Sequence record: OZ035767.1
Length of the DNA stretch: 44,816 nt
Strand: one strand, 5' to 3'
Source of the DNA: Veterinaerplatzvirus T145P1
Notes under the pieces: model-generated
Told to the model about the DNA's origin: nothing
Database searches by the model: none
The model's input: only the letters and a program-made list of their open reading frames with translations
In this document: one piece after another, positions 1 through 44,816 of the stretch
Layout of the letters: each line of letters opens with the position of its first letter
How positions within the stretch are numbered: the stretch's first letter is position 1
Translations under genes and position numbers: made by a program

Positions 1-29
1 ATAATCTGACCTCAACAAAGGAGGATTAA

Positions 30-536
30 ATGAGCAAAGCAGCATTAAAGATGGGTGAGGGAAATTTCAAGGCGCTCTACAACAAGAAGTATGGCGATAT
101 TGCTATGGTGGCAATTAACCGCAAGTACACGCCTGAGGAAGTTTTCGATTTCGCCGTTAGGTACTTCTCATGGGCTGAAAGTACGGCAATCAAGGCCGCT
201 GAGACAGCATCATTTCAGGGCATGGTCACTGAACACCTCATACATAAACCTCGAGTATTCACATTAACCGGGCTGGCGCTCTTCATGGGTGTTAATATCA
301 ATAGGTTCGCTCGCTGGCGTACTGAGGCTGGATACTCTGACGTGATGGAATTCATTGATAACGTAATCTACGAGCAGAAATACCAGCTTGGCGTCGCAGG
401 CATCATCAACTCCACCATCGTTGGTAAAGAGCTTGGCATTGATAAGCCGCAGGAGATTACCATTAGCAACAACTCCACAGCTAACGACGTTGACAGCATG
501 AAGGAAGCGCTGGAATCTGTTATTGGTAAACTATAA
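30..536 (+). CDS. putative terminase small subunit
   Basis: 168-aa ORF with RBS GGAGGA, immediately upstream of the terminase large subunit; assignment by position only. Confidence 0.5.
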   Translation: MSKAALKMGEGNFKALYNKKYGDIAMVAINRKYTPEEVFDFAVRYFSWAESTAIKAAETASFQGMVTEHLIHKPRVFTLTGLALFMGVNINRFARWRTEAGYSDVMEFIDNVIYEQKYQLGVAGIINSTIVGKELGIDKPQEITISNNSTANDVDSMKEALESVIGKL

Positions 537-553
537 CAATAAGAGGGTATAAC

Positions 554-2119
554 ATGTCTTTAGTATGGGAAGAAATGACCATTCAGGAAAAGATGGCGGT
601 TAAGGCGATATCAGAACACAGCTTCGAGGGGTTTCTTCGCTGCTGGTTTTCAATAACGCAAGGCGAGCGATATATCCCTAACTGGCATCACAAATATCTA
701 TGCCGAATTATCGACGAGATTATTGCAGGTGAGCGCAAGGACACTATAATTAACATAGCGCCTGGTAGCGGGAAGACAGAGATCGCATCAATCCACTTCC
801 CGGCCTACTCGATGGTTAAGCTGAAGAAGGTGAGGAACCTTAACATCTCATTTGCTGACTCCCTGGTTAAGCGCAACTCTAAGCGCGTACGTGACCTTAT
901 CAAGTCTCAAGAATTTCAATCACTATGGCCTTGCAAGTTTGGCACATGCAAAGACGATGAACTTCAGGTTCTTGATGAGAGTGGCAGGGTTAGATTTGAG
1001 TCAATATCAAAGGCGGCTGGGGGTCAGATTACTGGTGCTCGAGGTGGTTATATAACAGAAACATATAGCGGAGCCGTTCTATTGGATGATTTTGACAAAC
1101 CCGCAGATATGCTTTCTCCGGTTTATCGAGCTAACAACCACGTAATGCTTAAGAACACAATTCGATCACGTCGCGCTAGCTCTGTAAAGGGAAAGGCAAC
1201 ACCAATTATCTCTATACAGCAGCGCCTGCACGTCAATGACTCAACCTGGTTCATGATGGAAGGCGGTATGGGCATCGAATTCGATTTAATTAAGATACCA
1301 GCGCTAGTTACCGATGATTACATCGATTCACTTCCTGACTGGATTAAAGATCAGTTTGCTGAGGACGTACTAAGCAGTGAATATATTGAGCGAGATGGAG
1401 TAAAGTACTACAGCTACTTTCCTAAAAAGGAATCCGTAAACGACCTGGTGGCAATGTGGGATAGTGACCCGTACACTTTCCTTAGCCAATATCAACAATG
1501 CCCAGTGGCTCTTGGCGGTAACCTGATTAACGTGGATTGGTTCCAGCGTCTTAGTGATACATTCAGGCCTCCAGCTAAGTACGATTACAGATTCATCACA
1601 TGCGATACTGCGATGACTACAAAGAGTTATAGTGACTTCTCCGTGCTTCAGTTATGGGGCTATAAGGATGCTAAGATTTACCTGATAGACCAGCGCAGGG
1701 GAAAATGGGAAGCACCAGAGTTGGAGGCTGAACTGCTGGACTTCGAGAAGAAATCAAGGGCAACCAGTCAGTCAGATGGTATCCTCAGAAGGATTATTAT
1801 CGAGAAGAAAGCGTCTGGTATCGGCCTGATTCAATCAGCTGGCAGGGTTATGCGAACACCGATAGAGCCATACGTACCGGATAACGACAAGCTGACTCGC
1901 GTAATGAGCGCATTGCCACAGATTAAGGCTGGTAATGTCGTTCTTCCAGAGTCTGCGCCGTGGCTAAACGGATTGCTTACTGAGGTTGCTGCTTTTACGG
2001 CAGATGATAGCCACAAACACGACGACCAGATTGACTGTCTAACTATGGCAATCAACCTGGTACTTAACATTGCGGACGACCCCAAAGCGCGACTAATGCG
2101 CATAGCGGGAATTAAATAG
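554..2119 (+). CDS. terminase large subunit (ATPase + nuclease)
   Basis: 521 aa; N-terminal P-loop-like GSGKTE, C-terminal acidic nuclease-like residues; first large gene of a packaging-head-tail module. Confidence 0.8.
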   Translation: MSLVWEEMTIQEKMAVKAISEHSFEGFLRCWFSITQGERYIPNWHHKYLCRIIDEIIAGERKDTIINIAPGSGKTEIASIHFPAYSMVKLKKVRNLNISFADSLVKRNSKRVRDLIKSQEFQSLWPCKFGTCKDDELQVLDESGRVRFESISKAAGGQITGARGGYITETYSGAVLLDDFDKPADMLSPVYRANNHVMLKNTIRSRRASSVKGKATPIISIQQRLHVNDSTWFMMEGGMGIEFDLIKIPALVTDDYIDSLPDWIKDQFAEDVLSSEYIERDGVKYYSYFPKKESVNDLVAMWDSDPYTFLSQYQQCPVALGGNLINVDWFQRLSDTFRPPAKYDYRFITCDTAMTTKSYSDFSVLQLWGYKDAKIYLIDQRRGKWEAPELEAELLDFEKKSRATSQSDGILRRIIIEKKASGIGLIQSAGRVMRTPIEPYVPDNDKLTRVMSALPQIKAGNVVLPESAPWLNGLLTEVAAFTADDSHKHDDQIDCLTMAINLVLNIADDPKARLMRIAGIK

Positions 2120-2162
2120 CACGAATTGCTAAACGCTAGAGCCACGGATGGCGTATAGTTAC
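2117..2162 (+). promoter_or_regulatory. conserved palindrome-promoter element, copy 1
   Basis: ATAGCACGAATTGCTAAA - 22 nt - TATAGTTA; terL stop TAG lies inside the palindrome. Confidence 0.6.
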
Positions 2163-2190
2163 TTCACACCAACAAGAGGAGAAAAGGCAA

Positions 2191-2565
2191 ATGAAAAACA
2201 AATCAAAGGCTTTATATCTTGGAAACACTTATGACGAGTGTTGTGAATTCACGCCGGGAAGAGAGTACGATTGTTACGATCTTGGTGATGGATTTATTGG
2301 TCTTTGCGATGATAATGATACTGAACGTTGCATTAAAAACGGAACGTTCTACAAGTTTAAACTAATCAATGAGGAACATTTTGTAACTGAAACTGAGTGC
2401 GCATCCATGCAGCCTAGCGCCGATAAAAAACCCGAGTTTAGATATTACATCAATGGCGAAGTGGTTACTAAGGTAAAGTTCGACGATACGCTATTATGCG
2501 TCAAGGACTTTGAATCTAGTGGGGTTGATACATCATCAATCAAGTTCGAAGTAAAATTCGAGTAA
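2191..2565 (+). CDS. hypothetical Cys-rich protein (moron-like insertion between terminase and portal)
   Basis: 124 aa, many Cys/Asp; own upstream promoter-like element (2117-2162) and downstream terminator (2587-2610). Confidence 0.55.
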   Translation: MKNKSKALYLGNTYDECCEFTPGREYDCYDLGDGFIGLCDDNDTERCIKNGTFYKFKLINEEHFVTETECASMQPSADKKPEFRYYINGEVVTKVKFDDTLLCVKDFESSGVDTSSIKFEVKFE

Positions 2566-2586
2566 TCAAAAACCGTGTGATAAACT

Positions 2587-2610
2587 AGCCCCCACATGGG
2601 GCTTTTTTTA
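2587..2610 (+). terminator. rho-independent terminator
   Basis: AGCCCC-ACAT-GGGGCT hairpin then T7. Confidence 0.7.
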
Positions 2611-2623
2611 TTGGAGAAATGCA

Positions 2624-3874
2624 ATGGTAAAGACAGACAGCTACGCCAATATCTTTCTCGGCGGCAGTGATGGTAGTGAGATTTACGGGAGCTTACAGAA
2701 TCAGGAGCCTACAATCCTGGCTTCTCTTTATGCGAATAATGCGCTGGTACGTAGAATTATCGACACAATCCCTGAGACAGCATTAGCGGCAGGATTCCAC
2801 ATTGATGGTATTGATGATGAGCCAGCATTTTGGTCGCGATGGGATGACCTGGAAATGACGCAGAATATTAACGACGCCTGGGCGTGGGCGAGATTATTCG
2901 GTGGCGCCGCTATTGTGGCTATCGTTAAGGACAATAGGGCACTAACAAGTGCGGTCAGAGAAGGTGCTGAGCTTGAAACAGTTCGCGTTTACGACCGCAC
3001 GCAAGTAAAAGTACAAACTCGCGAGGAGAATCCCCGTAACGCACGTTTTGGTAAGCCACTAACCTATCGCATCACCACAAATGAGAGCGATATGTTCTAT
3101 GATGTGCACTACAGCCGAATTCACATCATTGACGGAGAGCGAATTCCTAACGTAATGCGTCGGCAAAATGATGGCTGGGGCCGTAGCGTTCTATCCAGTG
3201 ACATTCTTGACTCAATTAAGGATTACACCAACTGTGAACGACTTGCTACGCAGTTACTGAAGCGCAAGCAGCAGGCGGTGTGGAAGGCAAAAGGTCTGGC
3301 TGAGTTATGTGATGATAGCGAAGGATTTGGTGCAGCTCGATTGAGACTTGCACAGGTTGACAACAATAGCGGCGTAGGCCAGGCGATTGGTATCGATGCG
3401 GAATCTGAAGAATACAGCATTCTCAACTCCGATATTGGCGGGATCGATGCGTTCCTGGATAAGAAGTTCGATAGAATCGTTGCCCTGAGCGGTATCCATG
3501 AAATCATCCTGAAAAACAAGAACGTTGGTGGTGTGTCATCAAGCCAGAATACAGCCCTTGAGACATTCCATAAGCTAGTTGACCGCAAACGTAACTCTGA
3601 GTTGCTTCCTATTCTTGGGTTCTTAATCCCGTTCATCGTAAATGTAGAAGAGTGGTCAGTTGAGTTTTATCCTTTAGCTCAGGAATCAAGCAAGGATAAG
3701 GCTGAGATTCTGGAGAAGAACGTAAACAGCATTGCATCACTAATTGCATCTGGCGCTATGAATGCTAACGAGGCGCGTGATACACTACGAGCCATCGCAC
3801 CAGAGATTAAGATTGGTGATGGTGATATTGAAGCTCAACAACAAGAAAAATCAGAGGAGGTTGTGATTGCTTAA
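2624..3874 (+). CDS. putative portal protein
   Basis: 416 aa, positioned between terminase and head genes. Confidence 0.65.
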   Translation: MVKTDSYANIFLGGSDGSEIYGSLQNQEPTILASLYANNALVRRIIDTIPETALAAGFHIDGIDDEPAFWSRWDDLEMTQNINDAWAWARLFGGAAIVAIVKDNRALTSAVREGAELETVRVYDRTQVKVQTREENPRNARFGKPLTYRITTNESDMFYDVHYSRIHIIDGERIPNVMRRQNDGWGRSVLSSDILDSIKDYTNCERLATQLLKRKQQAVWKAKGLAELCDDSEGFGAARLRLAQVDNNSGVGQAIGIDAESEEYSILNSDIGGIDAFLDKKFDRIVALSGIHEIILKNKNVGGVSSSQNTALETFHKLVDRKRNSELLPILGFLIPFIVNVEEWSVEFYPLAQESSKDKAEILEKNVNSIASLIASGAMNANEARDTLRAIAPEIKIGDGDIEAQQQEKSEEVVIA

Positions 3875-3939
3875 ATTAATTGGTTACGGTGGGGGTTAAT
3901 GAATGATGAATTTGATGGCTTTTAGTGAGGAGAATTGGG

Positions 3940-5028
3940 ATGTCTAAAATCCGATATGACAACGCAAAGTTTAAGGCAACAATCGACGAGAATGGATTCT
4001 TAGTAGATACGCCAGTTGTCGCACGTCTCGGCGTGCAAGTCTACTACATGGAGGACGGCCGCACTGTTCGGGAGTTTCGCCCAGCCGAGGAGGTTTTCAA
4101 AGATGAATCTCTAGCGAGCTACCAGGGCAAGCCAATGACCATGGACCATGTTTTCGTTAACTCAGAGAATGCTAAAGAGGTGGTGGTAGGATCGGTTGCT
4201 GGAAAGGCGGAGCCATTAGGCAGCTCTGTAGTTGCTCCAATTGTTATTTACGATAGTGCCGCCATCAAGGAAGCCATGGCAGGTAATGCAAAGGAGTTAT
4301 CCGTTGGATACTCATCAGTTATTGATTACACCCCCGGCTGGGGCGACCCTGTTACTGGCGAGTACTTCCTCAAGTCTGAAAGTGAGCTATTCGACGTACC
4401 AGAAGGATGGCAGGAGTTCGACGCAATTCAGCGTGACATTAAAGTGAACCATCTGGCAATGGTGTATCGCGGTCGCGCAGGCATTGCCAAATTGAATATG
4501 GACGGTGAGCAGGAAAACCCGTATACTACTGACGTTGATATCAATAAAGAGGATAAACAGGAAATGACAGTTAAAATTAAACTCGACGGCGCGCAGGAAT
4601 TTGAGGTCGCCCCGGAAATCGCCTCTCACATCGAAGCACTGAACGCAAAGGCTGACACCGCAATCGCAGAGCGCGATTCTCTGAAAGCTAAAGTAGATGC
4701 AATGCCAGCTGAAATCGAAGCTGCCGTTGCTAAAGCGAAAGCTGATGCTGATGCCCTAGCCGCTCTGGTTGCTGTTGCTGCTGAGGCTGGTGTTAAGGCT
4801 GACGGTCTGGATGCTAAAGGCATTAAAGTTGCTTACGTTAAAGAAGTCTCCGGTCTTGATGTTAGTGAGAAGTCTGACGCATACATCGACGCGGCATTCG
4901 ACATTGCCAAAGAATCTGATAAAATGGCTGAAGTACGTAAAGCAACTACTGCTTCCGACAAATCTGACAGCGCCGATGAGCCTAAGAAATTAGACCCACG
5001 TGCTCGTTTAGCTAAAATTAAGAAATAA
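3940..5028 (+). CDS. head morphogenesis / scaffold-like protein (possible prohead protease-scaffold)
   Basis: Start moved to ATG 3940 with RBS GAGGAG; C-terminal Ala/Lys/Glu-rich predicted coiled coil; synteny with lambda C/Nu3. Confidence 0.5.
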   Translation: MSKIRYDNAKFKATIDENGFLVDTPVVARLGVQVYYMEDGRTVREFRPAEEVFKDESLASYQGKPMTMDHVFVNSENAKEVVVGSVAGKAEPLGSSVVAPIVIYDSAAIKEAMAGNAKELSVGYSSVIDYTPGWGDPVTGEYFLKSESELFDVPEGWQEFDAIQRDIKVNHLAMVYRGRAGIAKLNMDGEQENPYTTDVDINKEDKQEMTVKIKLDGAQEFEVAPEIASHIEALNAKADTAIAERDSLKAKVDAMPAEIEAAVAKAKADADALAALVAVAAEAGVKADGLDAKGIKVAYVKEVSGLDVSEKSDAYIDAAFDIAKESDKMAEVRKATTASDKSDSADEPKKLDPRARLAKIKK

Positions 5029-5040
5029 GGAGTTATAAAC

Positions 5041-5562
5041 ATGGCAATTCGTTCCGTAGCACTGGCTGGTATGGTTTCTGATACTTCTCTGTACAACATC
5101 GACGGCGCTTGCGTAGTTGGCGGCGCAGCAGCCATTCCGGTTGGCACTTTTGTTGGCGTTACATCAGCTCAGCCTGTAGATGGTCACAAAGTTGTTGGGC
5201 TTCCTGCTGTGACTGGCACACCAGTTAAACCTTACGGTGTTGTTGTTAAATCTCATTATGAGACTCCAGATGGCACCGCTCGCGTAAATGAAGCGGTTAA
5301 CGTGATGACACACGGTCGAATCTGGGTTCGTACAACTCTAGCGGCTGCGCCAGTTTTTGGTAGTAAGGTTTACGTAAACGCGAGTGGCGTTGTTGCTGCT
5401 AAGGCTGCTACCACTACCTGGGAAACTGGTTTTACATTTGCTGGTGGCTATGTGTCGGCTTACGCTGGCGGCGCTGACCCAATTAAGCAAGGTGAAAGCG
5501 TTGATGGTGCAATGGTTGAGGTTCAGTTGATTCAATCAGCAGACTCAACTGTCGCCGCTTAA
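5041..5562 (+). CDS. putative head accessory/decoration protein
   Basis: 173 aa Gly/Ala/Val-rich, strong RBS AAGGAG, directly upstream of major capsid gene; positional inference. Confidence 0.4.
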   Translation: MAIRSVALAGMVSDTSLYNIDGACVVGGAAAIPVGTFVGVTSAQPVDGHKVVGLPAVTGTPVKPYGVVVKSHYETPDGTARVNEAVNVMTHGRIWVRTTLAAAPVFGSKVYVNASGVVAAKAATTTWETGFTFAGGYVSAYAGGADPIKQGESVDGAMVEVQLIQSADSTVAA

Positions 5563-5577
5563 TAATTAAGATATATA

Positions 5578-5602
5578 AAGCCTCCTTCGGGAGGTTTTTT
5601 TA
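5578..5602 (+). terminator. rho-independent terminator
   Basis: AAGCCTCC-TTCG-GGAGG hairpin then T7. Confidence 0.75.
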
Positions 5603-5607
5603 TACCA

Positions 5608-5635
5608 TTGCGTGGGCTAAAAACTCGTGTATAAT
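5608..5635 (+). promoter_or_regulatory. sigma70-like promoter upstream of major capsid gene
   Basis: TTGCGT - 16 nt - TATAAT, immediately after a terminator. Confidence 0.55.
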
Positions 5636-5673
5636 GAACCCGTAGACACCTAACTGAAAAGGAACAATAAAGA

Positions 5674-6618
5674 ATGGCCATTAAATTTGATGCAGAACAA
5701 GCAAAAATCACCGCTCACCTCGAGCAAATGGGCGTAGAGAAAGCAGATGCCGCTGGTATCTGGACTGTTAAGCAACTGACCGCCAATCTGGCACGAGCTT
5801 ACGAAAAAGAATATGCAGACAACTCCGTTGTTAATATCTTCCCTGTGACCAATGAAATCCCTGGTCATGCGAAATATTTCGAATATCCAGAATTTGACGG
5901 CGTTGGCATTGCTCAGATTATCGCCGATTACTCTGACGACTTGCCGCTGGTTGATGCGTTTATGACCGAGAAACAGGGTAAAGTGTTCCGCTTTGGTAAC
6001 GCGTTCCTGATCTCCACTGACGAAATCAAAGCAGGTGCGGCAACTGGTCAGCCACTGTCGGCTCGCAAACAGGCTCTGGCATTCGAAGCGCATGATAACC
6101 TGCTGGATAAACTGGTATGGTCAGGCTCTACACCACACGGAATTCCTAGCGTGTTCAATCATCCGAACATCAACAACGTTGTTTCTGGTGGTGCGTGGAG
6201 CTCTGCAGCTGCCGCCATGACTGATATTACCGCACTTATTGATGCAATCGAGACTGCGACTAATGGCACTCACACCGCAACTGATATCTTGCTGCCTGCC
6301 TCCGCTCGCCGCCTGATGCAAGAACTGGTGCCGAATACATCTATCAGCTACGCCCAGCTGTTCGCTACCAATAACTCTGGTATCACTCTGCGTTATCTTC
6401 AGTTCCTGGATAACTACGACGGAGCAGGCGGTAAAGCAGCATTGGCGTTTGAAAAGAATCCTCTCAACCTTTCGATTGAGATCCCGGAAGCGACCAATGT
6501 ACTTCCAGGACAGCCTAAGGATTTGCACATCCGCTACCCTGTTACCTCCAAAGCAACAGGATTGATTTTATATCGCCCTCTGACGGTGGCCGTAATGAAA
6601 GGTATCACCTTCGCGTGA
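5674..6618 (+). CDS. major capsid protein
   Basis: 314 aa; preceded by sigma70-like promoter and followed by strong terminator; position after scaffold. Confidence 0.7.
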   Translation: MAIKFDAEQAKITAHLEQMGVEKADAAGIWTVKQLTANLARAYEKEYADNSVVNIFPVTNEIPGHAKYFEYPEFDGVGIAQIIADYSDDLPLVDAFMTEKQGKVFRFGNAFLISTDEIKAGAATGQPLSARKQALAFEAHDNLLDKLVWSGSTPHGIPSVFNHPNINNVVSGGAWSSAAAAMTDITALIDAIETATNGTHTATDILLPASARRLMQELVPNTSISYAQLFATNNSGITLRYLQFLDNYDGAGGKAALAFEKNPLNLSIEIPEATNVLPGQPKDLHIRYPVTSKATGLILYRPLTVAVMKGITFA

Positions 6619-6622
6619 TAAA

Positions 6623-6646
6623 TCGCCCTCTTCGGAGGGCTTTTTT
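6623..6646 (+). terminator. rho-independent terminator after major capsid gene
   Basis: GCCCTC-TTCG-GAGGGC hairpin then T6. Confidence 0.75.
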
Positions 6647-6709
6647 ACGTCTGTACCAAATGGATTTGTTGGGTTATAATCACTCAATCAGATAACAAAG
6701 GAGACAAAA

Positions 6710-6955
6710 ATGATTCGTTTAGAACACACTGGCGCTTGCCTTATCGTTTACAGGGGTGAGAAATATTTGCCTGGTGACACTTTCGAGGTTGATGCAATTT
6801 GCGACGGACTCAAGCGTTTAATCGCAGAGGGTAAACTCACCATTGAGGGTGACGCCAAAGCAACCAAACAAATCGCGCAAGAAGTTGTTAGCAAGAAAAA
6901 GCGCAGAGAACCGAAAACCATCTCCGAGGCTGAGACTGGTAACGAGTACAAATAA
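6710..6955 (+). CDS. hypothetical head-associated protein
   Basis: 81-aa ORF with RBS AAGGAG between two terminator-like hairpins. Confidence 0.45.
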   Translation: MIRLEHTGACLIVYRGEKYLPGDTFEVDAICDGLKRLIAEGKLTIEGDAKATKQIAQEVVSKKKRREPKTISEAETGNEYK

Positions 6956-6996
6956 TAAACAGGGCGCTTCGGCGTCCTTTATTGTATGGAGCTAAT

Positions 6997-7398
6997 ATGA
7001 ATGATGCAATTTTGGCGTTTATGCGCTCGCTTGTACCTGCTCTCAAAGCGGCGGATGACGAATCAATTAATGTATGGATTGATTTGGCACGTCTATACGT
7101 ATGCGAAAGCAAGTTTGGAGCAGACAAAGACAAGGCTGTCGGCCTTTATGCATTGCACCTGATGCTTGCTGATGGCGCGTTTAAAGGCGAGAACGAAGGT
7201 CTGGAAACATACAGTCGTAGAATGGCAAGTTACGCACTGAGCGGTGAATTCTCTATCACATATGATACCCAATCAGCAGCATCTGGTGATTTATCATCTT
7301 CTCAATTCGGTAGGATGTATAAGGCGCTTCTTCGCAAGAAAGGCGGTGGATTTGGATTAATTACTTCCGCTACTGGCGGTGGGTGCGGTTGCCGATGA
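6997..7398 (+). CDS. putative head-tail connector protein
   Basis: Start moved to ATG 6997 (track start is TTG); position between capsid and tail genes. Confidence 0.45.
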   Translation: MNDAILAFMRSLVPALKAADDESINVWIDLARLYVCESKFGADKDKAVGLYALHLMLADGAFKGENEGLETYSRRMASYALSGEFSITYDTQSAASGDLSSSQFGRMYKALLRKKGGGFGLITSATGGGCGCR

Positions 7399-7766
7399 AC
7401 TACAGCGAAATAGAATCAATCACTCGCGAAGGAATTAACTTCTTTAGTGATGCCAATGGCGTTTACGAGATGAGTACTGGCGCTGGATATGTTGAAATCG
7501 TTAACGGCGTTGAGGTTGAGTTTCCTTCGCAAACATTCCAGCTAAAGGGTTTGGTTCGAGAAATCAAGACTCGCGATATAGATGGTGAGTTTATCCATTT
7601 TGGCGATAAGCGCGGAATCTTCACAGCTCAGGTGGAAATTAAGCAGGGTTATCAGATTAAAGTTGATGGTGAGACTTTTGTTGTTGTTGATCCGCGACCA
7701 GTTAAACCAACTGGTACAGTGGTTGGTTACAGACCGATTCTTCGTAGGGTGGCTGCTTATGGCTAG
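7395..7766 (+). CDS. putative head-tail joining/closure protein
   Basis: Overlaps the stop of the upstream gene; synteny. Confidence 0.45.
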   Translation: MNYSEIESITREGINFFSDANGVYEMSTGAGYVEIVNGVEVEFPSQTFQLKGLVREIKTRDIDGEFIHFGDKRGIFTAQVEIKQGYQIKVDGETFVVVDPRPVKPTGTVVGYRPILRRVAAYG

Positions 7767-8196
7767 AAATATTGGAAGCGTCGCTACGTTTGAGAAATCT
7801 ATTACTGACTGGATTGACAGAGCAGATAAGGGATTTGAAATTGTGGTCGCTAATACGGTCACTAAAACAGCCAACGCAATTGTGGACCTTTCCCCTGTCG
7901 ACACTGGTAGATTCAAGGCTAACTGGCAAATTACCGCAAACTCACCAGCCCAGCAGTCTCTGAATGAGTACGATCAGACTGGCGGGCAGACAAAAACATA
8001 TCTCGCCAGACAAGCCAGAGCAGTAGCCAATTCAAAAGCCACTAGTGTTATTTATATTACTAACCGACTTGATTACGCAGCCGACCTTGAGTATGGAGCT
8101 TCAAATCAGGCTCCGTCTGGTGTTTTGGGCGTGGTGCAAGCGAGGCTTGGCAGGTATTTTCAAGAAGCAGTGGAGGAGGCTCGTCGTGCAATATGA
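7759..8196 (+). CDS. HK97 gp10-like tail component (neck)
   Basis: Start at ATG 7759; motif DTGRFKANW resembles the HK97 gp10-family signature. Confidence 0.55.
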   Translation: MARNIGSVATFEKSITDWIDRADKGFEIVVANTVTKTANAIVDLSPVDTGRFKANWQITANSPAQQSLNEYDQTGGQTKTYLARQARAVANSKATSVIYITNRLDYAADLEYGASNQAPSGVLGVVQARLGRYFQEAVEEARRAI

Positions 8197-8587
8197 ATTA
8201 TCATTAGCAGCAAGGAAATTCGTCAACGATTTGTTGGTAAATGAATTTCCGGTCAGATATCCAGTTGCGTGGGAGAATGCTGCATTCACCCCTCCTGCGG
8301 ATGGATCAATCTGGCTTAAGTACGACTACACGGAAGTTGATACTGTAACCTACGGATTAAGCAGGAAGTGCAAATACTACGTAGGCATGGTGCAGATTTC
8401 TGTTTTCTTCAGCCCTGGCACTGGAATTGATAGACCCAGACAAATCGCTAATCAATTGGCAGAATCTATCGTTGATGGTACAATGCTTGACAGCGGGACC
8501 ATTTATGAGTCTGGAGTTGTTAACCCGGTTATCAAATCCAAATCTGGGTGGTTTATCCCGGTTCGTTTTTATGTTCGTCTAGACTAA
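8186..8587 (+). CDS. putative tail completion protein
   Basis: GTG start 8186 after RBS GGAGGAGG; immediately precedes the major tail protein. Confidence 0.4.
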   Translation: MQYELSLAARKFVNDLLVNEFPVRYPVAWENAAFTPPADGSIWLKYDYTEVDTVTYGLSRKCKYYVGMVQISVFFSPGTGIDRPRQIANQLAESIVDGTMLDSGTIYESGVVNPVIKSKSGWFIPVRFYVRLD

Positions 8588-8602
8588 CAAAAGGAAAAAT
8601 AA

Positions 8603-9259
8603 ATGGCTCATCTCAGCAATGGCACGCAGGTCTTCGTAGAAGGCTCTCGCGGAGCTGCAATTGACGTAACTGCAATTTCTAACGCAGTTACCCCTGTTTT
8701 AACTGTATCTGACGCCTCTGGCTTGGTCGTTGGTGATTACTTGCTTTTCACCTCTTCTGCCTCAACTCTTCTGGCTGACAAGCAGGTTCGCGTAACTGCA
8801 ATCACTGATACGTCAGTAACCGTTGAAGGTATTGATACCTCCAGCACCACTAAGTTCCCTGCTGGTCTAACTGGTGAAGTTGTTAAAATTACTTCATGGT
8901 TCGAGGTTCCTTGTGTTCAGGACGTATCTACTGACGGCGGCGAACAGCAGTTCGTTAACTTCCAGTGCTTGTCAGATGACCGCGAACAGCAGATTCCGAC
9001 TTATAAATCTGCCGTAACAAACACCTTCACCTTTGCTCACGAGTACACTAACCCGGTTTATCCGGTTCTGCGTAACTACGACGAGTCTGGCCAGGTTGTT
9101 GCGATTCGTCTGTTCGTACCTCGCGCTCAGGAAATGCGTTTACAGTCCGGCACTATCGCTTTCAACGACACCCCTACCATTGGTGTTAACGAAATCGAAA
9201 CGGTATCCATCGCAGTATCCATTCGTGGGCGCCTATCCTCTGTGGCAGCAGAAGTTTAA
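8603..9259 (+). CDS. major tail protein
   Basis: 218 aa, followed by terminator, located upstream of G/GT chaperones and tape measure. Confidence 0.7.
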   Translation: MAHLSNGTQVFVEGSRGAAIDVTAISNAVTPVLTVSDASGLVVGDYLLFTSSASTLLADKQVRVTAITDTSVTVEGIDTSSTTKFPAGLTGEVVKITSWFEVPCVQDVSTDGGEQQFVNFQCLSDDREQQIPTYKSAVTNTFTFAHEYTNPVYPVLRNYDESGQVVAIRLFVPRAQEMRLQSGTIAFNDTPTIGVNEIETVSIAVSIRGRLSSVAAEV

Positions 9260-9265
9260 AGCACA

Positions 9266-9288
9266 AACCCTCTTCGGAGGGTTTTTTA
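9266..9288 (+). terminator. rho-independent terminator after major tail protein gene
   Basis: ACCCTC-TTCG-GAGGGT hairpin then T6. Confidence 0.75.
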
Positions 9289-9292
9289 TTGC

Positions 9293-9338
9293 ATAGCACT
9301 TTTTGCTAAAGCGGTTATTCAACTTTGCTGTATAGTTA
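9293..9338 (+). promoter_or_regulatory. conserved palindrome-promoter element, copy 2
   Basis: ATAGCACTTTTTGCTAAA - 22 nt - TATAGTTACC then CATCGAAACGAAA leader. Confidence 0.6.
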
Positions 9339-9369
9339 CCTCATCGAAACGAAATGAGAGATTAAAGAA

Positions 9370-9618
9370 ATGAATAACGTTAAAAACATCATCAAGCTCG
9401 CTGCGGTTCTGTTTGCTTTTTATGCGGTAGTTCAGATTGTAGACCCAACAGGTGAGGCTGATGCCAATAGCAAGGCAAACAAATATACTGTTGAATTTGC
9501 TAAGGCTGAGCGAGCATGTCAGGAGCTTGTAGGTGGCAAAGTTGACCAAATCATGAAATACGGCAAAGAGGTTTGTAAGGACTCGGCTGCTAAGATTGCA
9601 AAAGAAAACACTAAGTAA
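9370..9618 (+). CDS. small secreted/membrane protein (moron-like, own promoter)
   Basis: 82 aa with hydrophobic N-terminal signal-like segment; preceded by promoter-like element 9293-9338. Confidence 0.5.
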   Translation: MNNVKNIIKLAAVLFAFYAVVQIVDPTGEADANSKANKYTVEFAKAERACQELVGGKVDQIMKYGKEVCKDSAAKIAKENTK

Positions 9619-9656
9619 TAGAATACATACTCACAAACAATAAGAGGATTAACAAA

Positions 9657-9971
9657 ATGGCAAAGTTCAAACTTTCACTGGCAGCACTCCCAGACTTTAA
9701 GCTACCAGTAAAATTTAAGCTGGCTAACGACCAGGATGTAGAGGTTATCTTTACAGTCAAGCATAAGAAAACATCTGAGTTGCAGGAGCTGCTTAGCAAG
9801 GAAGACTTGAGCACAAAAGAGCTTATTATGGCAATTGCTTCTGATTGGGATCTGGAAGAAGAATACAACGAAGATAACGTTAATGAGTTCTCAGACCTTT
9901 TCCCGGCCTCAACTGTTGCACTGACAACTGCTTACATGCAAGCGCTTGCTGGTCAGCGAGTAAAAAACTAA
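9657..9971 (+). CDS. tail assembly chaperone (lambda G-like)
   Basis: 104 aa directly upstream of tape measure; ends in slippery heptamer A AAA AAC. Confidence 0.7.
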   Translation: MAKFKLSLAALPDFKLPVKFKLANDQDVEVIFTVKHKKTSELQELLSKEDLSTKELIMAIASDWDLEEEYNEDNVNEFSDLFPASTVALTTAYMQALAGQRVKN

Positions 9972-10291
9972 AACGAGCGGTGTATCTACAGTACCAGTCA
10001 GAGCCAACTGATGCCGAACTGGAAGCTATTGGGATGCGCCGCTCTGATTACGAAGATGAAGAGCCTGAGGTTTTACACTTCGACGACAACATGATGAAGG
10101 CGTGGGACATTTATTGTTCAATGGCTACGCAGTGGAGAGTAGGAGCCAATGGAGCTACAGGGTTAGATTACAACGTGCTAAATTTCCTCTTTAGAGTGTA
10201 TAATGTTTCTGAAGAAGAATTGGTACTCAGCGATTTACGCATCCTTGAAGCTAAGGCTCTTGAGATGATGGATAACCTGAGAAAAAAATAA
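9657..10291 (+). CDS. tail assembly chaperone frameshift fusion (lambda GT-like; -1 frameshift at 9962-9968)
   Basis: Downstream ORF (track 9980-10291) is in the -1 frame relative to G and has no convincing own start; slippery site A_AAA_AAC overlaps the G stop. Confidence 0.6.
9962..9968 (+). other. -1 programmed ribosomal frameshift slippery heptamer (A AAA AAC)
   Basis: X XXY YYZ heptamer at the last sense codons of the G-like chaperone; -1 frame continues open for 103 codons. Confidence 0.6.
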
Positions 10292-10312
10292 CCCGCTTCG
10301 GCGGGTTTTCTA
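10291..10312 (+). terminator. rho-independent terminator (partial, before tape measure)
   Basis: CCCGC-TTCG-GCGGG hairpin then TTTTC. Confidence 0.55.
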
Positions 10313-10326
10313 TTATGGAGGCTTAG

Positions 10327-13308
10327 ATGGCAACAAATGAATTAGCCGGAATCACACTAGCCGTAGATGTCTCGCAAGTAGACAGGGGAACGCAATCCCT
10401 GCAAAAGTTCAGACAGGCAAACCAGCAAGCCGCTTCCGGTATTAGTGAATTCGTCAACGCTGAGCAGGTTGCTAAAAACCAGGCGAGAGATACGGCTCGT
10501 GCACTTTCTGAGCAGCAAGCGTCACTAGCTAAATTGCAAACAGCTATCGACCCAACTGCTGCAAAGTTCCGCAAGCTGCAAGAGGCAGCGGTGGGTCTTG
10601 ATAAAGCATTCGCTGCTGGCGTAGTTCCTGACGAGGAATTTTTCCGCTTAGGTGAGGCGCTAGAAACTCAAAACGCAAAACTTGCTCGTTCACGTGCGGC
10701 GCTAACTGAAGAGGGTAGGGCGGCAGCGCAGGCTGCAAAGGATAAGGCAAAAGCAAAGGCTGAAGCGGATAGATTCATTGCATCACTTGAGCGTCAGGCT
10801 CAAGCGGCAACATTGACGCGTGAGGAGTACTTAAAGTTACAAGCGGCCCAGCTTGGCGTTAGTTCTCAGGCAGCACCCATCATTGACAGAATCGCCGACG
10901 CATCACAGAAGGCAAACACCCAGTTAATTGCTCAGAGTAAGGCTTTTCAGAAATCAGGATTAAGCGCCGGGCAATACAAGAATGCCATATCTCAACTACC
11001 AGCGCAGATTACTGATATTGGCACGTCGCTTGCTGGTGGCATTCCGATTTGGCTTATTGCAATTCAGCAAGGTGGGCAGATCAAGGATGCATTTGGCGGC
11101 ATTGGTAACACCTTTAGATTCGCACTTGCAGCCTTAAACCCATTCAATGTAGCTGTTGGTGTTTTGGGTGGGGTACTTGTAGCTCTTGGTGTTGGTGCGG
11201 CTCAGGCTGAAAGTGAATTCAGAGCATTAAACTCTGCCATTGCATTTTCCAACAACTCTACAATCGCATCAATCTCGCAGGTTAGAGAGTTGGTTAGCTC
11301 TGTTTCTGATGCAACAGGTGCCACCAGAGGGCTTGTGACTAGCATCGCAACAAGCCTTATTGAGCAAGGGAACCTTACGCTGACGCAGATTGACAAGATT
11401 ACTAAATCGACCGCAAGATGGGCGCAGTTGACAGGCAAGGATGCGAAGGAAATTACTGGTTACTATAACCAGATTGCGAGCGACCCAATACAGGGATTGG
11501 TTGATTTGGATAAGCGCTTTAACTTCCTCACTCAGGGGCAGTTGACGACAATCGAAAACCTGAGAAAGACAAAGGGAGAGGTCGAGGCCGTTACCGCCGC
11601 AATTGACATTTTCAGCAAGTCGCAGGAAGCAAACCTTAACGACATAGCAGCGCAGTTAACTCCACTTGAGTTAGCCTGGAATGACTTTAGAAAGTACATC
11701 TCTGACATTTGGGATGCAATTAGCCGCAGAACGGTTGGGGCGCTAAACCTGTTTGTTGACGTAATTGCCGGAACAATTGAGCAGATCAGGGTCTTCATTA
11801 ACCAGGGTGACGTACTGATTGGTGAATTCGTAATTAGCGCAACGCAAGCGCTGCAAAACATTCCTGGTCTTGATGGTGTTGGTGATGATGTCATAAAGAG
11901 CCAGCAGAAGATTATCGATGCAGCCAAGAAGCAAAACCTTGAGCTAGAAAAGTCTATCAAGGAGCGCGATGCCAGAATAAGAGAAGGAGAACTTGGTTAC
12001 GTTACTCGCAGAGAAAATCAGAATACCAATGAGCAGTCAGGCACGGATGAGGAGTTTGCAAAAAGGAAGAAGGCGCTTCAGGATGAACTTGATGCGATCA
12101 AGAAGAACAGGAAAGAAGAAAATGGCAGGGTTAAAGAGCAAAGAGACCTTACAATTGGTTACGAATCTGGCGTACTGGCACTTCAGGCTCAACTCAAGGT
12201 TCTTCAGGAAAATAGGGATATTGGCGCAGTAATAAGTAATGAGCGCAAGCAGTATCTTCAGGATGAAGCCAAATTCAGGATTCTTGAGCAGAGGCAGCTT
12301 GATGGTTCAATCACCAAAGAGCAGTCAAGACTTCTTCTTGAGAAGGATAAAGTCCTCGAATTGGCAAGGCAGAAGGCTGAACTTGGAGATCAGATTGTTT
12401 TGCAGGAGCGAGCCAATAAGTTAGCTGAAGATAACCGCAAGAAGATTCTTCAGATTAACAACGAAGCAAAAAACATTGATTTGGGGGCTGGTCTATCTTC
12501 TCGTGAACAACAGAGAGCCAAAGAGATTCAGGCTCTTCAGTCCAATCAGGTTAATGCTGGTGGCGCAATTGATGACGTGGATTTTCAGCAGCTTCTCGAG
12601 GCAAGACGTAACTTTTATGCTCAGGAAGATGCGCTACGTGAAAACTGGCTTGCTGGTGTGAACCAATCCTTTGCTAATTGGGCTGAGAGCGCGAAGGATG
12701 CATTCTCAATTGCTGGAAGTTTAACCACCACAGTATTTGAAGGCATTACTGACCAGATTACTGACCTTGTAACAACTGGTGAAACTAACTTCAGAGAGTT
12801 CACTGTTAACATCCTTAAACAGATTGCTAAGATTGCGGCTCAGCTTCTTATTGTTAAGGCTATCGAGTCTAGTTTAAGTAGCTTTGGTGGTACTGGTGGC
12901 GCGATTGGCTCTATCGCATCTGCGATTGGTGGTGGATTCGCTAACGGTGGTTATACTGGTAATGGAGGGAAATACCAACCAGCAGGAACCGTACACCGTG
13001 GTGAGTTTGTATTCACAAAAGAAGCAACTAGTCGAATCGGTGTTAAGAACCTTTACGCTCTAATGAAAGGTTACGCAAACGGTGGTGTCGTTGGTGGTCC
13101 CTCTGGCTATGCAAATGGTGGCTTGGTTTCTGGAGGCACAGATGTTAATGTTAGTGGAATTACGGTTAACGTTAATAGTGGAATTGGAAGTGACCCAGAG
13201 CAGGCCAAGGCGCTGCAAAATGGCGTTAAGGCAATTGTAGCTGAAGAGATTTCTCAGTCTTTCCAGCAGGGTGGCAGAGCTTATCAGTACCTGCGCGGAT
13301 TTAACTAA
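10327..13308 (+). CDS. tail tape measure protein
   Basis: 993 aa, long alpha-helical/coiled-coil regions, Gly-rich C-terminus, canonical position. Confidence 0.9.
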   Translation: MATNELAGITLAVDVSQVDRGTQSLQKFRQANQQAASGISEFVNAEQVAKNQARDTARALSEQQASLAKLQTAIDPTAAKFRKLQEAAVGLDKAFAAGVVPDEEFFRLGEALETQNAKLARSRAALTEEGRAAAQAAKDKAKAKAEADRFIASLERQAQAATLTREEYLKLQAAQLGVSSQAAPIIDRIADASQKANTQLIAQSKAFQKSGLSAGQYKNAISQLPAQITDIGTSLAGGIPIWLIAIQQGGQIKDAFGGIGNTFRFALAALNPFNVAVGVLGGVLVALGVGAAQAESEFRALNSAIAFSNNSTIASISQVRELVSSVSDATGATRGLVTSIATSLIEQGNLTLTQIDKITKSTARWAQLTGKDAKEITGYYNQIASDPIQGLVDLDKRFNFLTQGQLTTIENLRKTKGEVEAVTAAIDIFSKSQEANLNDIAAQLTPLELAWNDFRKYISDIWDAISRRTVGALNLFVDVIAGTIEQIRVFINQGDVLIGEFVISATQALQNIPGLDGVGDDVIKSQQKIIDAAKKQNLELEKSIKERDARIREGELGYVTRRENQNTNEQSGTDEEFAKRKKALQDELDAIKKNRKEENGRVKEQRDLTIGYESGVLALQAQLKVLQENRDIGAVISNERKQYLQDEAKFRILEQRQLDGSITKEQSRLLLEKDKVLELARQKAELGDQIVLQERANKLAEDNRKKILQINNEAKNIDLGAGLSSREQQRAKEIQALQSNQVNAGGAIDDVDFQQLLEARRNFYAQEDALRENWLAGVNQSFANWAESAKDAFSIAGSLTTTVFEGITDQITDLVTTGETNFREFTVNILKQIAKIAAQLLIVKAIESSLSSFGGTGGAIGSIASAIGGGFANGGYTGNGGKYQPAGTVHRGEFVFTKEATSRIGVKNLYALMKGYANGGVVGGPSGYANGGLVSGGTDVNVSGITVNVNSGIGSDPEQAKALQNGVKAIVAEEISQSFQQGGRAYQYLRGFN

Positions 13309-13338
13309 TTAACGGGGCTTCGGCCCCTAAGGATTTTT

Positions 13339-13689
13339 ATGGCAATAGATAATTTTACATGGTGTACACAAATCCAGAATGGTGGAGCTGCATTTTCCAA
13401 TACAAACAATGTTCGTATTGTTAGCTTTGGCAATGGTTTTGAGCAAAGAGGAACAGGGGGCTACCGCAGTAATAAGCGCAGCTACCAGATGACCTATACA
13501 AACAAGGACTGGCGTGAGGTTATGGATTTCTGCTTCAATCACATCATCACACCATTCTTCTGGAAAACACCGCAAGGTGATACTTCTATGTTTGTTATTC
13601 AGCAGGATAGCATTTCAGTTACACCAATTAGTAGCGAAGTTCAGACTGTAAACATGCAATTCGTAGAAGTTTTTAGCTCAATGCGTTAA
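13339..13689 (+). CDS. minor tail protein (lambda M-like)
   Basis: 116 aa immediately after tape measure. Confidence 0.65.
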   Translation: MAIDNFTWCTQIQNGGAAFSNTNNVRIVSFGNGFEQRGTGGYRSNKRSYQMTYTNKDWREVMDFCFNHIITPFFWKTPQGDTSMFVIQQDSISVTPISSEVQTVNMQFVEVFSSMR

Positions 13690-13692
13690 ACT

Positions 13693-13716
13693 AAGCCCCT
13701 ATATGGGGCTTTTTGT
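13693..13716 (+). terminator. terminator-like hairpin
   Basis: AGCCCC-TATA-TGGGGCT then T5. Confidence 0.55.
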
Positions 13717-13727
13717 TGGAGAAATAT

Positions 13728-14483
13728 ATGTTAAGTCCAAAGTTTGAAAATCAGTTGCAAAGCCTTTTCCCTGGTGAGATTGTGACACTAATCCAGGTTG
13801 ACGGCACGTCCTTCGGGGGGCTCGTTTATTCGTTCCACAATGAGAACATCTCATACACTCCAGAAGAAATCATGCTGGCTCAAATGAATGGCGAGCCACT
13901 ACCAGAGAAAACCATCACATTTCGTGGTGAAGAGTACGGGCCTAGACCATTTGGAATCTCTGGCATAAATATGACTTCTGACGGAAAGGCCAATAAGGTT
14001 ACATTAACGGTATCAAACGTTGACCAGCGTATTAGTGCGTTAATCCGAACATACAACGGACTTGTTAAAGCTAAGGTTACAATCTGGATTACTACGCGCG
14101 ATAACATCAATGAGGATGGAAGCATTGCTGACGGGGACTATCGCAGATTCGTTTACTTTATTGAGCGACCGAAGCAGGTTGACTACAAGACCGCATCGTT
14201 TGAGCTAAGCAGCCCGATGGATATGGATGGTATTTATATCCCCGCAAGACTTGTTCAGTCTGTTTGCTATTGGGCTTCTAGGGGTTGGTATCGCAGCGGT
14301 AATGGATGCGACTACGCTGGCAATCGTTATTTTGACAAAGACGACAACCCGGTCAGTGATCCGTCTCTAGATTTCTGCGCCGGAACAGTTAATAGCTGTA
14401 AGATTAGATTTGGAGAGAATAACCAGCTTTCATTTGGTGGATGCGCAGCAGCAAGCCTTCAAGCTAAAGCGAATCAGAGCTAA
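13728..14483 (+). CDS. minor tail protein (lambda L-like)
   Basis: Start moved to ATG 13728 after RBS; size and position match lambda L; Cys-rich C-terminus. Confidence 0.75.
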   Translation: MLSPKFENQLQSLFPGEIVTLIQVDGTSFGGLVYSFHNENISYTPEEIMLAQMNGEPLPEKTITFRGEEYGPRPFGISGINMTSDGKANKVTLTVSNVDQRISALIRTYNGLVKAKVTIWITTRDNINEDGSIADGDYRRFVYFIERPKQVDYKTASFELSSPMDMDGIYIPARLVQSVCYWASRGWYRSGNGCDYAGNRYFDKDDNPVSDPSLDFCAGTVNSCKIRFGENNQLSFGGCAAASLQAKANQS

Positions 14484-14492
14484 GGGGGAACA

Positions 14493-15251
14493 ATGTTAAC
14501 ACCAAAAGTTAAACTGGAAATCTTCCAGCACGCAAAGGAAGTTTACCCGCATGAGTGCTGTGGAGTTGTTACGCAGAAGGGCCGCGCTCAGAAGTATCAC
14601 AGAATCACCAATGTCAGCAAGGACCCGGAGAATGAGTTTATCCTTGATTCGAATGAGTATGCAGATGTTCTCTTTGAGTTGGCTCACAATGAATCTATTG
14701 TTTACGTAGTTCACTCTCATACGGGTGATGGCGCAACAACAAGGCCTAGCCCAGCGGATATTTGCAGCTGTAATGAATGCGAGGTTCCTTACGTTATTGT
14801 AAGCATCCCAGAGTTGGACATGAGAATCCTTGAGCCATCAACCATGCCTCTGATTGGTCGACCTTGGGGGCTTGGTAGCTTTGATTGCTGGGAGTTGGTA
14901 ATGGCGTTCCACAAGAAATACGGCGTCAAACTGAATGACTACCGAGTTAATTACCCGTGGTGGGAGAAGCGGTACAATGAAAATATCTATGACGACAACT
15001 GGATTAAGGAAGGATTTGAGTTGGTGAAAACTTCAGATATTACTGTTGGCTCAATGATTATGATGCAGGTCCAGAGTAAAGTAACAAACCACGCCGGAAT
15101 CTACATTGGCAACAACAGATTCATTCACCATCTTTATGGTAAAATGAGTTCCATTGATATCTATTCCGATTACTGGCGAGAGCGCACAGTGAGAATCGTT
15201 CGCCATAAGGATTTACCAGAGGATGTAATCTATGACCCAGAAACTGATTGA
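14493..15251 (+). CDS. tail assembly protein (lambda K-like, JAB/MPN + NlpC/P60)
   Basis: JAMM-like motif HSHTGDG...SPAD; position after L. Confidence 0.8.
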   Translation: MLTPKVKLEIFQHAKEVYPHECCGVVTQKGRAQKYHRITNVSKDPENEFILDSNEYADVLFELAHNESIVYVVHSHTGDGATTRPSPADICSCNECEVPYVIVSIPELDMRILEPSTMPLIGRPWGLGSFDCWELVMAFHKKYGVKLNDYRVNYPWWEKRYNENIYDDNWIKEGFELVKTSDITVGSMIMMQVQSKVTNHAGIYIGNNRFIHHLYGKMSSIDIYSDYWRERTVRIVRHKDLPEDVIYDPETD

Positions 15252-15804
15252 TATTAAGTTAGGTCTGTCTCTAGGCCGCAAGTTTGGAAAGATTCACCAG
15301 ATGGCAGTGAATAGCGTGCCGGAGGCAATGAGAGCACTTTGCTCACAGATTCCTGCATTCAAGGAGTTCATGAATAGCCACGTTGGTCAAAATACAAGGT
15401 ACGCCGTGTTCGTTGATGGTAAAAATGTGAACGAGCATCGAATTTCTGATTTTAGTGCCGTTCAGGAGATACGAATCTTGCCAATTCCGCAGGGTCGCAA
15501 GTCAGGCGGCTTGTTTCAGACAATTTTAGGTGCAGCCCTTATCGTTGTTGGTATCTACACTGGCCAGGCTTATCTTGTTGGTGCAGGTATCTCTCTTGCT
15601 GCTGGCGGTGTTGCTCAGTTGCTTTCACCTCAAGCTACTGGGTTGAAAGACCAAAGTAACCAGACAAGTAACAGGGCATCTTACGCATTCGGCTCGGCTG
15701 TAAACACGGTAGCCGCTGGCTACCCGGTTTGCCTACCGTATGGCTATCGAACGGTTGGAGGTTCGGTGTTTAGCGCCGGCTCGTATAGTGAAGACATTGC
15801 TTAA
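15232..15804 (+). CDS. tail assembly protein (lambda I-like)
   Basis: 190 aa with hydrophobic Gly/Ala-rich segment; overlaps K; precedes J. Confidence 0.7.
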   Translation: MTQKLIDIKLGLSLGRKFGKIHQMAVNSVPEAMRALCSQIPAFKEFMNSHVGQNTRYAVFVDGKNVNEHRISDFSAVQEIRILPIPQGRKSGGLFQTILGAALIVVGIYTGQAYLVGAGISLAAGGVAQLLSPQATGLKDQSNQTSNRASYAFGSAVNTVAAGYPVCLPYGYRTVGGSVFSAGSYSEDIA

Positions 15805-15810
15805 ATACCA

Positions 15811-15836
15811 TACCCGCCTAGTGCGGGTTTTTTATT
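15811..15836 (+). terminator. rho-independent terminator
   Basis: ACCCGC-CTAGT-GCGGGT then T6. Confidence 0.7.
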
Positions 15837-15884
15837 TAGTGTAGAATGGCACAAATGATCAAAACAAACATGAGGCTTTGTGAT

Positions 15885-18800
15885 ATGGCTGAAGATATTA
15901 AGATTTATGGTGCTAAGGGTGGTAGCCAGAAGCAGCACCAACCAGTGGAACAAGAAGACAACCTGATTTCATTAAACAAGGTCAAGGTATTACTTGCGGT
16001 TGCTGACGGCGAGGTTGACCCTAACTTCTCAATGAAAGATTTATACCTTGCTGACGTTCCGGTGCAAAACCAGGATGGTAGCTACAACTATGATGGTGTT
16101 CGCGCTGAGTTCCGTGCTGGCACGCAGTATCAGGACTATATCGCCGGGCTTGACGGTGCTAACTCAGAGATTCAGGCATCCAGAGAAATCAAGAACGATA
16201 CCCCGTACATCATTGCGGTTAACAATACTCAGCTTTCAGCAATTCGAGTTAAGCTATTTTGGCCTCGACTGGTTAAGCAAGAAAACAACGGAGACCTGAA
16301 CGGAACAACTTGCGAGTACGCAATTGACCTTTCTGTTAATGGTGGTGCTTACCAGGAATACACTCGCGGAGTTGCTAACGGCAAGACAACTACAGGTTAC
16401 GACCGAAGCATTCGCGTAAACCTTCCGGCAGAGTTTGATAGTGCGCTTGTTCGCATCCGTAAGATTACAGCTGACTCAACGAGCAGCACACTGGTTAACG
16501 GAATGCAGATTACAACCTATCAGGAAGTAATCGACGCCAAATTCCGCTACCCGCTTACGGCTCTGGTCTATGTTGAGTTTGGTTCTGACTTGTTCCCTAA
16601 CGGCATCCCGACAATCTCAATAAAGAAGCGTTGGAAGCTAATTCAGGTACCGACAAACTACGACCCGGAGACAAGGACTTACAGCGGGACATGGAATGGC
16701 TTATTCAAGATGGCATGGTCGAATAACCCGGCATGGGTTCTCTATGACCTGGTGACAAACCGACGCTATGGGCTTGACCAGCGAGAGTTGGGTGTAGAGA
16801 TTGATAAATGGGGCTTGTATGAAGCCGCGCAATTCTGTGACCAGATGGTTCCAGATGGTAAGGGTGGTTTAGAGCCGCGTTACCTTTGCGATATGGTTGT
16901 GCAAAACAAGGTTGAGGCCTACACGCTAATTCGTGATATCTGCTCAATCTTCCGTGGTCTGACTTTCTATGACGGCGAAAAGATTGGCATCGTGGTTGAT
17001 AAGCCTCGCAACCCATCTTACATATTCACCAACGATAACGTTGTAAATGGATTGTTCAGCCGAACCTTTGCCAGTGATAAAAGCCTTTACACCACCGCAA
17101 ACGTTCAGTTTGATGATGTAGAAAACAACTACCAGCAGGATGTTGAGCCGGTATTTGAACTGGAAGCTACTCGCCGATTCGGATTCAATCCTGTCGACCT
17201 CACGGCAATTGGATGCACGAGAAGAAGTGAAGCAAACAGACGCGGCAGATGGCTCCTAAAAACCAACCTGAGAAGCGAAACCATAAGCTTCACTACCGGG
17301 CTGGAAGGCATGATTCCGATGATTGGTGAGGTGATTGCGGTCAATGACGCGGCATGGTCAAGCAACTATCAGTTAAACCTTTCTGGTCGCATTGAATCAG
17401 TTCAGGGATTGCAAGTTTTCACCCCGTTTAAAGTTGACGCAGCGCCGGGTGACAGAATTCTTCTGAACAAGCCTGACGGAAGTCCAGAAGCAAGAACTAT
17501 TGCCAGCGTTTCGGAAGATGGTAGGACAATCAACCTTAACACTGCTTTTAGCTTTGTTGCTCAGCCAGACACGGTATTTGCAATCGACAAGGATAACCTT
17601 GCTCTTCAGCAGTACGTTGTGACCGGGATTCAAAAGGCAGATACTGACGGCTCGGATTCATTCCAGTATACGATTACCGCTGTAGAGTATGACCCGAACA
17701 AGTATGACGAGATTGACTACGGCGTTAACATCGTTGACCGCCCAACTTCAATTGTTGAGCCTGACAGATTGTCGCCACCAGAAAACCTGACCGTGTCAAG
17801 TTATAGTAAGGTTGTTCAGGGCTTGTCGGTTGAGACGATGGTTATCGGATGGGATAAAGCGCCATACGCCAAAACATACAATGTTCAGTGGAGGAAAGAA
17901 AATGGTAACTGGATTAACGTACCAAGAACAGCAAGTACAGAGGTTGATATCGAAGGTATTTACGCGGGAATCTATGATGTTAGGGTTCGCAGCGTATCAG
18001 ATACTGAAAACGTGTCTGCATGGTCTGACATTGTAACGGTATCGCTAACTGGCAAGATTGGTCGTCCATCGGCACCTACGGTTATAACGGCATCAACTGA
18101 TGAAGTATTTGGTATCCGTGTTAAGTGGGGTTTCCCTGATGGCTCTGGCGATACTGCTTATACTGAACTTCAGCAGGTTGCTGATAATGGTGATGGTACA
18201 TACAATCCTGATAACGCAAGTTTGCTTACGTTACTTCCGTACCCAGCCTATGAATACTGGCACACGCCAATTCAGCCAGGCAAGGTTATCTGGTATCGCG
18301 CAAGATTGATTGACAGAATCGGAAATACGTCTGATTGGTCTAATTTCGCAAGAGGCATGAGTACTGACGACGCCAACATTATCAATGATTACATCAAGGT
18401 TGATATTGAGGGTTCTGAAGGATTCAAATACCTCGAGCAGAATGCGATTCAAAAGAATCAGGACATTCAGAATCAGGCAGAGTCAATTCTTGAGAACGCA
18501 TTGGCTAATGATGGTGATGTTCGTCGCATGACCAAGGAGAACGGCAAACGTAAGGCTGAATATGTTCAGGCGGTGAATCTCATAGCCGATGAAACTCAGG
18601 CACGCGTAGAGGCTCTTACGCAGCTTAAAGCGCAGATTGATGATGAGGTTGTTGGTCAGATTGCAACAATTGAAACAGCGCTAGCCACAGAGACAGAGGC
18701 AAGAGCGACAGCCGACACGGCTTTGAGCGCAAGGGTTGGTAATAACGAGGCGGCTCTAAACCAGAAGCTGGATGCTTTCTCTAATGCCACGTCAACTGGT

Positions 18801-19271
18801 GTACAGTACGGAATTAGTCTTGGCCTGAAATACAATGGACAGACTTATTCATCAGGCATGAGTATGGAACTTGTTGGTACTGGTGGGAATGTTCGCAGTC
18901 AGTTCATCTTTGACGCAAACAGATTCGCAATCAGTAACGGCATTGGTTCTGGTTCCGGTCAGTGGCAGCTCCCCTTCGTTGTCGAGAACGGAAACGTAAT
19001 CATCCAAAGCGCAGTAATCGGCGACGGATCAATTACTAACGCGAAGATTGGTAATATAATTTCATCAAATGATTATGTGGCAGGCTCTCAGGGGTGGGCG
19101 ATACTGAAAAGTGGTGCGTCAGAGTTCAATAACACAACTGTAAGGGGCAATCTTTACGCTAACAATGGTAACTTTGCTTTTAACGGAACCAATAACACGG
19201 TTCAGATTAACAATAACGGAATCACTGTAAACTTACCGAACGGAGGAAGAGTGGTAGTTGGAGTGTGGTAA
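15885..19271 (+). CDS. central tail fibre / host specificity protein (lambda J-like)
   Basis: About 1130 aa; N-terminus aligns by eye with lambda J; start chosen at ATG 15885 (RBS GAGG), could be 15846. Confidence 0.85.
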   Translation: MAEDIKIYGAKGGSQKQHQPVEQEDNLISLNKVKVLLAVADGEVDPNFSMKDLYLADVPVQNQDGSYNYDGVRAEFRAGTQYQDYIAGLDGANSEIQASREIKNDTPYIIAVNNTQLSAIRVKLFWPRLVKQENNGDLNGTTCEYAIDLSVNGGAYQEYTRGVANGKTTTGYDRSIRVNLPAEFDSALVRIRKITADSTSSTLVNGMQITTYQEVIDAKFRYPLTALVYVEFGSDLFPNGIPTISIKKRWKLIQVPTNYDPETRTYSGTWNGLFKMAWSNNPAWVLYDLVTNRRYGLDQRELGVEIDKWGLYEAAQFCDQMVPDGKGGLEPRYLCDMVVQNKVEAYTLIRDICSIFRGLTFYDGEKIGIVVDKPRNPSYIFTNDNVVNGLFSRTFASDKSLYTTANVQFDDVENNYQQDVEPVFELEATRRFGFNPVDLTAIGCTRRSEANRRGRWLLKTNLRSETISFTTGLEGMIPMIGEVIAVNDAAWSSNYQLNLSGRIESVQGLQVFTPFKVDAAPGDRILLNKPDGSPEARTIASVSEDGRTINLNTAFSFVAQPDTVFAIDKDNLALQQYVVTGIQKADTDGSDSFQYTITAVEYDPNKYDEIDYGVNIVDRPTSIVEPDRLSPPENLTVSSYSKVVQGLSVETMVIGWDKAPYAKTYNVQWRKENGNWINVPRTASTEVDIEGIYAGIYDVRVRSVSDTENVSAWSDIVTVSLTGKIGRPSAPTVITASTDEVFGIRVKWGFPDGSGDTAYTELQQVADNGDGTYNPDNASLLTLLPYPAYEYWHTPIQPGKVIWYRARLIDRIGNTSDWSNFARGMSTDDANIINDYIKVDIEGSEGFKYLEQNAIQKNQDIQNQAESILENALANDGDVRRMTKENGKRKAEYVQAVNLIADETQARVEALTQLKAQIDDEVVGQIATIETALATETEARATADTALSARVGNNEAALNQKLDAFSNATSTGVQYGISLGLKYNGQTYSSGMSMELVGTGGNVRSQFIFDANRFAISNGIGSGSGQWQLPFVVENGNVIIQSAVIGDGSITNAKIGNIISSNDYVAGSQGWAILKSGASEFNNTTVRGNLYANNGNFAFNGTNNTVQINNNGITVNLPNGGRVVVGVW

Positions 19272-19276
19272 TAAAT

Positions 19277-19305
19277 AAAGCCCCTTAATTGGGGCTTTTC
19301 TTTTA
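19277..19305. terminator. bidirectional terminator between convergent J and minus-strand tail genes
   Basis: AAAGCCCC-TTAATT-GGGGCTTT flanked by A/T runs on both sides. Confidence 0.7.
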
Positions 19306-20274
19306 GTAGAAGTTTGGGATAAATGGAAGTGCCATTGATATGTTCGTGTCGAAAGGAAACTGAGCGCCTGTCTGAGTTGAGTAGTTACCTATTACAGATC
19401 CAGGAACAGCCCTAACGGAGCCTCCAGACATGCAAACACCCTTGTATCGTAAGTTGTTATACCCTCCGGTAACTCTAGTCGTAGCGCCGCACCTAAGCAG
19501 CGGGAAGAAACCACCATTTATTGACTGATATCCATTGCTTATTTGTATAAATCCACCAAGAACGAATGGGCGGCGAACACTTGAAAAAACAATCTGACCA
19601 GAACTATTTGACATTGTGAGTCCAGGCCCGGCCGGTGGTGGTTCATTCCTGAATATCACCAGCTGAACATGGGTACTTGCCGCAACATCATCTGTACCTC
19701 CGTAGGTTATATCCCTACACCATATTGTTGATCCATCTGATTCAAGTGATACGTTTGGATTATCCCACTTGCCGAATGGTATTCCGCTAACTGGTAGCGA
19801 TGCTGCACCGTTAACCTGTATGCCCCCAACCCAGGCCGCAGACATTAGCCGCGAGTTGCTTGATATAGCAAGGAAATCAGTTGAGTTCTCAACAAGTATT
19901 CCAGGACTTGATGAGGATGAAGCCGGTAGTATCTCAAAGCAATTACCAGCAAAGTCAATTATTCGACCATTAGCACCATTGAAGTTGCTGAGAGTTATCC
20001 TGCCAGTTCCGTCATTTACCTTTTGAAACCCGTTCATGTAATAAACTTCGGGTATAACATCGTAAGCGTCAACGTGGACTGCCTTCGTTGGTAGGCAGAA
20101 AGCCGTAGAGCCAGGAGACATTGTCAATCCAAAATCCCACGAGATTGCCGGGGTTGAAAGTCCATTGGTATTTATTGATCCAGTCACAGCAGGTGCCCTT
20201 AATCCTGCCGTGATTTCCATCGCTGGTCTTCCGTCATTGAGGTCAATCAATATACCCTGCGGCATTATTTCCAC
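19303..20274 (-). CDS. tail-associated protein, candidate receptor-binding protein
   Basis: 323 aa Gly/Ser/Asn-rich, convergent to J, co-transcribed with a small lipoprotein; function inferred from context. Confidence 0.45.
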
Positions 20275-20510
20275 TCCTTACTGCCGTGATCTGCAACAGA
20301 ACCGCCGTAACCGCCGCCAGATTTGCTTTCAATGCCAGCGTAGCGAATATCAACCTCACCAGCCGGAACAACTACACCGCCTTTCCACTTAGCTACGCAC
20401 ACGCCGTTTGCTTGTGTTGCACACCACCCATCAGGTCGAGGACCAGAAGAACAACCTACTGTCATGATTACTGCCGCCGAGATGATTGCTGATTTGATGA
20501 AGTTAGTCAT
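20265..20510 (-). CDS. small outer-membrane lipoprotein, Cor/Llp-like superinfection exclusion candidate
   Basis: Start moved to ATG 20510 (RBS AAGGAA); signal peptide with lipobox-like TVGC; about 81 aa. Confidence 0.5.
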
Positions 20511-20546
20511 TTTGTATTCCTTATTAAGTTGTTTCGTTTCGATGTA

Positions 20547-20594
20547 GTAATAATACAACCGTCAGTGCGGAATGTCTTTAGCTATTCGTGCTAT
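20547..20594 (-). promoter_or_regulatory. conserved palindrome-promoter element, copy 3 (minus strand)
   Basis: Reverse complement reads ATAGCACGAATAGCTAAA ... TATTATTAC ... CATCGAAACGAAAC upstream of the lipoprotein gene. Confidence 0.5.
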
Positions 20595-20692
20595 TGCATA
20601 CACGTAACCGATGTAACTAGATGTATACAATCTCATCCGCGGAAAATGATATACGCACTGTTACGCAAATTTACGCATTGGTTACATTAAAA

Positions 20693-20750
20693 TATCTATA
20701 TATATCAACCTTTTACTCTTATTATTATTATTATATATATTACTGTGTAT
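20693..20750. repeat. AT-rich repeat copy A with (TTA)n microsatellite
   Basis: ATCTATATATATCAACCTTTTACT-(TTA)n-TATATAT..ACTGTGTATA; near-identical to 39261-39326. Confidence 0.8.
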
Positions 20751-20852
20751 ATCATGTAACTACTTCTATAGAGTGTTCCGGTTATAATTTTAATATCATG
20801 TGGATTTATACAGTATTGCGCTGCAGCTATACCAATGCACCCTCAGCAATAA

Positions 20853-21251
20853 ATGATATACACGATATACACGATGGTTACATTGAGCTATAGCTGGGCC
20901 GAGATGCTAAAAAACGTAACTAGTGCCAATGCCTACACGGAATTACAAGGATTCACACGTAAACTTAAATCAACGATTGGCAAAACCAATTGGACTGGTT
21001 ACGGTGCCGAATATATAGTTAACTCATCGAAAGCAAACAACCAGAGAGATACAGAAATGACCTACTACATTATCAAAGAGAAAAACAACGCACTGTTCGG
21101 TGATTGCTACTTTGGCGGCCCTGCTGGATATACCACAGATAAGAAAGAGGCTGACAGATTCGAGACTAAAGAAGAAGCCCGAGATGTGCTGACTGGTTAC
21201 TTCACTGAAGAAGATTTGAAGTCTGTTAAAGTGGTTAAGGTTAAGGAATAA
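20853..21251 (+). CDS. hypothetical protein (start uncertain; may be 21057)
   Basis: ORF emerges from the AT-rich repeat region; best RBS (GAGAGA) precedes internal ATG at 21057. Confidence 0.35.
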   Translation: MIYTIYTMVTLSYSWAEMLKNVTSANAYTELQGFTRKLKSTIGKTNWTGYGAEYIVNSSKANNQRDTEMTYYIIKEKNNALFGDCYFGGPAGYTTDKKEADRFETKEEARDVLTGYFTEEDLKSVKVVKVKE

Positions 21252-21254
21252 AAT

Positions 21255-21452
21255 ATGAAGGCTTTTATAGACATAAATAAGTCACCATACAACGACGAGA
21301 AAGATCCCGAGGTAAGATTAAGGGTAAAATTTAGCACAGGAAGGGAGATAAATATAACAACTACCTGTTCTGATTTAGCGAAAGCACTTATGGGGTGTAG
21401 TGAAGTTCCTGTTACTGTTTCAACGAGAAATGTTGAGGTGAAAATAAAATGA
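21255..21452 (+). CDS. hypothetical protein
   Basis: 65 aa, RBS AAGGAA, ATGA-coupled to the downstream gene. Confidence 0.5.
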   Translation: MKAFIDINKSPYNDEKDPEVRLRVKFSTGREINITTTCSDLAKALMGCSEVPVTVSTRNVEVKIK

Positions 21453-22414
21453 CTTTCAGGGTTTACACACGAGAGGAGCTAAGCAACGAGGATTACCACT
21501 CAGAGCAAGATCACATCTCAGGTAGTTCACTTGTCGAGATTATCCAGGGCTCACCAGCTAAGTGGAAATTTAAACAGCGCAACAATGATAGCAAGGCTCT
21601 TAAGTTTGGAACGCTGAGTCACACGTACATCCTAGAAGGTGACATGTTTGACAAAGAATACCTTCGAGCTACAGACCTTGACGCGATTGAAGGCTTAATT
21701 ACAAGCCAGGCAGGATTAGCAGCAGCACTTAAAAAAGTCGGTGTGGCTGGAACATCAGGGAAGGGCTATAGCGAGCTTGTAGAGATGATGTATCGTTCTG
21801 GCGAGGACTGGCCCATTAAGTGGCTAATTGATCAGCTGGAAAGCGCTCAAGCGCTTGTGGAGGGTAAGGAGCTAGTTAGCGCAGCAGACTATGACAAAGT
21901 TGTGGCTATGCGTGAGGTTCTTTGCAATATTCCGGCATACAATGCAATCGTGAATAGTGAGACGGCGCAGAAAGAGTTATCAATCTTCGGTGAGATTCTC
22001 GGCGTCGGCGTTAAGATTCGAATTGACCATGTTGATGTTGTTGATGGCGTTGTTCGGATCACGGATTATAAAACGACAGCCGACGCAAGCCCTGAAGGAT
22101 TTGGTAAGTCTGCATTTAATCACGGATACCTTGCAAAAATGGCGCTTCAGCGCGATCTGTTTGTGAAAGCATTTAACGAGAAGCGCAAGGTTGTTGTAGG
22201 ATTGCTGGCGCAGGAGAAGGTGGAGCCATACCTACCAATGCTGTACACACTAACCGACGAACAGCTACGAATTGGTCGCCTTCAGTATCTTGAGGCACTT
22301 GCAACTTACAAGAAGTGCAAGGAGCTTGATATTTGGCCTGGATATTCTAACGGCATTACAGAGCAAGAGCTATTGGTTCCTGATTGGGCCATTAAACAAT
22401 ATAGAGAGATATAA
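21449..22414 (+). CDS. putative PD-(D/E)XK-family recombination exonuclease
   Basis: 321 aa with D...DYK motif (ITDYKTT); sits next to ERF and SSB genes. Confidence 0.5.
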   Translation: MTFRVYTREELSNEDYHSEQDHISGSSLVEIIQGSPAKWKFKQRNNDSKALKFGTLSHTYILEGDMFDKEYLRATDLDAIEGLITSQAGLAAALKKVGVAGTSGKGYSELVEMMYRSGEDWPIKWLIDQLESAQALVEGKELVSAADYDKVVAMREVLCNIPAYNAIVNSETAQKELSIFGEILGVGVKIRIDHVDVVDGVVRITDYKTTADASPEGFGKSAFNHGYLAKMALQRDLFVKAFNEKRKVVVGLLAQEKVEPYLPMLYTLTDEQLRIGRLQYLEALATYKKCKELDIWPGYSNGITEQELLVPDWAIKQYREI

Positions 22415-22415
22415 A

Positions 22416-22880
22416 ATGAACAAAGATTGCTGGCAGACTCCTTTAGACTTATTCAAACCGATAGATGATAAATACAAATTCAAGGTTGACGTGTGCGCAA
22501 GCCAAGAAAACGCGCTTTGTAAATATTACTGGACTGTAGATGATGACTGCTTGCAACAGGATTGGGGAGATGATGGTGGTTTCGTTTGGTGCAATCCACC
22601 ATATAGCAATCCATTACCATTTGTTGAAAAGTGCCAGCAATACGGCTATGCGGTCATGCTATTGAATCAGGATACGTCAACAAAATGGGCTAAGATAGTC
22701 TTTGAAAAAGCATCAAAGGTTATACTTTTATCAGACAGGGTTAGGTTTATAAATCCAGTAACAATGGAGGTTGGTAAGTCAAATCCTAAATGCCAGATGA
22801 TTGTAGTTTTCGACAGGCGTAGCAATTCTGGAGTTGATATACGTTGGTGTTCAATAAAAGAAATTCATAAGCAAATTTAA
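22416..22880 (+). CDS. dam: DNA N6-adenine methyltransferase (phage Dam-type)
   Basis: Start ATG 22416 with RBS; NPPY catalytic motif (WCNPPYSN); small phage Dam architecture. Confidence 0.8.
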   Translation: MNKDCWQTPLDLFKPIDDKYKFKVDVCASQENALCKYYWTVDDDCLQQDWGDDGGFVWCNPPYSNPLPFVEKCQQYGYAVMLLNQDTSTKWAKIVFEKASKVILLSDRVRFINPVTMEVGKSNPKCQMIVVFDRRSNSGVDIRWCSIKEIHKQI

Positions 22881-22925
22881 ATAGCATGAATTGCTAAAGA
22901 CAAAACTAAAGGGTGTGGGTATGAT
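22881..22925 (+). promoter_or_regulatory. conserved palindrome-promoter element, copy 4
   Basis: ATAGCATGAATTGCTAAA - about 23 nt - TATGATTA; starts right at the methyltransferase stop. Confidence 0.5.
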
Positions 22926-22954
22926 TACCCAATCAACAACGAACGAGGTTAAAG

Positions 22955-23605
22955 ATGAAAATTTCAGAATCATGCAAGTCAATTTTAAACGCTCTACACA
23001 CCGCCAAATCGCTATTTGCGAAGGCTGAAAAATCAAAACAGAACTCACACCTCAAGAACAGATACAGCACCCTTGATGATGTTCTTGCCGCTGTAGAACC
23101 AGGCCTTGAAGAATGTGGTCTTGTAATGTTTCAGAGCGTAATTGATAGCGAAGCTACTGGACTGCTGAAGGTTGAAACGAAGTTGTTCCATGCAGAGTCA
23201 GGCGAGTGGGTTAGCTTCTTAATGATTGTCCCTATCAGCAAGAATGATGCTCAAGGTTACGGATCTGCGCTTACATATGCTCGACGCTACGGAATTACAG
23301 CAGCTTTAGGTCTTAGTCAGGCAGATGACGATGGTAATCTCGCAGCTAAAGGCGTTAAAGACTTTAAACGTGAGCTTGAGAAGTGTAATAGTCTTGATGA
23401 GCTACGTAACGTATGGAAAGAGGCTAAGCAATCACTAGACGCTGCGGGATGGAAGGTTTTTGAACCTCACATTATCGAGCGCAAGGCAGAGATTGAAGCA
23501 AATGCAGCAACTGGCTTTAACCCTGCAACACCAAAGAAAGTTGCAGAAAAAAGTAGTACTGAAGAAAAGACTGAAGTAGAATCACAACAAATCGACACAT
23601 TCTAA
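22955..23605 (+). CDS. ERF-like single-strand annealing protein
   Basis: 216 aa with GSALTYARRYG-type signature; adjacent to SSB. Confidence 0.6.
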   Translation: MKISESCKSILNALHTAKSLFAKAEKSKQNSHLKNRYSTLDDVLAAVEPGLEECGLVMFQSVIDSEATGLLKVETKLFHAESGEWVSFLMIVPISKNDAQGYGSALTYARRYGITAALGLSQADDDGNLAAKGVKDFKRELEKCNSLDELRNVWKEAKQSLDAAGWKVFEPHIIERKAEIEANAATGFNPATPKKVAEKSSTEEKTEVESQQIDTF

Positions 23606-23646
23606 ATTTAACGGGGCTGCGGCCCCAACCAATAGAGAGATAAAAC

Positions 23647-24072
23647 ATGCACGTAATTACTGGTCAGATTCGACGCGCTCCATTCACTAAAGAAGGTCAT
23701 AATGCTAATGGTACCTGGAAAATGTTTGCGGTTGATTTGAGTGAGCGATACAAAGATAAAGATGGTCAGACTCAGTATAGTAACTATCGCGCAGTCTTCT
23801 TCGCGAAAGAGTCAATGTTAGATTGGTATAATGAAGCTTTTCAAGAGGGTAAAGTTGTTAGCGTTAGCGCAGAGACTCTTTCTGTTGATGTTAGAGATAA
23901 AGATGGCAAGACTTACGTTACTGTCAACATGAACAATCCTAGACTTGAGTTTAGTCAGCGCGGTGAAGGTGGCGTGCAGCAGCAACCTAGACAACAGCAA
24001 CAAGCACAACAGCAACAACAGAATCAACAGCCAAAACAGCAAAAGCAATTCGAAGATGATATTCCTTTCTAA
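23647..24072 (+). CDS. ssb: single-stranded DNA-binding protein
   Basis: OB-fold-like N-terminus, Gln/Pro-rich linker, acidic C-terminal tail ending DDIPF. Confidence 0.85.
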   Translation: MHVITGQIRRAPFTKEGHNANGTWKMFAVDLSERYKDKDGQTQYSNYRAVFFAKESMLDWYNEAFQEGKVVSVSAETLSVDVRDKDGKTYVTVNMNNPRLEFSQRGEGGVQQQPRQQQQAQQQQQNQQPKQQKQFEDDIPF

Positions 24073-24076
24073 AGAT

Positions 24077-24101
24077 AAGGCCCCTTTTGGGGCCTTTTTT
24101 A
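24077..24101. terminator. bidirectional terminator between ssb and convergent tail fibre gene
   Basis: AAGGCCCC-TTTT-GGGGCCTT hairpin with flanking T-run. Confidence 0.7.
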
Positions 24102-26435
24102 TTAACCTATTTTAGTGTAAGTCCATTGGTATGTTGCAGCTCCCTGGGCAGTTATCCCGACAGTTCTTCCACTTACATCCATTGAAGTGAAAGCGCCAGT
24201 TTTTGTAATTGTTATTGATGATGTGGAACCATCAAAAAGTACGTCAGCAATTACACTATAGTTAGGTCCAGCACCAGTAACCCAGGTCGAAACCTTGTAT
24301 AAACCAGCGTTGTTTGGCAACTCAAAAAGACCAGTTGAAACATTCGCCTGAACAGCCATCGCGCCCTTTCCGGTGTACACACCGTCAGTTTTAAGACCTA
24401 ATGATGAATATGTTTGCTTATAGCCACCAATGATGGCACCACCCATAGGTTCAGTAAACCAGTTCACATTACCCTGACTAACAACAGATATCGCTGGAGA
24501 CCCCCCTTTAGCTGACTGAAACCTACCGCTTAAAATGTCAATTCTAGATGCTGAGTCCTGGGCGTAGATAGTTACAGGATACCCACCAGAACCAGTGTAA
24601 ACCAAGCCGTTATCATTAATGTCATCTTCAGACGAGTCAATGATTACATGGGAAGTTCCAGACGCCTTGATGAACGAAACAACACCGCTAGAACCAGCAC
24701 CTGTTGTTCTAACTTCATTCTTCCATGATGTTAGGCCTGAAATTCTGCCATTTGAGTTATTAAACCTAATCAGGCAACAATCTTGCGATCCGTTGGTGTC
24801 AATAATGTTACCTTCAACGTCCATCCCTAGTATGTTTACGCTATGGCTGTTGATGAAGTTAATCCCAGCACCACCGTAAGAACCAGATGTTGATGATATA
24901 TTACTGGCATCCATTGCGCAGTTAATCATTGTAACGCTCATTACCGAACCAAATTCATAAGGTGAAATGCAATCTGATGCGTAACAAGTCTCAAGCAATA
25001 TTGTCGTTCCTGTCGCCTTTATGAATCCAGCCCTGCAATTCCTGGCCCAAACATTCTGTAGCTTAGTCTGGTATGTTCCAGTGGTGTCCGTGTAGCAACC
25101 CCATGCTCCATGGACTGTGCAATCTTTGATACATGAATTTTCTAGCCCTGTTGCAGAACCAACATTAGAAACGAAGTTAAATGCTATCTTTTGATCATTC
25201 CCTGATGCTGAGGTAGGTGTAGTGCCTGGGTTATAAAAAATGTAAAGTCCCTCAATAAACACTTGATACATTCTTATGTTTTGCGCATCACCCTGAACCA
25301 GGGCGAATAGGTTTATGTTCCCATCAACTGAGATAAATGTTTGCGCCCTGTTAATTTGGTTTGTTCCCTCGCCAATAATTCTTGTACTGTTGCCAATCCT
25401 CACCGTCCTGTTAATGAACATAAAACCTTTTGGTATGTATACAGTTTTACCGGTATCAACTGCCGCCTGAAGCGCAACTGCGTCAAGCGACTCGTTAAGG
25501 TTTGATGCAAATGGATAAACAAACCGTGCATCCTCAATTGACGAGAATTTAGATGATAGCGGAACTAAAGTACCATTGTTTGTGGCGCCGAAATCCATAA
25601 CGTTAACAAAATCACTAAGTTTTGATTCCACGCTTCTAACCACTGATGATACATTATTCAGCTTGAAGTTTATCATTGATGAGCCATTATCATTCTCAAG
25701 ATTTTTGAGGACCCTTCCGTTTGAAAGAAGCCTCCAGCCAGTCTCATCATCTATACCCCCCGTTCCTTCTGGGGTTGATCCTTGCGGTACAACCTTAGGG
25801 AATGCTCCAGACCACACATAAACAGAAGAGTTCTCAATGTCTATGATTTGCTGAGAATCACCCTGAAGAGTAACGCCACCTTGAAAGCTACCAACTAAAG
25901 CTCCTGAAACTGATGCTGCCGCACTCTGAGCAGTGCTTGCAGAGTTGCTTGCAGACAATGCGGAACTAGAAGCAGAATCCTTGTCACTCGCAACCTGGGC
26001 GGCATCATTTGAAACCTGCGCACCAATTGAAATTACTTCACCATACTGCGTGTTAACCTGCGAAACCTTTGTGCTAAAGTCATTTGCATCAAAGTTTTTG
26101 AAAGCATCAACAGCATCTGAAACCTCAGTTTCACGTGACTGATAGTAACGGAGAGTCTCCGCAACATCCTGAGCCAGCCCCTGAACGGTAATTCCATCAT
26201 GCGCAAGGATAGCGTAACCAGTTCCAGCAGGAACAGTTTCGGAGTTAGGGTTGTAAACATTAATCTGCGTATCGCTGATAATTTCTGAGATGGTGTAAAT
26301 CTGTACTGGTTCAGTTTTAAATACAATGGTTGCACCTACACGAATCAGTGTAAGAGGTGCTTTCCATGTTGTCCCGACGCCAGTCACCTCACCACTTGCT
26401 GCTAGAGAAGCTGTTCCTGAGTCATAAATTGCCAT
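24102..26435 (-). CDS. tail fibre / tailspike with beta-helix-like C-terminal domain
   Basis: Start moved to ATG 26435 (MAIYD...); N-terminal fibre-anchor-like region, Ser/Ala-rich repeats, C-terminal Gly/Asn/Thr/Cys-rich region typical of parallel beta-helix. Confidence 0.7.
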   Translation of the reverse strand: MAIYDSGTASLAASGEVTGVGTTWKAPLTLIRVGATIVFKTEPVQIYTISEIISDTQINVYNPNSETVPAGTGYAILAHDGITVQGLAQDVAETLRYYQSRETEVSDAVDAFKNFDANDFSTKVSQVNTQYGEVISIGAQVSNDAAQVASDKDSASSSALSASNSASTAQSAAASVSGALVGSFQGGVTLQGDSQQIIDIENSSVYVWSGAFPKVVPQGSTPEGTGGIDDETGWRLLSNGRVLKNLENDNGSSMINFKLNNVSSVVRSVESKLSDFVNVMDFGATNNGTLVPLSSKFSSIEDARFVYPFASNLNESLDAVALQAAVDTGKTVYIPKGFMFINRTVRIGNSTRIIGEGTNQINRAQTFISVDGNINLFALVQGDAQNIRMYQVFIEGLYIFYNPGTTPTSASGNDQKIAFNFVSNVGSATGLENSCIKDCTVHGAWGCYTDTTGTYQTKLQNVWARNCRAGFIKATGTTILLETCYASDCISPYEFGSVMSVTMINCAMDASNISSTSGSYGGAGINFINSHSVNILGMDVEGNIIDTNGSQDCCLIRFNNSNGRISGLTSWKNEVRTTGAGSSGVVSFIKASGTSHVIIDSSEDDINDNGLVYTGSGGYPVTIYAQDSASRIDILSGRFQSAKGGSPAISVVSQGNVNWFTEPMGGAIIGGYKQTYSSLGLKTDGVYTGKGAMAVQANVSTGLFELPNNAGLYKVSTWVTGAGPNYSVIADVLFDGSTSSITITKTGAFTSMDVSGRTVGITAQGAATYQWTYTKIG

Positions 26436-26458
26436 TGTGTAGAGTCTCCATTTGTAAA

Positions 26459-26476
26459 ATAGCACGAATTGCTAAA
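26459..26476. promoter_or_regulatory. orphan copy of the palindrome (no canonical downstream -10 box)
   Basis: ATAGCACGAATTGCTAAA, 24 nt upstream of the minus-strand tail fibre start codon. Confidence 0.4.
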
Positions 26477-26499
26477 GTGGATTGTAGCATCTTTGAGTC

Positions 26500-26524
26500 A
26501 TAAAAAAACCTCCCGAAGGAGGTT
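26500..26524 (-). terminator. rho-independent terminator of primase transcript (minus strand)
   Basis: AACCTCC-CGAA-GGAGGTT hairpin followed by T-run on the minus strand. Confidence 0.7.
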
Positions 26525-27449
26525 AGTCTAGTAATTCGCTCGCCTTGTATATTCGCTTTCTTATTCCTGATTTGAAGTGGTTATCATTATTTGGCATTAC
26601 AACATCAAGATTGCGATCGTCAGCAACGGCGAGTAAATCAAAATCGCTGCGAGTACAAGCGATGCGTAACTTGTAGTTTCTAAGCGCGTAAGCAACCATT
26701 TCCATGTTGTAACTGGAGTGGCAAACAAGCACACAGCGGTTCCCAGTAGCAATGTGAACGCGATAGCCATCAATGAAATTATCGACCAGATAAGCGTACT
26801 CATCATCCTTAAAGGAACCAATAACAGAAACAGACTGGCGAGAATAATCTTTTGCAGCATAACTAACATCTCCCTCCTCATTGATAAACATTACATTGCA
26901 CATCTCTTCTGATATGCCGTCACTATAAGCCATAAAGCACGGAACTGCGTGGATTAATTCACCTGATTTCGTCCTGCCAACATCAAAACCGAACTCGCTA
27001 TAGATACCCTCGTATGTACTGAGAGGAGTTGATTCTACTCTTTCCGTCCTTTCCATTATCTCTAAGCATCTTTCGTGATCAATCTGAGCGCCCATTTTGT
27101 ATGGTGATGTTCTTGAAGCTCTTTTGTTTGCTTTTGATATAACCTCTACTGGAGCGAGATTCAGCCAATCACCAAGCGTATCTATTGTTTCACTATAACT
27201 CATTCCAGAACACTTCATTACCCAACCAACACCAGAATCATTTCCACACTGGTTGCATATTGCTGCGCCATTTCCCTTTTCTTGACCTAACTCATCAGTG
27301 AAGCGAAACCTATCCTTGCCAAAGCAGTAAGGGCACGGACCATGTTTCTTGCTGAGATTCTCCTTTGTCCATCCAAGATGCGATGAGTAGAACTCACTCC
27401 ACATCCCTTTCATCTTGGCTATCACTTCGTTCTTATCATGGTGACTCAT
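26523..27449 (-). CDS. DNA primase (zinc-binding)
   Basis: Start ATG 27449 with RBS GGAGG; CPYC...CNQCG zinc-ribbon near the N-terminus. Confidence 0.6.
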   Translation of the reverse strand: MSHHDKNEVIAKMKGMWSEFYSSHLGWTKENLSKKHGPCPYCFGKDRFRFTDELGQEKGNGAAICNQCGNDSGVGWVMKCSGMSYSETIDTLGDWLNLAPVEVISKANKRASRTSPYKMGAQIDHERCLEIMERTERVESTPLSTYEGIYSEFGFDVGRTKSGELIHAVPCFMAYSDGISEEMCNVMFINEEGDVSYAAKDYSRQSVSVIGSFKDDEYAYLVDNFIDGYRVHIATGNRCVLVCHSSYNMEMVAYALRNYKLRIACTRSDFDLLAVADDRNLDVVMPNNDNHFKSGIRKRIYKASELLD

Positions 27450-27504
27450 AATTACCTCCATAAACAATAAAGGCACTATACATAATGCAAAGTGCCATTG
27501 TTTA

Positions 27505-27984
27505 TCAAATCGTGCTGTTTTGCTCTTTCTTCTTTTGGTTCTCTAATTTTATCTTGCGCCATGAACGACACTCTGGCTTAGTGGCTAATTCAGCCTCAGT
27601 GACGACTCGCAGCATATGGCGCTTTTTGCACCGAAGTGTCAGCGGTTTCCCGTTGCCGTCGAATTGCAGGTCTGGTCGGCAGAATGTAGCGCGAAAACCT
27701 TCTCCATTTCGCTTATAGTAGTTGTGAGAAAGTTGAGCCCCACGCGCAGAAATCATACCGCGCTTAAACCATTCTTCTACAGCCTGTGGTGTTACCTTTA
27801 ACTGCTTTGCGATATTCGCCTTTGTGCCGAAGAAATCAAGAACTATCTCTAGCCGCGCGCGTAGCCCGGCTCTTACTTCATCTTTTAAAACATAGTAGCC
27901 TGAAGGTCGTTTACGTTGCTTTTTGTCTTCGGTGCGGATGGTTCCGTTATTGCCGTTAATTGTTCGCTTGTCGACTGTATTCAT
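27505..27984 (-). CDS. HTH DNA-binding protein, putative transcriptional regulator
   Basis: 159 aa, basic; HTH-like segment TKANIAKQLKVTPQAVEEWF; divergent from helicase promoter element. Confidence 0.5.
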   Translation of the reverse strand: MNTVDKRTINGNNGTIRTEDKKQRKRPSGYYVLKDEVRAGLRARLEIVLDFFGTKANIAKQLKVTPQAVEEWFKRGMISARGAQLSHNYYKRNGEGFRATFCRPDLQFDGNGKPLTLRCKKRHMLRVVTEAELATKPECRSWRKIKLENQKKKEQNSTI

Positions 27985-27996
27985 TTCATTACCTCA

Positions 27997-28040
27997 ATAG
28001 CATTTTTTGTTAAAAGTCATCCTGATTTGATGGTATTATT
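27997..28040 (+). promoter_or_regulatory. conserved palindrome-promoter element (variant), helicase operon
   Basis: ATAGCATTTTTTGTTAAAA - about 21 nt - GATGGTATTATT; sits between divergent regulator and helicase genes. Confidence 0.5.
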
Positions 28041-28085
28041 GTACTCAATTAAACGCTACAAGACAATTTTTATAGGAATTTAGAT

Positions 28086-30080
28086 ATGTTGCCTATCGAG
28101 AAGCTGGTTGCAAATTTCGATAAAGAAAGAATCAAACAGATTCAGAAAGACTATCAGTTTGGAGAGATAACCCCTTACGAATTCCAGTGCGTGACATTTG
28201 ATGCAATCGGAAAGGCTATTGGCAAGTACGAGGCACCATTTATCGCAGACCTTTCAGTATCTGCGGGTAAGACAATCATTCTTGCCATGATTGGTAAGCG
28301 CATGGAGCAGCTTGGGCTTCCCTATATGGTTCTCTCTCGCCAGTCAGAGATTATCAGCCAGAACTCAGAAGAGCTTCGTAATTTCGGCATACGTAATAGC
28401 GTCTATTGCGCTGGCCTTAACGTCAAATCAGTTTACTACCCAACTATAGTGGCCAGCGAGGGTACGGCAGCCAACGGCTTGTTTAAGGGGCTTGGTGACT
28501 ATGTTCCGGCAGTTATCGCTATAGATGAGTGTCACATGGTCGATCACATGGATATCGTGGAGGCTGAAGAGAATGAAGAAACATTTGAGCAAATGAGCAC
28601 AAAGAAAGGCGATATGGTTTTTAAGGATGGCGTAAACACAGGATTGCTTGGTACTGGTCGTGCGCAGTACACGCTAATTATCACCGAGATGAAACGTCGT
28701 TGTCGTGAGAAGTACGGGCGTGAGCTTCGTATATTCGGTCTTACTGGCAGCCCGTATCGTAACAACGATCATATCGTCGTTAGCAACCCAAACATCCGTG
28801 GATTCTGGCGCAAAACAGTGATTCAGGTGCCAACAAATTATCTGGTTGATTTGGGCTTCGTTGTTCCTACTGTTTATGGTGAAGTTGGTGACCTGGGTTA
28901 TGACCTTAGTGAGTTTGCGCCAGACGGAAGCGATGGCGTTAAAGACTTCAGCAAGAAAGAAATGGATGCAATGGCTGCAAAGATTCACGACAACCAATCA
29001 ATGACCCAAAAGATAATGGGTTTTGTTGTGAAAATACTCGAGACTCGTAACGCTGCATTGGTAACATGCGCTGGCAAACTCCATTGTGATGAGGCTGCTG
29101 CGGCACTACCAGATGGATACCCTTACGCCATCATCACAGACTCTACGGGAGAGAGGAAGCGCAGGGAGATTCTGGCTGATTGCCAGACAGGTAAGTACAA
29201 AATAATATTCCAGATTGGTTGTCTTACTACGGGCGTAAACCAGCCGCTGTGGGATACTAGCGTCATACTACGCAAGATTGGCAGCCTAACGCTTATGATT
29301 CAGCTTCTTGGTAGGGGGATGCGCAAACTTAATAGATCTCATATTGATGCTGGTTTTCATAAAGAAGATCACCTTGTGCTGGATTTTGCTGGCGCACTTG
29401 ATGATATGGCTGAGCTTTACTTTGACCCAATTATTGAAGAGATTCAGGCTGAGAAGTTTAAATCCTCAAGAAAAGGTGGCGATGAGGTTCGTCAGTGTCC
29501 GCAATGTGGATATGAAAATTCCCCATTCGCTCGTCGCTGTAGCAATAAGATTGATGGCGTTAGATGCGATCACTTCTTTCAGTTCACAATTTGCGAAGAC
29601 ATTACCGACGCGCAAACTAAATCGGTAATTAAAAAGGGTTGTGGCGCTCGCAATGACATAGCAGCAAAGGTTTGCAGGGAATGCGGCGAGATGCTTAAAG
29701 ACCCAAATGCTAACCTGACTGGCAAAATGTATCGTCGTGGTGATTACCTTCGTGTTTATGATTTTCAAGTTGGGTTAAGTAAGAATCAGACAGGCATTGT
29801 AGTTAAGTACAATATAATGGCTCATAACGGAGAGAGATTTAACGCTTGGGAGTTCTTTAATCCAGAATCAGACCATCGAGTTTGCAGTGTGCTCTGGAAG
29901 AACTTTTGCTTAGCTCATATTGAGAATCGCACGGAAGCGGCACGAATTGGCAGGCTTAAAAATGCCAGAATGATTATGACTAACGTAGATAAGTTCCGTG
30001 CGCCAGTTCAGGTTACGCATCGCCGGAATGCAAAAGGAAAGGACGTGATAGCGTTTAAGAATTTTGGAGAATTATTATGA
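28086..30080 (+). CDS. SF2 DNA helicase with C-terminal zinc-ribbon
   Basis: Walker A-like SAGKT, DECH box, QLLGRGMR motif VI, CPQCG...CRECG zinc ribbons. Confidence 0.8.
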   Translation: MLPIEKLVANFDKERIKQIQKDYQFGEITPYEFQCVTFDAIGKAIGKYEAPFIADLSVSAGKTIILAMIGKRMEQLGLPYMVLSRQSEIISQNSEELRNFGIRNSVYCAGLNVKSVYYPTIVASEGTAANGLFKGLGDYVPAVIAIDECHMVDHMDIVEAEENEETFEQMSTKKGDMVFKDGVNTGLLGTGRAQYTLIITEMKRRCREKYGRELRIFGLTGSPYRNNDHIVVSNPNIRGFWRKTVIQVPTNYLVDLGFVVPTVYGEVGDLGYDLSEFAPDGSDGVKDFSKKEMDAMAAKIHDNQSMTQKIMGFVVKILETRNAALVTCAGKLHCDEAAAALPDGYPYAIITDSTGERKRREILADCQTGKYKIIFQIGCLTTGVNQPLWDTSVILRKIGSLTLMIQLLGRGMRKLNRSHIDAGFHKEDHLVLDFAGALDDMAELYFDPIIEEIQAEKFKSSRKGGDEVRQCPQCGYENSPFARRCSNKIDGVRCDHFFQFTICEDITDAQTKSVIKKGCGARNDIAAKVCRECGEMLKDPNANLTGKMYRRGDYLRVYDFQVGLSKNQTGIVVKYNIMAHNGERFNAWEFFNPESDHRVCSVLWKNFCLAHIENRTEAARIGRLKNARMIMTNVDKFRAPVQVTHRRNAKGKDVIAFKNFGELL

Positions 30081-30496
30081 AGATTACAGATAAAGAAGAT
30101 TACATTGAGTTTTACCCGGGTCCGGTTAAGTCATGCCCTAAAGAGGATGACGAACAAATCTTTTGCTCTGATTGGGTTAAGTATAACTACCCAGATATGG
30201 TATTTTTCCATTGCGTGAATGAGGGAAAGAAAACCATTGGTCAAGCAAGAAAAGACCAGGCTAAGGGGCTTCTAAAAGGCGTATCAGACTGTATGTTTCT
30301 TATTCCTGAATCACTTCGAGGTAAGTATCCTTTCGGAGCTATAGAGCTAAAGAGGGCTGGCAAAACTCAAGCAAGTCCAGTCAGCGAAGAACAGAAGGCA
30401 TTCCTGAAAAGTGTAATGGAATCAGGCGGTTTCTCGGCAGTCGCCTACGGACGTGAGGGTTTTCTTGCAGCATTCAAAGAAATGATTTCAAAATAG
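30077..30496 (+). CDS. VRR-NUC domain nuclease
   Basis: 139 aa with PD-(D/E)XK-like D...ELK core; ATGA-coupled to helicase. Confidence 0.6.
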   Translation: MKITDKEDYIEFYPGPVKSCPKEDDEQIFCSDWVKYNYPDMVFFHCVNEGKKTIGQARKDQAKGLLKGVSDCMFLIPESLRGKYPFGAIELKRAGKTQASPVSEEQKAFLKSVMESGGFSAVAYGREGFLAAFKEMISK

Positions 30497-30538
30497 CACG
30501 AATTGCTAAAGGCGATTTTAAAAGATGGGGTATAGTTA
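30493..30538 (+). promoter_or_regulatory. conserved palindrome-promoter element
   Basis: ATAGCACGAATTGCTAAA - 22 nt - TATAGTTACTCCATCGAAACGAAAC; VRR-NUC stop TAG inside palindrome. Confidence 0.6.
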
Positions 30539-30572
30539 CTCCATCGAAACGAAACACAAAGAGAGAAATAAA

Positions 30573-30773
30573 ATGGCTACTATCTACACTGGAAAATTCT
30601 ACGAATCACGCAAAACTGGTTACGAATATGAGTTGGTCATCACAGAAGATGGTTACATCCTCATTGATGTAATGGATGGAGATTACTCTTTCGAAGTTAG
30701 CCCTAGCTACAAAGATGATTTAGAAACTGTTAAAAACGAATTTGGCGAAAAATTTGATGAGGTATCAGAATGA
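30573..30773 (+). CDS. hypothetical protein
   Basis: Start ATG 30573 after promoter-like element and RBS. Confidence 0.5.
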   Translation: MATIYTGKFYESRKTGYEYELVITEDGYILIDVMDGDYSFEVSPSYKDDLETVKNEFGEKFDEVSE

Positions 30774-30928
30774 GAGAGGCAATTGTAAACTGGAAAACTG
30801 GGGAGGATTCAACGTTCTTCTTCAATACATTCTCACAATACATTGATAAGTTTGTTTTCGTAATTGATGGTGGGTGTGAGGTTGTTGTTCCAATTAAGCT
30901 GGTTGATGGATTGGAGGTATCGGAATAA
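30770..30928 (+). CDS. hypothetical small protein
   Basis: 52-aa ORF, ATGA overlap at both ends; not in the track because under 60 aa. Confidence 0.35.
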   Translation: MREAIVNWKTGEDSTFFFNTFSQYIDKFVFVIDGGCEVVVPIKLVDGLEVSE

Positions 30929-31149
30929 TGGCAATTTTTACATTTGAGAATCAATGGGAAGTATTTAAATTAATGGCAATGCAGGAGTTAAATAAAGCAG
31001 GATATCAACCAAACTCATACGATCTTGCTGAGTCATTGGACTATAGCTTTGAAGAAGATTACCTGAACACTGATATCGAAACATGGCGCGACCGTATGGT
31101 TGCTGATATCGAAGAAATGAAGAAAGATTGCCCGGAGGATTTCTTATGA
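30928..31149 (+). CDS. hypothetical protein
   Basis: 73 aa, acidic; translationally coupled. Confidence 0.5.
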   Translation: MAIFTFENQWEVFKLMAMQELNKAGYQPNSYDLAESLDYSFEEDYLNTDIETWRDRMVADIEEMKKDCPEDFL

Positions 31150-31346
31150 TTAATAATAGACCGTTCGTTGTTACGTTTAAGCCAAGAAACAACACCCCAC
31201 GGATGGATATTGATGAGTACCTTCTAAAGCGCGGGAATAGCTATTTTGTTCTTGAAATTTCCGCAGACTCAGATAGATACATCGTTAAAAACGATGCGGG
31301 TATTGTTGTTAGTGTTTCAAAATTAGATGTGGAGATTGTGAGATGA
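31146..31346 (+). CDS. hypothetical protein
   Basis: Start moved to ATG 31146 (RBS GGAGGA, ATGA overlap). Confidence 0.45.
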   Translation: MINNRPFVVTFKPRNNTPRMDIDEYLLKRGNSYFVLEISADSDRYIVKNDAGIVVSVSKLDVEIVR

Positions 31347-31537
31347 TTAATGCAACTTGTGTAAAAGCAAATGGTTTCTTTACTCTACTTGAAGATTACG
31401 AAATTATCTTTAATTCAGATGGCGCAATAACAGTATTGAGCGATAATGGATGCTATTGGTTCGTTAGTTATCAAGGTGACGGGTATTACGGGTGTAGAGA
31501 TTCGAATGGAAAAGAAGTTAGCTTCTTAGTTGAATAG
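31343..31537 (+). CDS. hypothetical protein
   Basis: 64 aa, ATGA overlap; stop embedded in promoter element. Confidence 0.5.
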   Translation: MINATCVKANGFFTLLEDYEIIFNSDGAITVLSDNGCYWFVSYQGDGYYGCRDSNGKEVSFLVE

Positions 31538-31578
31538 CACTTTTTGTTAAAACTCAAATCCACGTATGGATTATATTA
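31534..31578 (+). promoter_or_regulatory. conserved palindrome-promoter element (variant)
   Basis: ATAGCACTTTTTGTTAAA - about 21 nt - TATATTA. Confidence 0.5.
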
Positions 31579-31607
31579 AGCACATCAACAACACATAGGA
31601 TTAAGAG

Positions 31608-31733
31608 ATGAAAATTGTAGACAGAGAGATGTTTGAGATCGCACAGATATACGCAAATGATGCTGTAAAAACTGGCTCTGATTATTGCTGGATGTGCGCT
31701 AAAGAATACCTGAAAATGGCCTACGGCTTATGA
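31608..31733 (+). CDS. hypothetical small protein
   Basis: 41-aa ORF with RBS, ATGA-coupled to the next gene. Confidence 0.35.
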   Translation: MKIVDREMFEIAQIYANDAVKTGSDYCWMCAKEYLKMAYGL

Positions 31734-31978
31734 TAGTTGAAACTGGGCGAGCGGCAGTATGGGCGCATTGTGGAGAGGCTGGATTGCAAGATGACATTAA
31801 GCAGATATCCCGCTTCTTTGAAATAAAAGATATCAGTGTTGTCTTTAATGGTAAATTCTCATACATGGATGAGCGACCAAGAAAATACGTAAGAGTTAAG
31901 CCAGGTGTCAGGATTGATGTTAATGAATTCCTTAAATCTGAGGGATTCAAGTTTAAGATAACGAAGCCTAAGGATTAA
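31730..31978 (+). CDS. hypothetical protein
   Basis: 82 aa. Confidence 0.5.
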   Translation: MIVETGRAAVWAHCGEAGLQDDIKQISRFFEIKDISVVFNGKFSYMDERPRKYVRVKPGVRIDVNEFLKSEGFKFKITKPKD

Positions 31979-31980
31979 GT

Positions 31981-32232
31981 ATGTTGGGTTTAGATTTTCA
32001 GCCAGAGCATTACGATTTAGTATATGGACAAAGTGGATCTAAGTTTAGAACGATACCTATTGCTGACTGGTTCCCTCCTGACTATGTTGATGTGAATGCA
32101 AAAACTAAAGACGGCAAGTGGGTGCAGATTTACTACTCCCCAGCATGCGGAAACCTTTGCATGACTGACCTTGATCAGAAATTAGCAATTAGTGCGGAAG
32201 TGATAGACTACTGGTTGAAAGAAGTTGAATGA
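31981..32232 (+). CDS. hypothetical protein
   Basis: 83 aa. Confidence 0.5.
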   Translation: MLGLDFQPEHYDLVYGQSGSKFRTIPIADWFPPDYVDVNAKTKDGKWVQIYYSPACGNLCMTDLDQKLAISAEVIDYWLKEVE

Positions 32233-32315
32233 CGAGCCTAATACTAGTAGCATCGTTACCACTGTTTAGCTTTACCATCTTATACTTTATCGTAATGAAT
32301 TAAGGAACTTCTATA

Positions 32316-33446
32316 ATGGCAACCGCAAAAATCACCAACGAACAATTGCGCGAAGAGTTAGCAAATGGCATGACCAACAAGGCAATCGCAGAGAAGTACG
32401 GAATGAACATTCGCAACGTTGAATTGCGTCGCAGTAAATTAGCTAAACAAGGCGAAGGGCATGGTCGCGATGTAAGCAACTTAATCCCTCAGGGCTATGC
32501 AGTTAAAGGCGTCTCCAGCTTAATTGGTGCTGATGGCGAGATTAAGCAACAGTGGGTTAAATCAGATATCGACAAGGAGAAGCAAGAAGAGATGATGCTT
32601 CAGGCAATTCAGGCCCTAACTGATGAGTTGCCGCGTGAGAAAGCTAAAGCTTTAAGGGTTGGTTTATGGGAAGATACTTTAAGCCTTTACCCCGTGTTCG
32701 ACCTCCACATTGGAGCAATGGCTCATCATGCTGAGTGTGGTGAGAACTATAGTACTGAAATCGCTGAGAGAGTTCTTAATGATTACTTTGATTACGCGGT
32801 TGCAAAGGCCCCCAACTCCAAGAAAGCTGTATTGCTGATTGGGGGTGACTTCCTTCACTCTGACGGAATGGAAGCGGTAACACCAACCAGTCGTCATGTT
32901 CTTGATCAAGATAGCCGTTATCACAAACTTGTTTACGTAGCAGTGCGATCGACACGTCGAGCAATTAGCCGCATGCTTGATAAGCACGCCGAGGTTGAGG
33001 TTCAGATTATTCCAGGTAACCACGATCTCTCAGGTATGATTTGGCTTCGTGCTGCAATGGCAGCTTTCTATATGGATGAGCCTCGAGTTAATGTTGATGC
33101 GTCCCCCGCTGCGCTTCACGTAACGCAATTTGGGAAGACGCTGCTTGGTTACTGCCATGGGCACGAACTCAAAAAGCCTGATACCCGACTATCAGCACTG
33201 GCTCGTGACCATCGCAAAGCATTTGGTGAATCAGAGTATGTTTACACCCATTCAGGCCACTATCACCATCAAACTATTACGGAAGGAAATCTGGGTATTG
33301 ATGAATCACACGGCCAGCTTGGAGCGAAAGATGCGTACAGTGCTAACGGAGGTTATCGCTCTTACCGACAGGCTTCGGTGATAATTTATAGTCCTGAGTT
33401 TGGTGAGATTGGACGATTTACTTGCCGCCCGGAAATGTTTAGTTAA
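32316..33446 (+). CDS. calcineurin-like metallophosphoesterase with N-terminal HTH-like domain
   Basis: GDFLHSD, GNHD, GH motifs characteristic of metallophosphatases; N-terminal segment resembles sigma-70 region-4-type HTH. Confidence 0.6.
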   Translation: MATAKITNEQLREELANGMTNKAIAEKYGMNIRNVELRRSKLAKQGEGHGRDVSNLIPQGYAVKGVSSLIGADGEIKQQWVKSDIDKEKQEEMMLQAIQALTDELPREKAKALRVGLWEDTLSLYPVFDLHIGAMAHHAECGENYSTEIAERVLNDYFDYAVAKAPNSKKAVLLIGGDFLHSDGMEAVTPTSRHVLDQDSRYHKLVYVAVRSTRRAISRMLDKHAEVEVQIIPGNHDLSGMIWLRAAMAAFYMDEPRVNVDASPAALHVTQFGKTLLGYCHGHELKKPDTRLSALARDHRKAFGESEYVYTHSGHYHHQTITEGNLGIDESHGQLGAKDAYSANGGYRSYRQASVIIYSPEFGEIGRFTCRPEMFS

Positions 33447-33491
33447 TAGCACTTTTTGCCTAACGCATGCCGTAGAAATGCGGCATAATTA
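33446..33491 (+). promoter_or_regulatory. conserved palindrome-promoter element (variant)
   Basis: ATAGCACTTTTTGCCTAA - 22 nt - CATAATTACCACATCGAAACGAGA. Confidence 0.55.
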
Positions 33492-33530
33492 CCACATCGA
33501 AACGAGATGAACTAAACGAGGAAACACAAA

Positions 33531-33707
33531 ATGACTAAAATGATTTATTGCACCAAAAACAACTCCAAAACGCTGCCATTTACAGTTAACCAGCCGTACA
33601 ATGCAGAGTACCAGGGTGATGGATATTACAAGATTTACGGTGACGATATGACGTGGATTTTAGCGCCGATTGAAGGTTCACTGGTTGAATTTATTATCGC
33701 TGACTAG
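33531..33707 (+). CDS. hypothetical small protein
   Basis: 58-aa ORF after promoter-like element and RBS GAGGAA; followed by terminator. Confidence 0.4.
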   Translation: MTKMIYCTKNNSKTLPFTVNQPYNAEYQGDGYYKIYGDDMTWILAPIEGSLVEFIIAD

Positions 33708-33732
33708 CACAGAAAAAACATAGCGTTACGCA

Positions 33733-33761
33733 CGGGGGGCCTTTTGGCTCCCCTTTTTTAT
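33733..33761 (+). terminator. rho-independent terminator before lysis cassette
   Basis: GGGGGGCC-TTTT-GGCTCCCC then T6. Confidence 0.7.
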
Positions 33762-33838
33762 GCTTCTTTTCCGAGCATGGCTCCTGTATCATGTTTACAC
33801 TAACTTAAACATTGACAAATAAATAAATGGAGGATCAC

Positions 33839-34054
33839 ATGAGGGAAGTAATCAACGCCGCTACGGCGTCAACTGGAGGGGCAGCGGTAACTGGAGCGGC
33901 AACTGGTCAGATGACTATAGCAATAATCAGCCTTATCGCTTTAATCATTTTTGGTGCGTGGGGTGCTTACTGGAAGTTTAAGGATAGCCAGGCGATTCGG
34001 CGCGCTCTTGAATCAGGAGACTTAAAAACAGCAATCAAGATAAGGAGTAAGTAA
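33839..34054 (+). CDS. putative holin
   Basis: 71 aa with one strongly hydrophobic transmembrane segment and charged C-terminus; immediately upstream of the endolysin. Confidence 0.55.
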   Translation: MREVINAATASTGGAAVTGAATGQMTIAIISLIALIIFGAWGAYWKFKDSQAIRRALESGDLKTAIKIRSK

Positions 34055-34540
34055 ATGAAGCAGAAGCTGCTAATTAGCGCGGCTACGGCTGCGGCAATAT
34101 ACATCGCAGCACCGCTTATTGAGCTCGTAGAGGGTGTGGAGAACAAGCCTTACATGGACATTGCCGGGGTGAAAACCGTATGCGCAGGTATTACTGGCTC
34201 TGACGTTGTTTGGGGTAAGACTTACAGTAATAGGGAGTGCCGGAACCTGCTGGAGAAGCACATCCAGATTCATGGTAAGTATGTTCAGGATGCGGTTACC
34301 TACCCAATTGCACCACAGACAAGAGCTGCATTAATCAGCTTTAGCTATAACGTTGGCGGCAATGCAATGAGGAAGTCTACCGCTGTAAGGCTAATCAACC
34401 AGGGTAAAGTTGAGAAGGGTTGCAACGCTCTCGGGATGTGGAACAAAGCAAGAGTTAACGGAAAGCTGAAGGTAGTTAAAGGCTTGGTGAATCGCAGGAA
34501 TGAGGAGATTAAGTTATGTTTAAGTGGATTGCAGCGTTAG
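34055..34540 (+). CDS. SAR endolysin (phage lysozyme, P21 R21-like)
   Basis: N-terminal weakly hydrophobic signal-anchor-release segment; E-x8-D-x5-T lysozyme catalytic pattern; similarity by recall to R21. Confidence 0.85.
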   Translation: MKQKLLISAATAAAIYIAAPLIELVEGVENKPYMDIAGVKTVCAGITGSDVVWGKTYSNRECRNLLEKHIQIHGKYVQDAVTYPIAPQTRAALISFSYNVGGNAMRKSTAVRLINQGKVEKGCNALGMWNKARVNGKLKVVKGLVNRRNEEIKLCLSGLQR

Positions 34541-34905
34541 TAGTGTGCGTAGCTTTATCTGGATGTTCGGCAACTGATGCACTGACTGGATTGATTGGAA
34601 GCAAGCCGGAAGTTACAGCTCAGGTCGGGGCTGAGAACAACAAGGTTGGCGTTGGGTTAACGAATAAGGTCGATTCCAGCAGCTCCAGTGAAGCCACGGT
34701 TAAAGATTCTAAAGTTGGGTCACTTGATAGCTCAAGCGGGAAAAAGACTGCTGACAACTCGATTAAGGCATCTACAATCACTGCCGAAAAGATTGAGATT
34801 ACCAACAACGACTCATCCGCGCCTCCATGGATTGTAATGGGAGCTATGGGGTTGCTGTTTTTTGTTCCACTTACCGCAATCTTAAGACGCAAAAAAGCCT
34901 CCTAA
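34516..34905 (+). CDS. unimolecular spanin (u-spanin, T1 gp11-like)
   Basis: N-terminal lipoprotein signal with lipobox LSGC plus C-terminal transmembrane segment and basic tail in a single polypeptide. Confidence 0.75.
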   Translation: MFKWIAALVVCVALSGCSATDALTGLIGSKPEVTAQVGAENNKVGVGLTNKVDSSSSSEATVKDSKVGSLDSSSGKKTADNSIKASTITAEKIEITNNDSSAPPWIVMGAMGLLFFVPLTAILRRKKAS

Positions 34906-34920
34906 TGGAGGCTATATTTT
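34890..34920. terminator. bidirectional terminator between spanin and convergent minus-strand operon
   Basis: AGCCTCC-TAAT-GGAGGCT hairpin with A-run and T-run flanks. Confidence 0.7.
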
Positions 34921-35255
34921 TAGCTAAATAACTCGTCGTCAGTCATTGTTCCTATATTCATCATCTCTTTTATGTACTTGCTTTGATACCCGTTAAGCGC
35001 CTCGAAGTTAAACTCAAATGGCCTCTTCAAGCTACCATTGCTAGCAAACTCACCGCACTTACCATCAATGTATCCCATGCTAAGCATCTTCGCGCAGAAC
35101 TCCTTTGAAGCCGCGCTGCAAAACTCCCTATGCGATAATCCTGCCGCCTTACTGAATCTCTGAGAGTCCTTATGCTGGTAGATGAATCGCGCCAAATGCT
35201 GTCGCGTGAAAAAGCTGTAAGATTCGCAGAACCGGTACAAGTCAAGGATGAACAT
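34920..35255 (-). CDS. hypothetical protein
   Basis: 111 aa; last gene of the minus-strand operon, ends at a bidirectional terminator. Confidence 0.5.
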   Translation of the reverse strand: MFILDLYRFCESYSFFTRQHLARFIYQHKDSQRFSKAAGLSHREFCSAASKEFCAKMLSMGYIDGKCGEFASNGSLKRPFEFNFEALNGYQSKYIKEMMNIGTMTDDELFS

Positions 35256-35347
35256 AATTAACTCCTGAGCACTGCCAAAACAAATAGAAGCATCGAAATT
35301 GTTACAACAAAACCAAGTATTATCAGTAGTATCGATTCAATCATAAA

Positions 35348-36931
35348 TCACCCCAGCAATCTCGGATTAATGTAAACTTTATCACCAATCAGGCACGTAT
35401 AGTTTTTCTCATCAAGCATTGGCAGTAAGTGATCTTTAATCTTCGTCATCACTCCAGCCTGAGCCTCGAACGGCTTAACCTTTCGCGCCGCTTCATACAA
35501 TGAGCGAATGCCAACAACACCCTTACCGTTTTTACCCTGCTTGATCAGGATATCAATCAGCTTATTCATCTCGGCATTGTCGCCAGCGTGACCAGCCGCG
35601 TTGGCAGATGACAAATAAGTCTTGCTAAGCTCCTGGAACATGATTACAGCTTCTTGCATGGTATCAAGCTCAATCTCTCTGGATTTCTGTGGACTCCCAC
35701 CGCTAGGGTTGAACCAGTTGCGCACTGTGTGAAGAACAGCAGCAATCCTGATAGCCTGCTTATCGAATTTACCCAGCGCGCCGCGCAACATTGTGTGGGA
35801 ATACTTACCGCCGTCCGCAAGGTGCGGCTCCATTTCCTGACGTGCCCGGTTTAGATATTTCATCGCTGAGTTGCTAACCGTCAACTTTACTTCTTGCTCA
35901 TTCATGATTTCGTGAACCAGGCGGAAGTAGTTAGCCTTAAGCTCACCATCAATTGGCTCGTAAGTTGAGTTGCCATTCTCATCGACGAATACACGCTCGC
36001 CAAGGAATGATTTTTCACGCACAAGTAGAAAACGTTCCGACACACCAATACCACGAGCACCAGCATTCATGATTGCGTTTATTGTCTCATCTTGCGCAAT
36101 TACAGAGATGCATCCCATAGCGACGAAGCTCATGTTGTTTTCTGCGTTCGCACGCGCAATGGACACGTTACCAGCATCCCACGCCTTGAGTACGAGCTCG
36201 CTGTTCGTTTTCTTTGAGCCATCACCATAGGTCATACCTAGCAGAGAGTTCACGCTCGTTGCTTCATCAGAGATAACCGCGAAGTTGCCCTGGCGGTTGT
36301 TTATTCGCGCAAGACCTTCAGGCGTCGTATCTGATACTGGAAATACGATATCGCACATCTTTTCCAGCTTCTCCTCTAAATCCTCTTTCTCCTCAAAGAG
36401 AGACGCCATCTCTGATGGTGACTTTTCCTGCTTCATCTCTTTGGATAATGCAGACAGCTTTGCCATAATCTTTTTACGCTCACGCTTTCGCACTTCATTA
36501 AGCCGCTCAGTCTCAGCAATCATTGGCGCAATAGAAAGCGAGTTAATTGCTGATTTACCTGTGGATGGTGGCTGACTGGTTACTACGTATAGAGAGGTCG
36601 GTTGCTGGGTTCCGTGATACTCTACTGTAAAACGTCCCAGCATGGCGGCAGAAATACACCCCAGAAAGTGCATATAAGCTGAAGACTCTGGAAATTGAAC
36701 AGAACGGGCAATATTGGCTGACAGCTTACCAACAACATCAATGTCATTACCGAGTGAGATTACTGGATACTTGTCATTAGCCGCATCAATCTCAACTGGC
36801 GCTTTCCAGAATGATTGAGACTGACGATATCCATTGGCATTAATAGCGACGCGCAGGGGTGGGAGGTTGTCTGCGGCAGCAATTGCCATAACCTGTTCAA
36901 CAGATAGCTTATCTTCGTTGAAATCAAACAT
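35348..36931 (-). CDS. P-loop NTPase of unknown function (possible replication/primase-associated ATPase)
   Basis: 527 aa; Walker A PPSTGKS and Walker B-like VISDEA. Confidence 0.55.
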   Translation of the reverse strand: MFDFNEDKLSVEQVMAIAAADNLPPLRVAINANGYRQSQSFWKAPVEIDAANDKYPVISLGNDIDVVGKLSANIARSVQFPESSAYMHFLGCISAAMLGRFTVEYHGTQQPTSLYVVTSQPPSTGKSAINSLSIAPMIAETERLNEVRKRERKKIMAKLSALSKEMKQEKSPSEMASLFEEKEDLEEKLEKMCDIVFPVSDTTPEGLARINNRQGNFAVISDEATSVNSLLGMTYGDGSKKTNSELVLKAWDAGNVSIARANAENNMSFVAMGCISVIAQDETINAIMNAGARGIGVSERFLLVREKSFLGERVFVDENGNSTYEPIDGELKANYFRLVHEIMNEQEVKLTVSNSAMKYLNRARQEMEPHLADGGKYSHTMLRGALGKFDKQAIRIAAVLHTVRNWFNPSGGSPQKSREIELDTMQEAVIMFQELSKTYLSSANAAGHAGDNAEMNKLIDILIKQGKNGKGVVGIRSLYEAARKVKPFEAQAGVMTKIKDHLLPMLDEKNYTCLIGDKVYINPRLLG

Positions 36932-37117
36932 TACTTCTCTCCGTGTTGTTTCTGAGCGGCCATTATAACAACGACCGCTTATAAAGCATTATCAATTTGT
37001 GCTATTAATTGTTCTTAATCCACTTTAGACACATCCACAATCCAGCCCCATAGAATGCAATCTTGAGAACTTCAGCTAAGACAAGGATAATAAAGTATCC
37101 ACCACCAAGTAAATCAA

Positions 37118-37357
37118 TCATTTTTTAATCTCCATTTCCACAATTTCATAACTTATGTAATTATTTATCATTCCAATAAGTGATTTTGGGTATGTCTTCA
37201 TATGATTCTTGGCGGAATCTTCATCAAGATGTGCTGATATGTTGTGAAAATTGTATTCATAATCCATGCCAATTAGTATGTATATCTTATCGTGAGCATT
37301 AATGAAGTTATTTGATTTTATTTCCCCAAGCGACCAGCCCTTTCCTTTTCTAATCAT
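37118..37357 (-). CDS. hypothetical protein
   Basis: 79 aa, overlapping stop/start with neighbours. Confidence 0.45.
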   Translation of the reverse strand: MIRKGKGWSLGEIKSNNFINAHDKIYILIGMDYEYNFHNISAHLDEDSAKNHMKTYPKSLIGMINNYISYEIVEMEIKK

Positions 37358-37707
37358 TTGTATTGAGCCTCAAATCTGTAGTCGCCGCAGATTGTAATAA
37401 ATCCAACCTCATCATCCCTTAAAAGCTGCCAAGCATTACCCTCTTTATCGTAAATGCATCCAGCGCGCTGCCCAAGTCCAGCATGGAGATCTACTTGATA
37501 TCGCTTACCTTCAGTAAAGTATTTTCGAATAGATGAGCGATGATTGACCTTTGTGCAATAAATTGTCTTTGTCTTAATATACTTTCCGCGCTCTTCCAGG
37601 TTAATCCATTTGCCATCTTTCTTGATTTGCTCTACACCATCTTTAACGCGAGATTTGTAGAGTACGTTTTCGTTGCTGATCCAGTTTTTGGTAATCGTAG
37701 TAGTCAT
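37354..37707 (-). CDS. hypothetical protein
   Basis: 117 aa; first gene after minus-strand promoter element 37747-37790. Confidence 0.5.
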   Translation of the reverse strand: MTTTITKNWISNENVLYKSRVKDGVEQIKKDGKWINLEERGKYIKTKTIYCTKVNHRSSIRKYFTEGKRYQVDLHAGLGQRAGCIYDKEGNAWQLLRDDEVGFITICGDYRFEAQYK

Positions 37708-37746
37708 TTCTTTTACCCTTCGTTGTTTCGTTTCGTTTCGATTGGA

Positions 37747-37790
37747 TAACTATACATTGAAAGCCCCGAAGGGCTTTAGCAATTAGTGCT
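37747..37790 (-). promoter_or_regulatory. conserved palindrome-promoter element (minus strand)
   Basis: Reverse complement: AGCACTAATTGCTAAA - 22 nt containing a GC hairpin - TATAGTTA, then CGAAACGAAACGAAAC leader. Confidence 0.6.
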
Positions 37791-37937
37791 GTTTCGTGCT
37801 TTCTCTATCGCCTTGAGCATAATCTCGTGACTTTCCAGTAAGTCCTCTCGGAACCAATCTCCACAAGGCCAGCCTTTTCCGCTATAGGCACTTATGACCT
37901 CGAGATCGAAATAATTTATCTCAGATGGTAATAGCAT
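37776..37937 (-). CDS. hypothetical small protein
   Basis: 53-aa ORF, ATGA-coupled; stop codon lies inside the palindromic element. Confidence 0.35.
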   Translation of the reverse strand: MLLPSEINYFDLEVISAYSGKGWPCGDWFREDLLESHEIMLKAIEKARNSTNC

Positions 37938-38179
37938 CACTTCACCTCATCAAAAGTTGCAATCCCAGGAATAAACATCCCAACCTTCCAGCCTGCAATG
38001 GCAATCCATCCAGAATCGTGCTTGTGCGGTCGCTCAGCGCCATTAATCACCCATTCGTTCGGGATTGTCTTGCCGTTAATGATTAGAGGCTCAGCGTCGT
38101 ATACAGAGCCTTTAACGAATGGTGTTAAGGCTTTCTTGTCAGTGCTATTGATAACGTTAGTGCAGATTATTTTAGTCAT
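37937..38179 (-). CDS. hypothetical protein
   Basis: 80 aa. Confidence 0.5.
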   Translation of the reverse strand: MTKIICTNVINSTDKKALTPFVKGSVYDAEPLIINGKTIPNEWVINGAERPHKHDSGWIAIAGWKVGMFIPGIATFDEVK

Positions 38180-38363
38180 TTACAACCTCGTACTCACCTT
38201 TATAAACAGCGACCTCTTCATTCACATTGTTGACAATCACTGCTAAACAAAGAGCACCCAAATATTTTACCACTTCGTACTCGCAGCCAAGCGTCAGACC
38301 ATAGTCCTCACATGAACGTCCACTGCAATCTAAATCTTCGAATTTAACTAACTTAATTTTCAT
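38172..38363 (-). CDS. hypothetical Cys-containing protein
   Basis: 63 aa. Confidence 0.45.
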   Translation of the reverse strand: MKIKLVKFEDLDCSGRSCEDYGLTLGCEYEVVKYLGALCLAVIVNNVNEEVAVYKGEYEVVND

Positions 38364-38373
38364 ATCTCAATCC

Positions 38374-38553
38374 TCAAATAAATGGCAAGCATTCGACGCA
38401 GCCAAGCCCATCACAGCACATGAATTCATCTTCTGACTGGAATTGCTTTGCTAAATCAATGTCTAGCCTTCCGCGCACCACAAGGTCGGTGTAATCTTCA
38501 TTAAGCCCAATCAGTGCGCACTCGTTACGTAACTCATCTTTATTCTTTTTCAT
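38374..38553 (-). CDS. hypothetical small Cys-rich protein
   Basis: 59-aa ORF with C-terminal CCDGLGCVEC cluster. Confidence 0.35.
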   Translation of the reverse strand: MKKNKDELRNECALIGLNEDYTDLVVRGRLDIDLAKQFQSEDEFMCCDGLGCVECLPFI

Positions 38554-38716
38554 TTATCCTGGCCTTTTAAATTATAACGCTCTCTCAGAACTTCAACCCA
38601 TTCTTGCGCGTCATTCTCTCTCATGAAGAAACTTAAATTTGGGTACTTGTGAAACCCTTTAAGTTCAACTATCCAATGACCACCTTCGTAACTATAACTA
38701 ACTTTCTTCTCTGTCA
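38554..38716 (-). CDS. hypothetical small protein
   Basis: 53-aa ORF, first gene of the minus-strand operon, stop/start coupled. Confidence 0.35.
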
Positions 38717-38926
38717 TTTTGTTACCTTTTGAGTTTTTTTATTATCGACATCTCTTCAACGTACTCGCTACAACTCGGGATTTTACTCCCGGCCCGGCAT
38801 CCTAACAAAAGGACCCGATCGGCGCTTTGGTGGGTGAGGTAACGCTTCCTCACATTGCGCGGTAGTATTTACTCCTTTTGGTCTCTTTCGAGAGTGACTC
38901 AGAGTCTGCTACCGTGTCGATGAGAT

Positions 38927-38973
38927 TAAGTATACGCATAGTTAGCCACACTGTCTTTAGCAAAAAGTGCTAT
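38927..38973 (-). promoter_or_regulatory. conserved palindrome-promoter element (minus strand)
   Basis: Reverse complement: ATAGCACTTTTTGCTAAA - about 23 nt - TATACTTA. Confidence 0.5.
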
Positions 38974-38987
38974 TCGTTAGATTTATG

Positions 38988-39075
38988 TATTGTTGCAGAT
39001 ATTGCAATGATTCACTTGATTATTGCACATACAGCAATATTGCTTCCGATGCAATGATGTTTTTGATTGTTGCGA
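38988..39075. repeat. cluster of ATTGCA/TGCAAT half-sites and short palindromes
   Basis: ATTGCAAT (39001-39008), AGCAATATTGCT (39033-39044), plus repeated TTGCA/GCAAT units in the divergent control region. Confidence 0.6.
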
Positions 39076-39260
39076 AAAGTGAAATTAAGTGGTGAGTGAG
39101 TGAATGAAAGATGGATGGACTACCATACAAGTTGATTTTTACCAATCTATGGGAGCCTCACGGATATACGCGTATCCTCCGTATACTCAGTGTCGTCACA
39201 AAAGTTAGTGACCACTAACCTACGTTTTTACGCGATATATACACACGATATACAATATAA

Positions 39261-39326
39261 TATCTATATATATCAACCTTTTACTTTATTATTATTATTA
39301 TTATTATATATATGTATACTGTGTAT
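39261..39326. repeat. AT-rich repeat copy B with longer (TTA)n microsatellite
   Basis: Same unit as 20693-20750 with about two extra TTA triplets. Confidence 0.8.
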
Positions 39327-39533
39327 ACCGGTAATTGGTGAGATTATTGATATGTTCCGCGCAGATATTCTGACACCTGTCAGAAATGGATGGCATTGTA
39401 GGAATAAAAGGCACATATATAGGGAATGGCTTCAAAAATCTGTACACATCGGATACGGCACATTTACAACCAGCAATGGAGGGGCCTCTGGAGGCAAGAA
39501 GCGTATCCATGATAAAATAGACGAAAATATACA

Positions 39534-39566
39534 TTGACCGACACGTAAATAGATGGCAATATAGCA
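39534..39566 (+). promoter_or_regulatory. candidate early promoter with canonical -35
   Basis: TTGACC followed by GATGGCAATATAG -10 region and CACTGAAACGAAG leader; lacks the palindrome. Confidence 0.45.
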
Positions 39567-39602
39567 GTCACTGAAACGAAGTAAAACAAACGAGGTATCA
39601 AC

Positions 39603-40151
39603 ATGCAGAAAGTAACACTAGGTGAAGTTATCCGTGAGATGGTGCGCAACGCGATGGTGTCCGAGAGTGGTGAGTTTAAAGTTCCGGTTAGCCAGATATT
39701 CAAACTGGTTCGAGGCAAGGAATACCCTGAAATGGTGTATGACGAAGATACTAGTGAGATCCTCAACCTGGCAGATAGGGCGATGCCGGAACTAAAGAAC
39801 TCATACATCTATAACACAGTGTCGAGAATGACAGAGCTTCGCGATGCTAATAAGCGAGCGAGATATAAGTTCATCTGGATTGATGATGACGGAGAGCAAA
39901 CAAGGCCCGGTAGCTTCGACGGTGATGGCGCTGATAAATACCTGGTCATATACATTGAGAACGGCGCGCACTGGACTGGGAGTCGCGAAAAGAAAAAGCA
40001 GGAAGCGGAGAAAGAGGCGGCTATCATTGAAAAGTTCAAGTCTAGACTGCTCAAGCTGTCACCAAGTGTTGCTGGCTTGGAAGGTGAAGAACTTAAGGGC
40101 GCTGTTACAATGATTAATGCTTATCAGGAAATGATTAAGGAGACTAAGTAG
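39603..40151 (+). CDS. hypothetical early protein
   Basis: 182 aa, RBS GAGGT; first gene downstream of early promoter region. Confidence 0.55.
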   Translation: MQKVTLGEVIREMVRNAMVSESGEFKVPVSQIFKLVRGKEYPEMVYDEDTSEILNLADRAMPELKNSYIYNTVSRMTELRDANKRARYKFIWIDDDGEQTRPGSFDGDGADKYLVIYIENGAHWTGSREKKKQEAEKEAAIIEKFKSRLLKLSPSVAGLEGEELKGAVTMINAYQEMIKETK

Positions 40152-40241
40152 TAGACTACCATACCACTTGCGGTACAGCGAGGAAGAGGTTGAGGTGGCC
40201 ATTGAGTTCTATCGGAAAGCTAAATCACTACTGAATGGTAA

Positions 40242-40287
40242 ATAGCACTTTTTGCCTAACGCGGTAATGCCATGGATGGCATAATAG
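40242..40287 (+). promoter_or_regulatory. conserved palindrome-promoter element (variant)
   Basis: ATAGCACTTTTTGCCTAA - 22 nt - CATAATAGCCTCATCGAAACGAGA. Confidence 0.55.
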
Positions 40288-40323
40288 CCTCATCGAAACG
40301 AGATACGTAAATGAGGATTTAAA

Positions 40324-40542
40324 ATGAGCAAGACAATCACGCTGCAATGCCTTAAGACAAATAACCCAGAGTTCTTAAAAGGTCACAAATATGTGGCAAC
40401 CCTGGTGGATGGGAAAACATGGGCGGTTAAGGGTGGATTCCAGGATTACAAATTCCCACTTGAGCACATACCTGGCGGAAACCTTGGTTTTGTTAGTGAC
40501 TGCCGCTCAGTTAAGTTTGTTTTTGAGGTTGTAATGAAATAG
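40324..40542 (+). CDS. hypothetical protein
   Basis: 72 aa, own promoter-like element. Confidence 0.5.
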   Translation: MSKTITLQCLKTNNPEFLKGHKYVATLVDGKTWAVKGGFQDYKFPLEHIPGGNLGFVSDCRSVKFVFEVVMK

Positions 40543-40582
40543 CAATAATTGCTAAATCTTCCGCAAGGCCATTTGATATAGT
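40539..40582 (+). promoter_or_regulatory. conserved palindrome-promoter element (perfect palindrome AGCAAT-A-ATTGCT)
   Basis: ATAGCAATAATTGCTAAA - 22 nt - TATAGT. Confidence 0.55.
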
Positions 40583-40623
40583 GGCCTTGTTGAAGCAAAA
40601 CAACCAATCACGAGGTATAAATT

Positions 40624-40851
40624 ATGGCTATCAATAGTGTTCGAATCTCTGACGACTACAACGAGCAGGCTGAGGTTCTTGTTTACAAAGTCTTCAATAT
40701 CGATCGGGATACAATGAAGGTTAAGCTCGACCTCAATCCTGATAACGAATCATATCCGTCAACATACATGCTGTACACGCCAGACCAGGCTCGCCAGTTA
40801 GCAGCGTATCTGATGGAAGCGGCCCACCGAGCTGATAAGGGGGTTTTATGA
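40624..40851 (+). CDS. hypothetical protein (paralogue of 41102-41305)
   Basis: 75 aa; shares I-x-D...QAEV...NPD...Y-PD-AR-LAA-L pattern with 41102-41305. Confidence 0.5.
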   Translation: MAINSVRISDDYNEQAEVLVYKVFNIDRDTMKVKLDLNPDNESYPSTYMLYTPDQARQLAAYLMEAAHRADKGVL

Positions 40852-41063
40852 TTACCGATCGCAAGCTCTTTAAAGACATGGAAGGCGATGACTGCTGGAT
40901 TGACACGATGACAAATTTCGGAGATGTCACTGTCGAGATTGTAATTGACGATGAATCTGGAACCTTTCCCGTGCAAGATGCGGATACCGTACGCGCAATG
41001 GGTGAGCACTTAATCAAGATGGCTGACTACATGGAGAGCCAGGGGAAATTAGCTGTAAATTAA
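40848..41063 (+). CDS. hypothetical protein
   Basis: 71 aa, acidic, ATGA overlap. Confidence 0.5.
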   Translation: MITDRKLFKDMEGDDCWIDTMTNFGDVTVEIVIDDESGTFPVQDADTVRAMGEHLIKMADYMESQGKLAVN

Positions 41064-41101
41064 TCAAGATTCGCATTATCAATAACAACGAGGAAATGAA
41101 G

Positions 41102-41305
41102 ATGGAAAATATTCGTATTGAAGATGTTCACTTTGACCAAGCTGAGGTCGGAATCACAAAAAGCGCTCGCGGAGACGTTGTATATCTGGACTTTAATCCG
41201 GATGACTACGGGGACGGCCAGATGCTGATGCACTACAGTCCTGATAAGGCGCGCAAATTGGCGGCAGCATTAATCCTGGCGGCGGAGGAGGTGGAGAAGC
41301 AATGA
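41102..41305 (+). CDS. hypothetical protein (paralogue of 40624-40851)
   Basis: Start moved to second ATG (41102) for RBS spacing. Confidence 0.5.
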   Translation: MENIRIEDVHFDQAEVGITKSARGDVVYLDFNPDDYGDGQMLMHYSPDKARKLAAALILAAEEVEKQ

Positions 41306-41562
41306 AACGTTTAATGAAATGCATGACTATTATTGCGGCAATGATTGCTCTTACTGGTTGCGAGAAGGCACCTGAGGTTCAGATTCAGTCAGGTGAATTC
41401 AATGTGGAGCGCCTATTCACAGTGGATGGATGTACCGCCTACCGATTCCGAGATAGCGATAGAGCCATCTACTACACAAATTGCAATGGCAGTACGCAGA
41501 GTGAGTACAGGCACGGCAGGGCCATGAGACAAGAAACAGTTCAGACAGATCGCACTAATTGA
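41302..41562 (+). CDS. putative lipoprotein
   Basis: Signal peptide with lipobox LTGC; ATGA overlap. Confidence 0.5.
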   Translation: MKRLMKCMTIIAAMIALTGCEKAPEVQIQSGEFNVERLFTVDGCTAYRFRDSDRAIYYTNCNGSTQSEYRHGRAMRQETVQTDRTN

Positions 41563-41745
41563 TAAAAGGGGATCCATCCTGACTGGTATAATCCCCAGCA
41601 TCAACCACATGAATGGAAGTTAAGTGACGATATACGAACATAAATTCAGTAGCAGGGGTATTGATATGCTCCTGCGCTATGTAGACGAAAAATACGCAAA
41701 TCTCATGCTTAAGACGCATGGCGGCACAATAACGAGGATTGAGAT

Positions 41746-42075
41746 ATGAGTAAATACGATCGCAAGATTATTGGCATTGATGGCACAGTAACAACAGTAG
41801 ATGTTTATCGTGTTCTTGATGCGTTTGGCGTATCTGACCCAGCCACTCAGCATGCGGTAAAGAAGATGCTTTGCACTGGCCTGCGTGGACACAAGGATTA
41901 CTTAACTGACCTTAATGACTCCATTGAGTCACTACAGAAGGCTAAAGAGATTTACTGGCAGAAGATGATTCATGAATCCGATAAAATCACTGATTCAATT
42001 TTAAATCCACCAAAAGAAGCGAGATTTAGTACTGCTAATGGTTCAGAATTCACTTTCGGAAAGGTTAGAGTCTAA
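41746..42075 (+). CDS. hypothetical protein
   Basis: 109 aa. Confidence 0.5.
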   Translation: MSKYDRKIIGIDGTVTTVDVYRVLDAFGVSDPATQHAVKKMLCTGLRGHKDYLTDLNDSIESLQKAKEIYWQKMIHESDKITDSILNPPKEARFSTANGSEFTFGKVRV

Positions 42076-42122
42076 ATAGCACGAATTGCTAAACCCGCTC
42101 CTGCGGGTTTTGTTATAGTTAG
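42076..42122 (+). promoter_or_regulatory. conserved palindrome-promoter element
   Basis: ATAGCACGAATTGCTAAA - 22 nt containing hairpin CCCGC..GCGGG - TATAGTTA. Confidence 0.6.
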
Positions 42123-42147
42123 TTCACACCAATCGAGAGGTAAGAAA

Positions 42148-42240
42148 ATGAAGCAATACACATCAAGCAATCACCATAACGGTCACATCATGCAGTTCTA
42201 TCGCCACAATCTGAAGACTAAGGGAGTGTTTGGAAAATGA
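42148..42240 (+). CDS. hypothetical micro-protein (His-rich)
   Basis: 30-aa ORF after promoter element and RBS; ATGA-coupled downstream. Confidence 0.3.
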
Positions 42241-42455
42241 TTACAATTAACCTGTCAGAAAAGCAAGCAGCAGAACTCAAGTGCATGCTGTCAATCTTTG
42301 AGAAGACAAATGACCGAGCAATTGCAAAAGAGGTCACGACTCAAATCAACAACCAGCAGTTCGACGTCAGTGACTTCGAGTCGTCACGGCAGTACGAAGC
42401 ATTAAGCGTCAACGCTGCATACCTGGCTAACTGGGATAAGGCAACGAAGAAATGA
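42237..42455 (+). CDS. hypothetical protein
   Basis: 72 aa. Confidence 0.5.
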
Positions 42456-42589
42456 TTTACATCCACACGTACTACACTGGTAAGTTTAATAGCGTCAAAC
42501 ATGTCCGTGTTCACGATAACTACGAGAGCGCAAAAGCTCAATGGTTGGTTCTTGGTGGTGACATTAATTCATACAGAGTTGCTGAGTAG
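42452..42589 (+). CDS. hypothetical small protein
   Basis: 45-aa ORF, ATGA overlap; stop TAG embedded in palindromic element. Confidence 0.35.
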   Translation: MIYIHTYYTGKFNSVKHVRVHDNYESAKAQWLVLGGDINSYRVAE

Positions 42590-42632
42590 CACTAATTGCT
42601 AAAACAGTATTGGGGTAATTTGTTATAGTTAC
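42586..42632 (+). promoter_or_regulatory. conserved palindrome-promoter element
   Basis: GTAGCACTAATTGCTAAA - 22 nt - TATAGTTACCCCATCGAAACGAGAGAGG. Confidence 0.6.
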
Positions 42633-42659
42633 CCCATCGAAACGAGAGAGGAATAAGAA

Positions 42660-42839
42660 ATGACATTTCAACAAAGTGAGCCAAAGCTCCAGGCTAATCA
42701 CTTCGATGGTTATTCGACCTTTACCATTGCCCAGGCCTGCGGGATGCGTGACGAACCACAGGTTCACACAATTCACTTAACCGAAGAGCAGGCTCGAGAG
42801 ATTGCTTACGAAATTCTTGAGCAATTGAACCGAATTTAA
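42660..42839 (+). CDS. hypothetical small protein
   Basis: 59-aa ORF after promoter element and RBS. Confidence 0.4.
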   Translation: MTFQQSEPKLQANHFDGYSTFTIAQACGMRDEPQVHTIHLTEEQAREIAYEILEQLNRI

Positions 42840-42888
42840 CGCGACTAAAGCGCATTCTAACGAACGATAATTTAAGTAAGGTGATTCT

Positions 42889-43050
42889 ATGATTAAGATT
42901 GTTTATGTTGGCGAGAGTGATTATGTGGCGCTCATTCAGCGTGGTGATGTGTTCTTCGCTGAGCTAAGTGAGGATGGAAAATATTACATTGTAAAGAATA
43001 AGAATGGCGAGGATATTTACCTATCAAAAGATGAGGTCATAGTTCACTGA
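42889..43050 (+). CDS. hypothetical small protein
   Basis: 53-aa ORF with RBS. Confidence 0.35.
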   Translation: MIKIVYVGESDYVALIQRGDVFFAELSEDGKYYIVKNKNGEDIYLSKDEVIVH

Positions 43051-43181
43051 TGGATAACTACGAATCACCAAGCCAGTGGGCCAAACGAATGCAGGACGAA
43101 GCCAAGACTGGTGAAGAGGCGATGGCTTACTACGAGCTAGCGCAAATTTGGATGAAGCGGGAGGGCAAGAGCAATGATTAA
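43050..43181 (+). CDS. hypothetical small protein
   Basis: 43-aa ORF, overlapping start/stop. Confidence 0.3.
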   Translation: MDNYESPSQWAKRMQDEAKTGEEAMAYYELAQIWMKREGKSND

Positions 43182-43326
43182 CACTTGCATTTATTTTTAT
43201 GGCCATGAATTTATTGATGACTTAATGTACTTTCACGAAAAGTATGGCGACACATTCGAATGCGATGGTGACAATCTTGAGGTTCTAGCGACATTCAATA
43301 GGGGTGGCAAAAATGAGTTTCACTGA
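43174..43326 (+). CDS. hypothetical small protein
   Basis: 50-aa ORF, overlapping. Confidence 0.3.
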   Translation: MINTCIYFYGHEFIDDLMYFHEKYGDTFECDGDNLEVLATFNRGGKNEFH

Positions 43327-43456
43327 ATATGTTATCGCATGTGAACGACTGGTCTTTGATATGAAGACTTTTCACTGGTTCATAATTAAGGATTTAGTTA
43401 AGCCTTATAAGAAAGGTGTTATGCCAGAGCAGTTTGTTAAGTCGTTCTACAAATAG
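43313..43456 (+). CDS. hypothetical small protein
   Basis: 47-aa ORF; stop TAG embedded in palindromic element. Confidence 0.3.
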   Translation: MSFTEYVIACERLVFDMKTFHWFIIKDLVKPYKKGVMPEQFVKSFYK

Positions 43457-43498
43457 CACGAATTGATAAACCAGATCGCCACGGATGGCATATAATCA
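43453..43498 (+). promoter_or_regulatory. conserved palindrome-promoter element (variant)
   Basis: ATAGCACGAATTGATAAA - 22 nt - TATAATCACC. Confidence 0.55.
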
Positions 43499-43529
43499 CC
43501 ATATCAATACAACGAGAGAGATAAAGCAA

Positions 43530-43727
43530 ATGAACAACAAATCAAATGAAGTGACAAAGGTTAAATCACATATCGCAGAAAATAATTATGATGAGTCTTT
43601 GGATTTAGGTTTCAATTCAAGAAAAGTAGTTGTTAACGGAATCATGGGTTTTCATTCTCGCTGCGTTATGGCTAAACCAGTTATTGGCTTTGAGTCTCGA
43701 TGCGTCTTTGTTGGTGGAGTCTTATAA
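43530..43727 (+). CDS. hypothetical protein
   Basis: Start moved to ATG 43530 after RBS. Confidence 0.45.
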   Translation: MNNKSNEVTKVKSHIAENNYDESLDLGFNSRKVVVNGIMGFHSRCVMAKPVIGFESRCVFVGGVL

Positions 43728-43966
43728 TGTTCGGATTATCAGAAGCACACTTCAACGCAGTTAAACGTCAGGCCGCAAAGTTGAACGAAGAGTACAGCAA
43801 GCTATCGCCAAAGCAGCGTAAGGACGATAGGCATGTTGCGACGTTGATTTCTAAGATGTGGGAGCCAGTTTTTACAATCATTAGTCGAGATCGCTTTGTT
43901 TGGACCAGTGGTTATCTTAAGGGTCGCGTCGGTCATGATGAGAATGGGAACAGCCTTTATGAGTGA
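43727..43966 (+). CDS. hypothetical protein
   Basis: Start moved to ATG 43727 (overlaps upstream stop). Confidence 0.45.
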   Translation: MFGLSEAHFNAVKRQAAKLNEEYSKLSPKQRKDDRHVATLISKMWEPVFTIISRDRFVWTSGYLKGRVGHDENGNSLYE

Positions 43967-44023
43967 GTTAACAATCTGGTTTATCGCGGGACTGATTACT
44001 TGGGCTTACTTTATGGTGGCAGC

Positions 44024-44248
44024 ATGAGAACATTGAGGCAGATTTTATTCGGTTGCAAGAAGCATCACTACGTTTACTATCGTGATATTAAATGGTTCGA
44101 GGAGGCTCATTGCAAGGGTGGTTACAAGACGAAGTTGATATGTAAGAAATGCAGGCACGTGACCAACAGCAAGGTTGATATGATGATTTGCCGTAGCACT
44201 CTTGATTATATGCGTTACGAGCTCATAAAACCGCCAGTTAAGCCTTAA
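44024..44248 (+). CDS. hypothetical Cys/His-rich protein (possible zinc-binding)
   Basis: Track start 44000 is TTG; first ATG at 44024; C-x2-H...C-x2-C pattern. Confidence 0.4.
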   Translation: MRTLRQILFGCKKHHYVYYRDIKWFEEAHCKGGYKTKLICKKCRHVTNSKVDMMICRSTLDYMRYELIKPPVKP

Positions 44249-44457
44249 TTGTTAAAAATAGCTTGCATCACTGACCGGAATTATCTAATATTAACCACGT
44301 AGACAAACGAGCCATCCAAGATGGAACGGCGCACGGAGCGCAACTACTAAGTCCGTTGCTCATTAAGTAGCGTATGCGGCATTAAGACCTAGCGCAAATA
44401 GGCAGATTAATCAGCTGTATCAGGCAGCCCCGGAGCCGTAACCGGGACTCATTCAAG

Positions 44458-44534
44458 GCTCGAGTGGCGAAAGTGGATATCGCAAGAGACTTCTAATCTC
44501 TAGATTGCTGGTTCGAATCCAGCCTCGAGCGCCA
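44458..44534 (+). tRNA. tRNA-Arg (anticodon UCU), CCA encoded
   Basis: Hand-folded cloverleaf with all four stems fully Watson-Crick paired (7/4/5/5 bp); U8, A14, G18G19, U33; anticodon loop CUUCUAA; T-loop TTCGAAT; discriminator G then CCA. Confidence 0.9.
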
Positions 44535-44549
44535 ATCAAGGAGTTCATT

Positions 44550-44732
44550 ATGTGGGATGTGAAGTTGTCCATTCGCTTAATGGGCCGCTCGTGCAATAGC
44601 TGCACCCAAGATTATGTCGCGTCAGTTGCCGCAATCAGCGCTGAGGATGCGGTAGCGAAAGTAAAGGAGATGTCAGGCGCTGACCCTGACACTCACAAAT
44701 TCCTGGTAGCTTACGTTCGTGAGCGAAAGTAA
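44550..44732 (+). CDS. hypothetical protein
   Basis: Track ORF starts inside the tRNA; trimmed to ATG 44550 preceded by RBS AAGGAG. Confidence 0.4.
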   Translation: MWDVKLSIRLMGRSCNSCTQDYVASVAAISAEDAVAKVKEMSGADPDTHKFLVAYVRERK

Positions 44733-44775
44733 AAAAGTGTTATACCCTCGTTAAGTTTCGTTTCTCTCGTTGTTT

Positions 44776-44801
44776 TTAGCCCTCGCTTGAGGGCTTTTTT
44801 T
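44776..44801 (+). terminator. rho-independent terminator
   Basis: AGCCCTC-GCTT-GAGGGCT then T7. Confidence 0.75.
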
Positions 44802-44816
44802 CGTCTGCAATATGGT

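Follow-up and report, generated by a model that had tools for sequence, protein, structure and literature searches.

The segment between positions 19303 and 20510 of the window, the 44,816-nt stretch of Veterinaerplatzvirus T145P1 DNA analyzed here (sequence record OZ035767.1), carries two genes on the minus strand, one for a receptor-binding protein (RBP) and one for a small lipoprotein. It is very probably a cassette for host recognition in a coliphage of the genus Veterinaerplatzvirus (Drexlerviridae, Braunvirinae), with an RBP that binds LptD and a lipoprotein that blocks LptD. Pairs of an LptD-type RBP and an exclusion lipoprotein are already known from close relatives (Maffei 2021; Black et al. 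2025, PMC13035648; Dunbar et al. 2025, PMC12685063). An earlier note on this DNA had proposed the pairing of an RBP with a receptor-blocking exclusion lipoprotein, and had suggested a comparison with FhuA- or BtuB-binding proteins. The pairing is supported by the homology of both halves, to OzMSK_038 and the Oekolampad RBP on one side and to Rtp45 on the other; the receptor indicated by the same homologies and by the Rtp45–LptDE complex is LptD, not FhuA or BtuB.

The two genes lie directly after gpJ, which is the position of all LptD-type "bona fide RBP loci" (Maffei 2021; 2026 preprint). J itself (15846..19271, plus strand) was recognized by Pfam PF09327 (119.9 bits), by FNIII-A_GpJ and Phage-tail_3 domains, and by PHROG 31 ("central tail fiber J"), and the convergence of the minus-strand pair with J, as claimed earlier, was confirmed. 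The RBP, a product of its own gene, presumably docks on the J segment at 18756..19172 (plus strand). A terminator-like hairpin, AAAGCCCC-TTAATT-GGGGCTTT, was detected on both strands at 19277..19298, and we read it as a bidirectional intrinsic terminator common to J and the convergent lipoprotein–RBP operon; terminators are annotated at the equivalent position in the AKS96 and SU57 records, and OzMSK, whose locus is 91.7% identical, shares it. The lipoprotein gene had been called the downstream member of the pair. On the transcribed minus strand it is in fact upstream (20510→20265) and promoter-proximal, and the order of lipoprotein gene followed by RBP gene, with a 1-nt overlap, is common to OzMSK, Rtp, AKS96, SU57, and e4/1c. 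Judged by this layout, the lipoprotein gene is the first gene of a two-gene operon (19303-20510, minus strand), co-directional with the RBP gene and translationally coupled to it. Searches of both proteins against the PADLOC defense models and the NCBIfam profiles returned no match.

The ORF finder reported the larger ORF at 19303..20274 (minus strand), encoding 323 aa from a GTG codon. This ORF, as originally described, is real; the gene most likely begins, however, not at GTG 20274 but at the ATG at 20265-20263, which gives a 320-aa protein (19303..20265, minus strand). The ATG is favored by the spacing of the Shine-Dalgarno sequence, the overlap with the preceding gene, the length of the orthologues, and the alignment to a solved homologue. 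AAGGAG (20274..20279, minus strand), read from the sequence within the 3'-terminal part of the lipoprotein gene, stands 8 nt before ATG 20265 but abuts and overlaps GTG 20274, and an RBS is annotated at the equivalent position in OzMSK and SU57. The ATG overlaps the lipoprotein stop codon TAA (20267-20265) by 1 base, forming TAATG, and the annotated RBP orthologues of OzMSK, Rtp, AKS96, SU57, and e4/1c are all 963 nt long and all have the 1-nt overlap. The alignment to the solved homologue starts at the Met encoded by ATG 20265. LptD-type RBPs are recognized as ORFs of 930-966 nt immediately downstream of a gpJ homologue (Black et al. 2025; Maffei 2021); here, the RBP gene, 963 nt in length, occupies 19303-20265, directly after the end of J at 19271.

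The RBP matched Pfam PF20051 (DUF6453) at 463.9 bits (E=2.8e-139; cut-off 25 bits), with residues 7-300 on profile positions 1-291; by this match it is not a chance ORF. Rtp44 and the Oekolampad RBP also match PF20051. Compared with PDB 9RPT chain C, residues 5-323 of the 323-aa ORF aligned with residues 2-321 (E=1.5e-67). The protein is 96.9% identical to OzMSK_038, 42.9% to the Oekolampad RBP (326 columns, full length), and ~39-40% to Rtp44 (38.9%), and we assign it to the LptD-type OzMSK/Rogue1 subtype of the family. Its reported Gly/Ser/Asn-rich character was reproduced (Gly 12.2%, Ser 10.6%, Asn 7.2%). An N-terminal motif, MxxGIxIDxNDGR, is invariant across the RBP subtypes in the alignment, and Gln299 of RBP(Oeko), the hydrogen-bond partner of LptD Ser350 (Dunbar et al. 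2025), aligns with a conserved Gln in the T145P1 protein. The least conserved part of the alignment is formed by the loops at the predicted LptD-binding end (cf. Black et al. 2025). Based on the 43%-identical solved structure and on the AF2 model published for the 97%-identical OzMSK protein (Black et al. 2025), the predicted fold is a two lectin-like β-sandwich with tip loops.

The second ORF reported by the program (20265..20558, minus strand) contains an ATG-started protein of 81 aa at 20265..20510, which we assign as the precursor of an Rtp45-type superinfection-exclusion lipoprotein. Its Shine-Dalgarno sequence AAGGAA (20517..20522, minus strand), likewise read from the sequence, lies 6 nt upstream of ATG 20510 and is invariant in an alignment of five relatives. 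The signal peptide and TVGC lipobox noticed earlier were both recovered: residues 1-19 (20510-20454, minus strand) comprise an n-region with Lys6 and a hydrophobic core, the sequence T-V-G-C ends in Cys20 (codon 20453-20451, minus strand), predicted from the lipobox to be lipidated, and Ser occupies the +2 position. Across six homologues, G19 and C20 do not vary. These are the features of a type II signal peptide, and the residue at +2 is not Asp, which under the Lol pathway rule directs a lipoprotein to the outer membrane.

Over its positions 1-80 of 80, Pfam PF24052 (Phage_lipoprotein; cut-off 27 bits) matched the lipoprotein at 132 bits (E=7.7e-39), a score by which this ORF, too, is not a chance ORF; the scores of its relatives Rtp45 and SE(Oeko) were 128 and 76.3 bits, respectively. 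Against PDB 9RPS chain D (Rtp45), the E value was 5.3e-35. Identity was 93.8% to OzMSK_039, 74% (BLASTP) to 79% (global alignment) to Rtp45, and 38-39% to SE(Oeko). Cys20, Cys30, and Cys38 are conserved, C30 and C38 being invariant in the alignment, and residues 30-35 read CATQAN in T145P1 versus CATQAS in Rtp45. In Rtp45, Cys30 and Cys38 form a disulfide, and the strand of residues 30-35 pairs with LptD 318-323 (Dunbar et al. 2025).

The pair had also been credited with its own promoter element, and a conserved motif was indeed found upstream of the lipoprotein gene. The element (20531..20595, minus strand) consists of ATAGCAC-GAAT-AGCTAAAG, 20 nt, the -10-like hexamer TATTAT (20555-20550), and TACTACATCGAAACGAAAC. 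Within 3 mismatches, the motif TACTMCATCGAAACGAAAC occurs in 6 copies in the window, compared with 0.03 expected, and its 11-nt core CATCGAAACGA, with one mismatch allowed, occurs in 7; all seven copies share the arrangement ATAGCAC-N4-TGCTAA, ~21 nt, a TATAGT-like hexamer, TACnnCATCGAAACGA, RBS, and ATG. The element is conserved in SU57, AKS96, Rtp, and OzMSK. Because of this conservation across relatives and the seven copies in the genome, we infer that it acts as a promoter. The generic sigma-70 consensus scan placed a match at 20578..20550 but, with 5 sites vs 4.5 expected, was by itself uninformative. Scanning the intergenic region for direct and inverted repeats yielded only short AT-rich pairs of doubtful meaning. 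A block of GCGTAA repeats at 20652-20676 is unique in the window.

The closest known system is OzMSK_038/OzMSK_039 of Escherichia phage vB_ecoS_OzMSK (PQ659294; Black et al. 2025), which has the same gene lengths (963 and 246 nt), the same 1-nt overlap, and the same position after J, but differs by an additional gene, for a DNA methylase, that directly precedes the lipoprotein gene in the same orientation; OzMSK_039 is still annotated as "hypothetical protein". OzMSK does not plate on two lptD loop mutants or on an engineered EL11 deletion, a genetic result that bears on the phage as a whole and not on its RBP in isolation (Black et al. 2025), and the GenBank note on OzMSK_038 (PQ659294) also states lptD dependence. 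In Oekolampad (Bas18), the RBP and SE lipoprotein (bas18_0025 and bas18_0026; PDB 9RPT/9RPW/9RQI) belong to the same two Pfam families and follow a J-like gene in the same order; this phage is of the genus Dhillonvirus, has a 2-nt gap between the genes instead of an overlap, and carries different loops at the receptor-binding end of the RBP, so that details of the interface may differ. RBP(Oeko) binds LptDE in vitro and was seen by cryo-EM inserted in the open state of LptDE (PDB 9RPT; Dunbar et al. 2025). Infection by Bas01/02/14/18-20/25 is LptD-dependent (Maffei 2021), and a preprint screen specifically associated the DUF6453-type family (>30% identity) with LptD (2026 preprint). Together, these homologies support LptD, and not FhuA or BtuB, as the receptor of the T145P1 phage.

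Phage Rtp, of the same subfamily (Braunvirinae), has an identical operon layout for Rtp44/Rtp45 and a promoter region that is 92% identical. It differs in a diverged block that spans the RBP ORF and reaches into both neighbors, over the final ~240 nt of J on one side and the 3'-terminal third of the lipoprotein gene on the other; relative to Rtp45, the T145P1 lipoprotein carries a 5-residue Gly-rich insertion near its C-terminus (SKSGGGYGG vs GSSG). Relative to Rtp, the J tip thus co-diverges with the RBP. This co-divergence bears on the strongest rival explanation, according to which the families are the same but this RBP subtype uses another outer-membrane protein or needs a co-receptor, with the lipoprotein acting on that target. 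Such a reading could also appeal to the 39-43% identity of the RBP to Rtp44 and RBP(Oeko) with divergent tip loops, to the horizontal swapping of RBP cassettes at this locus with receptor switches (Maffei 2021), and to Bas01, an LptD-type phage that also requires NupG, via the J tip (2026 preprint). We consider it very unlikely, as OzMSK, with an RBP 96.9% and a J C-terminus (last 200 aa) 92.5% identical to those of T145P1, is blocked by lptD loop mutations; the association of the DUF6453-type family is specifically with LptD; and the lipoprotein, 74-79% identical to the LptD-bound Rtp45, keeps the contact elements. Since Bas01 needs NupG besides LptD, a second receptor for the T145P1 phage is nevertheless conceivable.

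The lipoprotein could alternatively belong to the Cor or Llp family proper and block a transporter of the TonB-dependent type, for example FhuA or BtuB, which we regard as highly improbable. A small lipoprotein gene does lie beside host-recognition genes in T1 and T5, in the record of one relative the gene is named "Cor superinfection exclusion protein", and T1 Cor gave a weak, sub-threshold match to PF24052 (17.7 bits vs the cut-off of 27). However, the Cor profile NCBIfam NF047972 (cut-off 31) did not match the T145P1 lipoprotein at E≤0.1, while the control, T1 Cor, scored 55.8 bits. In BLASTP, the similarity to T1 Cor covered 37 aa (residues 9-45, mostly signal peptide; E=0.001) and that to T5 Llp only 22 aa of signal peptide (E=0.003); homology to both was rejected, as was homology of the RBP to pb5, for which BLASTP aligned 8 aa (E=1.1). 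T5 Llp and pb5 gave no match to PF24052 or PF20051. Moreover, Rtp45 was seen on LptDE, which is no TonB-dependent transporter (Dunbar et al. 2025).

The analogy drawn in the earlier note with T5 pb5/Llp and T1/phi80 Cor therefore stands for the functional logic and fails for family membership: as far as homology can tell, the lipoprotein is analogous to Cor and Llp in function without belonging to their families. T5 follows the same logic, in that the tail-tip RBP pb5 (oad) binds an outer-membrane protein and a periplasm-facing lipoprotein from the adjacent gene disables this receptor. The receptor of T5 is FhuA, whereas the T145P1 pair is directed to LptD, and Llp acts by long-range allostery as opposed to physical loop displacement (Dunbar et al. 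2025). In T5, oad (minus strand) and llp (plus strand) are divergent with two annotated promoters between them, whereas the T145P1 genes form a single coupled operon on one strand with a TAATG overlap. Cor of T1/phi80/N15 is alike in being a small minus-strand lipoprotein at the same Drexlerviridae locus after J with receptor-level exclusion; Cor-type loci, however, have two plus-strand genes (~101 and 229 aa) in place of the DUF6453 gene, and their target is FhuA.

With LptD as the preferred target, we propose the following sequence of events. The operon would be read from the conserved phage promoter-like element, convergently with J, the lipoprotein being made first and the RBP through TAATG coupling. 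The RBP would dock on J by its N-terminus, as suggested by published work (Maffei 2021; 2026 preprint) and by the co-divergence of J tip and RBP relative to Rtp, and the loops at its opposite end would insert into LptD, the essential translocon for lipopolysaccharide, at its extracellular mouth; LptD would serve as the terminal receptor and trigger DNA injection. In the infected cell, export of the lipoprotein and its lipidation at Cys20 would be followed by sorting to the outer membrane, where it would sit in the inner leaflet. There it would bind the periplasmic side of the LptD barrel, with a hairpin pushed up through the lumen that displaces extracellular loop 4 (EL4), so that LptD could no longer accept the RBP. 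The infected cell would in this way be shielded from superinfection, and fewer progeny phage would be lost on LptD in cell debris.

This model follows the cryo-EM structure of Rtp45 on LptDEM (PDB 9RPS), in which Rtp45 is bound at the periplasmic face and displaces EL4; the exclusion role of Rtp45 rests on this complex structure (Dunbar et al. 2025), and no in vivo protection assay for Rtp45 or the PF24052 family was found in the literature examined. By homology, the T145P1 RBP would bind LptDE, and the T145P1 lipoprotein would bind LptDE and protect cells, that is, give an exclusion phenotype in vivo. That the lipoprotein is primarily a helper of RBP assembly or maturation, or lysis-related, and co-translated for that reason would fit this lack of a published assay, the TAATG coupling kept in all relatives examined (OzMSK, Rtp, AKS96, SU57, e4/1c), and the poor expression of RBP(Rtp44) and SE(Oeko) alone (Dunbar et al. 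2025), but is scarcely credible given the different compartments (an outer-membrane-anchored lipoprotein versus an RBP that has no signal peptide and assembles in the cytoplasm), the stable Rtp45–LptDE complex with an interface of ~1,000 Å2 and a remodeled EL4 (Dunbar et al. 2025), and the location of the lysis module, including the endolysin, elsewhere in the window (~33.5-34.9 kb).

The practical value of the T145P1 locus lies in annotation, and it opens no new question. The T145P1 database record carries no annotation, the records of relatives label the genes "membrane protein", "hypothetical protein", "tail fiber", or even "Cor", and the Pfam name of the RBP family is still DUF6453. On the homologies above, the two products are correctly named LptD-type receptor-binding protein and Rtp45-type superinfection-exclusion lipoprotein. 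Such names predict LptD as the terminal receptor and resistance of lptD loop-4 or loop-11 mutants. Since LptD is both conserved and essential, phages that use it are of interest for phage therapy, phage steering, and antibiotic design, as are the phage proteins that bind it on the outside (RBP) or the inside (lipoprotein).

A wider reading joins three propositions, and we hold it to be rather unlikely as a whole: that the OzMSK/Rogue1-type RBP engages LptD differently, that there is cross-exclusion, and that the docking interface is universal. Taken singly, the first is that this RBP may differ from the Oekolampad RBP in the conformational state of LptD or in the loops used; a different binding mode is possible because the OzMSK/Rogue1 subtype is ~40% identical to the structurally or genetically anchored subtypes (Oekolampad, Rtp/Bas01) and the tip loops are least conserved. 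The Rtp45-type lipoprotein has been kept across the replacement of the RBP and J tip relative to Rtp, which would mean that one exclusion protein covers several RBP subtypes. The N-terminal RBP motif also occurs in T1 gp31 and gp32, unrelated proteins of an FhuA-type locus, although it is too short for a significance test, and DUF6453 homologues adjoin a Phage_Tail_Tip protein in Kuravirus podophages. Combined with cross-exclusion, the common motif and the Kuravirus neighborhood would point to a universal plug-in docking interface; if true, receptor-binding modules dock by a common interface across phage morphotypes.

As for J itself, its BLAST matches appear truncated at residue 262, probably owing to low-complexity masking of its Asn-rich tail, and its 3' end is conserved in 2725-N35.

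Both genes of the feature (19303-20510) are on the minus strand in the ORF list and converge with a plus-strand J-like gene (15846..19271; 1141 aa; FNIII-A_GpJ, Phage-tail_3, and Phage_Tail_Tip domains), as an earlier note on this DNA had described. A perfect 8 bp hairpin with T-runs on either strand (19277-19298) separates J from the pair. The large gene has been listed as a 323-aa ORF (19303..20274) initiated with a GTG codon, and the small ORF (20265..20558) holds an ATG-started protein of 81 aa (20265..20510). We analyzed the start of the large gene on the minus strand, which reads AAGGAG-TGGAAATA-ATG, and found that the GTG at 20274 falls within the Shine-Dalgarno sequence. Moreover, the stop codon of the small gene overlaps the ATG as TAATG, the annotated orthologues are all 963 nt long with the same 1-nt overlap, and the PDB alignment to a solved homologue begins at the Met of this ATG. 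These observations indicate that the gene, although correctly recognized, almost certainly starts at the ATG at 20265-20263, with a predicted product of 320 aa. On the transcribed strand the small gene comes first and so precedes the large gene, contrary to the downstream position stated before.

The large protein is rich in Gly, Ser, and Asn (12.2%, 10.6%, and 7.2%), as noted previously, and has neither a signal peptide nor a transmembrane-like N-terminus. At the DNA level, the locus is 99.7% identical to Veterinaerplatzvirus T145P1 (Drexlerviridae, Braunvirinae; an unannotated record), 98.9% to phage 2725-N35, and 91.7% to Escherichia phage vB_ecoS_OzMSK (OzMSK). The protein matched the Pfam family DUF6453 (463.9 bits) and, over its whole length, a single PDB sequence (9RPT/9RPW/9RQI chain C; E=1.5e-67), the receptor-binding protein (RBP) of phage Oekolampad solved on LptDE in a 2025 paper (PMC12685063). 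In direct comparisons, it was 96.9% identical to OzMSK_038, 42.9% to the Oekolampad RBP, and 38.9% to Rtp44 of phage Rtp (about 39-40% overall). OzMSK failed to plate on two lptD loop mutants of Maffei et al., and an engineered LptD loop-11 deletion eliminated OzMSK from a laboratory (Black et al., 2025, PMC13035648); its GenBank record labels the orthologue as LptD-receptor binding protein. This type of locus, directly after gpJ, was first tied to LptD by Maffei et al., 2021, and a 2026 screen of 255 phages (preprint) associated the RBP family specifically with LptD. The large gene therefore fits the receptor-binding role proposed for it, with LptD as the probable receptor.

Public labels lag behind this literature: Pfam retains DUF6453, RefSeq relatives are called 'membrane protein', and the lipoprotein of one relative is called 'Cor'. 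The label of PHROG 1265, which the large protein matched and which is filed under 'moron/host takeover; membrane protein', appears to be a misnomer. An RBP 97.5% identical to ours occurs in PP134917 (Pseudomonas phage PsgS01F), labelled as a P. syringae phage, and this record and PQ314493 (E. coli phage UALMA_PCEc3) have equal length (44,679 bp) and identical match statistics. Homologues also occur in records labelled as 'Campylobacter' phage. The host labels of PsgS01F and of the 'Campylobacter' records are doubtful.

The 81-aa protein has the signal peptide and T-V-G-C lipobox reported earlier; its n-region is basic, the core is hydrophobic, and position +2 holds Ser. It matched PF24052 ('Phage_lipoprotein'; 132 bits) and 9RPS chain D, which is Rtp45 (E=5.3e-35), and was 93.8% identical to OzMSK_039 in direct comparison, 74% (BLASTP) or 79% (global alignment) to Rtp45, and 38-39% to the Oekolampad superinfection exclusion protein. 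Rtp45 has been solved on the periplasmic side of LptDE(M) (9RPS): its residues 30-35 pair with LptD strand β6, it has a Cys30-Cys38 disulfide, and its hairpin, reaching up the lumen, shifts extracellular loop 4 (EL4) by as much as 20 Å, a displacement that precludes RBP binding. In the lipoprotein studied here, Cys20, Cys30, and Cys38 are invariant and residues 30-35 read CATQAN, versus CATQAS in Rtp45; the protein departs notably from Rtp45 only in a Gly-rich insertion of five residues close to the C-terminus, also present in the OzMSK, SU57, and AKS96 lipoproteins. Homology thus supports the proposed receptor-blocking role. In the literature searched, we found no report of an in vivo exclusion phenotype for the Rtp45-type family; for the present lipoprotein, we infer one.

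The earlier note had likened the pair to T5 pb5/Llp and to Cor of T1/phi80-type phages. The lipoprotein did not match the NCBIfam Cor equivalog, on which T1 Cor scored 55.8 bits in the same search, and BLASTP aligned T1 Cor and T5 Llp with its signal-peptide region only. T5 Llp and pb5 matched neither DUF6453 nor PF24052, and T1 Cor was sub-threshold on PF24052. The analogy holds in function, but family membership does not. The organization also differs: FhuA/Cor-type loci (T1, LHE71, EC147, and RobRod40) carry two plus-strand genes (~101 and 229 aa) followed by minus-strand cor, and oad and llp of T5 are divergent with separate promoters, whereas the LptD-type locus is a single co-directional operon with translational coupling. 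Likewise, Rtp45 displaces a loop physically, while Llp acts on FhuA by long-range allostery. The earlier interpretation is therefore supported in function, refined to LptD as the receptor, and unsupported as Cor/Llp membership. The feature is already known: earlier work described almost identical genes, backed by experiments, and cryo-EM has resolved members of both families on the receptor. What is useful for this phage is the correct annotation, along with a receptor prediction that can be tested.

The LptD-type RBP N-terminus, M-x-x-G-I-x-I-D-x-N-D-G-R (20263-20225), resembles the N-termini of otherwise unrelated proteins of FhuA-type loci, as in T1 (L003 28607-29601; MSYGAFIDVNGNPF in gp31 and MAYGISTWDANG in gp32) and in three further FhuA/Cor-type loci compared (L010-L012). 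Too short to be assessed statistically, this motif may represent a shared strand that docks onto the J tip. In RobRod40 (CPL00221, OR896835), comparison with 20496-20558(-) revealed a small ORF (L012 5259-5489(-)) in which the leader of the LptD-type lipoprotein gene survives together with its first five codons, apparently a scar left by recombination at the edge of the cassette.

A host-recognition cassette is the best-supported account of the locus. It has been shown for homologues that infection depends on LptD, that the RBP binds LptDE, and that Rtp45 binds LptDE and displaces EL4; for this phage we infer the corresponding steps by homology, and docking on J in addition. The RBP would dock on the J tip, as suggested by three observations: its first ~25 residues are the best-conserved part across subtypes otherwise 33-43% identical, Black et al., 2025 (PMC13035648) placed the conserved residues at the molecule's base, and the 2026 preprint found covariation between the J tip and the type of RBP. 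Its variable tip loops would bind LptD. From one transcript, the lipoprotein would be made just ahead of the RBP and lipidated; with Ser at +2, it would go to the outer membrane and lock LptD in a state unable to accept the RBP, which would prevent superinfection and loss of progeny on debris.

DNA identity to Rtp was ~90% in J up to about 19030, 40-77% in the last ~240 nt of J, and 35-55% in the RBP ORF; it rose again from ~20230, where the RBP start codons lie, to 85-97% across the promoter and the lipoprotein gene's 5' half. In protein, the J tail was 87.6% identical to that of Rtp, the RBP 40%, and the lipoprotein 79%. The block that has diverged from Rtp (NC_007603) lies at 19035-20330; it contains the entire RBP ORF, together with the final ~240 nt of J on one side and the 3' third of the lipoprotein gene on the other. 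The profile delimits the exchangeable block as J tip, RBP, and lipoprotein gene 3' end, in line with Maffei et al., 2021, who described horizontal exchange of such cassettes. That the lipoprotein is largely retained through RBP allele replacement suggests possible cross-exclusion between LptD-RBP subtypes.

Over the 110 nt that precede the lipoprotein gene, SU57, AKS96, and Rtp show 90-95% identity to the window, and the proximal part is retained even in OzMSK, despite a methylase gene inserted just beyond. At ≤3 mismatches, the window holds six copies of the invariant block TACTMCATCGAAACGAAAC, versus 0.03 expected. A relaxed search that tolerated a single mismatch in the 11-nt core gave seven copies: five on the plus strand (cores 9342, 30542, 33495, 40291, and 42635; regions 9267-9375, 30467-30578, 33420-33535, 40216-40330, and 42560-42665) and two on the minus strand (core 20544, region 20505-20619, ahead of the lipoprotein-RBP pair; core 37743, region 37702-37818). 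All seven share one architecture, namely ATAGCAC-N4-TGCTAA, ~21 nt, a TATAGT-like hexamer, TACnnCATCGAAACGA, RBS, and ATG, and the other copies stand before the tape-measure/tail-tip module, the lysis module, a helicase operon, and several small-gene operons. Therefore, the element noted earlier is real and phage-wide; the promoter role assigned to it is plausible. A generic sigma-70 scan by itself gave matches not above chance. The TAGCA/TGCTA palindrome within ATAGCAC-N4-TGCTAA could be a regulator binding site. The spacing between the TTGCTA-like and TATAGT-like hexamers (~22 nt) is non-canonical.

Further upstream, ~100 nt from this element, the divergent intergenic region carries a triple GCGTA direct repeat (GCGTAAATTTGCGTAACAGTGCGTA; 20652-20676(-)), which occurs once in the window and is kept in SU57, AKS96, and Rtp. 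In OzMSK (PQ659294) and MSK, the lipoprotein gene is immediately preceded by a co-directional DNA methylase gene that is absent from the window (L001, the OzMSK locus, 3874-4566(-)), and in OzMSK the proximal promoter-like block survives between the two genes.

DUF6453 proteins also occur in Kuravirus podophages (~70-78 kb; 92.4 bits), with 25% identity to the RBP (E=2e-13) and no solved counterpart except 9RPT. In vB-EcoP-XT18 (OR757434; L013 2432-4433(+)), the gene immediately follows an SU10-type 'tail tip fiber' (solved as PDB 7Z4B), which has the Phage_Tail_Tip domain found at the J C-terminus. This arrangement hints that the pairing of a tail-tip domain with DUF6453, perhaps with an outer-membrane receptor such as LptD, reaches podophages.

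Follow-up and report, generated by a model that had tools for sequence, protein, structure and literature searches.

Among the seven classical T phages is T1, whose family, the Drexlerviridae, includes common fermentation contaminants and candidates for phage therapy. The replication origin of T1-like phages has been reported as not found (PMC7718038, PMC11447400). We ask here whether two AT-rich repeats, 18.5 kb apart in an Rtp-like Drexlerviridae phage (an Rtp/T1-like coliphage, record OZ035767.1; the whole analysed stretch of 44,816 nt is called the window below), could be such origins. The original prediction had described a near-identical AT-rich repeat with a differing number of TTA triplets, flanked by GATATAC-type repeats and lying where transcription diverges, and had proposed an origin, with promoter hubs and recombination or packaging signals as alternatives. 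Our analysis suggests that the two copies, A and B, are the best candidates so far for T1-family replication origins, namely a pair of paralogous cis-acting modules each combining iterons with an unwinding element, an interpretation that we hold tentatively and to which we give a little less than an even chance. Their parts are as follows.

20589..20647, + strand: conserved left flank of copy A, with the GTAAC-type motifs ACGTAACC, ATGTAACT and ATGTATAC, and CCGCGG at 20637-20642.
20648..20687, + strand: left array of copy A, period ~10 bp, made up of GATATACGC (20648-56), TTACGC (20661-66), TTACGC (20671-76) and GGTTACAT (20680-87, plus T to 88).
20688..20744, + strand: AT core of copy A, 12% GC, with TAAAAT, the 27-mer 20691-20717, (TTA)5 at 20719-20734 and (TA)n to 20741.
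20742..20760, + strand: right arm of copy A, ACTGTGTATATC-ATGTAAC, with inverted GATATACAC (20745-53) and GTTACAT.
20771..20798, + strand: conserved spacer of copy A, GAGTGTTCCGGTTATAATTTTAATATCA, identity 0.91.
20855..20894, + strand: second array of copy A, with tandem GATATACAC x2 (20855-72), GATGGTTACATT (20873-84) and TTGAGC-TATAGC (20883-94).
39162..39255, + strand: left side of copy B, with GGATATACGCGTATCC (39162-77), TTACGC (39228-33), GATATATACAC (39234-44) and GATATACA (39247-54).
39256..39319, + strand: AT core of copy B, with TATAAT (39256-61), the 27-mer 39259-39285, (TTA)7 at 39286-39307, (TA)n and GTATAC.
39320..39359, + strand: right arm of copy B, TGTGTATAC, with inverted ATACAC (39321-26) and TGTTCCG (39353-59).

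The sequence ATATCTATATATATCAACCTTTTACT occurs exactly twice in the window (20692-20717 and 39260-39285, both on the + strand), and none was expected from 100 shuffles, even with 3 mismatches allowed. The 27-mer around it (20691-20717 = 39259-39285) is the longest exact direct repeat of the window and is followed in length by a 22-mer (20719-20740/39292-39313); both copies then show the same order of 27-mer, TTA triplets, TATATAT run and ACTGTGTATA, with (TTA)5 in A and (TTA)7 in B (5.3 copies at 20719-20734 and 7.3 copies at 39286-39307 by Tandem Repeats Finder), which confirms the near-identical repeat of differing triplet number. Pairwise alignment of A with B gave a common stretch of 67 matches (74 vs 81 nt), and the similarity exceeds that of low-complexity AT sequence, since G/C-containing parts also match (TATCAACCTTTTACT and ACTGTGTATA) within cores of 12.3% GC (44.4% for the genome); TGTTCCG is likewise common to the A spacer (20774-80) and copy B (39353-59). 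The repeat was therefore real, but the extent first given to it was too small: the entire ~125-nt unit (TCCGCGGAAA...CATGTA) is in duplicate in Rtp and IME542, and in EC3a the similarity extends through the second repeat array (...CACATTGAGCTATAGCT). KP36 has a 52-nt identical core common to A and B, and the A/B similarity was significant inside every genome examined (z 11-39 vs shuffles).

Family-wide, A lies upstream of the recE operon and B in the gap beside the pac/genome-start region; that A keeps this place even after inversion and relocation of the operon, as in KP36, counts in favour of an origin. In the window, copy A is set between a cor-like lipoprotein gene (20265-20510, - strand) and + strand ORFs from 20853, and copy B between small - strand genes ending at ~38717 and a + strand gene at 39603, so that the predicted placement at divergent junctions stood for both copies; as a general rule it did not, the genes at locus A being co-oriented in TLS and KP36. 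No paralogy was found between the downstream genes (20853-21251 vs 39603-40151, and the corresponding EC3a pair).

The GATATAC-type repeats that had been said to flank both copies were recovered, with 6 matches to GATATACRC in the window vs 0.47 expected, four of them in 20648-20872 and one at 39163. An unbiased 7-mer scan for words common to A and B and rare elsewhere indicated that the repeat type differs by lineage: GATATAC in the window (4+2 at A+B vs 6 elsewhere, P 5e-7; at 39163 and 39247 in copy B), accompanied by TTACGC; TGTAACA in T1 (4+2 vs 0 elsewhere, P 5e-9); and ATCTTAC in KP36 (10+3 vs 6 elsewhere, P 7e-16). In Rtp, CCGCGGA had 2+4 copies at the two loci vs 0 elsewhere. Words shared by A and B within a lineage and rare elsewhere are the pattern expected for sites co-evolving with a phage-encoded binder; the same pattern is also the signature of operators. 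The looser motif [AT]TAC[AG]C had 7 matches in 20598-20867 and 6 in 39166-39501, with a genome-wide count equal to expectation, and its densest cluster (3 in 60 nt) modestly exceeded the shuffle maximum (mean 2.2).

The left arrays show ~10 bp phasing, and copy A has at least three short direct repeats of this kind, with GATATACGC-TTACGC-TTACGC-TTACAT at ~10-bp spacing plus the tandem GATATACAC x2, although the units (6-9 bp) are shorter than classical iterons. Rtp B, EC3a B, T1 B, Jk06 and TH30 likewise have such an array to the left of their core. The right arm of A carries a - strand match of GATATACRC type at 20745-20753 and, in the DNA fold, is paired with the GATATACGC of the left array; GTTGTATATCGTGTAAC occupies the equivalent position in T1. 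The second array of A (period 9, 2.3 copies, 100% by Tandem Repeats Finder) is a local conservation peak (0.90) and overlaps the first codons of ORF 20853-21251, the start codon of which is uncertain. At the corresponding position, tandem arrays were found in T1 B (CGATTAACA x3), TLS B (GTGAACA x2-GCGATGGAACA), Jk06 B (GTAGACGC x2) and EC3a B, and the left side of B in the window also includes an inverted repeat, GTCAC-N8-GTGAC, at 39196-39213.

Duplex stability was compared across 12 genomes (the window, Rtp, 2725-N35, EC3a, T1, Jk06, TLS, KP36, OZ035765, OZ035793, TH30 and TH21), a panel that spans 5 subfamilies/genera and includes T1, TLS and the Klebsiella phage KP36. In all 12, the two least stable 80-bp segments of the genome were loci B and A, at z 4.6-6.3, the third site reaching at most 4.4 and usually ~3.5, and this status persisted where the sequence had diverged. 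Within the window, copy B was the least stable segment at both 40 and 80 bp (z 5.1-5.7) and copy A the second least stable (z 4.4-5.1). Each array has beside it a low-stability AT-rich element of the kind found at iteron-type origins, and the anatomy first proposed, iterons next to an unwinding-prone AT tract, was not only borne out but generalised, the tracts giving the two least stable 40/80-bp windows in all 12 family genomes. Single-strand DNA folding energy of the modules was no better than that of shuffles (z -0.6 to +0.8), and GC skew tracked gene orientation only, giving no independent origin signal. The IHF pattern of WATCAANNNNTTR after an A/T tract had a sequence match at 20703-20715 and 39271-39283, both inside the 27-mer by regular expression, where the match in A is the core consensus TATCAACCTTTTA; ~1.4 chance matches to the IHF consensus are expected per genome, and it was absent as a conserved feature in T1, TLS, Jk06, KP36 and EC3a B.

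Conservation within the Braunvirinae was measured as mean pairwise identity among 11 distinct sequences. The non-coding stretch 20679-20768 reached 0.96-0.98 vs 0.72-0.88 in the adjacent ORF; values for the A core and the left flank (20589..20647) were 0.96-0.98 and 0.88-0.92, and the 131-nt module A was 98.5% identical in Rtp vs 89.7% over the surrounding 1 kb. Judged by these identities, the module is evidently under purifying selection, although its high conservation could partly come from recombinational spread of a mosaic joint. The (TTA)n microsatellite of the original prediction did not prove to be free-running when triplet numbers were compared, length being nearly fixed per locus across species: (TTA)5 at locus A in nearly all of the 11 distinct Braunvirinae sequences, and at locus B seven triplets in 5 phages and 4-7 across genera. 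IMG/VR scans added few relatives (11, 7 and 6 loci). No blastn match was obtained in 5,426 E. coli genomes and 72,556 plasmids, and a host or plasmid source was rejected.

From this anatomy we infer protein binding, unwinding and a link to replication. A lineage-specific phage DNA-binding protein would occupy the (T/A)TACGC and GATATAC(A/G)C repeats, which are spaced ~10 bp apart to the left of the core, appear in inverted form to its right and recur in tandem ~110 bp downstream, and in the Braunvirinae a bend at TATCAACCTTTTA may be introduced by host IHF. Melting would occur in the 57-73 bp core, which consists almost entirely of A/T in (TTA)n and (TA)n, possibly aided by negative supercoiling from neighbouring transcription; the phage helicase and Zn-ribbon primase would load, and host Pol III would extend. 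Helicases and a primase are among the products of the phage's own genes. The preferred binder would be the DUF3987 SF6-type helicase, acting through its C-terminal winged helix:

35348..36931, - strand: putative trans-acting partner, a role that we infer; DUF3987 helicase-family protein, homologue of T1 gp09 / Rtp67.

Alternative binders might be the Cro-like HTH protein (27505-27984) or a small 111-aa protein beside the helicase (34920-35255). The 35348..36931 product, an SF6 helicase whose C-terminus carries a wHTH, matches Pfam DUF3987 (5.6e-42) and PHROG 2373 ('DNA helicase'). In Rtp and EC3a the identity of the protein is 98%, and these phages also have module A in common at 98.5%; divergence between genera with different repeats is greatest in its last 100 aa, at the C-terminus, so that its conservation appears to parallel that of the module. 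BLASTP of P4 alpha against this protein gave no similarity, and PDB and NCBIfam searches with it were uninformative.

A stricter form of the origin reading, which we judge quite unlikely, is a cooperating Drexlerviridae-specific origin pair at which the MCM-related DUF3987 (SF6) helicase itself would read the repeats by its winged helix and load on the melted core, with (TTA)n/(TA)n serving the AAA+ oligomer as a periodic single-strand ladder, in the manner of bacterial DnaA-trios, and with concerted evolution keeping the copies matched. If true, a classical T phage would have an origin mechanism that is self-contained and initiator-less. The comparison yields two precise family-wide candidate sites, each <300 bp, and a candidate recognition motif per lineage, so that the start of T1-like replication can now be tested directly.

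One of the closest characterised systems is SPP1, a siphovirus of ~44 kb that is virulent and of pac type; its initiator G38P binds the repeats of two separate origin modules, oriL and oriR, of which oriL consists of repeats and an AT-rich unwinding element (PMC5737612). However, the AB boxes and G38P are unrelated to anything here and oriL lies inside the initiator gene, whereas the modules described here are intergenic, with repeats that are much shorter and a core of (TTA)n/(TA)n. The ori and crr of P4 are likewise two cis-acting regions kilobases apart with phased iterons by an AT stretch, around which 8-bp iterons (TGTTCACC, alpha type-1) occur in both orientations ~10-11 bp apart; the TLS GTGAACA repeats resemble the core of this octamer. 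The P4 iterons are recognised by the C-terminal domain of the primase-helicase. In P4, which replicates as a circle, the least stable sites lie elsewhere than at ori and crr, unlike the situation at loci A and B. The lambda origin and iteron plasmids also place direct repeats beside AT-rich DNA that unwinds, possibly helped by IHF, but the single lambda origin, with its four ~19-bp iterons, lies within gene O, in contrast to the 6-9 bp repeats and two intergenic copies per genome found here. At T4 oriF/oriG and the T7 primary origin a promoter precedes an AT-rich unwinding region. Similarly, in the present modules a -10-like TAWAAT follows the phage-specific sites and marks the upstream border of the AT core, so that a transcript or R-loop could prime or activate initiation; the promoter here is putative, however, and T1-like phages are without an RNA polymerase of their own and without known factors of the MotA/AsiA type.

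The strongest competitor of the origin reading is that A and B are early-gene control regions resembling lambda OL/OR, with a phage regulator, for example the Cro-like HTH protein (27505-27984), binding the lineage-specific repeats where two early operons begin and either activating non-canonical promoters that lack a -35 or shutting them off, the AT core being promoter or UP-like DNA. This operator or activator-dependent reading fits most of the same facts. Both modules are upstream of early operons, B always at a divergent junction in the genomes compared, and lineage-specific sites at two early regions are what operators would show, as they are what origins would show. In most copies the last left repeat runs straight into TAWAAT (TTACAT-TAAAAT, TTACAC-TATAAT), and in both copies the (TTA)n tract lies within a match to TTTACT-N16-18-TAT(A/T)(A/T)T. 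The tandem arrays of window A and T1 B also lie just upstream of promoter-like elements, the former abutting TATAGC (20889-94) and the latter ending 24 nt before TTGACA, and PromoterHunter-type predictions are annotated on the EC3a module. T1-like genomes have few canonical promoters overall (PMC11447400), so that non-canonical ones must exist. If A and B are control regions, they would be a second non-canonical regulatory element in T1-like phages, beside the described 21-nt ATAGCAC...TAAAA repeats.

The promoter signals themselves weaken this case, and the canonical promoter hub of the original prediction with it. When a sigma-70 PWM was compared with dinucleotide shuffles over 13 modules, the best match inside the module was no better than shuffles in 12 of the 13; in T1 A and TLS A all 200 shuffles scored at least as high as the real match, so that core matches equalled and were often worse than shuffles. 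Counts from a sigma-70 consensus scan were not above shuffles either, no sigma-70 site in copy A reached 9 bits, and the TATAAT in the A spacer (20783-88) is without a -35 partner. The core-flanking repeats overlap no convincing promoter, and separate promoter-like elements stand near the genes: in T1, TLS and KP36, promoters of near-consensus or 21-nt-repeat type occur ~200-300 bp downstream, and copy B in the window has a promoter-like site at 39534-39562. In addition, 57-90 bp of almost pure A/T far exceeds what a promoter needs, the non-divergent arrangement of locus A in TLS and KP36 fits control regions poorly, and the regulator's own intergenic region (27985-28085, HTH/helicase) contains no GATATAC/TTACGC motif. 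The resemblance to lambda OL/OR lies in two separated early control regions sharing protein-binding sites that are immunity-specific there and lineage-specific here; lambda operators, however, are 17-bp dyads on strong canonical promoters, whereas the cores here are long A/T tracts without a canonical signal. No transcript-mapping study of any Drexlerviridae phage was found in the literature. On balance we regard control regions as rather unlikely, though a serious contender.

A recombinational or architectural role seems improbable. The modules would be flexible, easily opened DNA binding IHF, Fis or H-NS, serving as hot spots for RecE/Erf-driven recombination-dependent replication or mosaic exchange rather than as defined origins. 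Copy A is indeed linked to the recE-erf-ssb operon in every genome examined, keeping its place upstream even where the operon is inverted and relocated (KP36); the DNA to its left is highly variable among phages (cor, anti-repressor and methylase insertions), as at a mosaic joint, and both window copies match the IHF consensus. The lineage-specific repeats common to A and B and the near-fixed core length per locus would be left unexplained, and the family as a whole does not keep the host-factor site.

A packaging signal, that is, a pac or terminase-recognition site, is very improbable, although the records of T1, TLS, Rtp, EC3a and KP36 are opened in the gap that contains copy B and the T1-like pac site has been placed in the untranslated region that holds it (PMC7718038). 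A single pac site is described for the family, and the TLS record start is the mapped pac site (PMC11447400); position 1 of the T1 and TLS records falls ~200 bp left of the B core, in a stretch with TTGCAATGAT / GATTGTTGC repeats (~39000-39100 in the window), and copy A, 18.5 kb off and far from the terminase and these repeats, has nothing comparable. Chance, or a neutral low-complexity duplication without function, is scarcely credible: AT-rich microsatellite-like sequence arises easily, and two 99.5%-related isolates (OZ035765 and OZ035793) differ in copy A only by a substitution at 20619 and a 1-nt TTA-to-TA tract change, but the same two loci are occupied in five subfamilies/genera, conservation exceeds that of the flanking genes and the copies share G/C-containing motifs. 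One of these isolates has an extra substitution at 20851, outside the module, and the B core is identical in both.

A structured RNA was not indicated, Rfam at the gathering threshold finding tRNA-Arg only. Coding was also considered and rejected: ORFs 20621-20893 and 39190-39537 cross the cores in different frames (YYYYY vs LLLLLL) and are of low complexity. A possible third site, at the GATATACGC of 31646, lies inside a small ORF and probably arose by chance.

The AT-rich repeat was originally predicted to recur almost identically 18.5 kb away, and this was borne out: the 26-mer ATATCTATATATATCAACCTTTTACT occurs only at 20692-20717 (copy A, ahead of the recE operon) and 39260-39285 (copy B, in the genome-start gap), with zero matches expected even when three mismatches are allowed. 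Across the whole window, no exact direct repeats exceed in length a 27-mer (20691-20717/39259-39285) and, after it, a 22-mer (20719-20740/39292-39313). The stretch shared by the two copies comprises 67 matches (74 vs 81 nt), and the TTA tracts differ in number (5.3 vs 7.3 units). Because G/C-containing words are also shared, the similarity is more than AT-richness. The GATATAC-type flanking repeats were likewise present, as GATATACGC...GGTTACATT at 20648-20688 and as GATATACAC twice followed by GATGGTTACATT at 20855-20884; GATATACRC is about 13-fold over-represented, five of its six matches lying inside the two regions. Copy A comprises:

20648-20687: left array with ~10-bp period (ATACGC 20651, TTACGC 20661, TTACGC 20671, TTACAT 20682)
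20688-20693: TAAAAT
20688-20744: core, 57 nt, 12% GC
20703-20715: IHF core consensus TATCAACCTTTTA, inside the core
20719-20741: (TTA)5 and (TA)n, inside the core
20745-20760: inverted GTGTATATC-ATGTAAC
20771-20798: conserved spacer
20855-20884: tandem array

Copy B follows the same plan (TTACGC, GATATATACAC, GATATACA, TATAAT, core, (TTA)7, GTATAC-TGTGTATAC, TGTTCCG), TGTTCCG being common to both copies. The paralogous unit is larger than first described, since in Rtp and IME542 locus B holds a full-length unit of ~125 nt, ordered TCCGCGGAAA...(T/A)TACGC repeats...core...TGTATATCATGTA, and in EC3a the A/B similarity extends into the second array (...CACATTGAGCTATAGCT). The GATATACAC tandem encodes MIYTIYTM, the start of ORF 20853-21251, which has further in-frame ATGs at 20874 and 20904; among relatives, the annotated start is at ~20820 in EC3a, whereas 2725-N35 is annotated with only a 64-aa C-terminal gene and SU57 with none. 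As the true start of this ORF is uncertain, the tandem array may be non-coding.

The window covers, completely or nearly so, the genome of an Rtp-like siphovirus of the T1 family (Drexlerviridae, Braunvirinae). Its identity is 99.5-100% with 'Veterinaerplatzvirus T145P1', and 2725-N35, SU57, Rtp and EC3a match it at 85-97%. Its layout is:

30-19271: packaging and structural genes
19303-20510, minus strand: DUF6453 and cor-like lipoprotein genes
20853-24072, plus strand: Rtp46-like ORF, RecE, Erf and SSB genes
beyond 24072: primase, Cro-like HTH protein, RadD-like SF2 helicase, DUF3987 helicase and many small genes
28086-30080, plus strand: of these, the RadD/YejH-like SF2 helicase with zinc ribbons
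35348-36931, minus strand: of these, the DUF3987 protein (SF6, MCM-related)
44458-44534: tRNA-Arg(TCT), with a counterpart in other T1-like phages

All sequence statements of the original prediction hold for this genome, but the placing of both copies at divergent junctions does not extend to KP36 and TLS, where locus A is not divergent; in KP36 the recE operon is inverted and the module still lies beside it. Two near-identical isolates (OZ035765 and OZ035793) exceed the window by 246-693 bp, their offset rising from ~0 at copy A to +247/+694 at copy B, which indicates one or more indels in the early region between the modules (20770-38300).

Nearest-neighbour duplex free energies, calculated in sliding windows, placed the two least stable 80-bp segments genome-wide at loci B and A in 12/12 genomes (the window, Rtp, 2725-N35, EC3a, T1, Jk06, TLS, Klebsiella phage KP36, the two near-identical isolates and the Nouzillyviruses TH30 and TH21), with z of 4.6-6.3, whereas the third site never exceeded 4.4 and typically had ~3.5. 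T1 and TLS keep these minima even though their cores can scarcely be aligned to the window's. Similarity between copies A and B was significant in each genome compared (z 11-39), a 52-nt core being identical at both loci of KP36, and the T1 paralogues are closer to each other than to their counterparts in Rtp-like phages, which points to concerted evolution or shared constraint. Across 11 distinct Braunvirinae sequences, mean pairwise identity was 0.88-0.98 over non-coding 20589-20798, peaking at 0.96-0.98 over 20679-20768, compared with 0.72-0.88 in the adjacent ORF; between Rtp and the window the 131-nt module is 98.5% identical and the surrounding kilobase 89.7%. On these alignments, the module appears to be under purifying selection. 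Nor is (TTA)n a free-running microsatellite. Core length is near-constant per locus: almost every Braunvirinae sequence has (TTA)5 at A, five phages have (TTA)7 at B, copy B exceeds A by 9 nt, and the near-identical isolates are 1 nt apart in the tract. Searches of E. coli genomes and plasmids did not find the module.

The 260 nt on either side of each core were scanned for 7-mers in an unbiased way, to pick out words that recur at the two loci but are scarce in the rest of the genome.

Repeat words by lineage (copies at A + B; copies elsewhere; P)
Window: GATATAC; 4 + 2; 6; 5e-7
Rtp: CCGCGGA; 2 + 4; 0; 7e-9
T1: TGTAACA; 4 + 2; 0; 5e-9
KP36: ATCTTAC; 10 + 3; 6; 7e-16
TLS: GTGAACA; 2 + 2; 4; 3e-5

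The tandem arrays 3' of the core also have a unit per lineage (GATATACAC twice in the window, CGATTAACA three times in T1, GTGAACA twice in TLS, GTAGACGC twice in Jk06). Such covariation looks like the pattern expected of sites for a phage-encoded protein and not for a host factor. The TLS genome was said to have no iteron-like repeats in the paper describing it; its flanking GTGAACA/TGTTCAC repeats (e.g. CGTGAACACGTGAACAGCGATGGAACA; TLS 28755-29100 and 140-470) include the core of GGTGAACA, the iteron of the P4 alpha protein (P4 9300-9420), a likeness that may be coincidence.

The modules are very probably functional, protein-bound, easily unwound cis elements. That they are replication origins, possibly transcription-activated, is a plausible but tentative reading. 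The phased short repeats, direct and inverted, would be the iterons, the long TA-step-rich core, which opens more easily than any other DNA of the genome, would be the unwinding element, a possible IHF bend would fall at the core in Braunvirinae, and two matched copies per genome would complete the standard iteron-plus-unwinding-element anatomy. This kind of element is already known. Close precedents come from P4, where 8-bp TGTTCACC iterons in either orientation, spaced ~10-11 bp apart, surround an AT stretch at ori and crr, and from SPP1, in which oriL and oriR are separate regions bound by the initiator, oriL being built of repeats and an AT-rich unwinding element (PMC5737612). A primase and two helicases, either of which could be the replicative one, are encoded by T1-like phages themselves; one of the helicases is a DUF3987 protein. 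Classical work indicated that host elongation functions are required for T1 DNA synthesis and host initiation functions are not, which would fit a phage-specified origin. Among phages sharing module A, no replication protein is better conserved than the DUF3987 protein (98% identity; SF2 helicase 83%, primase 54-81%), and its C-terminal 100 residues are the most divergent part between genera with different repeats (KP36 46%, vs 72% for the core); this pattern is suggestive of a candidate partner. DUF3987 proteins are assigned to SF6, as replicative helicases that are related to MCM and carry a winged helix at the C terminus (PMC4889955), and helicase activity was demonstrated for one member (PMC11724360). 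The origin of T1-like phages has been stated as not found (PMC7718038, PMC11447400), and confirmation would give a classical phage family its first assigned origin.

The predicted classic origin architecture is present, in the least stable segments family-wide, but operator or activator-dependent control regions without origin function remain a less likely alternative. For a non-canonical, factor-dependent promoter speak a TAWAAT hexamer right after the last left repeat in most copies and TTTACT-N16-18-TAT(A/T)(A/T)T spanning the (TTA)n tract. A canonical form of the promoter hub, named originally as an alternative, is unsupported, given the lack of sigma-70 excess and the separate promoter-like elements beside genes. 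Consensus scans gave no excess over shuffles; in the PWM scan nothing in copy A reached 9 bits, and copy B yielded just TTTACG-18-TACAAT (9.7 bits); the best match was no better than dinucleotide shuffles in 12/13 modules from seven phages, and for T1 A and TLS A 200/200 shuffles scored at least equal. The flanking operons have their own gene-adjacent promoter-like elements:

T1: TTGACT-16-TATAAT 30319-30346; TTGACA 449-477
TLS: TTGACT-16-TATAAT 29110-29137; TTGACG-17-TAATAT 523-551
KP36: 21-nt-repeat element ahead of recE
Window: TTGACC-17-CAATAT 39534-39562
Window, minus strand: 21-nt-repeat element 20595-20576, for cor

Between copy B and the window's TTGACC-17-CAATAT lies a perfect 14-bp palindrome, CTGACACCTGTCAG (39370-39383), possibly an operator; it has no T tract and is therefore not a terminator.

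A recombination or architectural role is improbable, and a packaging signal or absence of function, taken jointly, is very improbable. Locus B does fall in the gap at which the records of T1, TLS, Rtp, EC3a and KP36 open, but in those of T1 and TLS position 1 lies ~200 bp left of the core, and nothing comparable exists at copy A, so the packaging function once suggested is unlikely to be shared. TLS position 1 is the mapped pac site (PMC11447400), and the T1/TLS starts fall in TTGCAATGAT/GATTGTTGC-type repeats, equivalent to ~39000-39100 in the window. There, 38990-39100 holds a TTGCAATGAT/ATTGCAC/GATTGTTGC cluster followed by GTGAGTGAGTG, the homologous stretch being the opening point of the T1, TLS, EC3a and KP36 records; the cluster, ~200 bp to the left of copy B, probably marks the pac region. 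For the modules themselves, readings as coding sequence, structured RNA or single-strand hairpins were considered and rejected.

Elsewhere, near-identical terminators (GC hairpin and T run) are reused genome-wide in families (5581-5603/26500-26522; 6625-6653/9267-9295/44779-44807; 2587-2607/13694-13714/24078-24098), among them one oppositely oriented 23-nt pair with 100% complementarity. Ahead of genes in the window stand about 16 copies of ATAGCAC-N3-TTGCTAAAG:

Plus strand: 2114-2162, 9291-9339, 22879-22927, 26456-26486, 27989-28019, 30491-30539, 31532-31580, 33444-33492, 40242-40303, 40540-40556, 42074-42122, 42586-42647, 43451-43499
Minus strand: 20576-20595, 37774-37794, 38955-38973

This 21-nt repeat was previously reported in TLS, T1, Rtp and Rogue1, its function being posed as an open question (PMC11447400). 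Several full-length copies are followed ~22 nt on by TATAGTTAC and a CATCGAAACGAAA leader, and the core TAGCA-N5-TGCTA forms a dyad centred at about -42 from the TATAGT hexamer, a class-II-activator-like position.

Follow-up and report, generated by a model that had tools for sequence, protein, structure and literature searches.

A reverse-strand gene in the window, the whole 44,816-nucleotide stretch analyzed here (OZ035767.1), very probably encodes the lateral (side) tailspike of an Rtp/T1-like E. coli siphovirus of the Drexlerviridae. The encoded 777-residue protein combines a conserved N-terminal region, an exchangeable middle cassette, a right-handed parallel β-helix and a C-terminal β-sandwich. 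Judged by its sequence, it appears to be a new recombinant allele, near-identical genes being already annotated in published phages. Lateral tailspikes with exchangeable β-helix domains are textbook for this family.

The first 25 kb of the window are 98.9% identical at the nucleotide level to three genomes named Veterinaerplatzvirus T145P1 and begin at their base 1; the window is thus an essentially complete genome of that genus (Drexlerviridae, Braunvirinae). Genes for a PDDEXK exonuclease, an ERF recombinase and ssb on the forward strand precede a reverse-strand group that encodes the spike, a primase with a zinc ribbon and a regulator resembling Cro; a forward-strand helicase gene comes next. 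The same order surrounds the SU57 gene annotated “tail spike protein”, and the position between ssb and primase is likewise that of rtp50 in phage Rtp and of the “lateral tail fiber” gene of JeanPiccard. In Rtp (rtp50) and many other relatives, a tail-fibre gene is annotated over the same conserved N-terminal region, and the locus is kept across hundreds of Drexlerviridae. The preliminary description had placed the spike on the strand opposite to a J-type central fibre, and this is correct: the J-type protein (15846–19271, forward) matches PF24801, PF13550 and PF09327, with a DUF6453 protein (19303–20274) encoded downstream of it. A second spike gene whose product could dock on the Tail_spike_N domain was also considered and rejected, since the remaining large ORFs of the window code for products of other kinds, among them a helicase, an exonuclease, an endolysin and minor tail proteins.

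The reverse-strand reading frame is open without a break over 24102–26465, and the base composition of the window predicts only ~3e-16 chance ORFs of such length. Translation from the ATG at 26435 yields 777 aa, in exact agreement with the coordinates first assigned to the gene (24102–26435). We take this ATG as the true start because GGAG lies 10 nt upstream and all homologs begin with MAIY or MALY; the GTG at 26465, which lacks a ribosome-binding site, was rejected. Composition counts bear out a C-terminal part rich in Gly, Asn, Thr and Ser with spaced Cys, as had been noticed earlier: the last ~530 residues (aa 246–777) contain 11% Gly, 8% Asn, 9% Thr and 11% Ser, and all nine Cys residues of the protein fall within aa 435–554. 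Two motifs that had been quoted as short repeats are indeed present (aa 545 and aa 593), but their status as repeats was rejected, since each occurs singly even when five mismatches are allowed in a fuzzy search and self-BLAST found no internal repeat.

An AlphaFold2 model of the spike monomer was computed from a 67-sequence alignment (mean pLDDT 81.6). It comprises a β-rich region (aa 2–78), a long α-helix (aa 86–175), a small β domain (aa 180–236), a run of strands (aa ~276–660) and a β-sandwich (aa 687–775). Confidence is mostly above 90 in pLDDT over the strand run and ~90 over the sandwich; it is lower over the helix, as expected for a coiled coil modelled as a monomer. The region behind the anchor had been described as Ser/Ala-rich and of low complexity. 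Its composition stands (17% Ser and 12% Ala over aa 111–245), but low-complexity disorder does not, given the modelled helix at aa 86–175, which probably forms a trimeric stalk. A Foldseek search of the PDB with the model returned phage tailspikes only as top matches, namely CBA120 TSP3 (E 1e-12), Sf6 (E 1.6e-10), TSP4, phi297, LKA1 and TSP1; TM-scores are low because inter-domain angles are arbitrary in a monomer model. Structure prediction had been named as the analysis that could refute a β-helix or pectate-lyase-like fold, and both AlphaFold and Foldseek instead returned that fold. Three of the Cys residues (C467, C484 and C506, 17–22 residues apart) are invariant across diverse homologs, and together with several invariant Asn residues they would fit the stacked ladders typical of a β-helix.

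Sequence profiles place the same boundaries. Pfam detects Tail_spike_N (PF18668) at aa 179–230 (E 2e-12), while the pectate-lyase-like family PF12708 over aa 276–489 scores 14.7 bits (E 0.027), below its 27-bit gathering cut-off. We therefore did not assign the fold from Pfam alone; the subthreshold match is due to the divergence of the sequence, and the β-helix claim is carried by the structural evidence. Among PHROG families, those of tail fibres (phrog_24092 and others) account for aa 1–~250, and phrog_8649, listed as “unknown function”, accounts for aa 247–777 (E 4e-164). Searches of PDB sequences matched aa 1–172 with the Klebsiella “Depolymerase” entries 7vyv, 7vz3 and 7lzj (E ~4e-35), aa ~180–290 with CBA120 TSP3, and aa 277–365 with the Pseudomonas tailspikes LKA1 gp49 and phi297. 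The claim that the first ~100 residues are a conserved fibre anchor is well borne out: 978 phage records match the protein, mostly via aa 1–105 or 1–173, with breakpoints at aa ~105–173. By analogy with all solved relatives, the spike is most likely a homotrimer. The C-terminal β-sandwich is co-inherited with the β-helix in every carrier of the module and probably serves in trimer stabilization or glycan binding. Features of the locus are collected in Table 1.

Table 1 The tailspike gene, its putative signals and the parts of its product, in positions of the window.
Feature	Positions	Strand	Basis
GC-rich hairpin with T-runs on both strands	24077..24096	.	Scan; annotated in SU57 too
Lateral tailspike CDS, 777 aa + stop	24102..26435	-	ORF list; SU57_00050 homology
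C-terminal β-sandwich, aa ~687–777	24105..24377	-	Modelled strands; co-inheritance with β-helix
Right-handed parallel β-helix, aa ~276–660, putative glycan-binding/cleaving domain	24456..25610	-	
Module B, aa 106–271: exchangeable cassette of Ser/Ala-rich helix (to ~175), Tail_spike_N (179–230) and linker	25623..26120	-	Nucleotide comparison; PF18668; model
Module A, aa 1–105: virion anchor conserved across Drexlerviridae (strands aa 2–78) and start of helix	26121..26435	-	PDB, PHROG and T145P1 matches; model
GGAG ribosome-binding site	26446..26449	-	10 nt 5′ of ATG 26435; read from sequence
TGcTACAAT, possible extended -10	26481..26489	-	Between hairpin 26507..26524 and RBS; read from sequence
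Terminator-like hairpin with T-run at primase gene end, directly upstream of spike gene	26507..26524	-	Scan; annotated in SU57 too

Comparison of the gene among relatives, which had been proposed as a check for mosaicism of the C-terminal domain, gave a clear-cut result. Against T145P1, the genome nearest to the window, nucleotides 1–315 are 96% identical and nucleotides 814 to the end are 99.3% identical; codons 106–271 in between have no DNA match in T145P1, which carries 747 nt in place of 498 nt. Against SU57, the first ~600 nt are 99–100% identical and the remainder 87–93%. From this pattern of identity, the allele in the window is recombinant, its 5′ third being of SU57 type and the remaining 3′ two-thirds of T145P1 type, with breakpoints at aa ~105 and ~272 relative to T145P1 and at aa ~200 relative to SU57. 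At greater distances, the module spanning aa ~245–777 recurs at 40–58% identity behind several unlike N-termini. In an E. coli prophage protein (51% identical) it follows a P22 head-binding domain (PF09008), a domain for which Pfam gave no match in the spike of the window, and the gene lies beside those for Arc, Mnt and an antirepressor. Elsewhere the module stands behind a T7-fibre N-terminus (P0097), behind a Calx-beta domain (P0060) and in E. coli proteins of 751 aa that bear the name “phage tail protein”. It is also preceded by a short N-terminus plus Tail_spike_N in proteins of 660–664 aa, one of which (P0030) is encoded directly after tail genes on a ~50 kb siphovirus contig. Such exchange of modules is typical of receptor-binding enzymes.

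In the mechanism that we propose, aa 1–~80 would anchor the spike at the distal tail, the Ser/Ala-rich helix (aa 86–175) would form a coiled-coil stalk, and the Tail_spike_N domain (aa ~180–236) would connect it to the next part. The β-helix (aa ~276–660) would then bind a host surface polysaccharide, most likely a specific O-antigen, and probably cleave it, while the C-terminal sandwich (aa ~687–777) would stabilize the trimer or add glycan contacts. With the glycan processed, the virion would be able to move down through the layer of polysaccharide, after which the central J fibre and the DUF6453 protein could engage the terminal outer-membrane receptor. The suggestion in the preliminary description that the phage uses two receptor-recognition devices fits the gene content (J plus the DUF6453 protein, and the spike). 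It also fits the BASEL model, in which lateral fibres of Drexlerviridae bind O-antigen as a facultative primary receptor, a role that its authors state has “never been directly demonstrated” (PMC8594841).

Residues D281, D318, E432, D450, D509, E541, D604 and H442, along with further polar positions, do not vary among 19 homologs of 43–94% identity, and from their conservation E432, H442, D450, D509, E541 and D604 are candidate catalytic residues. Sequence homology to solved tailspikes is confined to the β-helix cap and falls short of any catalytic site, and PDB searches found the presumed catalytic region of the C-terminal module to have sequence in common with no solved structure. Transfer of the LKA1 gp49 lyase chemistry to the spike was rejected, as both the hhalign and the profile-versus-PDB alignments end at the cap. 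As the homology to LKA1 ends before His494, Asp497 and His499, the putative enzyme may be either a hydrolase or a lyase. More tentatively, the phrog_8649 module could represent an uncharacterized family of tailspike enzymes with an active site of its own, built from the invariant E432, H442, D450, D509 and E541. The four phages obtained from sewage on E. coli T145 would then share one host-determining β-helix on two interchangeable stalks, and, if this is true, the aa 106–271 cassette would be a naturally validated “plug” boundary for engineering of receptor-binding proteins.

Three other readings of the spike were weighed against an O-antigen-processing lateral tailspike. A fibre whose β-helix holds a surface glycan reversibly without cleaving it is quite improbable: the seven invariant acidic residues and H442 are kept in homologs down to 43% identity, and the closest tested relatives in architecture (Depo32, LKA1 gp49, the CBA120 TSPs and the Sf6 TSP) are enzymes throughout. 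The plaques of SU57, which have halos, also speak against binding only, but this evidence is unspecific, since the SU57 authors see halos as a general trait of T1-like phages (PMC7718038). Cleavage is also part of a reading in which the spike is an active depolymerase of capsule (K-antigen), colanic acid or another exopolysaccharide instead of O-antigen, which we hold to be unlikely. The same module occupies the gene-9 tailspike position of a P22-like E. coli prophage, and O-antigen is the classical target of P22-type spikes. The best Foldseek matches, CBA120 TSP3 and Sf6, are O-antigen endoglycosidases, and O-antigen is also the target in the model for E. coli Drexlerviridae (PMC8594841). Literature on SU57/ECOR57 and on the T145 phages reports no serotype or receptor. 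K-12 was the isolation host of JeanPiccard (PMC8594841), and MG1655 supports plating of the T145 phages (bioRxiv 10.1101/2024.11.07.622273). Counting against the O-antigen-processing reading, such relatives, with a β-helix 90–99% identical, plate on O-antigen-less K-12; the spike is therefore dispensable there, and its target is not deducible from those hosts.

That the gene has fallen silent or is decaying, unexpressed because it lies behind a rho-independent terminator, is extremely unlikely. The terminator-like hairpin (26524–26507) does stand directly upstream, a consensus scan of the 70-nt gap found no full σ70 promoter, and the SU57 paper calls transcription of the gene uncertain owing to the preceding terminator (PMC7718038). 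Against this, the ORF is intact over 777 codons, and dN/dS relative to SU57 is 0.075 at dS 0.29 (0.073 over aa 201–777), so that strong purifying selection acts on the spike and the gene is functional. Given this ratio, the transcription doubt of the SU57 authors is not supported here. A GGAG site and the TGcTACAAT element precede the gene, its locus is conserved across the family as described above, and the orthologous Depo32 is treated, in a schematic model, as a virion-borne depolymerase anchored via the same N-terminal domain (PMC10581125). TGcTACAAT has no accompanying -35, for which reason the consensus scan passed it over, and might, on weak inference from its sequence, be a promoter element of the spike gene; terminator read-through from the regulator–primase operon is the alternative route to expression. 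At its 3′ end, the hairpin at 24077–24096 is a bidirectional terminator common to the convergent ssb and spike genes.

The range of smooth E. coli strains that the phage can approach is probably determined by the spike, which bears on host-range prediction and on phage and enzyme engineering. Useful boundaries for exchanging receptor-binding domains are given by the clean natural breakpoints at aa ~105, ~200 and ~272 and by the recurrence of a single β-helix module after no fewer than five types of N-terminus.

Among known systems, CBA120 TSP1 and TSP3 have the Tail_spike_N connection domain in common with the spike, and the C-terminal module of the spike is also found fused to the head-binding domain of P22-type tailspikes. 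Identity to the CBA120 TSPs and to spikes of the Sf6, P22 and HK620 type is nonetheless just 11–16% in structural alignments, and those proteins sit on podovirus tails or in a branched myovirus complex, in contrast to the lateral siphovirus position of the spike. LKA1 gp49 and phi297 gp61 (4ru4 and 4ru5) are O-antigen lyase tailspikes of Pseudomonas phages. LKA1 has a proposed His494/Asp497/His499 site, a β-barrel insertion domain and a discoidin-like C-terminal domain (PMC5701251). The hhalign alignment spans only LKA1 residues 142–323, leaving the insertion domain (283–370) incomplete, and stops at aa ~407 of the spike, short of the active site; no discoidin domain was detected by hhalign against LKA1, and a profile search against PDB sequences gave matches confined to ~100 residues at the start of the 4ru4 and 4ru5 chains.

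Depo32 (GH-K3 gp32; 7vyv and 7vz3) and 7lzj are K2-capsule depolymerases from Klebsiella Drexlerviridae (KP36-like) phages, and Depo32 has been shown experimentally to be an active trimeric depolymerase (PMC10581125). It agrees with the spike in domain order and in the N-terminal anchor (E 4e-35). Past spike aa ~172, however, there is no detectable sequence similarity; Depo32 is 907 aa long with an extra CBM, its catalytic Glu423, Glu545 and Asp546 do not map onto the spike, and its substrate is Klebsiella K2 capsule. Nearer still are the lateral tail fibres (842–860 aa) of JeanPiccard (Bas02) and the T145P1-type phages, which belong to the same genus backbone (98.9% nucleotide identity over 25 kb for T145P1). 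They carry the same anchor (aa 1–105) and a β-helix plus C-terminal domain 90–99% identical to those of the spike, and differ in a middle cassette of 249 aa, as against 166 aa in the window, without a PF18668 match.

The closest known proteins are all 777 aa long: SU57_00050 (phage vB_EcoD_SU57, MT511058), the RobRod40 protein (89% identical) and homologs on metagenomic contigs (P0001, 93%). SU57_00050 is 95.6% identical in amino acid sequence, with aa 1–200 identical, and has the same locus, flanking genes and terminators as the window. As a tail spike annotation thus already exists for a protein so similar, the current understanding is unchanged. The two alleles part in the β-helix portion, where SU57 is only 87–93% identical in nucleotides and the gene of the window instead follows the T145P1 allele at 99.3%.

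Compared with three T145P1 genomes (OZ035765, OZ035786, and OZ035793) that are otherwise 99% identical, the lateral tailspike encoded in the window differs solely in its middle cassette, aa 106-271. In the T145P1 genomes this position is occupied by an alternative cassette of 249 aa, which returned no match to the connector domain Tail_spike_N (PF18668). Judged by sequence comparison, the stalk and connector are exchanged between these spikes while the anchor and β-helix are retained. The window also starts at a position coinciding with base 1 of the same three genomes, and the isolation host of its phage may be E. coli T145.

A terminator ahead of the spike gene puzzled the authors describing phage vB_EcoD_SU57 (PMC7718038). 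In the window, a hairpin lies at the primase stop, a TGcTACAAT extended -10-like element follows within about 20 nt, and a GGAG ribosome-binding site then precedes the spike gene. From their sequences, the -10-like element and ribosome-binding site offer a possible explanation for spike expression downstream of a terminator.

A β-helix module in common with the window spike is carried by a P22-like prophage tailspike on an E. coli contig. Directly 3′ of this tailspike are genes for a reverse transcriptase (RVT_1) and an SMC/AAA-type ATPase, and the pair, at the prophage end, looks like a retron-type defence cassette.

Coordinates of features in the window and in the E. coli prophage contig
Feature	Coordinates	Strand	Remarks
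DUF6453 protein	19303-20274	-	PHROG 'membrane protein'; convergent with J
ORF with NPPY motif	22272-22880	+	overlaps exonuclease gene end
ssb (annotated)	23647-24072	+	
Spike middle cassette	25623-26120		aa 106-271; stalk helix and Tail_spike_N domain
Terminator-like hairpin, then TGcTACAAT extended -10-like element	26481-26524	-	upstream of spike
RVT_1 and SMC/AAA-type ATPase genes	10737-13304		contig JAIQNZ010000041

Elsewhere in the window, the NPPY motif of one ORF suggests an N6-adenine DNA methyltransferase; the TTG listed as the start of this ORF probably lies upstream of the real start codon. The annotated ssb product gave no Pfam match at E 0.001; its tail is long and Gln-rich (QQQPRQQQQAQQQQQNQQPKQQKQ), with a canonical acidic DDIPF tip.

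The DUF6453 protein encoded beside the J-type central fibre gene (J) has counterparts of 96-99% identity in SU57, 2725-N35, and T145P1, and is annotated as a 'receptor binding protein' in vB_ecoS_OzMSK. A small ORF lies just beyond its gene and is grouped with the same locus. The BASEL papers call this locus, with its adjoining ORF, the 'bona fide RBP' locus; in JeanPiccard it specifies LptD as the outer-membrane receptor.

Follow-up and report, generated by a model that had tools for sequence, protein, structure and literature searches.

The gene at positions 32316 to 33446 of Veterinaerplatzvirus T145P1 (OZ035767.1) encodes a protein that belongs to the calcineurin-like metallophosphoesterase superfamily, an assignment decided by its motifs and its fold. 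Within this superfamily the sequence places it in the family of T1 gp16 and PHROG 704, in which a helix-turn-helix (HTH) domain precedes the metallophosphoesterase (MPE) core. It is probable, if only just, that the protein acts as a stand-alone, Rad50-independent, metal-dependent DNA nuclease which is tethered by its HTH, belongs to the replication/recombination module of the phage and possibly contributes to host-DNA breakdown and nucleotide salvage. The window (the whole stretch of DNA that was analysed, 44,816 nucleotides) stems from a T1-like siphophage of the family Drexlerviridae, subfamily Braunvirinae.

The open reading frame had been predicted with exact coordinates. According to the ORF list and direct reading, it starts with an ATG at position 32316 and ends with a stop codon at 33444-33446. 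Minus-strand ORFs within the gene (e.g. 32679..33023) found no support. The gene, its parts and the neighbouring signals are as follows:

32302..32307, + strand: Shine-Dalgarno sequence AAGGAA, 8 nt upstream of the ATG (direct sequence reading)
32316..33446, + strand: coding sequence of the HTH-metallophosphoesterase, 376 aa (ORF list, PHROG 704 match, synteny with JeanPiccard, TLS and T1)
32316..32450, + strand: predicted N-terminal HTH, aa 1-45, helices 8-16, 21-28 and 32-44, LuxR/NarL/sigma-region-4 type
32451..32495, + strand: linker, aa 46-60, of low confidence, with pLDDT <50 at 51-54 (AlphaFold2 profile, low sequence conservation)
32496..32624, + strand: conserved beta-hairpin (aa 61-70 and 76-85) and helix 87-103 (AlphaFold2, pLDDT ~90, and conservation)
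32667..33443, + strand: MPE core, aa 118-376
32700-32708, + strand: MPE motif I, D129-x-H131
32844-32864, + strand: MPE motif II, G177-D-F-L-H181
33015-33026, + strand: MPE motif III, G234-N-H-D
33156-33164, + strand: MPE motif IV, H281
33255-33269, + strand: MPE motif V, G314-H-x-H317
33734..33753, + strand: intrinsic-terminator-like hairpin GGGGGGCC-TTTT-GGCTCCCC followed by T6 (consensus scan)

All five signature motifs of the calcineurin-like phosphoesterases are present in the core (D129-L-H131, G177-D178, G234-N-H-D237, H281 and G314-H-Y-H317), the last two reading HGH at 281-283 and GHYHH at 314-318. The strings GDFLHSD (177-183) and GNHD (234-237), on which the original prediction had relied, were recovered, and motif I, which it had not listed, has to be added. 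In an alignment with 133 cluster representatives, all but one of which are 29-40% identical to the protein, the residues D129, H131, D178, N235, H236, H281 and H317 are invariant, while H315 and H181 (the histidine of GDxxH) are nearly so. Since the ligand residues did not change in 133 distant relatives, the motifs are conserved and not a product of chance. The generic Metallophos model of Pfam (PF00149 clan) scored 20.9 bits (E=5e-4) against a gathering cut-off of 21.5, a shortfall of 0.6 bit that reflects how far the family has diverged rather than a missing signal. The AlphaFold2 model calculated from the family alignment (mean pLDDT 93.5, pTM 0.82) has the beta-sandwich MPE fold from residue 118 to the C-terminus, and the HTH forms as well, as had been anticipated for both parts of the protein. 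With its full set of metal-ligand and catalytic residues, the active site is predicted to be competent.

For the N-terminus, a sigma-factor region-4-type HTH within the first 45 or so residues had been proposed on the basis of the string MTNKAIAEKYGMNIRNVELRRSKL (residues 19-42). This proposal held: a three-helix HTH fold of the LuxR/GerE - sigma-70 region 4 class was found in the model, and homologous N-termini match HTH families of Pfam. The N-terminal fragment of the protein itself reached 18.0 bits with GerE (cut-off 23.5, E=0.0022), and the whole protein reached 13.8 and 11.7 bits with the GerE and Sigma70_r4_2 models, both under the Pfam cut-offs. Among 115 homologous N-termini compared to Pfam, matches were obtained to HTH_1 (40), HTH_8 (30), Sigma70_r4_2 (18) and GerE (14), with best E-values of 6e-11 for Sigma70_r4_2 and 1.5e-9 for GerE. 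The family profile, searched against all PDB sequences, also aligns to GerE (E=0.01). The comparisons support the HTH fold class, not a curated GerE or Sigma70_r4_2 membership of the sequence. In contrast to the LuxR/NarL/GerE domains and sigma-70 region 4, the HTH lies N-terminal to an enzyme and not behind a receiver or ligand domain.

The HTH was kept in every relative examined (~140 sequences). It opens the homologues of Tlsvirus, Jerseyvirus and Kagunavirus as well as those of a Yersinia, a Vibrio and a Rhizobium phage; in the homologue of a Flavobacterium phage the N-terminus is too divergent for an HTH assignment. Among close relatives, the mean identity of the HTH (66%) is slightly lower than that of the core (72%), and two segments drift, the linker (51%) and residues 106-117 (22%). 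The latter are the least conserved part of the protein, followed by aa 46-60. This linker is presumably a flexible tether, as judged from the model. Between the linker and the core lie the beta-hairpin, whose residues G74 and W80 are near-invariant in the alignments of relatives, and the helix; together they form a family-specific module that precedes the catalytic core.

The fusion of a DNA-binding domain to a phosphatase or nuclease had been called unusual. This view could not be upheld. In the sequences compared, an HTH joined to an MPE is what members of the family regularly possess, and this gene is no exception. PHROG 704, named 'DNA repair exonuclease', matched with E=6e-149, residues 4-375 covering profile positions 2-389 of 390. 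Relatives were detected by tblastn in 2048 of 50,697 phage records, and a HMMER search of 1.84 billion cluster representatives (50%-identity clusters) yielded 4682 clusters at E<=1e-3 and 1003 at <=1e-30, the matches being mostly 370-400 aa long. In Drexlerviridae the gene persists in 508 of 522 phages (PMC13164509). Escherichia phage JeanPiccard (Bas02) shows 99.8% identity across 32316-33446 and has the gene as bas02_0047, labelled 'hypothetical protein', and T1 gp16 (YP_003929.1) is 63% identical over 377 aa, including the HTH. These two genes and TLS gp66 are orthologs with a shared gene order, and nothing of substance sets the protein apart from T1 gp16, TLS gp66 and PHROG 704. Some depositors labelled relatives 'winged helix-turn-helix domain-containing protein', 'metallophosphoesterase' or 'DNA repair exonuclease', and public annotation already covers the gene, the family and the combination of its two domains. 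The name 'DNA repair exonuclease' is an annotation by similarity alone. In the literature searched, no functional study or experiment on the T1 gp16/PHROG 704 family was found. The gene is therefore an ordinary, widespread phage core gene, and the finding in its original form changes little. On the other hand, few non-structural genes persist in T1-like phages, which are widely used in phage collections and as phage-therapy candidates, and this is one of them; its thousands of relatives occur in phages of both virulent and temperate lifestyle.

A plus-strand unit that opens with a helicase gene (28086..30080) and a VRR-NUC gene (30077..30496) and continues with several small ORFs has the gene as its last large member. 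The gene thus closes the helicase operon and lies apart from the small early genes, which occupy the genome ends. On its 3' side follows a small SH3/DUF7244 gene (33531..33707) and then the hairpin, which in the consensus scan is strong, lies 5' of the holin gene and probably terminates the transcription unit of the MPE gene. In T1, a rho-independent terminator is annotated directly after gene 16, and in T1 and TLS the locus likewise lies between the helicase operon and the holin-endolysin-spanin lysis cassette. Because the putative terminator parts the gene from the holin, it would belong to the replication/recombination module and not to the lysis cassette; membership in the latter, which was considered, is disfavoured by the strong terminator, in agreement with the T1 annotation. 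The phage further encodes a RecE-like exonuclease, Erf, SSB, a primase and two helicases. No DNA polymerase gene was detected in the 44.8-kb window, and no Rad50/SbcC-like ORF there or in the JeanPiccard annotation.

In other phages the surroundings vary. In Guernseyvirinae the gene lies in an island among tail genes, accompanied either by a homing endonuclease and Roi or by genes of pnk-like, second-MPE and kinase type, and in a Rhizobium and a Vibrio phage it is placed after the lysis genes. Among 185,579 species genomes scanned, 20 loci were detected, most of them on large contigs, and the five chosen for spot annotation have prophage genes of the usual kinds, varying from locus to locus (terminase, spanin, head-tail adaptor, replication helicase, methyltransferase, dNMP phosphatase). 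When the neighbours of 17 prophage loci were clustered, no ORF cluster was common to more than four loci. Downstream neighbours in other phages encode a polynucleotide kinase, a dNMP kinase or a dNMP phosphatase. Hence, there is no fixed partner, although genes of nucleotide metabolism recur loosely.

Which branch of the superfamily the enzyme resembles was deduced from structural and profile comparisons. The solved structures nearest to the model are nuclease-type MPEs, namely PolD DP1, SbcD and Mre11. In the search of all PDB sequences with the family profile, the only MPE matches were Mre11/SbcD of T. maritima (E 0.04-0.19) and the nuclease PdeM (0.66), and the alignment to Mre11/SbcD runs through motifs I-II ('DlHlG...GDflH' versus 'DWHLG...GDLLH'). 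A search of the PDB with the single sequence gave no match. The profile E-values are marginal, and the affinity to nucleases suggested by them is a lean, not proof. With Mre11/SbcD (3qg5/4o24 of T. maritima, 7dog of S. aureus, 6s6v of E. coli) the protein shares a nuclease-type MPE domain, whereas it ends with the MPE core where these proteins have a capping domain, does not have their Rad50/SbcC partner and possesses instead the N-terminal HTH and the hairpin-helix module. Among the NCBIfam and Pfam models, no SbcD or Mre11 model matched at E<=10, and the PdeM model scored 19.7 bits (cut-off 150). Lacking the capping domain, Rad50/SbcC and a curated-model match, the protein was not assigned to the Mre11/SbcD family. 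The archaeal PolD subunit DP1 (5ihe), a Mre11-like proofreading exonuclease, is 13% identical to the protein. It has an OB-fold, whereas the core of the phage protein is preceded only by the two-stranded hairpin and one helix, and it has DP2 as partner, while the phage encodes neither DP2 nor a polymerase. Membership in the DP1/polymerase B-subunit family was rejected on account of the missing OB fold and polymerase partner. Even though the protein stands outside these families, it may work like the Mre11/SbcD/DP1 nucleases.

A third family, the mycobacteriophage MPEs represented by Bxb1 gp47 and A10ZJ24 gp48, shares with the protein the feature of a phage MPE encoded in a replication gene block. 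It was ruled out because Bxb1 gp47 falls into phrog_221 and not 704, and because hhalign gave a probability of 8.8% over 86 columns that cover motifs III-V only. Moreover, motif I of Bxb1 gp47 and A10ZJ24 gp48 is located at residue 10, which leaves no N-terminal HTH. The A10ZJ24 gp48 MPE combines phosphodiesterase and DNase activity: in vitro it breaks down linear, plasmid and genomic DNA, in vivo that of the host, and the replication of the phage DNA in M. tuberculosis needs gp48 (PMC12287305). As gp48 is a relative only at the level of the superfamily, it provides an analogy, not evidence by orthology.

The proposed nuclease would work as follows. A two-metal phosphodiesterase of the nuclease-type (Mre11/SbcD/DP1) branch, acting without a Rad50/SbcC ATPase, would be held on duplex DNA by the LuxR/sigma-4-type HTH on its flexible linker of ~15 residues. 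The catalytic core, behind the family-specific beta-hairpin and helix, would cut or resect this DNA. The operon with the helicase and VRR-NUC genes, part of the replication-recombination module, would be the source of the protein, whose likeliest jobs would be the processing of DNA ends and of replication or recombination intermediates and/or the breakdown of host DNA for reuse of the nucleotides. The analysis showed the fold, the invariant ligand set, the type of the HTH, the architecture of the family, the absence of a partner and the position in the operon; that the substrate is DNA, that the HTH tethers and what the biological role is are inferred. A part in breaking down host DNA and salvaging its nucleotides is suggested by the recurrence of pnk, dNMP-kinase and dNMP-phosphatase neighbours and by the precedent of A10ZJ24 gp48. 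Speaking against the nuclease reading, the HTH could instead make protein-protein contacts or be regulatory. Among the functions offered at the outset, an action on DNA ends fits best, in view of the Mre11/SbcD/DP1 folds and the profile matches, while an action on host signalling nucleotides or as a regulated phosphatase during host takeover gained no positive support.

A far-reaching version of the nuclease reading, which we consider rather doubtful, is that the T1 gp16 family constitutes an unrecognised class of Rad50-independent Mre11-like nucleases which are targeted by the HTH, destroy the host chromosome and feed salvage in T1-like phages. Roberts and Drexler reportedly described in 1981 T1 mutants that are defective in host-DNA degradation and show a raised transduction frequency. 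As a variant, a DP1-like exonuclease could be recruited to the borrowed host replisome. If the protein is indeed an HTH-tethered nuclease without a partner, it would be a simple model for an MPE nuclease fold working without Rad50, and it could account for how Drexlerviridae break down host DNA, recycle nucleotides and behave in transduction.

Alternatively, the protein might be a small-molecule phosphodiesterase that acts on cyclic or linear nucleotides, signalling oligonucleotides or Ap4A-type compounds and thereby blunts nucleotide-based immunity of the host or reshapes nucleotide pools, with the HTH being accessory or regulatory. The fold scores would allow such an enzyme, yet we regard this as unlikely. 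An HTH that occurs in every relative examined has no obvious use in such an enzyme, and the family profile matches nuclease MPEs only. The PADLOC defence and anti-defence models gave no match to the protein, and the 'anti-phage phosphoesterase' model of NCBIfam stayed at 12.5 bits (E=0.046), its cut-off being 420. Furthermore, the phage enzymes Acb1 and Apyc1, which degrade signalling nucleotides, have other folds.

Somewhat less probable still is an end-healing phosphoesterase that removes 2',3'-cyclic or 3'-phosphates from RNA or DNA and partners a phage polynucleotide kinase, similar to the MPE module of bacterial Pnkp. This idea is suggested solely by the adjacency of genes in some phages: a pnk-type 3'-phosphatase/5'-kinase gene and a dNMP kinase gene come directly after it in Yersinia phage 636, in Kagunavirus XY1 and in Drexlerviridae without the SH3 gene (PMC13164509). 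In the window, by contrast, no pnk gene adjoins, and the pnk gene of T1 lies ~36 kb away.

Equally improbable is that the protein is mainly a DNA-binding regulator or architectural factor which uses the MPE fold as a scaffold or sensor. Bxb1 gp47, which we take to be itself a recombination directionality factor (RDF), would be the model for this; its record is labelled metallophosphoesterase, and the RDF label stands on the neighbouring gp46. A LuxR/sigma-4-type HTH is typical of transcription factors, there are weak matches to the 'late transcriptional activator' phrog_836 (E=0.05) and to FixJ/UhpA-type regulators, and the 19 promoter-like elements of the window, which contain a dyad at about -42, need a reader. 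However, the invariant catalytic residues point to an enzyme, and no such element was found upstream of the MPE gene. The HTH of the MPE is also an unlikely reader of this Drexlerviridae element, since Jerseyvirus S102 has a near-identical HTH without possessing the element and since a separate Cro-like regulator is encoded by the phage. Lastly, it is very improbable that the protein reprograms host proteins as a lambda-PPase-like Ser/Thr/Tyr phosphatase, for although the superfamily is shared and phages do carry lambda-PPase-type enzymes, motifs and fold disfavour this reading, as neither GDxxDRG and GNHE nor the PPP fold was found.

The promoter-like element reads ATAGCAC-N3-TTGCTAAA, followed after about 20 nt by a TATAGT-like -10 box and a CATCGAAACGA leader. 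Its dyad, TAGCA-N5-TGCTA, has its centre close to -42, a position bound by class II activators. By chance, 1.9 copies would be expected in the window. Nearly all of the copies found are intergenic, and 18 of them face the next gene, the exception being the one at 26459. In S102 the element was matched once (1.2 expected), and the phage has repeats of its own which differ from it, while in TLS nine copies were counted in 17 kb.

A promoter-like element of about 62 nt occurs 19 times in the window, compared to 1.9 copies expected by chance. The copies were located as follows:

Starts at 2116, 9293, 22881, 26459, 27997, 30493 and 31534, plus strand: promoter-like element
Starts at 33446, 40242, 40539, 41549, 42076, 42586 and 43453, plus strand: promoter-like element
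20577-20594, 27501-27518, 36988-37005, 37775-37792 and 38956-38973, minus strand: promoter-like element

The element opens with ATAGCAC-N3-TTGCTAAA, which includes the dyad TAGCA-N5-TGCTA. After about 20 nt comes a TATAGT-like -10 sequence, then CATCGAAACGA as leader, and an ATG follows 30-45 nt beyond. TTGCTA and the -10 sequence are 22 nt apart, a spacing too long for a sigma-70 -35 box. The dyad is centred near -42, which suggests that the copies are activator-dependent promoters. Candidates for the reader of the element are the phage's Cro-like regulator (27505..27984) and a host protein.

One copy of the element bears on the surroundings of the metallophosphoesterase gene, in whose neighbourhood two domain proteins were identified:

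33531-33707, plus strand: SH3/DUF7244 gene, 58 aa (Pfam, E=2.6e-29)
30077-30496, plus strand: VRR-NUC domain protein (Pfam, E=6.9e-8)

The SH3/DUF7244 gene possesses its own promoter-like element (33446-33507), which begins at the metallophosphoesterase stop codon, and is separated from the holin gene by a strong terminator (33734-33753). The SH3 protein has recently been proposed to be a component of the lysis module (PMC13164509), a proposal with which a separate promoter-like element and a terminator ahead of the holin sit uneasily. On the other side, the VRR-NUC gene shares its first 4 nt with the end of the helicase gene (28086..30080), stop codon included. By its domain, the VRR-NUC protein is a second nuclease sharing the operon with the metallophosphoesterase, and the helicase carries zinc-ribbon motifs at its C-terminal end.

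An AT-rich segment is present in two copies (20683-20758 and 39251-39334), which are 94% identical over 35 nt; a (TTA)n/TATATA run comes directly after each of them. The copy at 20683-20758 is located in a divergent intergenic region. The two segments may be early promoters or resemble origins.

Two database records call for comment. The contig NZ_VSMK01000220.1 of a Nitratidesulfovibrio liaohensis assembly carries a gene whose product shares 96% identity with the window's metallophosphoesterase; with 46,669 bp it is as long as an entire Drexlerviridae genome and is almost certainly a contaminant of coliphage type rather than Desulfovibrio DNA. In the RefSeq record of mycobacteriophage Bxb1, gp46 is named recombination directionality factor, gp45 'sigma-K factor' and gp49 'phosphofructokinase'. 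The recombination directionality factor of Bxb1 is the phosphoesterase-like gp47. Several product names look shifted or odd, and the annotation of this record should be used with caution:

6021-6788, minus strand: Bxb1 region with odd product naming (RefSeq record)

The promoter-like element also occurs in phage TLS, where 17 kb of sequence contain 9 copies, and is absent from the Jerseyvirus S102, a Salmonella phage. The latter has a repeated element of its own, which is unrelated to that of the Drexlerviridae:

6435, 28175, 31751, 34540 and 38055: S102 repeated element

It reads AATATAATAG(A/T)GT(A/T)CTATTA with an internal palindrome, TAATAG/CTATTA. Read on the opposite strand, the copies take the form of TTGACA...TATTATATT promoters with an operator-like dyad.

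Follow-up and report, generated by a model that had tools for sequence, protein, structure and literature searches.

A T1-like late lysis cassette with a putative pinholin, a SAR-type endolysin and a unimolecular spanin

Lysis by a pinholin, a SAR endolysin and a u-spanin has been described for phages 21 and T1 (PMC9636201, PMC6139136, PMC11447400, PMC13164509). T1 gp11 is the prototype u-spanin: it complements the lysis defect of lambda RzRz1, its wild-type lipobox is LSGC, and the periplasmic domain of its family is predicted to consist mainly of beta strands, not of a coiled-coil (PMC6139136). The gp11 family has been placed in cassettes that combine a pinholin with a SAR endolysin (PMC6139136, PMC11447400, PMC13164509), and u-spanins in general, counted in 58 of 677 phages, accompany either kind of holin-endolysin system (Kongari et al. 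2018, PMC6139136). The T1-family holins are called pinholins (PMC13164509, PMC11447400, PMC6139136). The TLS paper proposes two membrane helices for the holin and speaks of T1 gp12 as no more than a "predicted" SAR endolysin (PMC11447400). Finally, the DUF7244 protein has been described as a standalone SH3 domain and proposed as an accessory lysis component (2026, PMC13164509).

The locus described here very likely serves a T1-like siphophage as its late lysis cassette, working by the pinholin/SAR-endolysin/u-spanin pathway. It lies in a stretch of DNA of 44,816 nt, below referred to as the window. We read the structure of the genes, their families and motifs, their conservation and their order directly from this DNA and its relatives, and membrane and signal features were assigned by hydropathy (Kyte-Doolittle, KD, and Wimley-White scales), motif and conservation analysis.

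Organization of the cassette and its relatives

The cassette consists of three co-oriented plus-strand ORFs flanked by two terminator hairpins (Table 1). All three ORFs are present with the boundaries given in the preliminary description, which had named them as lysis genes.

Table 1. Coordinates of the cassette features and of the adjacent elements in the window
Feature	Position	Strand	Basis
DUF7244 protein, 58 aa, equivalent of T1 gp14	33531..33707	+	Pfam PF23896, E=2.6e-29
Intrinsic terminator hairpin with T-run	33734..33753	+	terminator scan; fold -18.1 kcal/mol, z=-3.3
Holin, 71 aa, T1 gp13 family	33839..34054	+	PHROG 2877, hydropathy, alignment A3
Predicted R21-type SAR endolysin (GH24 / T4-lysozyme-like muramidase), 161 aa	34055..34540	+	Pfam, PDB, T1 gp12
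Candidate SAR segment KLLISAATAAAIYIAAPLI, endolysin codons 4-22	34064..34120	+	hydropathy, composition; follows basic MKQK
Catalytic motif E26-x8-D35-x5-T41	34130..34177	+	regular-expression match
Predicted unimolecular spanin, T1 gp11 family, 129 aa	34516..34905	+	PHROG 1804, T1 gp11; 25-nt overlap with the endolysin gene
Predicted lipobox L14-S15-G16-C17	34555..34566	+	motif after hydrophobic signal core; Ser18 at +2
Predicted C-terminal inner-membrane helix, residues about 105-123	34828..34884	+	KD 2.19, Wimley-White -11.3; followed by RRKKAS
Bidirectional terminator hairpin	34896..34913	both (scan)	folds -15.6 / -15.0 kcal/mol, z about -3.5

The 1.8-kb region around the cassette is 98.9% identical to Veterinaerplatzvirus T145P1, a member of a Drexlerviridae genus, and shares 86-91% identity with numerous Braunvirinae phages of E. 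coli. The cassette DNA is 87-99% identical to those of T145P1, 2725-N35, SU57, JeanPiccard and JulesPiccard, the differences being point substitutions, and the spanin agrees with that of T145P1 in every residue (100% identity). Several of the related records already carry functional labels: holin, endolysin and u-spanin or unimolecular spanin in the BASEL phage JulesPiccard (u-spanin there), JeanPiccard and SU57; pinholin, SAR endolysin and u-spanin in Skenny; and SAR endolysin for the enzyme of vB_EcoS-2005III. The search for related loci among viral contigs yielded seven close relatives, and more diverse homologues were drawn from phage records; the matches listed by the protein homologue search all have at least 74% identity, and none of them carries a Pfam domain. 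No NCBIfam model scored above its cut-off for any of the three cassette proteins.

From the exonuclease gene onward, the genes come in the order of T1 ST16-ST9: DUF7244, holin, endolysin, spanin and then, beyond the terminator, a small gene and a helicase gene, both convergent. The three cassette genes are the respective orthologues of T1 genes 13, 12 and 11, with products of 71, 161 and 129 aa here and 71, 162 and 133 aa in T1, and the flanking genes from exonuclease to helicase are arranged alike. The two loci differ in that T1 has an HNH endonuclease gene, absent here, between the exonuclease gene and gene 14, and in the overlap of the endolysin and spanin genes, which is 25 nt here and 1 nt in T1. 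Moreover, the window phage, a Veterinaerplatzvirus, belongs to the Braunvirinae and T1 to the Tunavirinae.

The upstream hairpin forms the boundary of the cassette, setting the DUF7244 gene apart from the holin gene. A GC-rich inverted repeat with a T-run is found 5' of the holin gene in all seven Drexlerviridae loci compared by eye, and a terminator in this place is annotated in the records of Skenny and AHP24. A sigma-70 scan of the interval between this terminator and the holin gene found no promoter. The downstream hairpin separates the cassette from the convergent gene at 34920-35255, and its loop holds the spanin stop codon, a layout that is alike in all seven Drexlerviridae loci (again by eye).

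Each gene is preceded by its own strong Shine-Dalgarno sequence: GGAGGA for the holin (4 nt upstream of the ATG), AGGAG for the endolysin and GAGGAG for the spanin. In the mechanical list of ORFs the first gene starts four codons (MEDH) earlier, at 33827 (MEDHM...), with an ATG that overlaps the holin's Shine-Dalgarno site. Position 33839 is the better start, since 33827 lacks a Shine-Dalgarno sequence and is not conserved (JulesPiccard has IKVDH). A dual-start holin/antiholin arrangement using ATG 33827 was rejected on the same observations, and the MEDH extension is acidic, not basic.

Endolysin and spanin

The endolysin matches the Pfam family PF00959 Phage_lysozyme (E=7.9e-35, 120 bits with a cut-off of 22.3) and a PHROG endolysin family (E=5.5e-47), and it is 45% identical to T1 gp12. 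Its best solved relatives are RrrD of DLP12 (4zpu, E=1.2e-27) and R of phage 21 (3hde, E=5.4e-27), the R21 structures matched (3hde, 3hdf) comprising a full-length and a truncated form. The protein belongs to the same GH24 fold family as R21 and RrrD, has a similar length, and its catalytic triad aligns with their LEGV...KDIVGVWT stretch with identical E-x8-D-x5-T spacing. The alignment of endolysin homologues (A2) has D35 and T41 invariant and E26 nearly so; it covers seven other phages, drawn from two Autographiviridae genera and from five Drexlerviridae lineages besides that of the window phage.

The N-terminal segment, residues 4-22, consists of Gly, Ala, Ser and Thr by 47% and has a KD value of 1.8, and its hydrophobicity is weak: the best 19-residue Wimley-White octanol sum in the N-terminus is -1.8 kcal/mol, while the helices of the holin and the spanin reach about -11. 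An equivalent basic start and stretch rich in Gly, Ala, Ser and Thr are kept in 8 homologues, and in those of the seven other phages the catalytic Glu comes next. As in R21 and RrrD, the segment is weakly hydrophobic and free of Cys, while it is Ala/Ile-rich here and Gly/Ala-rich there, and the catalytic Glu is closer to it (position 26, compared to about 35 in the R21 chain numbering). Disulfide regulation of the P1 Lyz type involves a Cys in the SAR segment and a Cys instead of Asp in the triad. All Cys residues of the endolysin are at positions 43, 62, 123 and 155; since the SAR segment has none, and Asp35 takes the middle place in the triad, the protein is likely of the R21 and not of the P1 Lyz type. 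The sequence data thus support an R21-type GH24 lysozyme with a SAR-type N-terminus, the assignment previously made from the E/D/T pattern and the N-terminal segment.

The spanin matches PHROG 1804 "Rz-like spanin" (E=4.4e-49) and is 44% identical to T1 gp11 over 108 of 129 residues (E=9e-26). Membership of the gp11 u-spanin family has been defined by an identity of 40% or more across no less than 40% of the length (Kongari et al. 2018, PMC6139136), and both values lie above these thresholds here, which supports the assignment of the product to this family. Cys17 of the lipobox is the predicted lipid-attachment site, and Ser18 in position +2 is predicted to favor sorting to the outer membrane. 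In the alignment of 10 homologues (A1), with identity down to 32%, none of the residues G16, C17 and S18 varies; all 10 also have the C-terminal hydrophobic stretch with its basic tail, though the sequence there drifts. Besides Cys17, the protein contains one Cys, Cys11 of the signal peptide, and its mature periplasmic part has none. The AlphaFold2 model, built with 34 close homologues, has a mean pLDDT of 54.5 and contains only the signal helix (3-14) and the C-terminal helix (104-128), the latter being its best-scoring part; residues 16-86 have pLDDT below 50 and no assigned secondary structure.

Lambda Rz/Rz1 has an equal role, also in the last position of the cassette, with a lipoprotein anchor and a membrane helix linking both membranes. 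The spanin described here differs in that it consists of one chain, without a second gene embedded or overlapping, in that its periplasmic part lacks Cys, and in that a beta-rich, not coiled-coil, periplasmic domain is predicted for its family (PMC6139136). A hidden two-component spanin was considered and rejected, as the other plus-strand frames of the cassette contain neither a lipobox nor an N-terminal membrane helix with a periplasmic domain.

Most of what the preliminary description had proposed for these two genes agrees with the data, and the features are well beyond what chance would give. The family searches it had called for returned a lysozyme (PF00959) and a spanin (PHROG 1804) with the E-values given above; the lipoprotein signal LSGC and the C-terminal anchor were both found in one chain and are conserved; and a gp11-type u-spanin instead of an i-/o-spanin pair is in line with the identity to gp11 and with the lack of a second candidate ORF in the cassette. 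Three statements have to be narrowed. Sec export and membrane tethering of the enzyme, in place of release by a large-hole holin, are predicted from homology. The u-spanin architecture had been called rare, which holds in the relative sense of the 58 of 677 phages (PMC6139136); however, it is typical of Drexlerviridae and not unusual there, and a tblastn search with the spanin matched 1169 of 50,697 phage records. The cassette had also been taken to support a T1-like lineage, and this is correct for DNA identity and gene order, but not for the spanin by itself. The gp11-type family is present also in Autographiviridae (Drulisvirus KpV48, Phimunavirus Slant, HHU8), whose cassettes have the order spanin, holin, endolysin, and the spanin alone is therefore no marker of the T1 lineage. 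The assignment to this lineage rests on comparison of DNA and gene order, not on the spanin.

Holin class and alternative readings

For the endolysin, the alternative is an ordinary cleavable Sec signal peptide, with the enzyme secreted in soluble form instead of being tethered and then released. The N-terminus does have a basic start, a hydrophobic core and Ala-rich stretches (AAA at 12-14, AA at 18-19), but the places where it could be cut are poor. Pro at +1 disfavors cleavage by signal peptidase I, and Pro20 directly follows A18-A19, the only late Ala-Ala pair, so that cleavage there is disfavored; a cut after A14 would leave too short a hydrophobic core; and, with the catalytic Glu26 only four residues beyond the hydrophobic stretch, a cut nearby would trim the catalytic domain. 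Moreover, the alignments with the closest solved relatives, R21 and RrrD, begin at endolysin residue 12, that is, within the N-terminal segment and run through it, and in R21 this part is reportedly retained and folds into the active enzyme. Relatives are also annotated as SAR endolysins. A cleaved, soluble enzyme thus seems very unlikely. An extremely improbable reading of the last gene is that it encodes just an outer-membrane lipoprotein or a generic membrane protein, the outer membrane being disrupted by the product of another gene. In its favor, some orthologue records say "putative membrane protein", "Rz1 protein" or "hypothetical protein", and the protein has no Pfam family and no NCBIfam match above the cut-off; yet it shares 44% identity with a protein that complements lambda RzRz1 (PMC6139136), occupies the last cassette position as T1 gp11 does, and has a lipobox and a C-terminal helix that are jointly conserved in all homologues, and the cassette ORFs offer no i-spanin or o-spanin candidate.

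The class of the holin is the weakest link of the whole model. The protein matches PHROG 2877 "holin" over its entire length (E=3.3e-37, positions 1-71 of 71) and is 58% identical to T1 gp13 with no gaps; its C-terminal tail is basic, and the end of its gene directly adjoins the start of the SAR-type endolysin gene (34054/34055). It is probably a pinholin. A canonical or class III-like single-helix holin, forming large holes, is unlikely, although several observations agree with it. Such a holin would still free the SAR endolysin, as depolarization of the membrane releases the SAR endolysin Lyz of phage P1. The only clearly hydrophobic segment is 25-45 (MTIAIISLIALIIFGAWGAYW), a strongly hydrophobic membrane helix (KD 1.96, Wimley-White about -11), while residues 4-24 (VINAATASTGGAAVTGAATGQ) are uncharged and Gly/Ala/Thr-rich with a KD value of 0.63. 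A single holin transmembrane domain is given in the database records of T1, Skenny and AHP24, and u-spanins function with either holin-endolysin type (Kongari et al., PMC6139136). On the other hand, residues 4-45 form one unbroken charge-free stretch, and its 42 residues are long enough for a helical hairpin, with a first half whose composition resembles a SAR-type first membrane helix; publications treat the T1-family holins as pinholins (PMC13164509, PMC11447400, PMC6139136), and large holes are unnecessary for a SAR endolysin. If residues 4-24 were a SAR-like first helix that exits the membrane, the one-helix and two-helix views would share the final topology, with the N-terminus out and the C-terminus in.

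This can be taken further by assuming both that the holin indeed has such a first helix, with holin and endolysin exiting the membrane in a manner sensitive to the proton motive force, and that the DUF7244/SH3 protein is a fourth lysis factor. We consider this combination rather improbable; reading by eye, the DUF7244 protein shows no obvious N-terminal hydrophobic signal sequence. Both ideas have already been published for T1-like phages (PMC11447400, PMC13164509), and, if true, they would extend known biology without constituting a new kind of system.

Proposed course of lysis and significance

Under the preferred pinholin/SAR-endolysin/u-spanin model, the host Sec system would export the endolysin, whose weakly hydrophobic SAR segment would then hold it inactive in the inner membrane, with no release through large holes; the segment ends only a few residues ahead of the catalytic Glu26. 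The holin would meanwhile build up in the inner membrane and, upon a timed trigger, probably form small "pinholes", collapsing the proton motive force. The SAR segment would then exit the bilayer, and the endolysin would refold as R21 does (steric activation) and cut peptidoglycan; disulfide caging is not expected, since the SAR segment is free of Cys. The spanin would receive its lipid at Cys17 and go to the outer membrane, its C-terminal helix residing in the inner membrane and the chain passing across the periplasm through the meshes of the cell wall. After degradation of the wall, the spanin may move and collapse and fuse or disrupt both membranes, releasing the phage. In this scheme, export, tethering, pinhole size and membrane fusion are what we infer by homology with phage 21 and T1.

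The cassette itself is already known: the same cassette, partly with the same protein sequences, has been deposited and annotated, and the archetype of its spanin, gp11, has been characterized experimentally. The questions it raises concern the whole family, namely, the way in which a spanin made of one chain disrupts the outer membrane, the pinholin nature of the T1-type holin, and a possible part of the SH3-like neighbor in lysis. For the window phage, the value of the analysis lies in correct annotation, with secure labels for three genes, and in confirming it as a T1-like (Drexlerviridae) phage with the usual lysis strategy of its family.

The 3' end of the spanin gene and the region upstream of the holin

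The stop codon of the u-spanin gene lies in the loop of the bidirectional terminator. Where the gene encodes the RRKKAS tail at the C-terminus of the protein, the lysine codons, AAAAAA, double as an A-run, which acts as the terminator's T-run on the opposite strand. By visual inspection of the printed sequences, the same arrangement is seen in the Drexlerviridae phages T1, JulesPiccard, W011D, CS01, Skenny and AHP24. Given this shared arrangement, the conserved KK(A/G)(S/A) end of the spanin may be under a double constraint, from both the protein and the RNA.

Upstream of the holin, a TTGACAAATAAAT-like motif at 20–27 nt from the ATG is common to the window, JulesPiccard, W011D and CS01, while in T1 a similar motif, GTCAAATAAAT, lies at a greater distance 5' of the gene. 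In the sigma-70 scan the motif of the window did not qualify as a promoter, nor did anything else in the stretch from the upstream terminator to the holin gene.

Features of the window and of the compared Autographiviridae loci
Feature	Coordinates	Strand	Remark
DUF7244 protein gene	33531-33707		58 aa; just upstream of the cassette
Strong terminator	33734-33753		between the DUF7244 and holin genes
TTGACAAATAAAT-like motif	33810-33826		5' of the holin ATG
Spanin 3' end, with the stop codon in the terminator loop	34885-34925		
Convergent gene	34920-35255	-	111 aa; downstream of the cassette; PHROG 2794 (unknown function), E=1.7e-55
tRNA-Arg	44458-44534		anticodon TCT; near the window end
u-spanin-bearing region, L012	1501-2732		Autographiviridae
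u-spanin-bearing region, L016	1405-2642		Autographiviridae
u-spanin-bearing region, L017	1474-2850		Autographiviridae

Other genes of the window

The DUF7244 protein was proposed in 2026 to be an accessory lysis factor of the standalone SH3 type (PMC13164509). Its gene is separated from the holin gene by the strong terminator; in Skenny and CS01 it is missing from the position ahead of the holin. Reading of the sequence alone reveals no obvious hydrophobic signal sequence at the N-terminus of the protein encoded in the window. If cytoplasmic, this 6.6-kDa protein would presumably be unable to pass through pinholes of roughly 2 nm, which is hard to square with binding to the cell wall ahead of lysis.

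The product of the convergent gene has no Pfam match; the gene stands where T1 has gene 10, adjoining the helicase gene. The tRNA-Arg gene is the sole tRNA and the sole Rfam match across the 44.8-kb window.

Spanin homologues in other phages

Campylobacter jejuni is given as the host for 21 of the spanin matches, and the entry for "Pseudomonas phage PsgS01F" (PP134917.1) has length and cassette match statistics identical to those of E. coli phage PCEc3. Both the Campylobacter jejuni and the Pseudomonas labels likely reflect host misannotation or contaminating coliphages.

Podophages of the Autographiviridae that infect Klebsiella, Pectobacterium and E. coli also carry homologues of the u-spanin. 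In the three tabulated loci the gene order is spanin, holin, endolysin, the set directly following the large terminase gene. These observations suggest horizontal movement of the spanin gene between unrelated phage families.

Follow-up and report, generated by a model that had tools for sequence, protein, structure and literature searches.

A conserved DUF3987 helicase core and a variable array of small genes in the leftward gene block of an Rtp-like coliphage

Organization of the leftward gene block

We analyzed a stretch of 44,816 nucleotides (the window), which is a complete Rtp-like Drexlerviridae genome with 99.5% identity to Veterinaerplatzvirus T145P1. The block studied here is the homolog of T1 ST1–ST10 (gp01–gp10) and Rtp rtp66–rtp75, and it contains the following genes, in the order of transcription.

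38550–38717, minus strand: 55-aa gene; no PHROG or Pfam match; rare accessory gene, always with the leader
38374–38553, minus strand: 59-aa gene; phrog_9053, Rtp74-like; Cys-rich C-terminus CCDGLGCVECLPFI
38172–38363, minus strand: 63-aa gene; phrog_14327; rare accessory gene, 9 records
37937–38179, minus strand: 80-aa gene; phrog_4448, Rtp73-like; accessory, 136 records
37776–37937, minus strand: 53-aa gene; phrog_4548, Rtp72-like
37354–37707, minus strand: 117-aa core protein; T1 gp07/ST7 family, phrog_2684; all-beta; 797 records
37118–37357, minus strand: 79-aa gene; Rtp68-like; no PHROG or Pfam match
37005–37121, minus strand: 38-aa micro-ORF, hydrophobic; coupled through ATGA to the 79-aa gene
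35348–36931, minus strand: 527-aa DUF3987 helicase; T1 gp09/ST9, Rtp67
35258–35344, minus strand: 28-aa transmembrane-like micro-ORF, filling the helicase–gp10 gap
34920–35255, minus strand: 111-aa core protein; T1 gp10/ST10 family, phrog_2794; 834 records

An earlier note on this DNA had listed eleven ORFs on the minus strand; all of them are present and tightly packed, and their listed coordinates need only small corrections, the 55-aa gene occupying 38550–38717 rather than 38554–38716. The arrangement described there, a packed leftward block with a divergent promoter region and an internal promoter, was likewise recovered. Translational coupling of the small genes, also proposed, agrees with the short overlaps between them, which measure 4 nt at 38550–38553 (end of the 55-aa gene and next start, as ATGA), 8 nt at 38172–38179 (63-aa and 80-aa genes), 1 nt at 37937 (80-aa and 53-aa genes), 4 nt at 37354–37357 (117-aa and 79-aa genes) and 4 nt at 37118–37121 (79-aa gene and 38-aa micro-ORF); the 59-aa and 63-aa genes are separated by 10 nt (38374 to 38363). 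A Shine-Dalgarno-like purine run precedes every start in the block.

PHROG families were matched by seven of the nine named ORFs (E values from 1e-31 to 1e-259), and the two without a match, the 55-aa and 79-aa ORFs, have translated homologs that are 87–96% identical in related phages. Both hydrophobic micro-ORFs that had been suggested appear to be conserved. The one at 37005–37121 is among the annotated ORFs of SU57 and OzMSK, with a 47%-identical copy in Rtp, and G8 and OzMSK, though strongly diverged there in nucleotide sequence, keep a hydrophobic ORF of 27–28 aa equivalent to that at 35258–35344. This 28-aa ORF contains, at its 3′ end, the Shine-Dalgarno site for gp10; phages such as Rtp and T1, whose helicase and gp10 genes are directly adjacent, lack it.

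Comparison of the blocks of T1, Rtp, SU57, OzMSK, G8 and Bas11 for synteny identified the region as the leftward block of genes conserved among T1-like coliphages, which is largely ordinary and already catalogued, with the exception of a structured RNA leader before the first gene. Only three genes, gp07, the helicase and gp10, are common to this phage, T1 and Bas11.

The core encodes a DUF3987 helicase and two family-wide proteins

The earlier note saw no obvious function in any product of the block, which does not hold for the 527-aa ATPase. It matches Pfam DUF3987 (PF13148) with E = 5.6e-42 and 144.7 bits against a cut-off of 27, over profile positions 3–349 of 364, and PHROG 2373, "DNA helicase", with E = 5e-259; residues 438–526 match a separate PHROG, 7327. 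The motifs comprise Walker A (QPPSTGKS), Walker B (VISDEA) and the conserved IAQDE and SERFL. Across homologs of 34–67% identity, in which the Walker A/B and downstream helicase motifs were compared, Walker A is invariant over five homologs down to 34% identity, and the Walker B Asp is replaced by Ala in Vibrio phage D82.

The helicase family occurs in 924 phage records and keeps a fixed synteny across Drexlerviridae. In Klebsiella phage RCIP0103, the helicase gene lies near genes for a primase (32% identity) and an SF2 helicase (37% identity), with one 99-aa gene between the helicase and primase genes; in Vibrio phage D82, it abuts genes for an SF2 helicase and exonuclease VIII. The window encodes a DnaG-type primase without a helicase domain (26523–27476), about 8 kb from the helicase, and a second helicase, of SF2 type (28086–30080), which could carry part of the replicative work. 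DUF3987 proteins have been argued to be replicative helicases of phages and SF6-like candidates (PMC4889955), and 5′→3′ DNA unwinding was shown biochemically for one member, the AgaPH DUF3987 protein (PMC11724360). We infer that the ATPase of this block is a hexameric-type helicase, most likely replicative, that would act with the stand-alone DnaG-type primase.

The other two core families are nearly as frequent. The 111-aa gp10-family protein is predicted to consist of a winged-helix domain, with the H-H-H-H plus beta-hairpin-wing topology of a winged helix-turn-helix, and a low-confidence tail with an invariant DDELF; the protein, with this docking-like motif, would be a DNA-binding or helicase-associated partner. 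In the 117-aa gp07-family protein, the conserved domain covers residues ~45–116, and its structural model matches the six-stranded beta-barrel of Gp54 from Bas11 (PDB 9AXB). This modeled match is at the level of the fold only, as no sequence relation to Gp54 was detected by profile comparison with the PDB, by BLASTP/tblastn or by hhalign (probability 0.3).

A palindromic promoter type serves the block

Transcription is associated with the following elements.

38993–39054, no strand assigned: palindrome cluster, three TTGCA-N5-TGCAA-like copies within 62 bp just upstream of P1; operator-like
38956–38973, minus strand: P1 motif, family-specific ATAGCACnnnTTGnTAAA / ATAGCACTTTTTGCTAAA, containing the palindrome TAGCA-N5-TGCTA
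38929–38934, minus strand: P1 −10 hexamer TATACT, 21 nt after the motif
37749–37792, minus strand: promoter P2; motif ACAGCACTAATTGCTAAA at 37775–37792, −10 TATAGT at 37749–37754
36962–37005, minus strand: promoter P3; motif ATAGCACAAATTGATAAT at 36988–37005, −10 TATAAT at 36962–36967 within an inverted repeat
34896–34913, both directions: bidirectional intrinsic terminator that closes the block, common to the converging lysis cassette

P1 coincides exactly with the promoter that had been proposed at 38927–38973, and P2 with the internal promoter element; P3, directly upstream of the helicase, had been overlooked, so that the block has three promoters rather than two. At the place equivalent to P3, a promoter is annotated in SU57, and Bas11 carries the family motif ahead of its helicase gene. 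The P2 spacer holds a hairpin, GCCCTTCGGGGC followed by TTT (37760–37774); the SU57 annotation calls a terminator at the equivalent hairpin.

The window contains 19 copies of the family motif, compared with 0.56 expected, and 17 of its palindrome TAGCA-N5-TGCTA, compared with 1.8 expected. The palindromic box lies ~20 nt upstream of a TATAnT −10, and the offset from motif to −10 is equal at 18 of the 19 sites. A generic sigma-70 scan gave no enrichment (17 versus 12.4 expected). At the three promoters of the block, the −10 is good (5–6 of 6 positions), but TTGnTA stands 22–23 nt upstream of it, which departs from canonical sigma-70 spacing (−35 TTGACA and −10 TATAAT, 16–18 nt apart). The region upstream of Bas11 gene 54 contains the family motif and drives plasmid expression in uninfected E. 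coli (PMC11578894, Extended Data Fig. 1d), which implies that the host RNA polymerase is sufficient. Promoters of this type are also found ahead of structural genes, and early or middle timing therefore cannot be read from the sequence. TTGCA-N5-TGCAA-like palindromes number 7 genome-wide against 3.3 expected, which is not significant, and only their clustering upstream of P1 is noteworthy; a TTGCA-type element upstream of the promoter is conserved in L134, L135 and L137. Transcription would start at three family-typical promoters (38973, 37792 and 37005) and end at the terminator at 34896–34913, for which SU57 and T1 carry similar annotations.

Small genes upstream of gp07 are variable and may interact with host defenses

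The genes upstream of gp07 differ from the core in distribution and composition. Family counts are 924 records for the helicase, 834 for gp10 and 797 for gp07 versus 136, 9 and 9 for the three upstream genes counted, and G+C is 0.39–0.42 across the small genes versus 0.46 across the helicase. The 80-aa gene is essentially confined to the Rtp-like coliphage group. Although the helicases of T1, Bas11 and this phage are 57–67% identical, their upstream genes are unrelated.

Searches of Pfam, PHROGs, NCBIfam and PADLOC returned nothing defense-related for any small gene. Gp54 of Bas11, the product of the second gene of the equivalent block, is the trigger of CapRelSJ46; it is non-essential and removable by deletion, and its authors suggest that it possibly inhibits another defense (PMC11578894). 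Since the small genes are hypervariable, low in G+C and placed in the slot of this defense trigger, an anti-defense or host-takeover role is plausible, limited to these variable genes. They would be tiny accessory genes exchanged between phages, dispensable in a relative, and of a kind that interacts with host defense.

The earlier note had extended such a role to the whole block, ATPase included, as an early/middle operon without routine functions. The variable, low-G+C small genes beside a divergent control region and the Bas11 slot are in keeping with that view, as is the position of the T1 block at one physical end of its genome record. We nevertheless regard it as unlikely: the ATPase is a DUF3987 helicase with replication-gene neighbors in distant relatives, the gp07 and gp10 families belong to the core just as it does, defense-related profiles gave no match, and promoters of this type are not confined to early genes. 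Homology and conserved synteny, which the earlier note itself had named as evidence against its proposal, were found for the ATPase and its two conserved neighbors.

A structured leader RNA accompanies the 55-aa gene

P1 is followed by an element that has not been described in the otherwise catalogued block.

38744–38921, minus strand: structured leader core, 178 nt; closing stem around a multi-branch fold with nine helices

The long leader proposed earlier measures about 205 nt, compared with about 40 nt at other promoters of this genome, and its core begins at the predicted transcription start. Its structure is upheld by folding better than shuffled sequences (z = −2.2) and by compensatory changes. 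The alignment contains 50 pairs, 99.3% of them paired, and 5 pairs show compensatory change versus 0–1 in slid controls, in a comparison that draws on 8 sequences from close relatives and on some five substitution events. An Rfam search of the whole window yielded only tRNA-Arg; the best hit within the leader (E 0.45, 15.7 bits against a 46.7-bit threshold) fell below the gathering cut-off, and the searched region 38600–39650 gave no family (best E 0.14).

In ACG-M12, this stretch is annotated as a short protein-coding gene (gp01, 51 aa), and an ORF does overlap the leader here (38722–38853, 43 aa, GTG start). That the leader is merely such a gene seems quite improbable to us, since the ATG is found only in ACG-M12, the ORF end is shifted between phages by single-base indels in an A-run, no Shine-Dalgarno site was seen for it on inspection of the sequence, and the leader substitutions form compensatory stem pairs, one of them 167 nt apart.

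The leader and the 55-aa gene co-occur in 9 of 9 cases (the same 9 phage records), and the 55-aa protein falls into 4 clusters among 5.8 billion proteins. The first transcript would open with a 178-nt structured RNA that travels with the 55-aa gene as one cassette. We tentatively suggest, as a possibility rather than an expectation, that the two form an undescribed mobile RNA–protein cassette and that one or more neighboring hypervariable small genes may be counter-defense factors, as suggested for Bas11 Gp54. For instance, the leader might be autoregulatory and bind the product of the gene it precedes, or the RNA might act on a host defense or factor.

Discussion

Taken as a whole, the region is probably a composite of a three-gene conserved core and, upstream of it, tiny accessory genes arrayed as hypervariable cassettes. 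The analysis directly shows homology, conservation, synteny, promoter motif statistics and RNA covariation; what we infer from the data are the timing and the roles in replication, as core partners, and in accessory or defense-related functions. A further alternative, in which the entire block is a replication module whose small genes are lineage-specific initiator, loader or origin-associated factors, could appeal to the winged-helix protein and helicase in the block and to an adjoining 630-bp non-coding region, AT-rich and repeat-bearing, where an origin could lie, but it is very unlikely given the unrelated, sparsely recorded upstream genes and the viability of Bas11 after deletions spanning gene 54 and its neighbors (PMC11578894).

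On the composite reading, what was an "unknown ATPase operon" becomes a replicative-type helicase that has two partners across the family and lies behind an exchangeable accessory array. Several elements appear worth experiments: the core partners (the Gp54-like barrel and the winged-helix protein with its invariant DDELF), the palindromic box of the promoters, which lies where class II activator sites are usually found, and the cassette of leader RNA and 55-aa gene. The accessory array would be a reasonable target in the search for Drexlerviridae defense triggers and inhibitors, as Gp54 is encoded in this slot in Bas11.

Comparison with known systems

The closest counterparts are the blocks of T1 and Rtp, which share the gene order (gp07, helicase gp09 and gp10 after the variable small genes) and the strand logic, converging on the holin–endolysin–spanin cassette over a common terminator. 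Identities to T1 are 57% for the helicase, 51% for gp10 and 38% for gp07. T1 differs in its small genes upstream of gp07, which are unrelated to those here, and in that an HNH endonuclease (ST8) separates gp07 from the helicase; T1 and Rtp are without the structured leader, whereas this phage has it together with two hydrophobic micro-ORFs.

Among DUF3987 proteins of mobile elements (AgaPH, PriCT-DUF3987; N4 dns; the mycobacteriophage Corndog SF6 protein), the Walker A/B core is common with this helicase and a primase is encoded in the same genome; judging from the sequence, the present protein has no fused PriCT or primase domain, the primase being encoded separately. The promoter motif is the same element as the 21-nt direct repeat aaATAGCACnnnTTGnTAAAA of TLS and T1, with identical sequence, co-orientation with transcription and position upstream of genes; its role was left open as a stoperator, enhancer or UP element (PMC11447400). 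Here, by contrast, it resolves into a palindrome at a set distance from the −10, usually followed by a conserved start region, CATCGAAACGA.

Gp54 itself has no homolog in this window, and even its close homologs fail to activate CapRelSJ46 (PMC11578894). Gp54 lies in the equivalent slot of the operon in Bas11, likewise a Drexlerviridae phage, but the two proteins are only 13% identical, and the 117-aa protein is a core component with an extra N-terminal beta segment.

The block belongs to a known phage family

The window opens with the small terminase gene, followed by structural, recombination, primase, SF2 helicase and lysis genes; it thus represents an entire Drexlerviridae genome, with the terminase as the point of opening. 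By megablast, 34920-38973 matched three Veterinaerplatzvirus T145P1 records over its full length at 99.3-99.5% identity, and ~130 Rtp-like coliphages only in parts, at 80-92% identity. Equivalents of the block are rtp66-rtp75 in Rtp, ST1-ST10 in T1, and corresponding blocks in SU57, OzMSK, G8 and Bas11; in all six, the block starts at a divergent non-coding region and converges with the lysis cassette, on the opposite strand, across a terminator. As a whole, the block is an already known feature of an established phage family, in a genome nearly identical to deposited ones.

Borders and promoter motifs of the block
38974-39602, 630 bp: divergent non-coding region separating the leftward block from the rightward genes
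38956-38973, minus strand: motif copy (motif scan)
37775-37792, minus strand: motif copy (motif scan)
36988-37005, minus strand: motif copy (motif scan)
34896-34913, both strands: terminator closing the block, a stem-loop with T-runs on either strand

All eleven ORFs that the earlier note had claimed were found in the sequence, and their coordinates stood except for the first gene, which runs 38550-38717. The genes are as tightly packed as described, with overlaps of 1-8 nt and a Shine-Dalgarno run ahead of each start. Seven ORFs gave strong PHROG family matches, and the 55-aa and 79-aa ORFs are closely matched by translated homologues from related phages; no product had a meaningful NCBIfam or PADLOC match. 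The two proposed micro-ORFs are probably real small membrane peptides, because the 38-aa ORF is annotated in two relatives and has a 47% identical copy in Rtp, and G8 and OzMSK, despite heavy DNA divergence, retain the 28-aa ORF as a hydrophobic ORF of 27-28 aa. The 28-aa ORF is absent where the helicase abuts gp10 (Rtp, T1). The anatomy is thus confirmed and slightly extended.

The divergent region (38974-39602) is rich in A+T; it contains (TAA)n, inverted repeats rich in TATA and, at 38993-39054, three TTGCA-N5-TGCAA palindromes. Since the linear record ends of T1, Rtp, SU57 and OzMSK fall in its equivalent, pac and/or an origin may lie here. The long ORFs 39190-39537 (plus strand) and 39464-39808 (minus strand) look spurious when inspected. 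The first rightward gene (39603-40151, plus strand) encodes a DUF7174 protein (E=5e-49); in contigs L135 and L137, this gene is found opposite the cassette of leader and 55-aa gene. Toward the end of the rightward small genes there is a tRNA-Arg gene with anticodon TCT (44458-44534, plus strand).

A DUF3987 helicase and two conserved neighbors

The 527-aa ATPase (35348-36931) matched Pfam DUF3987 over nearly the full profile length (E=5.6e-42) and PHROG 2373, "DNA helicase" (E=5e-259). Its Walker A (QPPSTGKS), Walker B (VISDEA) and the motifs IAQDE and SERFL are kept in homologues down to 34% identity; a sequence search against PDB chains gave no useful match. DUF3987 has been tied to MCM-like SF6 helicases by profile comparison, and its members were proposed to be phage replicative helicases, often adjoining or fused to primases (PMC4889955). 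One member, AgaPH, unwinds DNA 5'->3' and binds its primase-polymerase (PMC11724360). The DnaG-type primase of the window (26523-27476) has no helicase domain. The helicase occurs in 924 phage records, at full length in 907. Its gene lies beside a primase and an SF2 helicase in Klebsiella phage RCIP0103 (helicase 38% identical), and beside an SF2 helicase and exonuclease VIII in Vibrio phage D82. With this homology, distribution and neighborhood, the statement that no gene of the block has an obvious function fails for the ATPase. Routine replication homology with conserved synteny, which the earlier note had named as speaking against a host-takeover or anti-defense role, is what we found for the helicase gene. 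T1 amber genes 1 and 2 lie at this end of the genetic map and are defective in DNA synthesis, which would fit the replicative reading.

The 111-aa gp10 family (34920-35255; 834 records) always directly follows the helicase in the annotated relatives inspected (Rtp, T1, SU57, OzMSK, G8 and Bas11), and the model of the product combines a winged-helix domain with a low-confidence tail that carries an invariant DDELF. In RCIP0103, the gp10 position after the helicase is taken by a 99-aa gene (L140 4994-5293) that ends in SDELFSEDLY and has no detectable relation to the gp10 family; the likeness, a single observation, hints at a shared short docking motif.

The 117-aa gp07 family (37354-37707; 797 records) falls into just 25 clusters in a set of 1.8 billion representatives. 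Its conserved part spans residues ~45-116, and stand-alone 75-aa versions exist. The model is all-beta (pLDDT 76.5) and matches the beta-barrel of Gp54, the CapRelSJ46 trigger of Bas11. We found no sequence-level relation between this family and Gp54, and a profile-profile test was also negative, which is why we treat the pair as sharing a predicted fold, not as demonstrated homologs. The helicase and its two conserved neighbors form a core that is found across the family and bears a replication signature.

Predicted promoters divide the block into nested transcription units

A generic sigma-70 scan was uninformative (17 sites vs 12.4 expected). The promoter proposed at the head of the block coincides with an 18-nt motif, ATAGCACnnnTTGnTAAA, present in 19 copies in the window vs 0.56 expected and nearly always co-oriented with genes. 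The same element has been described in phage TLS as the "21-nt direct repeat", with its role left open (PMC11447400). Alignment of all 19 copies revealed a fixed layout in 18: the motif, 19-21 nt, TATAnT, usually CATCGAAACGA, then a Shine-Dalgarno site and an ATG ~40 nt later. Inside the motif lies the palindrome TAGCA-N5-TGCTA (17 copies vs 1.8 expected). By its spacing the palindrome would be centered near -42, the usual place of class II activator sites, rather than forming a standard -35. A sigma-54 reading of the box was rejected, as the GG is missing and the spacing falls two bases below that of TGGCAC-N5-TTGC.

The single internal promoter proposed earlier is present, but a further copy directly before the ATPase gene (36988-37005) had been missed. 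The three motif copies thus make the block a set of three nested transcription units, not a single operon containing one internal promoter. In Bas11, the same motif precedes gene 54, the gp07-like gene and the helicase gene. Mutations just upstream of Bas11 gene 54 lower Gp54 expression, and the native upstream region drives plasmid expression in uninfected cells (PMC11578894), suggesting that these promoters need no more than host RNA polymerase. Structural genes are preceded by promoters of this type as well, so the sequence does not tell whether the block is early; we found no transcriptome of any T1-like phage in the literature searched.

Outside the block, motif sites lie at, for example, 2116, 9293, 30493, 42076 and 43453, and many motif-to--10 spacers hold a short inverted repeat, which in some cases encloses the -10. 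One copy (26459-26476, plus strand) faces against the surrounding minus-strand tail fiber and primase genes; it has no -10 at the usual distance and is followed by a strong hairpin, CCTCCCGAAGGAGG. The palindromic boxes might be read by a 159-aa protein encoded beside the primase gene (27505-27984, minus strand), which has a weak helix-turn-helix match of the Cro/DicC/RacR type.

A possible structured RNA leader restricted to phages with the 55-aa gene

The long leader described earlier was borne out: ~205 nt separate the predicted start near 38921 from the ATG at 38717, five times the usual leader length of this genome, and it folds better than shuffled sequences (z=-2.2). The full element occurs in only nine phage records, exactly the nine with the 55-aa gene; four further copies, from Logan and ENA contigs, were obtained only via exact-protein look-ups. 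In an alignment of eight closely related sequences, the core (38744-38921) is far better conserved than the promoter spacer or the downstream gene start. RNAalifold predicted nine helices for the core, with standard pairs in all but three of 400 pair cells and compensatory double changes at five pairs (0-1 in slid controls); of the five, one belongs to the closing stem and joins bases 167 nt apart. As the sequences are few and close relatives of one another, we rate a functional structured RNA at roughly even odds.

Masking of the ribosome-binding site by the leader was considered, since a 12-nt stretch (38803-38814) is complementary to the start-codon region; the idea was dropped because, in the alignment, neither IMM-001 nor L134 retains the match. 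In ACG-M12, an ORF overlapping the leader has been annotated; its start is not conserved and its end is moved by indels in an A-run.

The leader matched no Rfam family at gathering or permissive thresholds and nothing in 5,426 E. coli genomes. A GC-rich 15-mer retrieved only matches without the leader, a 16-mer four unrelated IMG/VR contigs, and a 20-mer one chance match in JGI metagenomes and none in IMG/VR; a back-translated search of IMG/VR with the 55-aa gene found nothing. The leader RNA and 55-aa cassette is the only element of the block for which no description was found.

The variable small genes resemble an immunity-engaging array

The window shares just the helicase, gp10 and gp07 families with T1 and Bas11; the remaining small genes are unrelated between the three.

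Occurrence of small genes among 50,697 phage records
37937-38179, minus strand: 80-aa gene, 136 records
38550-38717, minus strand: 55-aa gene, nine records
38172-38363, minus strand: 63-aa gene, nine records

G+C is 0.39-0.42 over the small genes vs 0.46 over the helicase. The small genes matched no defense-related or other annotated family in Pfam, PHROG, NCBIfam or PADLOC. The 59-aa protein (38374-38553, minus strand) ends in CCDGLGCVECLPFI, and the otherwise unrelated Bas11 gp50 (L007 38737-38961) in CGCEFDPACKRCFPF; the two, in the same operon slot, may share a Cys-rich C-terminal knuckle (BLASTP E 0.5 only).

The earlier interpretation was half right: an accessory, possibly defense-related array fits the upstream small genes and not the ATPase with its two conserved neighbors. 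In Bas11, gene 54 occupies the second position of the corresponding array. It is non-essential, and spontaneous deletions take it out together with its neighbors; Gp54 directly activates CapRelSJ46, and the authors suggest that it may inhibit another defense (PMC11578894). Given variable, rare, low-G+C genes and the place of gene 54 in the equivalent array, the small-gene array is most plausibly an accessory region, open to exchange and of a type that interacts with host immunity; a counter-defense function of its genes is a reasonable guess.

Follow-up and report, generated by a model that had tools for sequence, protein, structure and literature searches.

The genome sequence analyzed here, that of Veterinaerplatzvirus T145P1 (OZ035767.1; 44,816 nucleotides in all, referred to below as the window), belongs to a T1-like coliphage of the family Drexlerviridae and the subfamily Braunvirinae, a placement taken from the taxonomy of a congener. 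A divergent intergenic region separates its leftward operon, an early operon of small genes that has the gene for a DUF3987 helicase as its last member, from a rightward operon that begins with a DUF7174 gene. It is in this region, upstream of the minus-strand operon, that a preliminary description had placed a long, GC-rich structured leader or candidate small RNA (38720-38925).

A consensus scan places an early sigma70-type promoter for the leftward operon at 38929-38957 on the minus strand, with a -35 element (AAGACA, 38957-38952) and a -10 element (TATACT, 38934-38929) that are separated by a 17-nt spacer. This promoter is kept in all T1-like copies of the locus and is also common to relatives that lack the element described below. 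Just upstream of it, at 38989-39085 on the plus strand, a 20-nt repeat of the TTGCA/TGCAA type (ATTGTTGCAGATATTGCAAT and variants) occurs three times, together with overlapping 24-nt repeats; their words are kept in relatives, and they resemble operators through which the divergent early promoters could be regulated.

Counting from the -10 element, transcription is inferred to start at about A38921, the eighth nucleotide past the hexamer, and the first ATG of the minus-strand operon in the list of open reading frames (ORFs) is at 38717. The unusual length and composition first ascribed to the leader were both borne out, since this distance is ~204 nt, compared with a leader of only 26 nt behind the same promoter in sibling phages that lack the block, and since GC content is 51% in the element itself and 47-49% in 180-nt segments of this region, against 35-40% on either flank.

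Three parts can be distinguished between the predicted start site and the next gene of the operon. The first is a structured RNA of 182 nt (38742-38923, minus strand), the second an A/U-rich linker of 24 nt (38718-38741, minus strand) that carries a ribosome-binding site (AAAGG, 38729-38725), and the third a gene for an orphan protein of 55 amino acids (38550-38717, minus strand, from the ORF list). Comparison with sibling phages shows that the RNA, the linker and the ORF form a single cassette (38556-38918, minus strand), of which the small gene is the second half.

Architecture and variation of the 182-nt RNA

The RNA is recognized by a covariance model of the element, R1, at 225 bits (E = 2e-70), with one copy only in the window even when filters are switched off, and the interval of the preliminary description encloses this placement. 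Its architecture consists of six helices around one junction, which is closed by P1 (38921-38915/38750-38744), a helix that pairs the 5′ end with the 3′ end. Compensatory changes are found in P1 as well as in P2 (38913-38907/38867-38861), P2b (38893-38890/38885-38882, with a GAAA loop at 38889-38886), P3a (38853-38848/38839-38834, with the invariant loop AAGCGUUA at 38847-38840), P4 (38817-38810/38803-38795) and P5 (38794-38788/38779-38772), all on the minus strand, as are the remaining helices. Variation in P2a (38905-38901/38875-38871) is mostly of the G-U wobble type (U-A/U-G). Because P3 (GCGC/GCGC, 38860-38857/38825-38822) never varies, and because P6 (38770-38766/38761-38757) shows one wobble change and one mismatch, neither of them compensatory, these two helices are regarded as predicted. 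Among the features that had been picked out by eye, the hairpin GTGAGG-AAGCGTTA-CCTCAC was located at 38834-38853, where it forms helix P3a, and the CCGGGCC/GGAGT runs are helices P4 and P5.

The stability that had been proposed for this region is also seen in the folding energy of the 182 nt, with a minimum of -59 kcal/mol (z = -2.97) that is equalled by one of 200 shuffled sequences, and the fold predicted from the single sequence is the consensus fold. In addition, the tetraloop of P2b stays of the GNRA type (GAAA or GCGA), even where its stem gains a pair, and 108 of the 194 alignment columns show no variation at all, among them several loops and most nucleotides of the junction. Most copies are 182 nt long without insertions or deletions, and five are 183-187 nt. 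One metagenomic copy (L153, 72-258) has a divergent 5′ end (UGCUUGAAAG...) that cuts P1 to ~4 base pairs; this may be a true variant or an assembly artefact of its 2.3-kb contig.

The model R1 was built from nine distinct copies of exactly 182 nt each, and the final alignment contains 19 copies (18 distinct), the divergent ones having been reached via the neighbouring protein; the model was used to fit alignments A6 and A8, which are nearly gap-free. Across the 18 distinct copies, 96.6% of 954 paired cells are canonical, compared with 35-44% when the partners are slid by 1-3 columns, and double compensatory changes occur in 18 of the 53 pairs, distributed over the six helices named above. For example, the closing stem changes from ATCGACA/TGTCGAT to ATCGAAA/TTTCGAT, and P2b changes from TCTC-GAAA-GAGA to TCCC-GAAA-GGGA or TTCC-GAAA-GGAA; compensatory changes are already visible among the copies from nine blastn records. 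The copies represent a handful of lineages, with changes that fall into about six independent sets, so that only a modest number of compensatory events can be counted as independent. An all-against-all covariation scan for tertiary or pseudoknot pairs was uninformative, as isolated columns covary through shared descent, and weight is therefore placed on the contiguous nested helices and on the slid controls. The same fold is thus kept in relatives by compensatory changes, the outcome opposite to the loss of structure that had been proposed as an argument against a functional RNA, and the earlier reading of this region as a structured leader, a small RNA or something riboswitch-like gains clear support from the covariation.

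These alignments also indicate which strand is functional. Wobble G-U pairs make up 12.4% of the cells on the minus strand, and they become A-C mismatches on the complement, so that canonical pairing falls from 96.6% to 86.5%; this identifies the minus strand as the functional one, in agreement with the direction of the operon. The asymmetry bears on whether the element acts as DNA, for instance as an origin, a single-strand initiation signal or a protein-binding site, a notion to which its position beside a divergent promoter region with TTGCA-type repeats and the stable folding of both strands in silico might lend some credit. We consider this very improbable, given the pairing lost on the complement, the alternation of U-A and U-G at several pairs, and an orientation that always follows that of the transcript (promoter, element, ORF), including in an unrelated phage.

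An even less probable view is that the region is a small protein-coding gene, as it is annotated in some GenBank relatives (ACG-M12 gp01 and IMM-001). One frame is indeed open for ~43 codons in all copies, and annotated coding sequences lie there in relatives. However, the 35 variable columns of alignment A4 fall into the three codon phases without periodicity (13/11/11), changes in the open frame are mostly non-synonymous, one copy (L130) has lost the GTG start, there is no ribosome-binding site and no conserved start codon, and 23 of the 35 variable columns sit in helices in which pairing is kept. Coding sequences that have been annotated over the RNA, or small ORFs that have been extended into it, include gp01 of ACG-M12 (L004, 1515-1670), ATI17139/ATI17140 of IMM-001 (L005, 1436-1691) and EcG8_035 of G8 (L003, 1351-1551). 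Since the RNA is non-coding by these measures of codon phase, start codon, ribosome-binding site and helix pairing, such annotations are probably artefacts, and R1 allows correct annotation of relatives for which GenBank carries spurious proteins.

In this family the RNA is better conserved than the protein that it precedes. Mean identity of the RNA is 92.6%, compared with 86.1% in the adjacent ORF and 78.7% at third codon positions; when copies are compared pair by pair, identity is higher in the RNA than in the ORF in 33 of 36 cases. It is still 84-99% identical where the protein drops to 40% identity, and it is recognized at 125-228 bits where protein identity is 40-48%; R1 scores are 219-227 bits ahead of the genes for P0006 proteins, which share 48% identity with the window protein, and 125-147 bits ahead of those for P0008/P0015 proteins, whose identity to it is 40-42%. 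We are highly confident that this minus-strand element is genuine, a structured RNA that has been conserved.

A portable cassette of RNA and small gene

The small ORF that follows the RNA is a real coding gene, as its first and second codon positions are more conserved than the third. Its 55-aa product has no match in Pfam, PHROG, NCBIfam or PADLOC, and its predicted fold (AlphaFold2, pLDDT 83) is three beta strands followed by a helix, for which only weak fold matches were obtained. Searches by sequence and by profile, over 5.8 and 1.8 billion proteins, recovered a family of only 13 clusters, whose members are 49-58 aa long and as little as 40% identical to the window protein. The RNA lies upstream of a gene of this family in all 19 retrieved loci, in the same orientation and at a distance of 17-30 nt; the linkers are unrelated in sequence between lineages, and each contains a purine-rich Shine-Dalgarno sequence. 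No terminator was found between RNA and ORF. The stop codon of the small ORF overlaps the start of the next gene (ATGA, 38553-38550), which suggests translational coupling. In relatives without the cassette, this next gene has a strong GAGGAG ribosome-binding site of its own. The P0008 protein (L150, 2501-2650) ends in ...NRNSTNC, and an unrelated early ORF of 54 aa in the window (37776-37940, minus strand) ends in ...ARNSTNC, which may reflect a recombination seam or chance.

The cassette has a sporadic distribution. In vB_EcoS-12210I, 16 bp take the place of 38556-38918, and homology extends through the promoter down to 38919; phage 2725-N35 has a different gene, of 75 aa, and a short leader at the same site. 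Of 136 phage records with blastn matches to the 1.4 kb around the site, nine contain the block, namely those of T145P1 (three records), G8, ACG-M12 (two records), SCS31, ECH1 and IMM-001, and six T1-like loci found via the neighbouring DUF7174 gene are all without the element. One carrier (L149) is not T1-like, as its flanks match podophages of ~43 kb from the T7 supergroup, including vB_EcoP_P64441, which is classified in the Autographivirales, Slopekvirinae. In this carrier the cassette is directly behind a strong sigma70 promoter of its own (TTGACT-17-TACATT), and two relatives (L156 and L157) have another module, of 344 bp, at the cassette site. The RNA and the ORF are therefore a portable early-gene cassette that occurs sporadically in two unrelated families of E. 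coli phages, with a distribution that is narrow overall. The preliminary description of a structured leader or candidate small RNA is supported; what could not be seen from the single sequence is that the element is one half of a mobile cassette and no general feature of this operon. It is unusual for an RNA to move between phage families with a tiny orphan gene, always in the first-transcribed position.

P1 starts at the seventh or eighth nucleotide past the -10 hexamer in each of three promoter contexts, and from this spacing its first base is probably the 5′-terminal nucleotide of the transcript. Such a location is what one would predict if the fold were a passive module that shields the 5′ end from RppH- and RNase E-dependent decay and insulates the ribosome-binding site, so that a cassette moving between genomes would express well wherever it landed; the fact that the translation start region is not consistently sequestered is also compatible with such a role. 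We think it unlikely that this is the whole function, because a single 5′ hairpin would suffice for it, whereas the element has 108 invariant columns of 194, a near-constant length and a constraint on the RNA that exceeds that on the protein. The invariant junction and loops, the fixed length and the stronger constraint on the RNA argue instead for a specific three-dimensional structure or partner.

Relation to known RNAs

Although few viruses have been studied as much as the T1-like and T7-like coliphages, no Rfam family matches this element. When the whole window was searched with Rfam 15 (4227 models) at the gathering threshold, the only hit was a tRNA-Arg (anticodon UCU; 44458-44534, plus strand; 66 bits), and searches at E <= 10 with the window copy and with the most divergent clade returned only noise. 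The scan against known families that had been recommended for the candidate RNA therefore assigns it to none of them. The best near-match, c4-a1b1 (RF03163), scored 15.7 bits over 40 nt only, compared with a gathering score of 46.7. This model shares with the element a phage origin and a short GC hairpin (CCGGG...CCCGA) that aligns, but its first hairpin is nearly all deleted in the alignment (14 model positions against one base), and the similarity is treated as a chance match.

Other collections were searched with sequence words, with R1 or via the adjacent protein. By blastn, neither the PLSDB plasmids nor 5,426 complete genomes of E. coli contain a counterpart of the element, and exact core 23-mers are absent from IMG/VR and from JGI metagenomes. 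A 15-mer scan of IMG/VR gave 120 loci that were taken as probable chance matches, judged by the shortness and GC-richness of the pattern alone. When GTDB genomes were scanned with an 18-mer, 7 loci were obtained, all of which the model rejects apart from the seeded word. Protein-seeded locus scans of IMG/VR and JGI metagenomes found nothing, and the cassette could be reached only via a protein index (Logan/ENA). Literature searches on Drexlerviridae riboswitches, on structured RNAs of phages and on words of the sequence produced nothing relevant. By these comparisons, the element is a previously undescribed structured RNA that matches no known RNA family.

Several classes of functional RNA were considered individually. 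ARAGORN predicts no tRNA or tmRNA at the element, and mimicry of a tRNA 3′ end (CACCA) was set aside, as the word varies by lineage (CCACC, CCACU or CCACG). An RNA of a type III toxin-antitoxin system (ToxI-like) was rejected because no tandem repeats are present in 38600-39400 except for (TTA)7 at 39286, and because the downstream protein, of 55 aa, matches no toxin family. The ends of the element pair through P1, as do those of a retron msr-msd, yet no reverse transcriptase gene is nearby; the neighbours are ORFs of 55-117 aa without Pfam domains, followed by the DUF3987 helicase.

A ribozyme that cleaves or processes itself, and thereby removes the leader from the mRNA, would account for a conserved core with variable peripheral helices and a GNRA loop, and would need no expression platform. 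Ribozymes do occur in phage genomes, and the theta ribozymes are one example that has been described (PMC10879173). However, the element matches no Rfam ribozyme model at E <= 10, and since it starts at +1, a ribozyme that cleaves at its 5′ side would have nothing to remove. Most known self-cleaving classes are also smaller and less branched than this 182-nt RNA, and overall a ribozyme appears quite unlikely.

Possible functions of the RNA

We tentatively favour, as the best single explanation of these data, a cis-acting, aptamer-like leader of the orphan small-protein gene. In such a leader, transcription would start at about A38921, so that the RNA would form the 5′ end of the earliest transcript made by host RNA polymerase, and the domain would fold co-transcriptionally into a compact aptamer-like body. 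The folded leader could then bind a conserved partner in cis, either a small molecule or a conserved host factor, and binding might set the output of the small protein through access of the ribosome or through what happens to the mRNA at the A/U-rich linker. The effect may also reach downstream early genes, a possibility raised by the overlap of the stop codon of the ORF with the next start (ATGA).

The element has the features by which riboswitches are nominated, including a junction fold with compensatory changes, a near-invariant junction and a fixed association with one gene; the covarying, aptamer-like fold is in a 5′ untranslated region, and the downstream gene family is the same in all 19 loci. 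It resembles orphan riboswitch candidates and riboswitch aptamers with multi-helix junctions in occupying a 5′ leader and in having a P1 that closes a junction with five hairpin arms, and it shares with riboswitch aptamers conserved junction nucleotides, covarying helices, a single downstream gene family and an RNA that is more conserved than the gene it would regulate. The FMN riboswitch (RF00050), which gives no match to the element at E <= 10, is similar in topology only, with P1 and five hairpins of a six-way junction. In contrast to riboswitches, the element matches no model, has no recognizable expression platform, precedes an orphan gene that points to no ligand, and is carried on a mobile phage cassette instead of being placed ahead of a metabolic operon.

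The main weakness of the cis reading is that no expression platform is recognizable in the sequence, from which mechanisms based on Rho or RNase E would not be apparent. Neither an intrinsic terminator nor a conserved alternative pairing that would hide the ribosome-binding site was found, and the predicted accessibility of this site ranges from 0.29 to 0.78 with no pattern across lineages. Two anti-Shine-Dalgarno pairings that were spotted by eye, CCUUUUG in P4 and GUUACCU in P3a, are not kept across lineages. A pairing between the 3′ strand of P1 and the start codon, which seemed to covary between the window and IMM-001, likewise fails across lineages.

Leaders of other phage early operons offer a comparison. 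The leader of the lambda N gene contains nutL and an RNase III site, and RNase III sites precede gene 0.3 of T7. Like these, the element is directly behind an early promoter for the host polymerase and before the first early gene, where it could control the translation or stability of the mRNA. They differ from it in being simple hairpins or box elements that are phage-specific, whereas the element is a six-helix junction of strict length that occurs in unrelated phages and is dispensable in siblings. The put sequences of HK022 act in cis as antitermination RNAs that modify RNA polymerase, and consist of two hairpins in ~70 nt. They too are folded RNAs after an early promoter, and by analogy the element could act in cis without a platform; however, a cmsearch of the whole HK022 genome with R1 found no match at E <= 10, and siblings transcribe the same operon without the element.

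It is also possible, if somewhat doubtful, that the product of this locus is a trans-acting early RNA, freed, for example, when RNase E cuts the A/U-rich linker, that serves as a decoy, sponge or inhibitor of a conserved host target. Its role would be in host takeover or counter-defence, either by itself or in a ribonucleoprotein that includes the small protein. We regard this as nearly as likely as the cis leader, on the grounds that no recognizable platform ties the RNA to the ribosome-binding site, that it holds the first-transcribed slot in two phage families, that it is distributed like a sporadic accessory gene (nine of the 136 related records), and that it is far more conserved than the protein, as expected of an RNA with an invariant host target. 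In the T1-like siphophage and the T7-supergroup podophage alike, transcription from early promoters of the host polymerase begins with this RNA, and the first early slot typically holds anti-defence genes, as with gene 0.3 (ocr) of T7. A base-paired 5′ end would, we infer, also favour stability of a free RNA. Against a trans role, there is no terminator or conserved processing signal that would yield a discrete RNA, and strict adjacency to one gene family, within 17-30 nt, is the usual signature of a cis element. In addition, the element has no similarity to chromosomal or plasmid DNA of E. coli, so the RNA is not an obvious mimic of a host RNA, and the protein is not basic and has no recognizable RNA-binding fold.

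An extension of this idea, which we consider unlikely, is that the RNA itself is the anti-defence or host-takeover effector, made first and with the small protein as its partner. It would then be an aptamer that sequesters a conserved host immune signal or a factor such as a defence nuclease or the RNA cofactor of such a nuclease, and the cassette would represent a portable, RNA-based counter-defence module common to unrelated coliphage families. For the cis leader, as for a trans-acting RNA, the identity of the ligand or partner would either add a class of phage riboswitches or leaders or reveal an RNA-based function in early infection.

The rightward side of the intergenic region has features of its own. 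An inverted copy of the -10/start region (CGTATACT...) at 39180-39197 on the plus strand suggests a rightward promoter. It is followed by ~400 nt (39200-39600) of AT-rich (28-31% GC), repeat-laden and apparently non-coding sequence before the DUF7174 gene at 39603; if the inverted copy is a promoter, this operon would have a second very long leader. The same stretch contains a perfect intergenic (TTA)7 microsatellite at 39286-39307.
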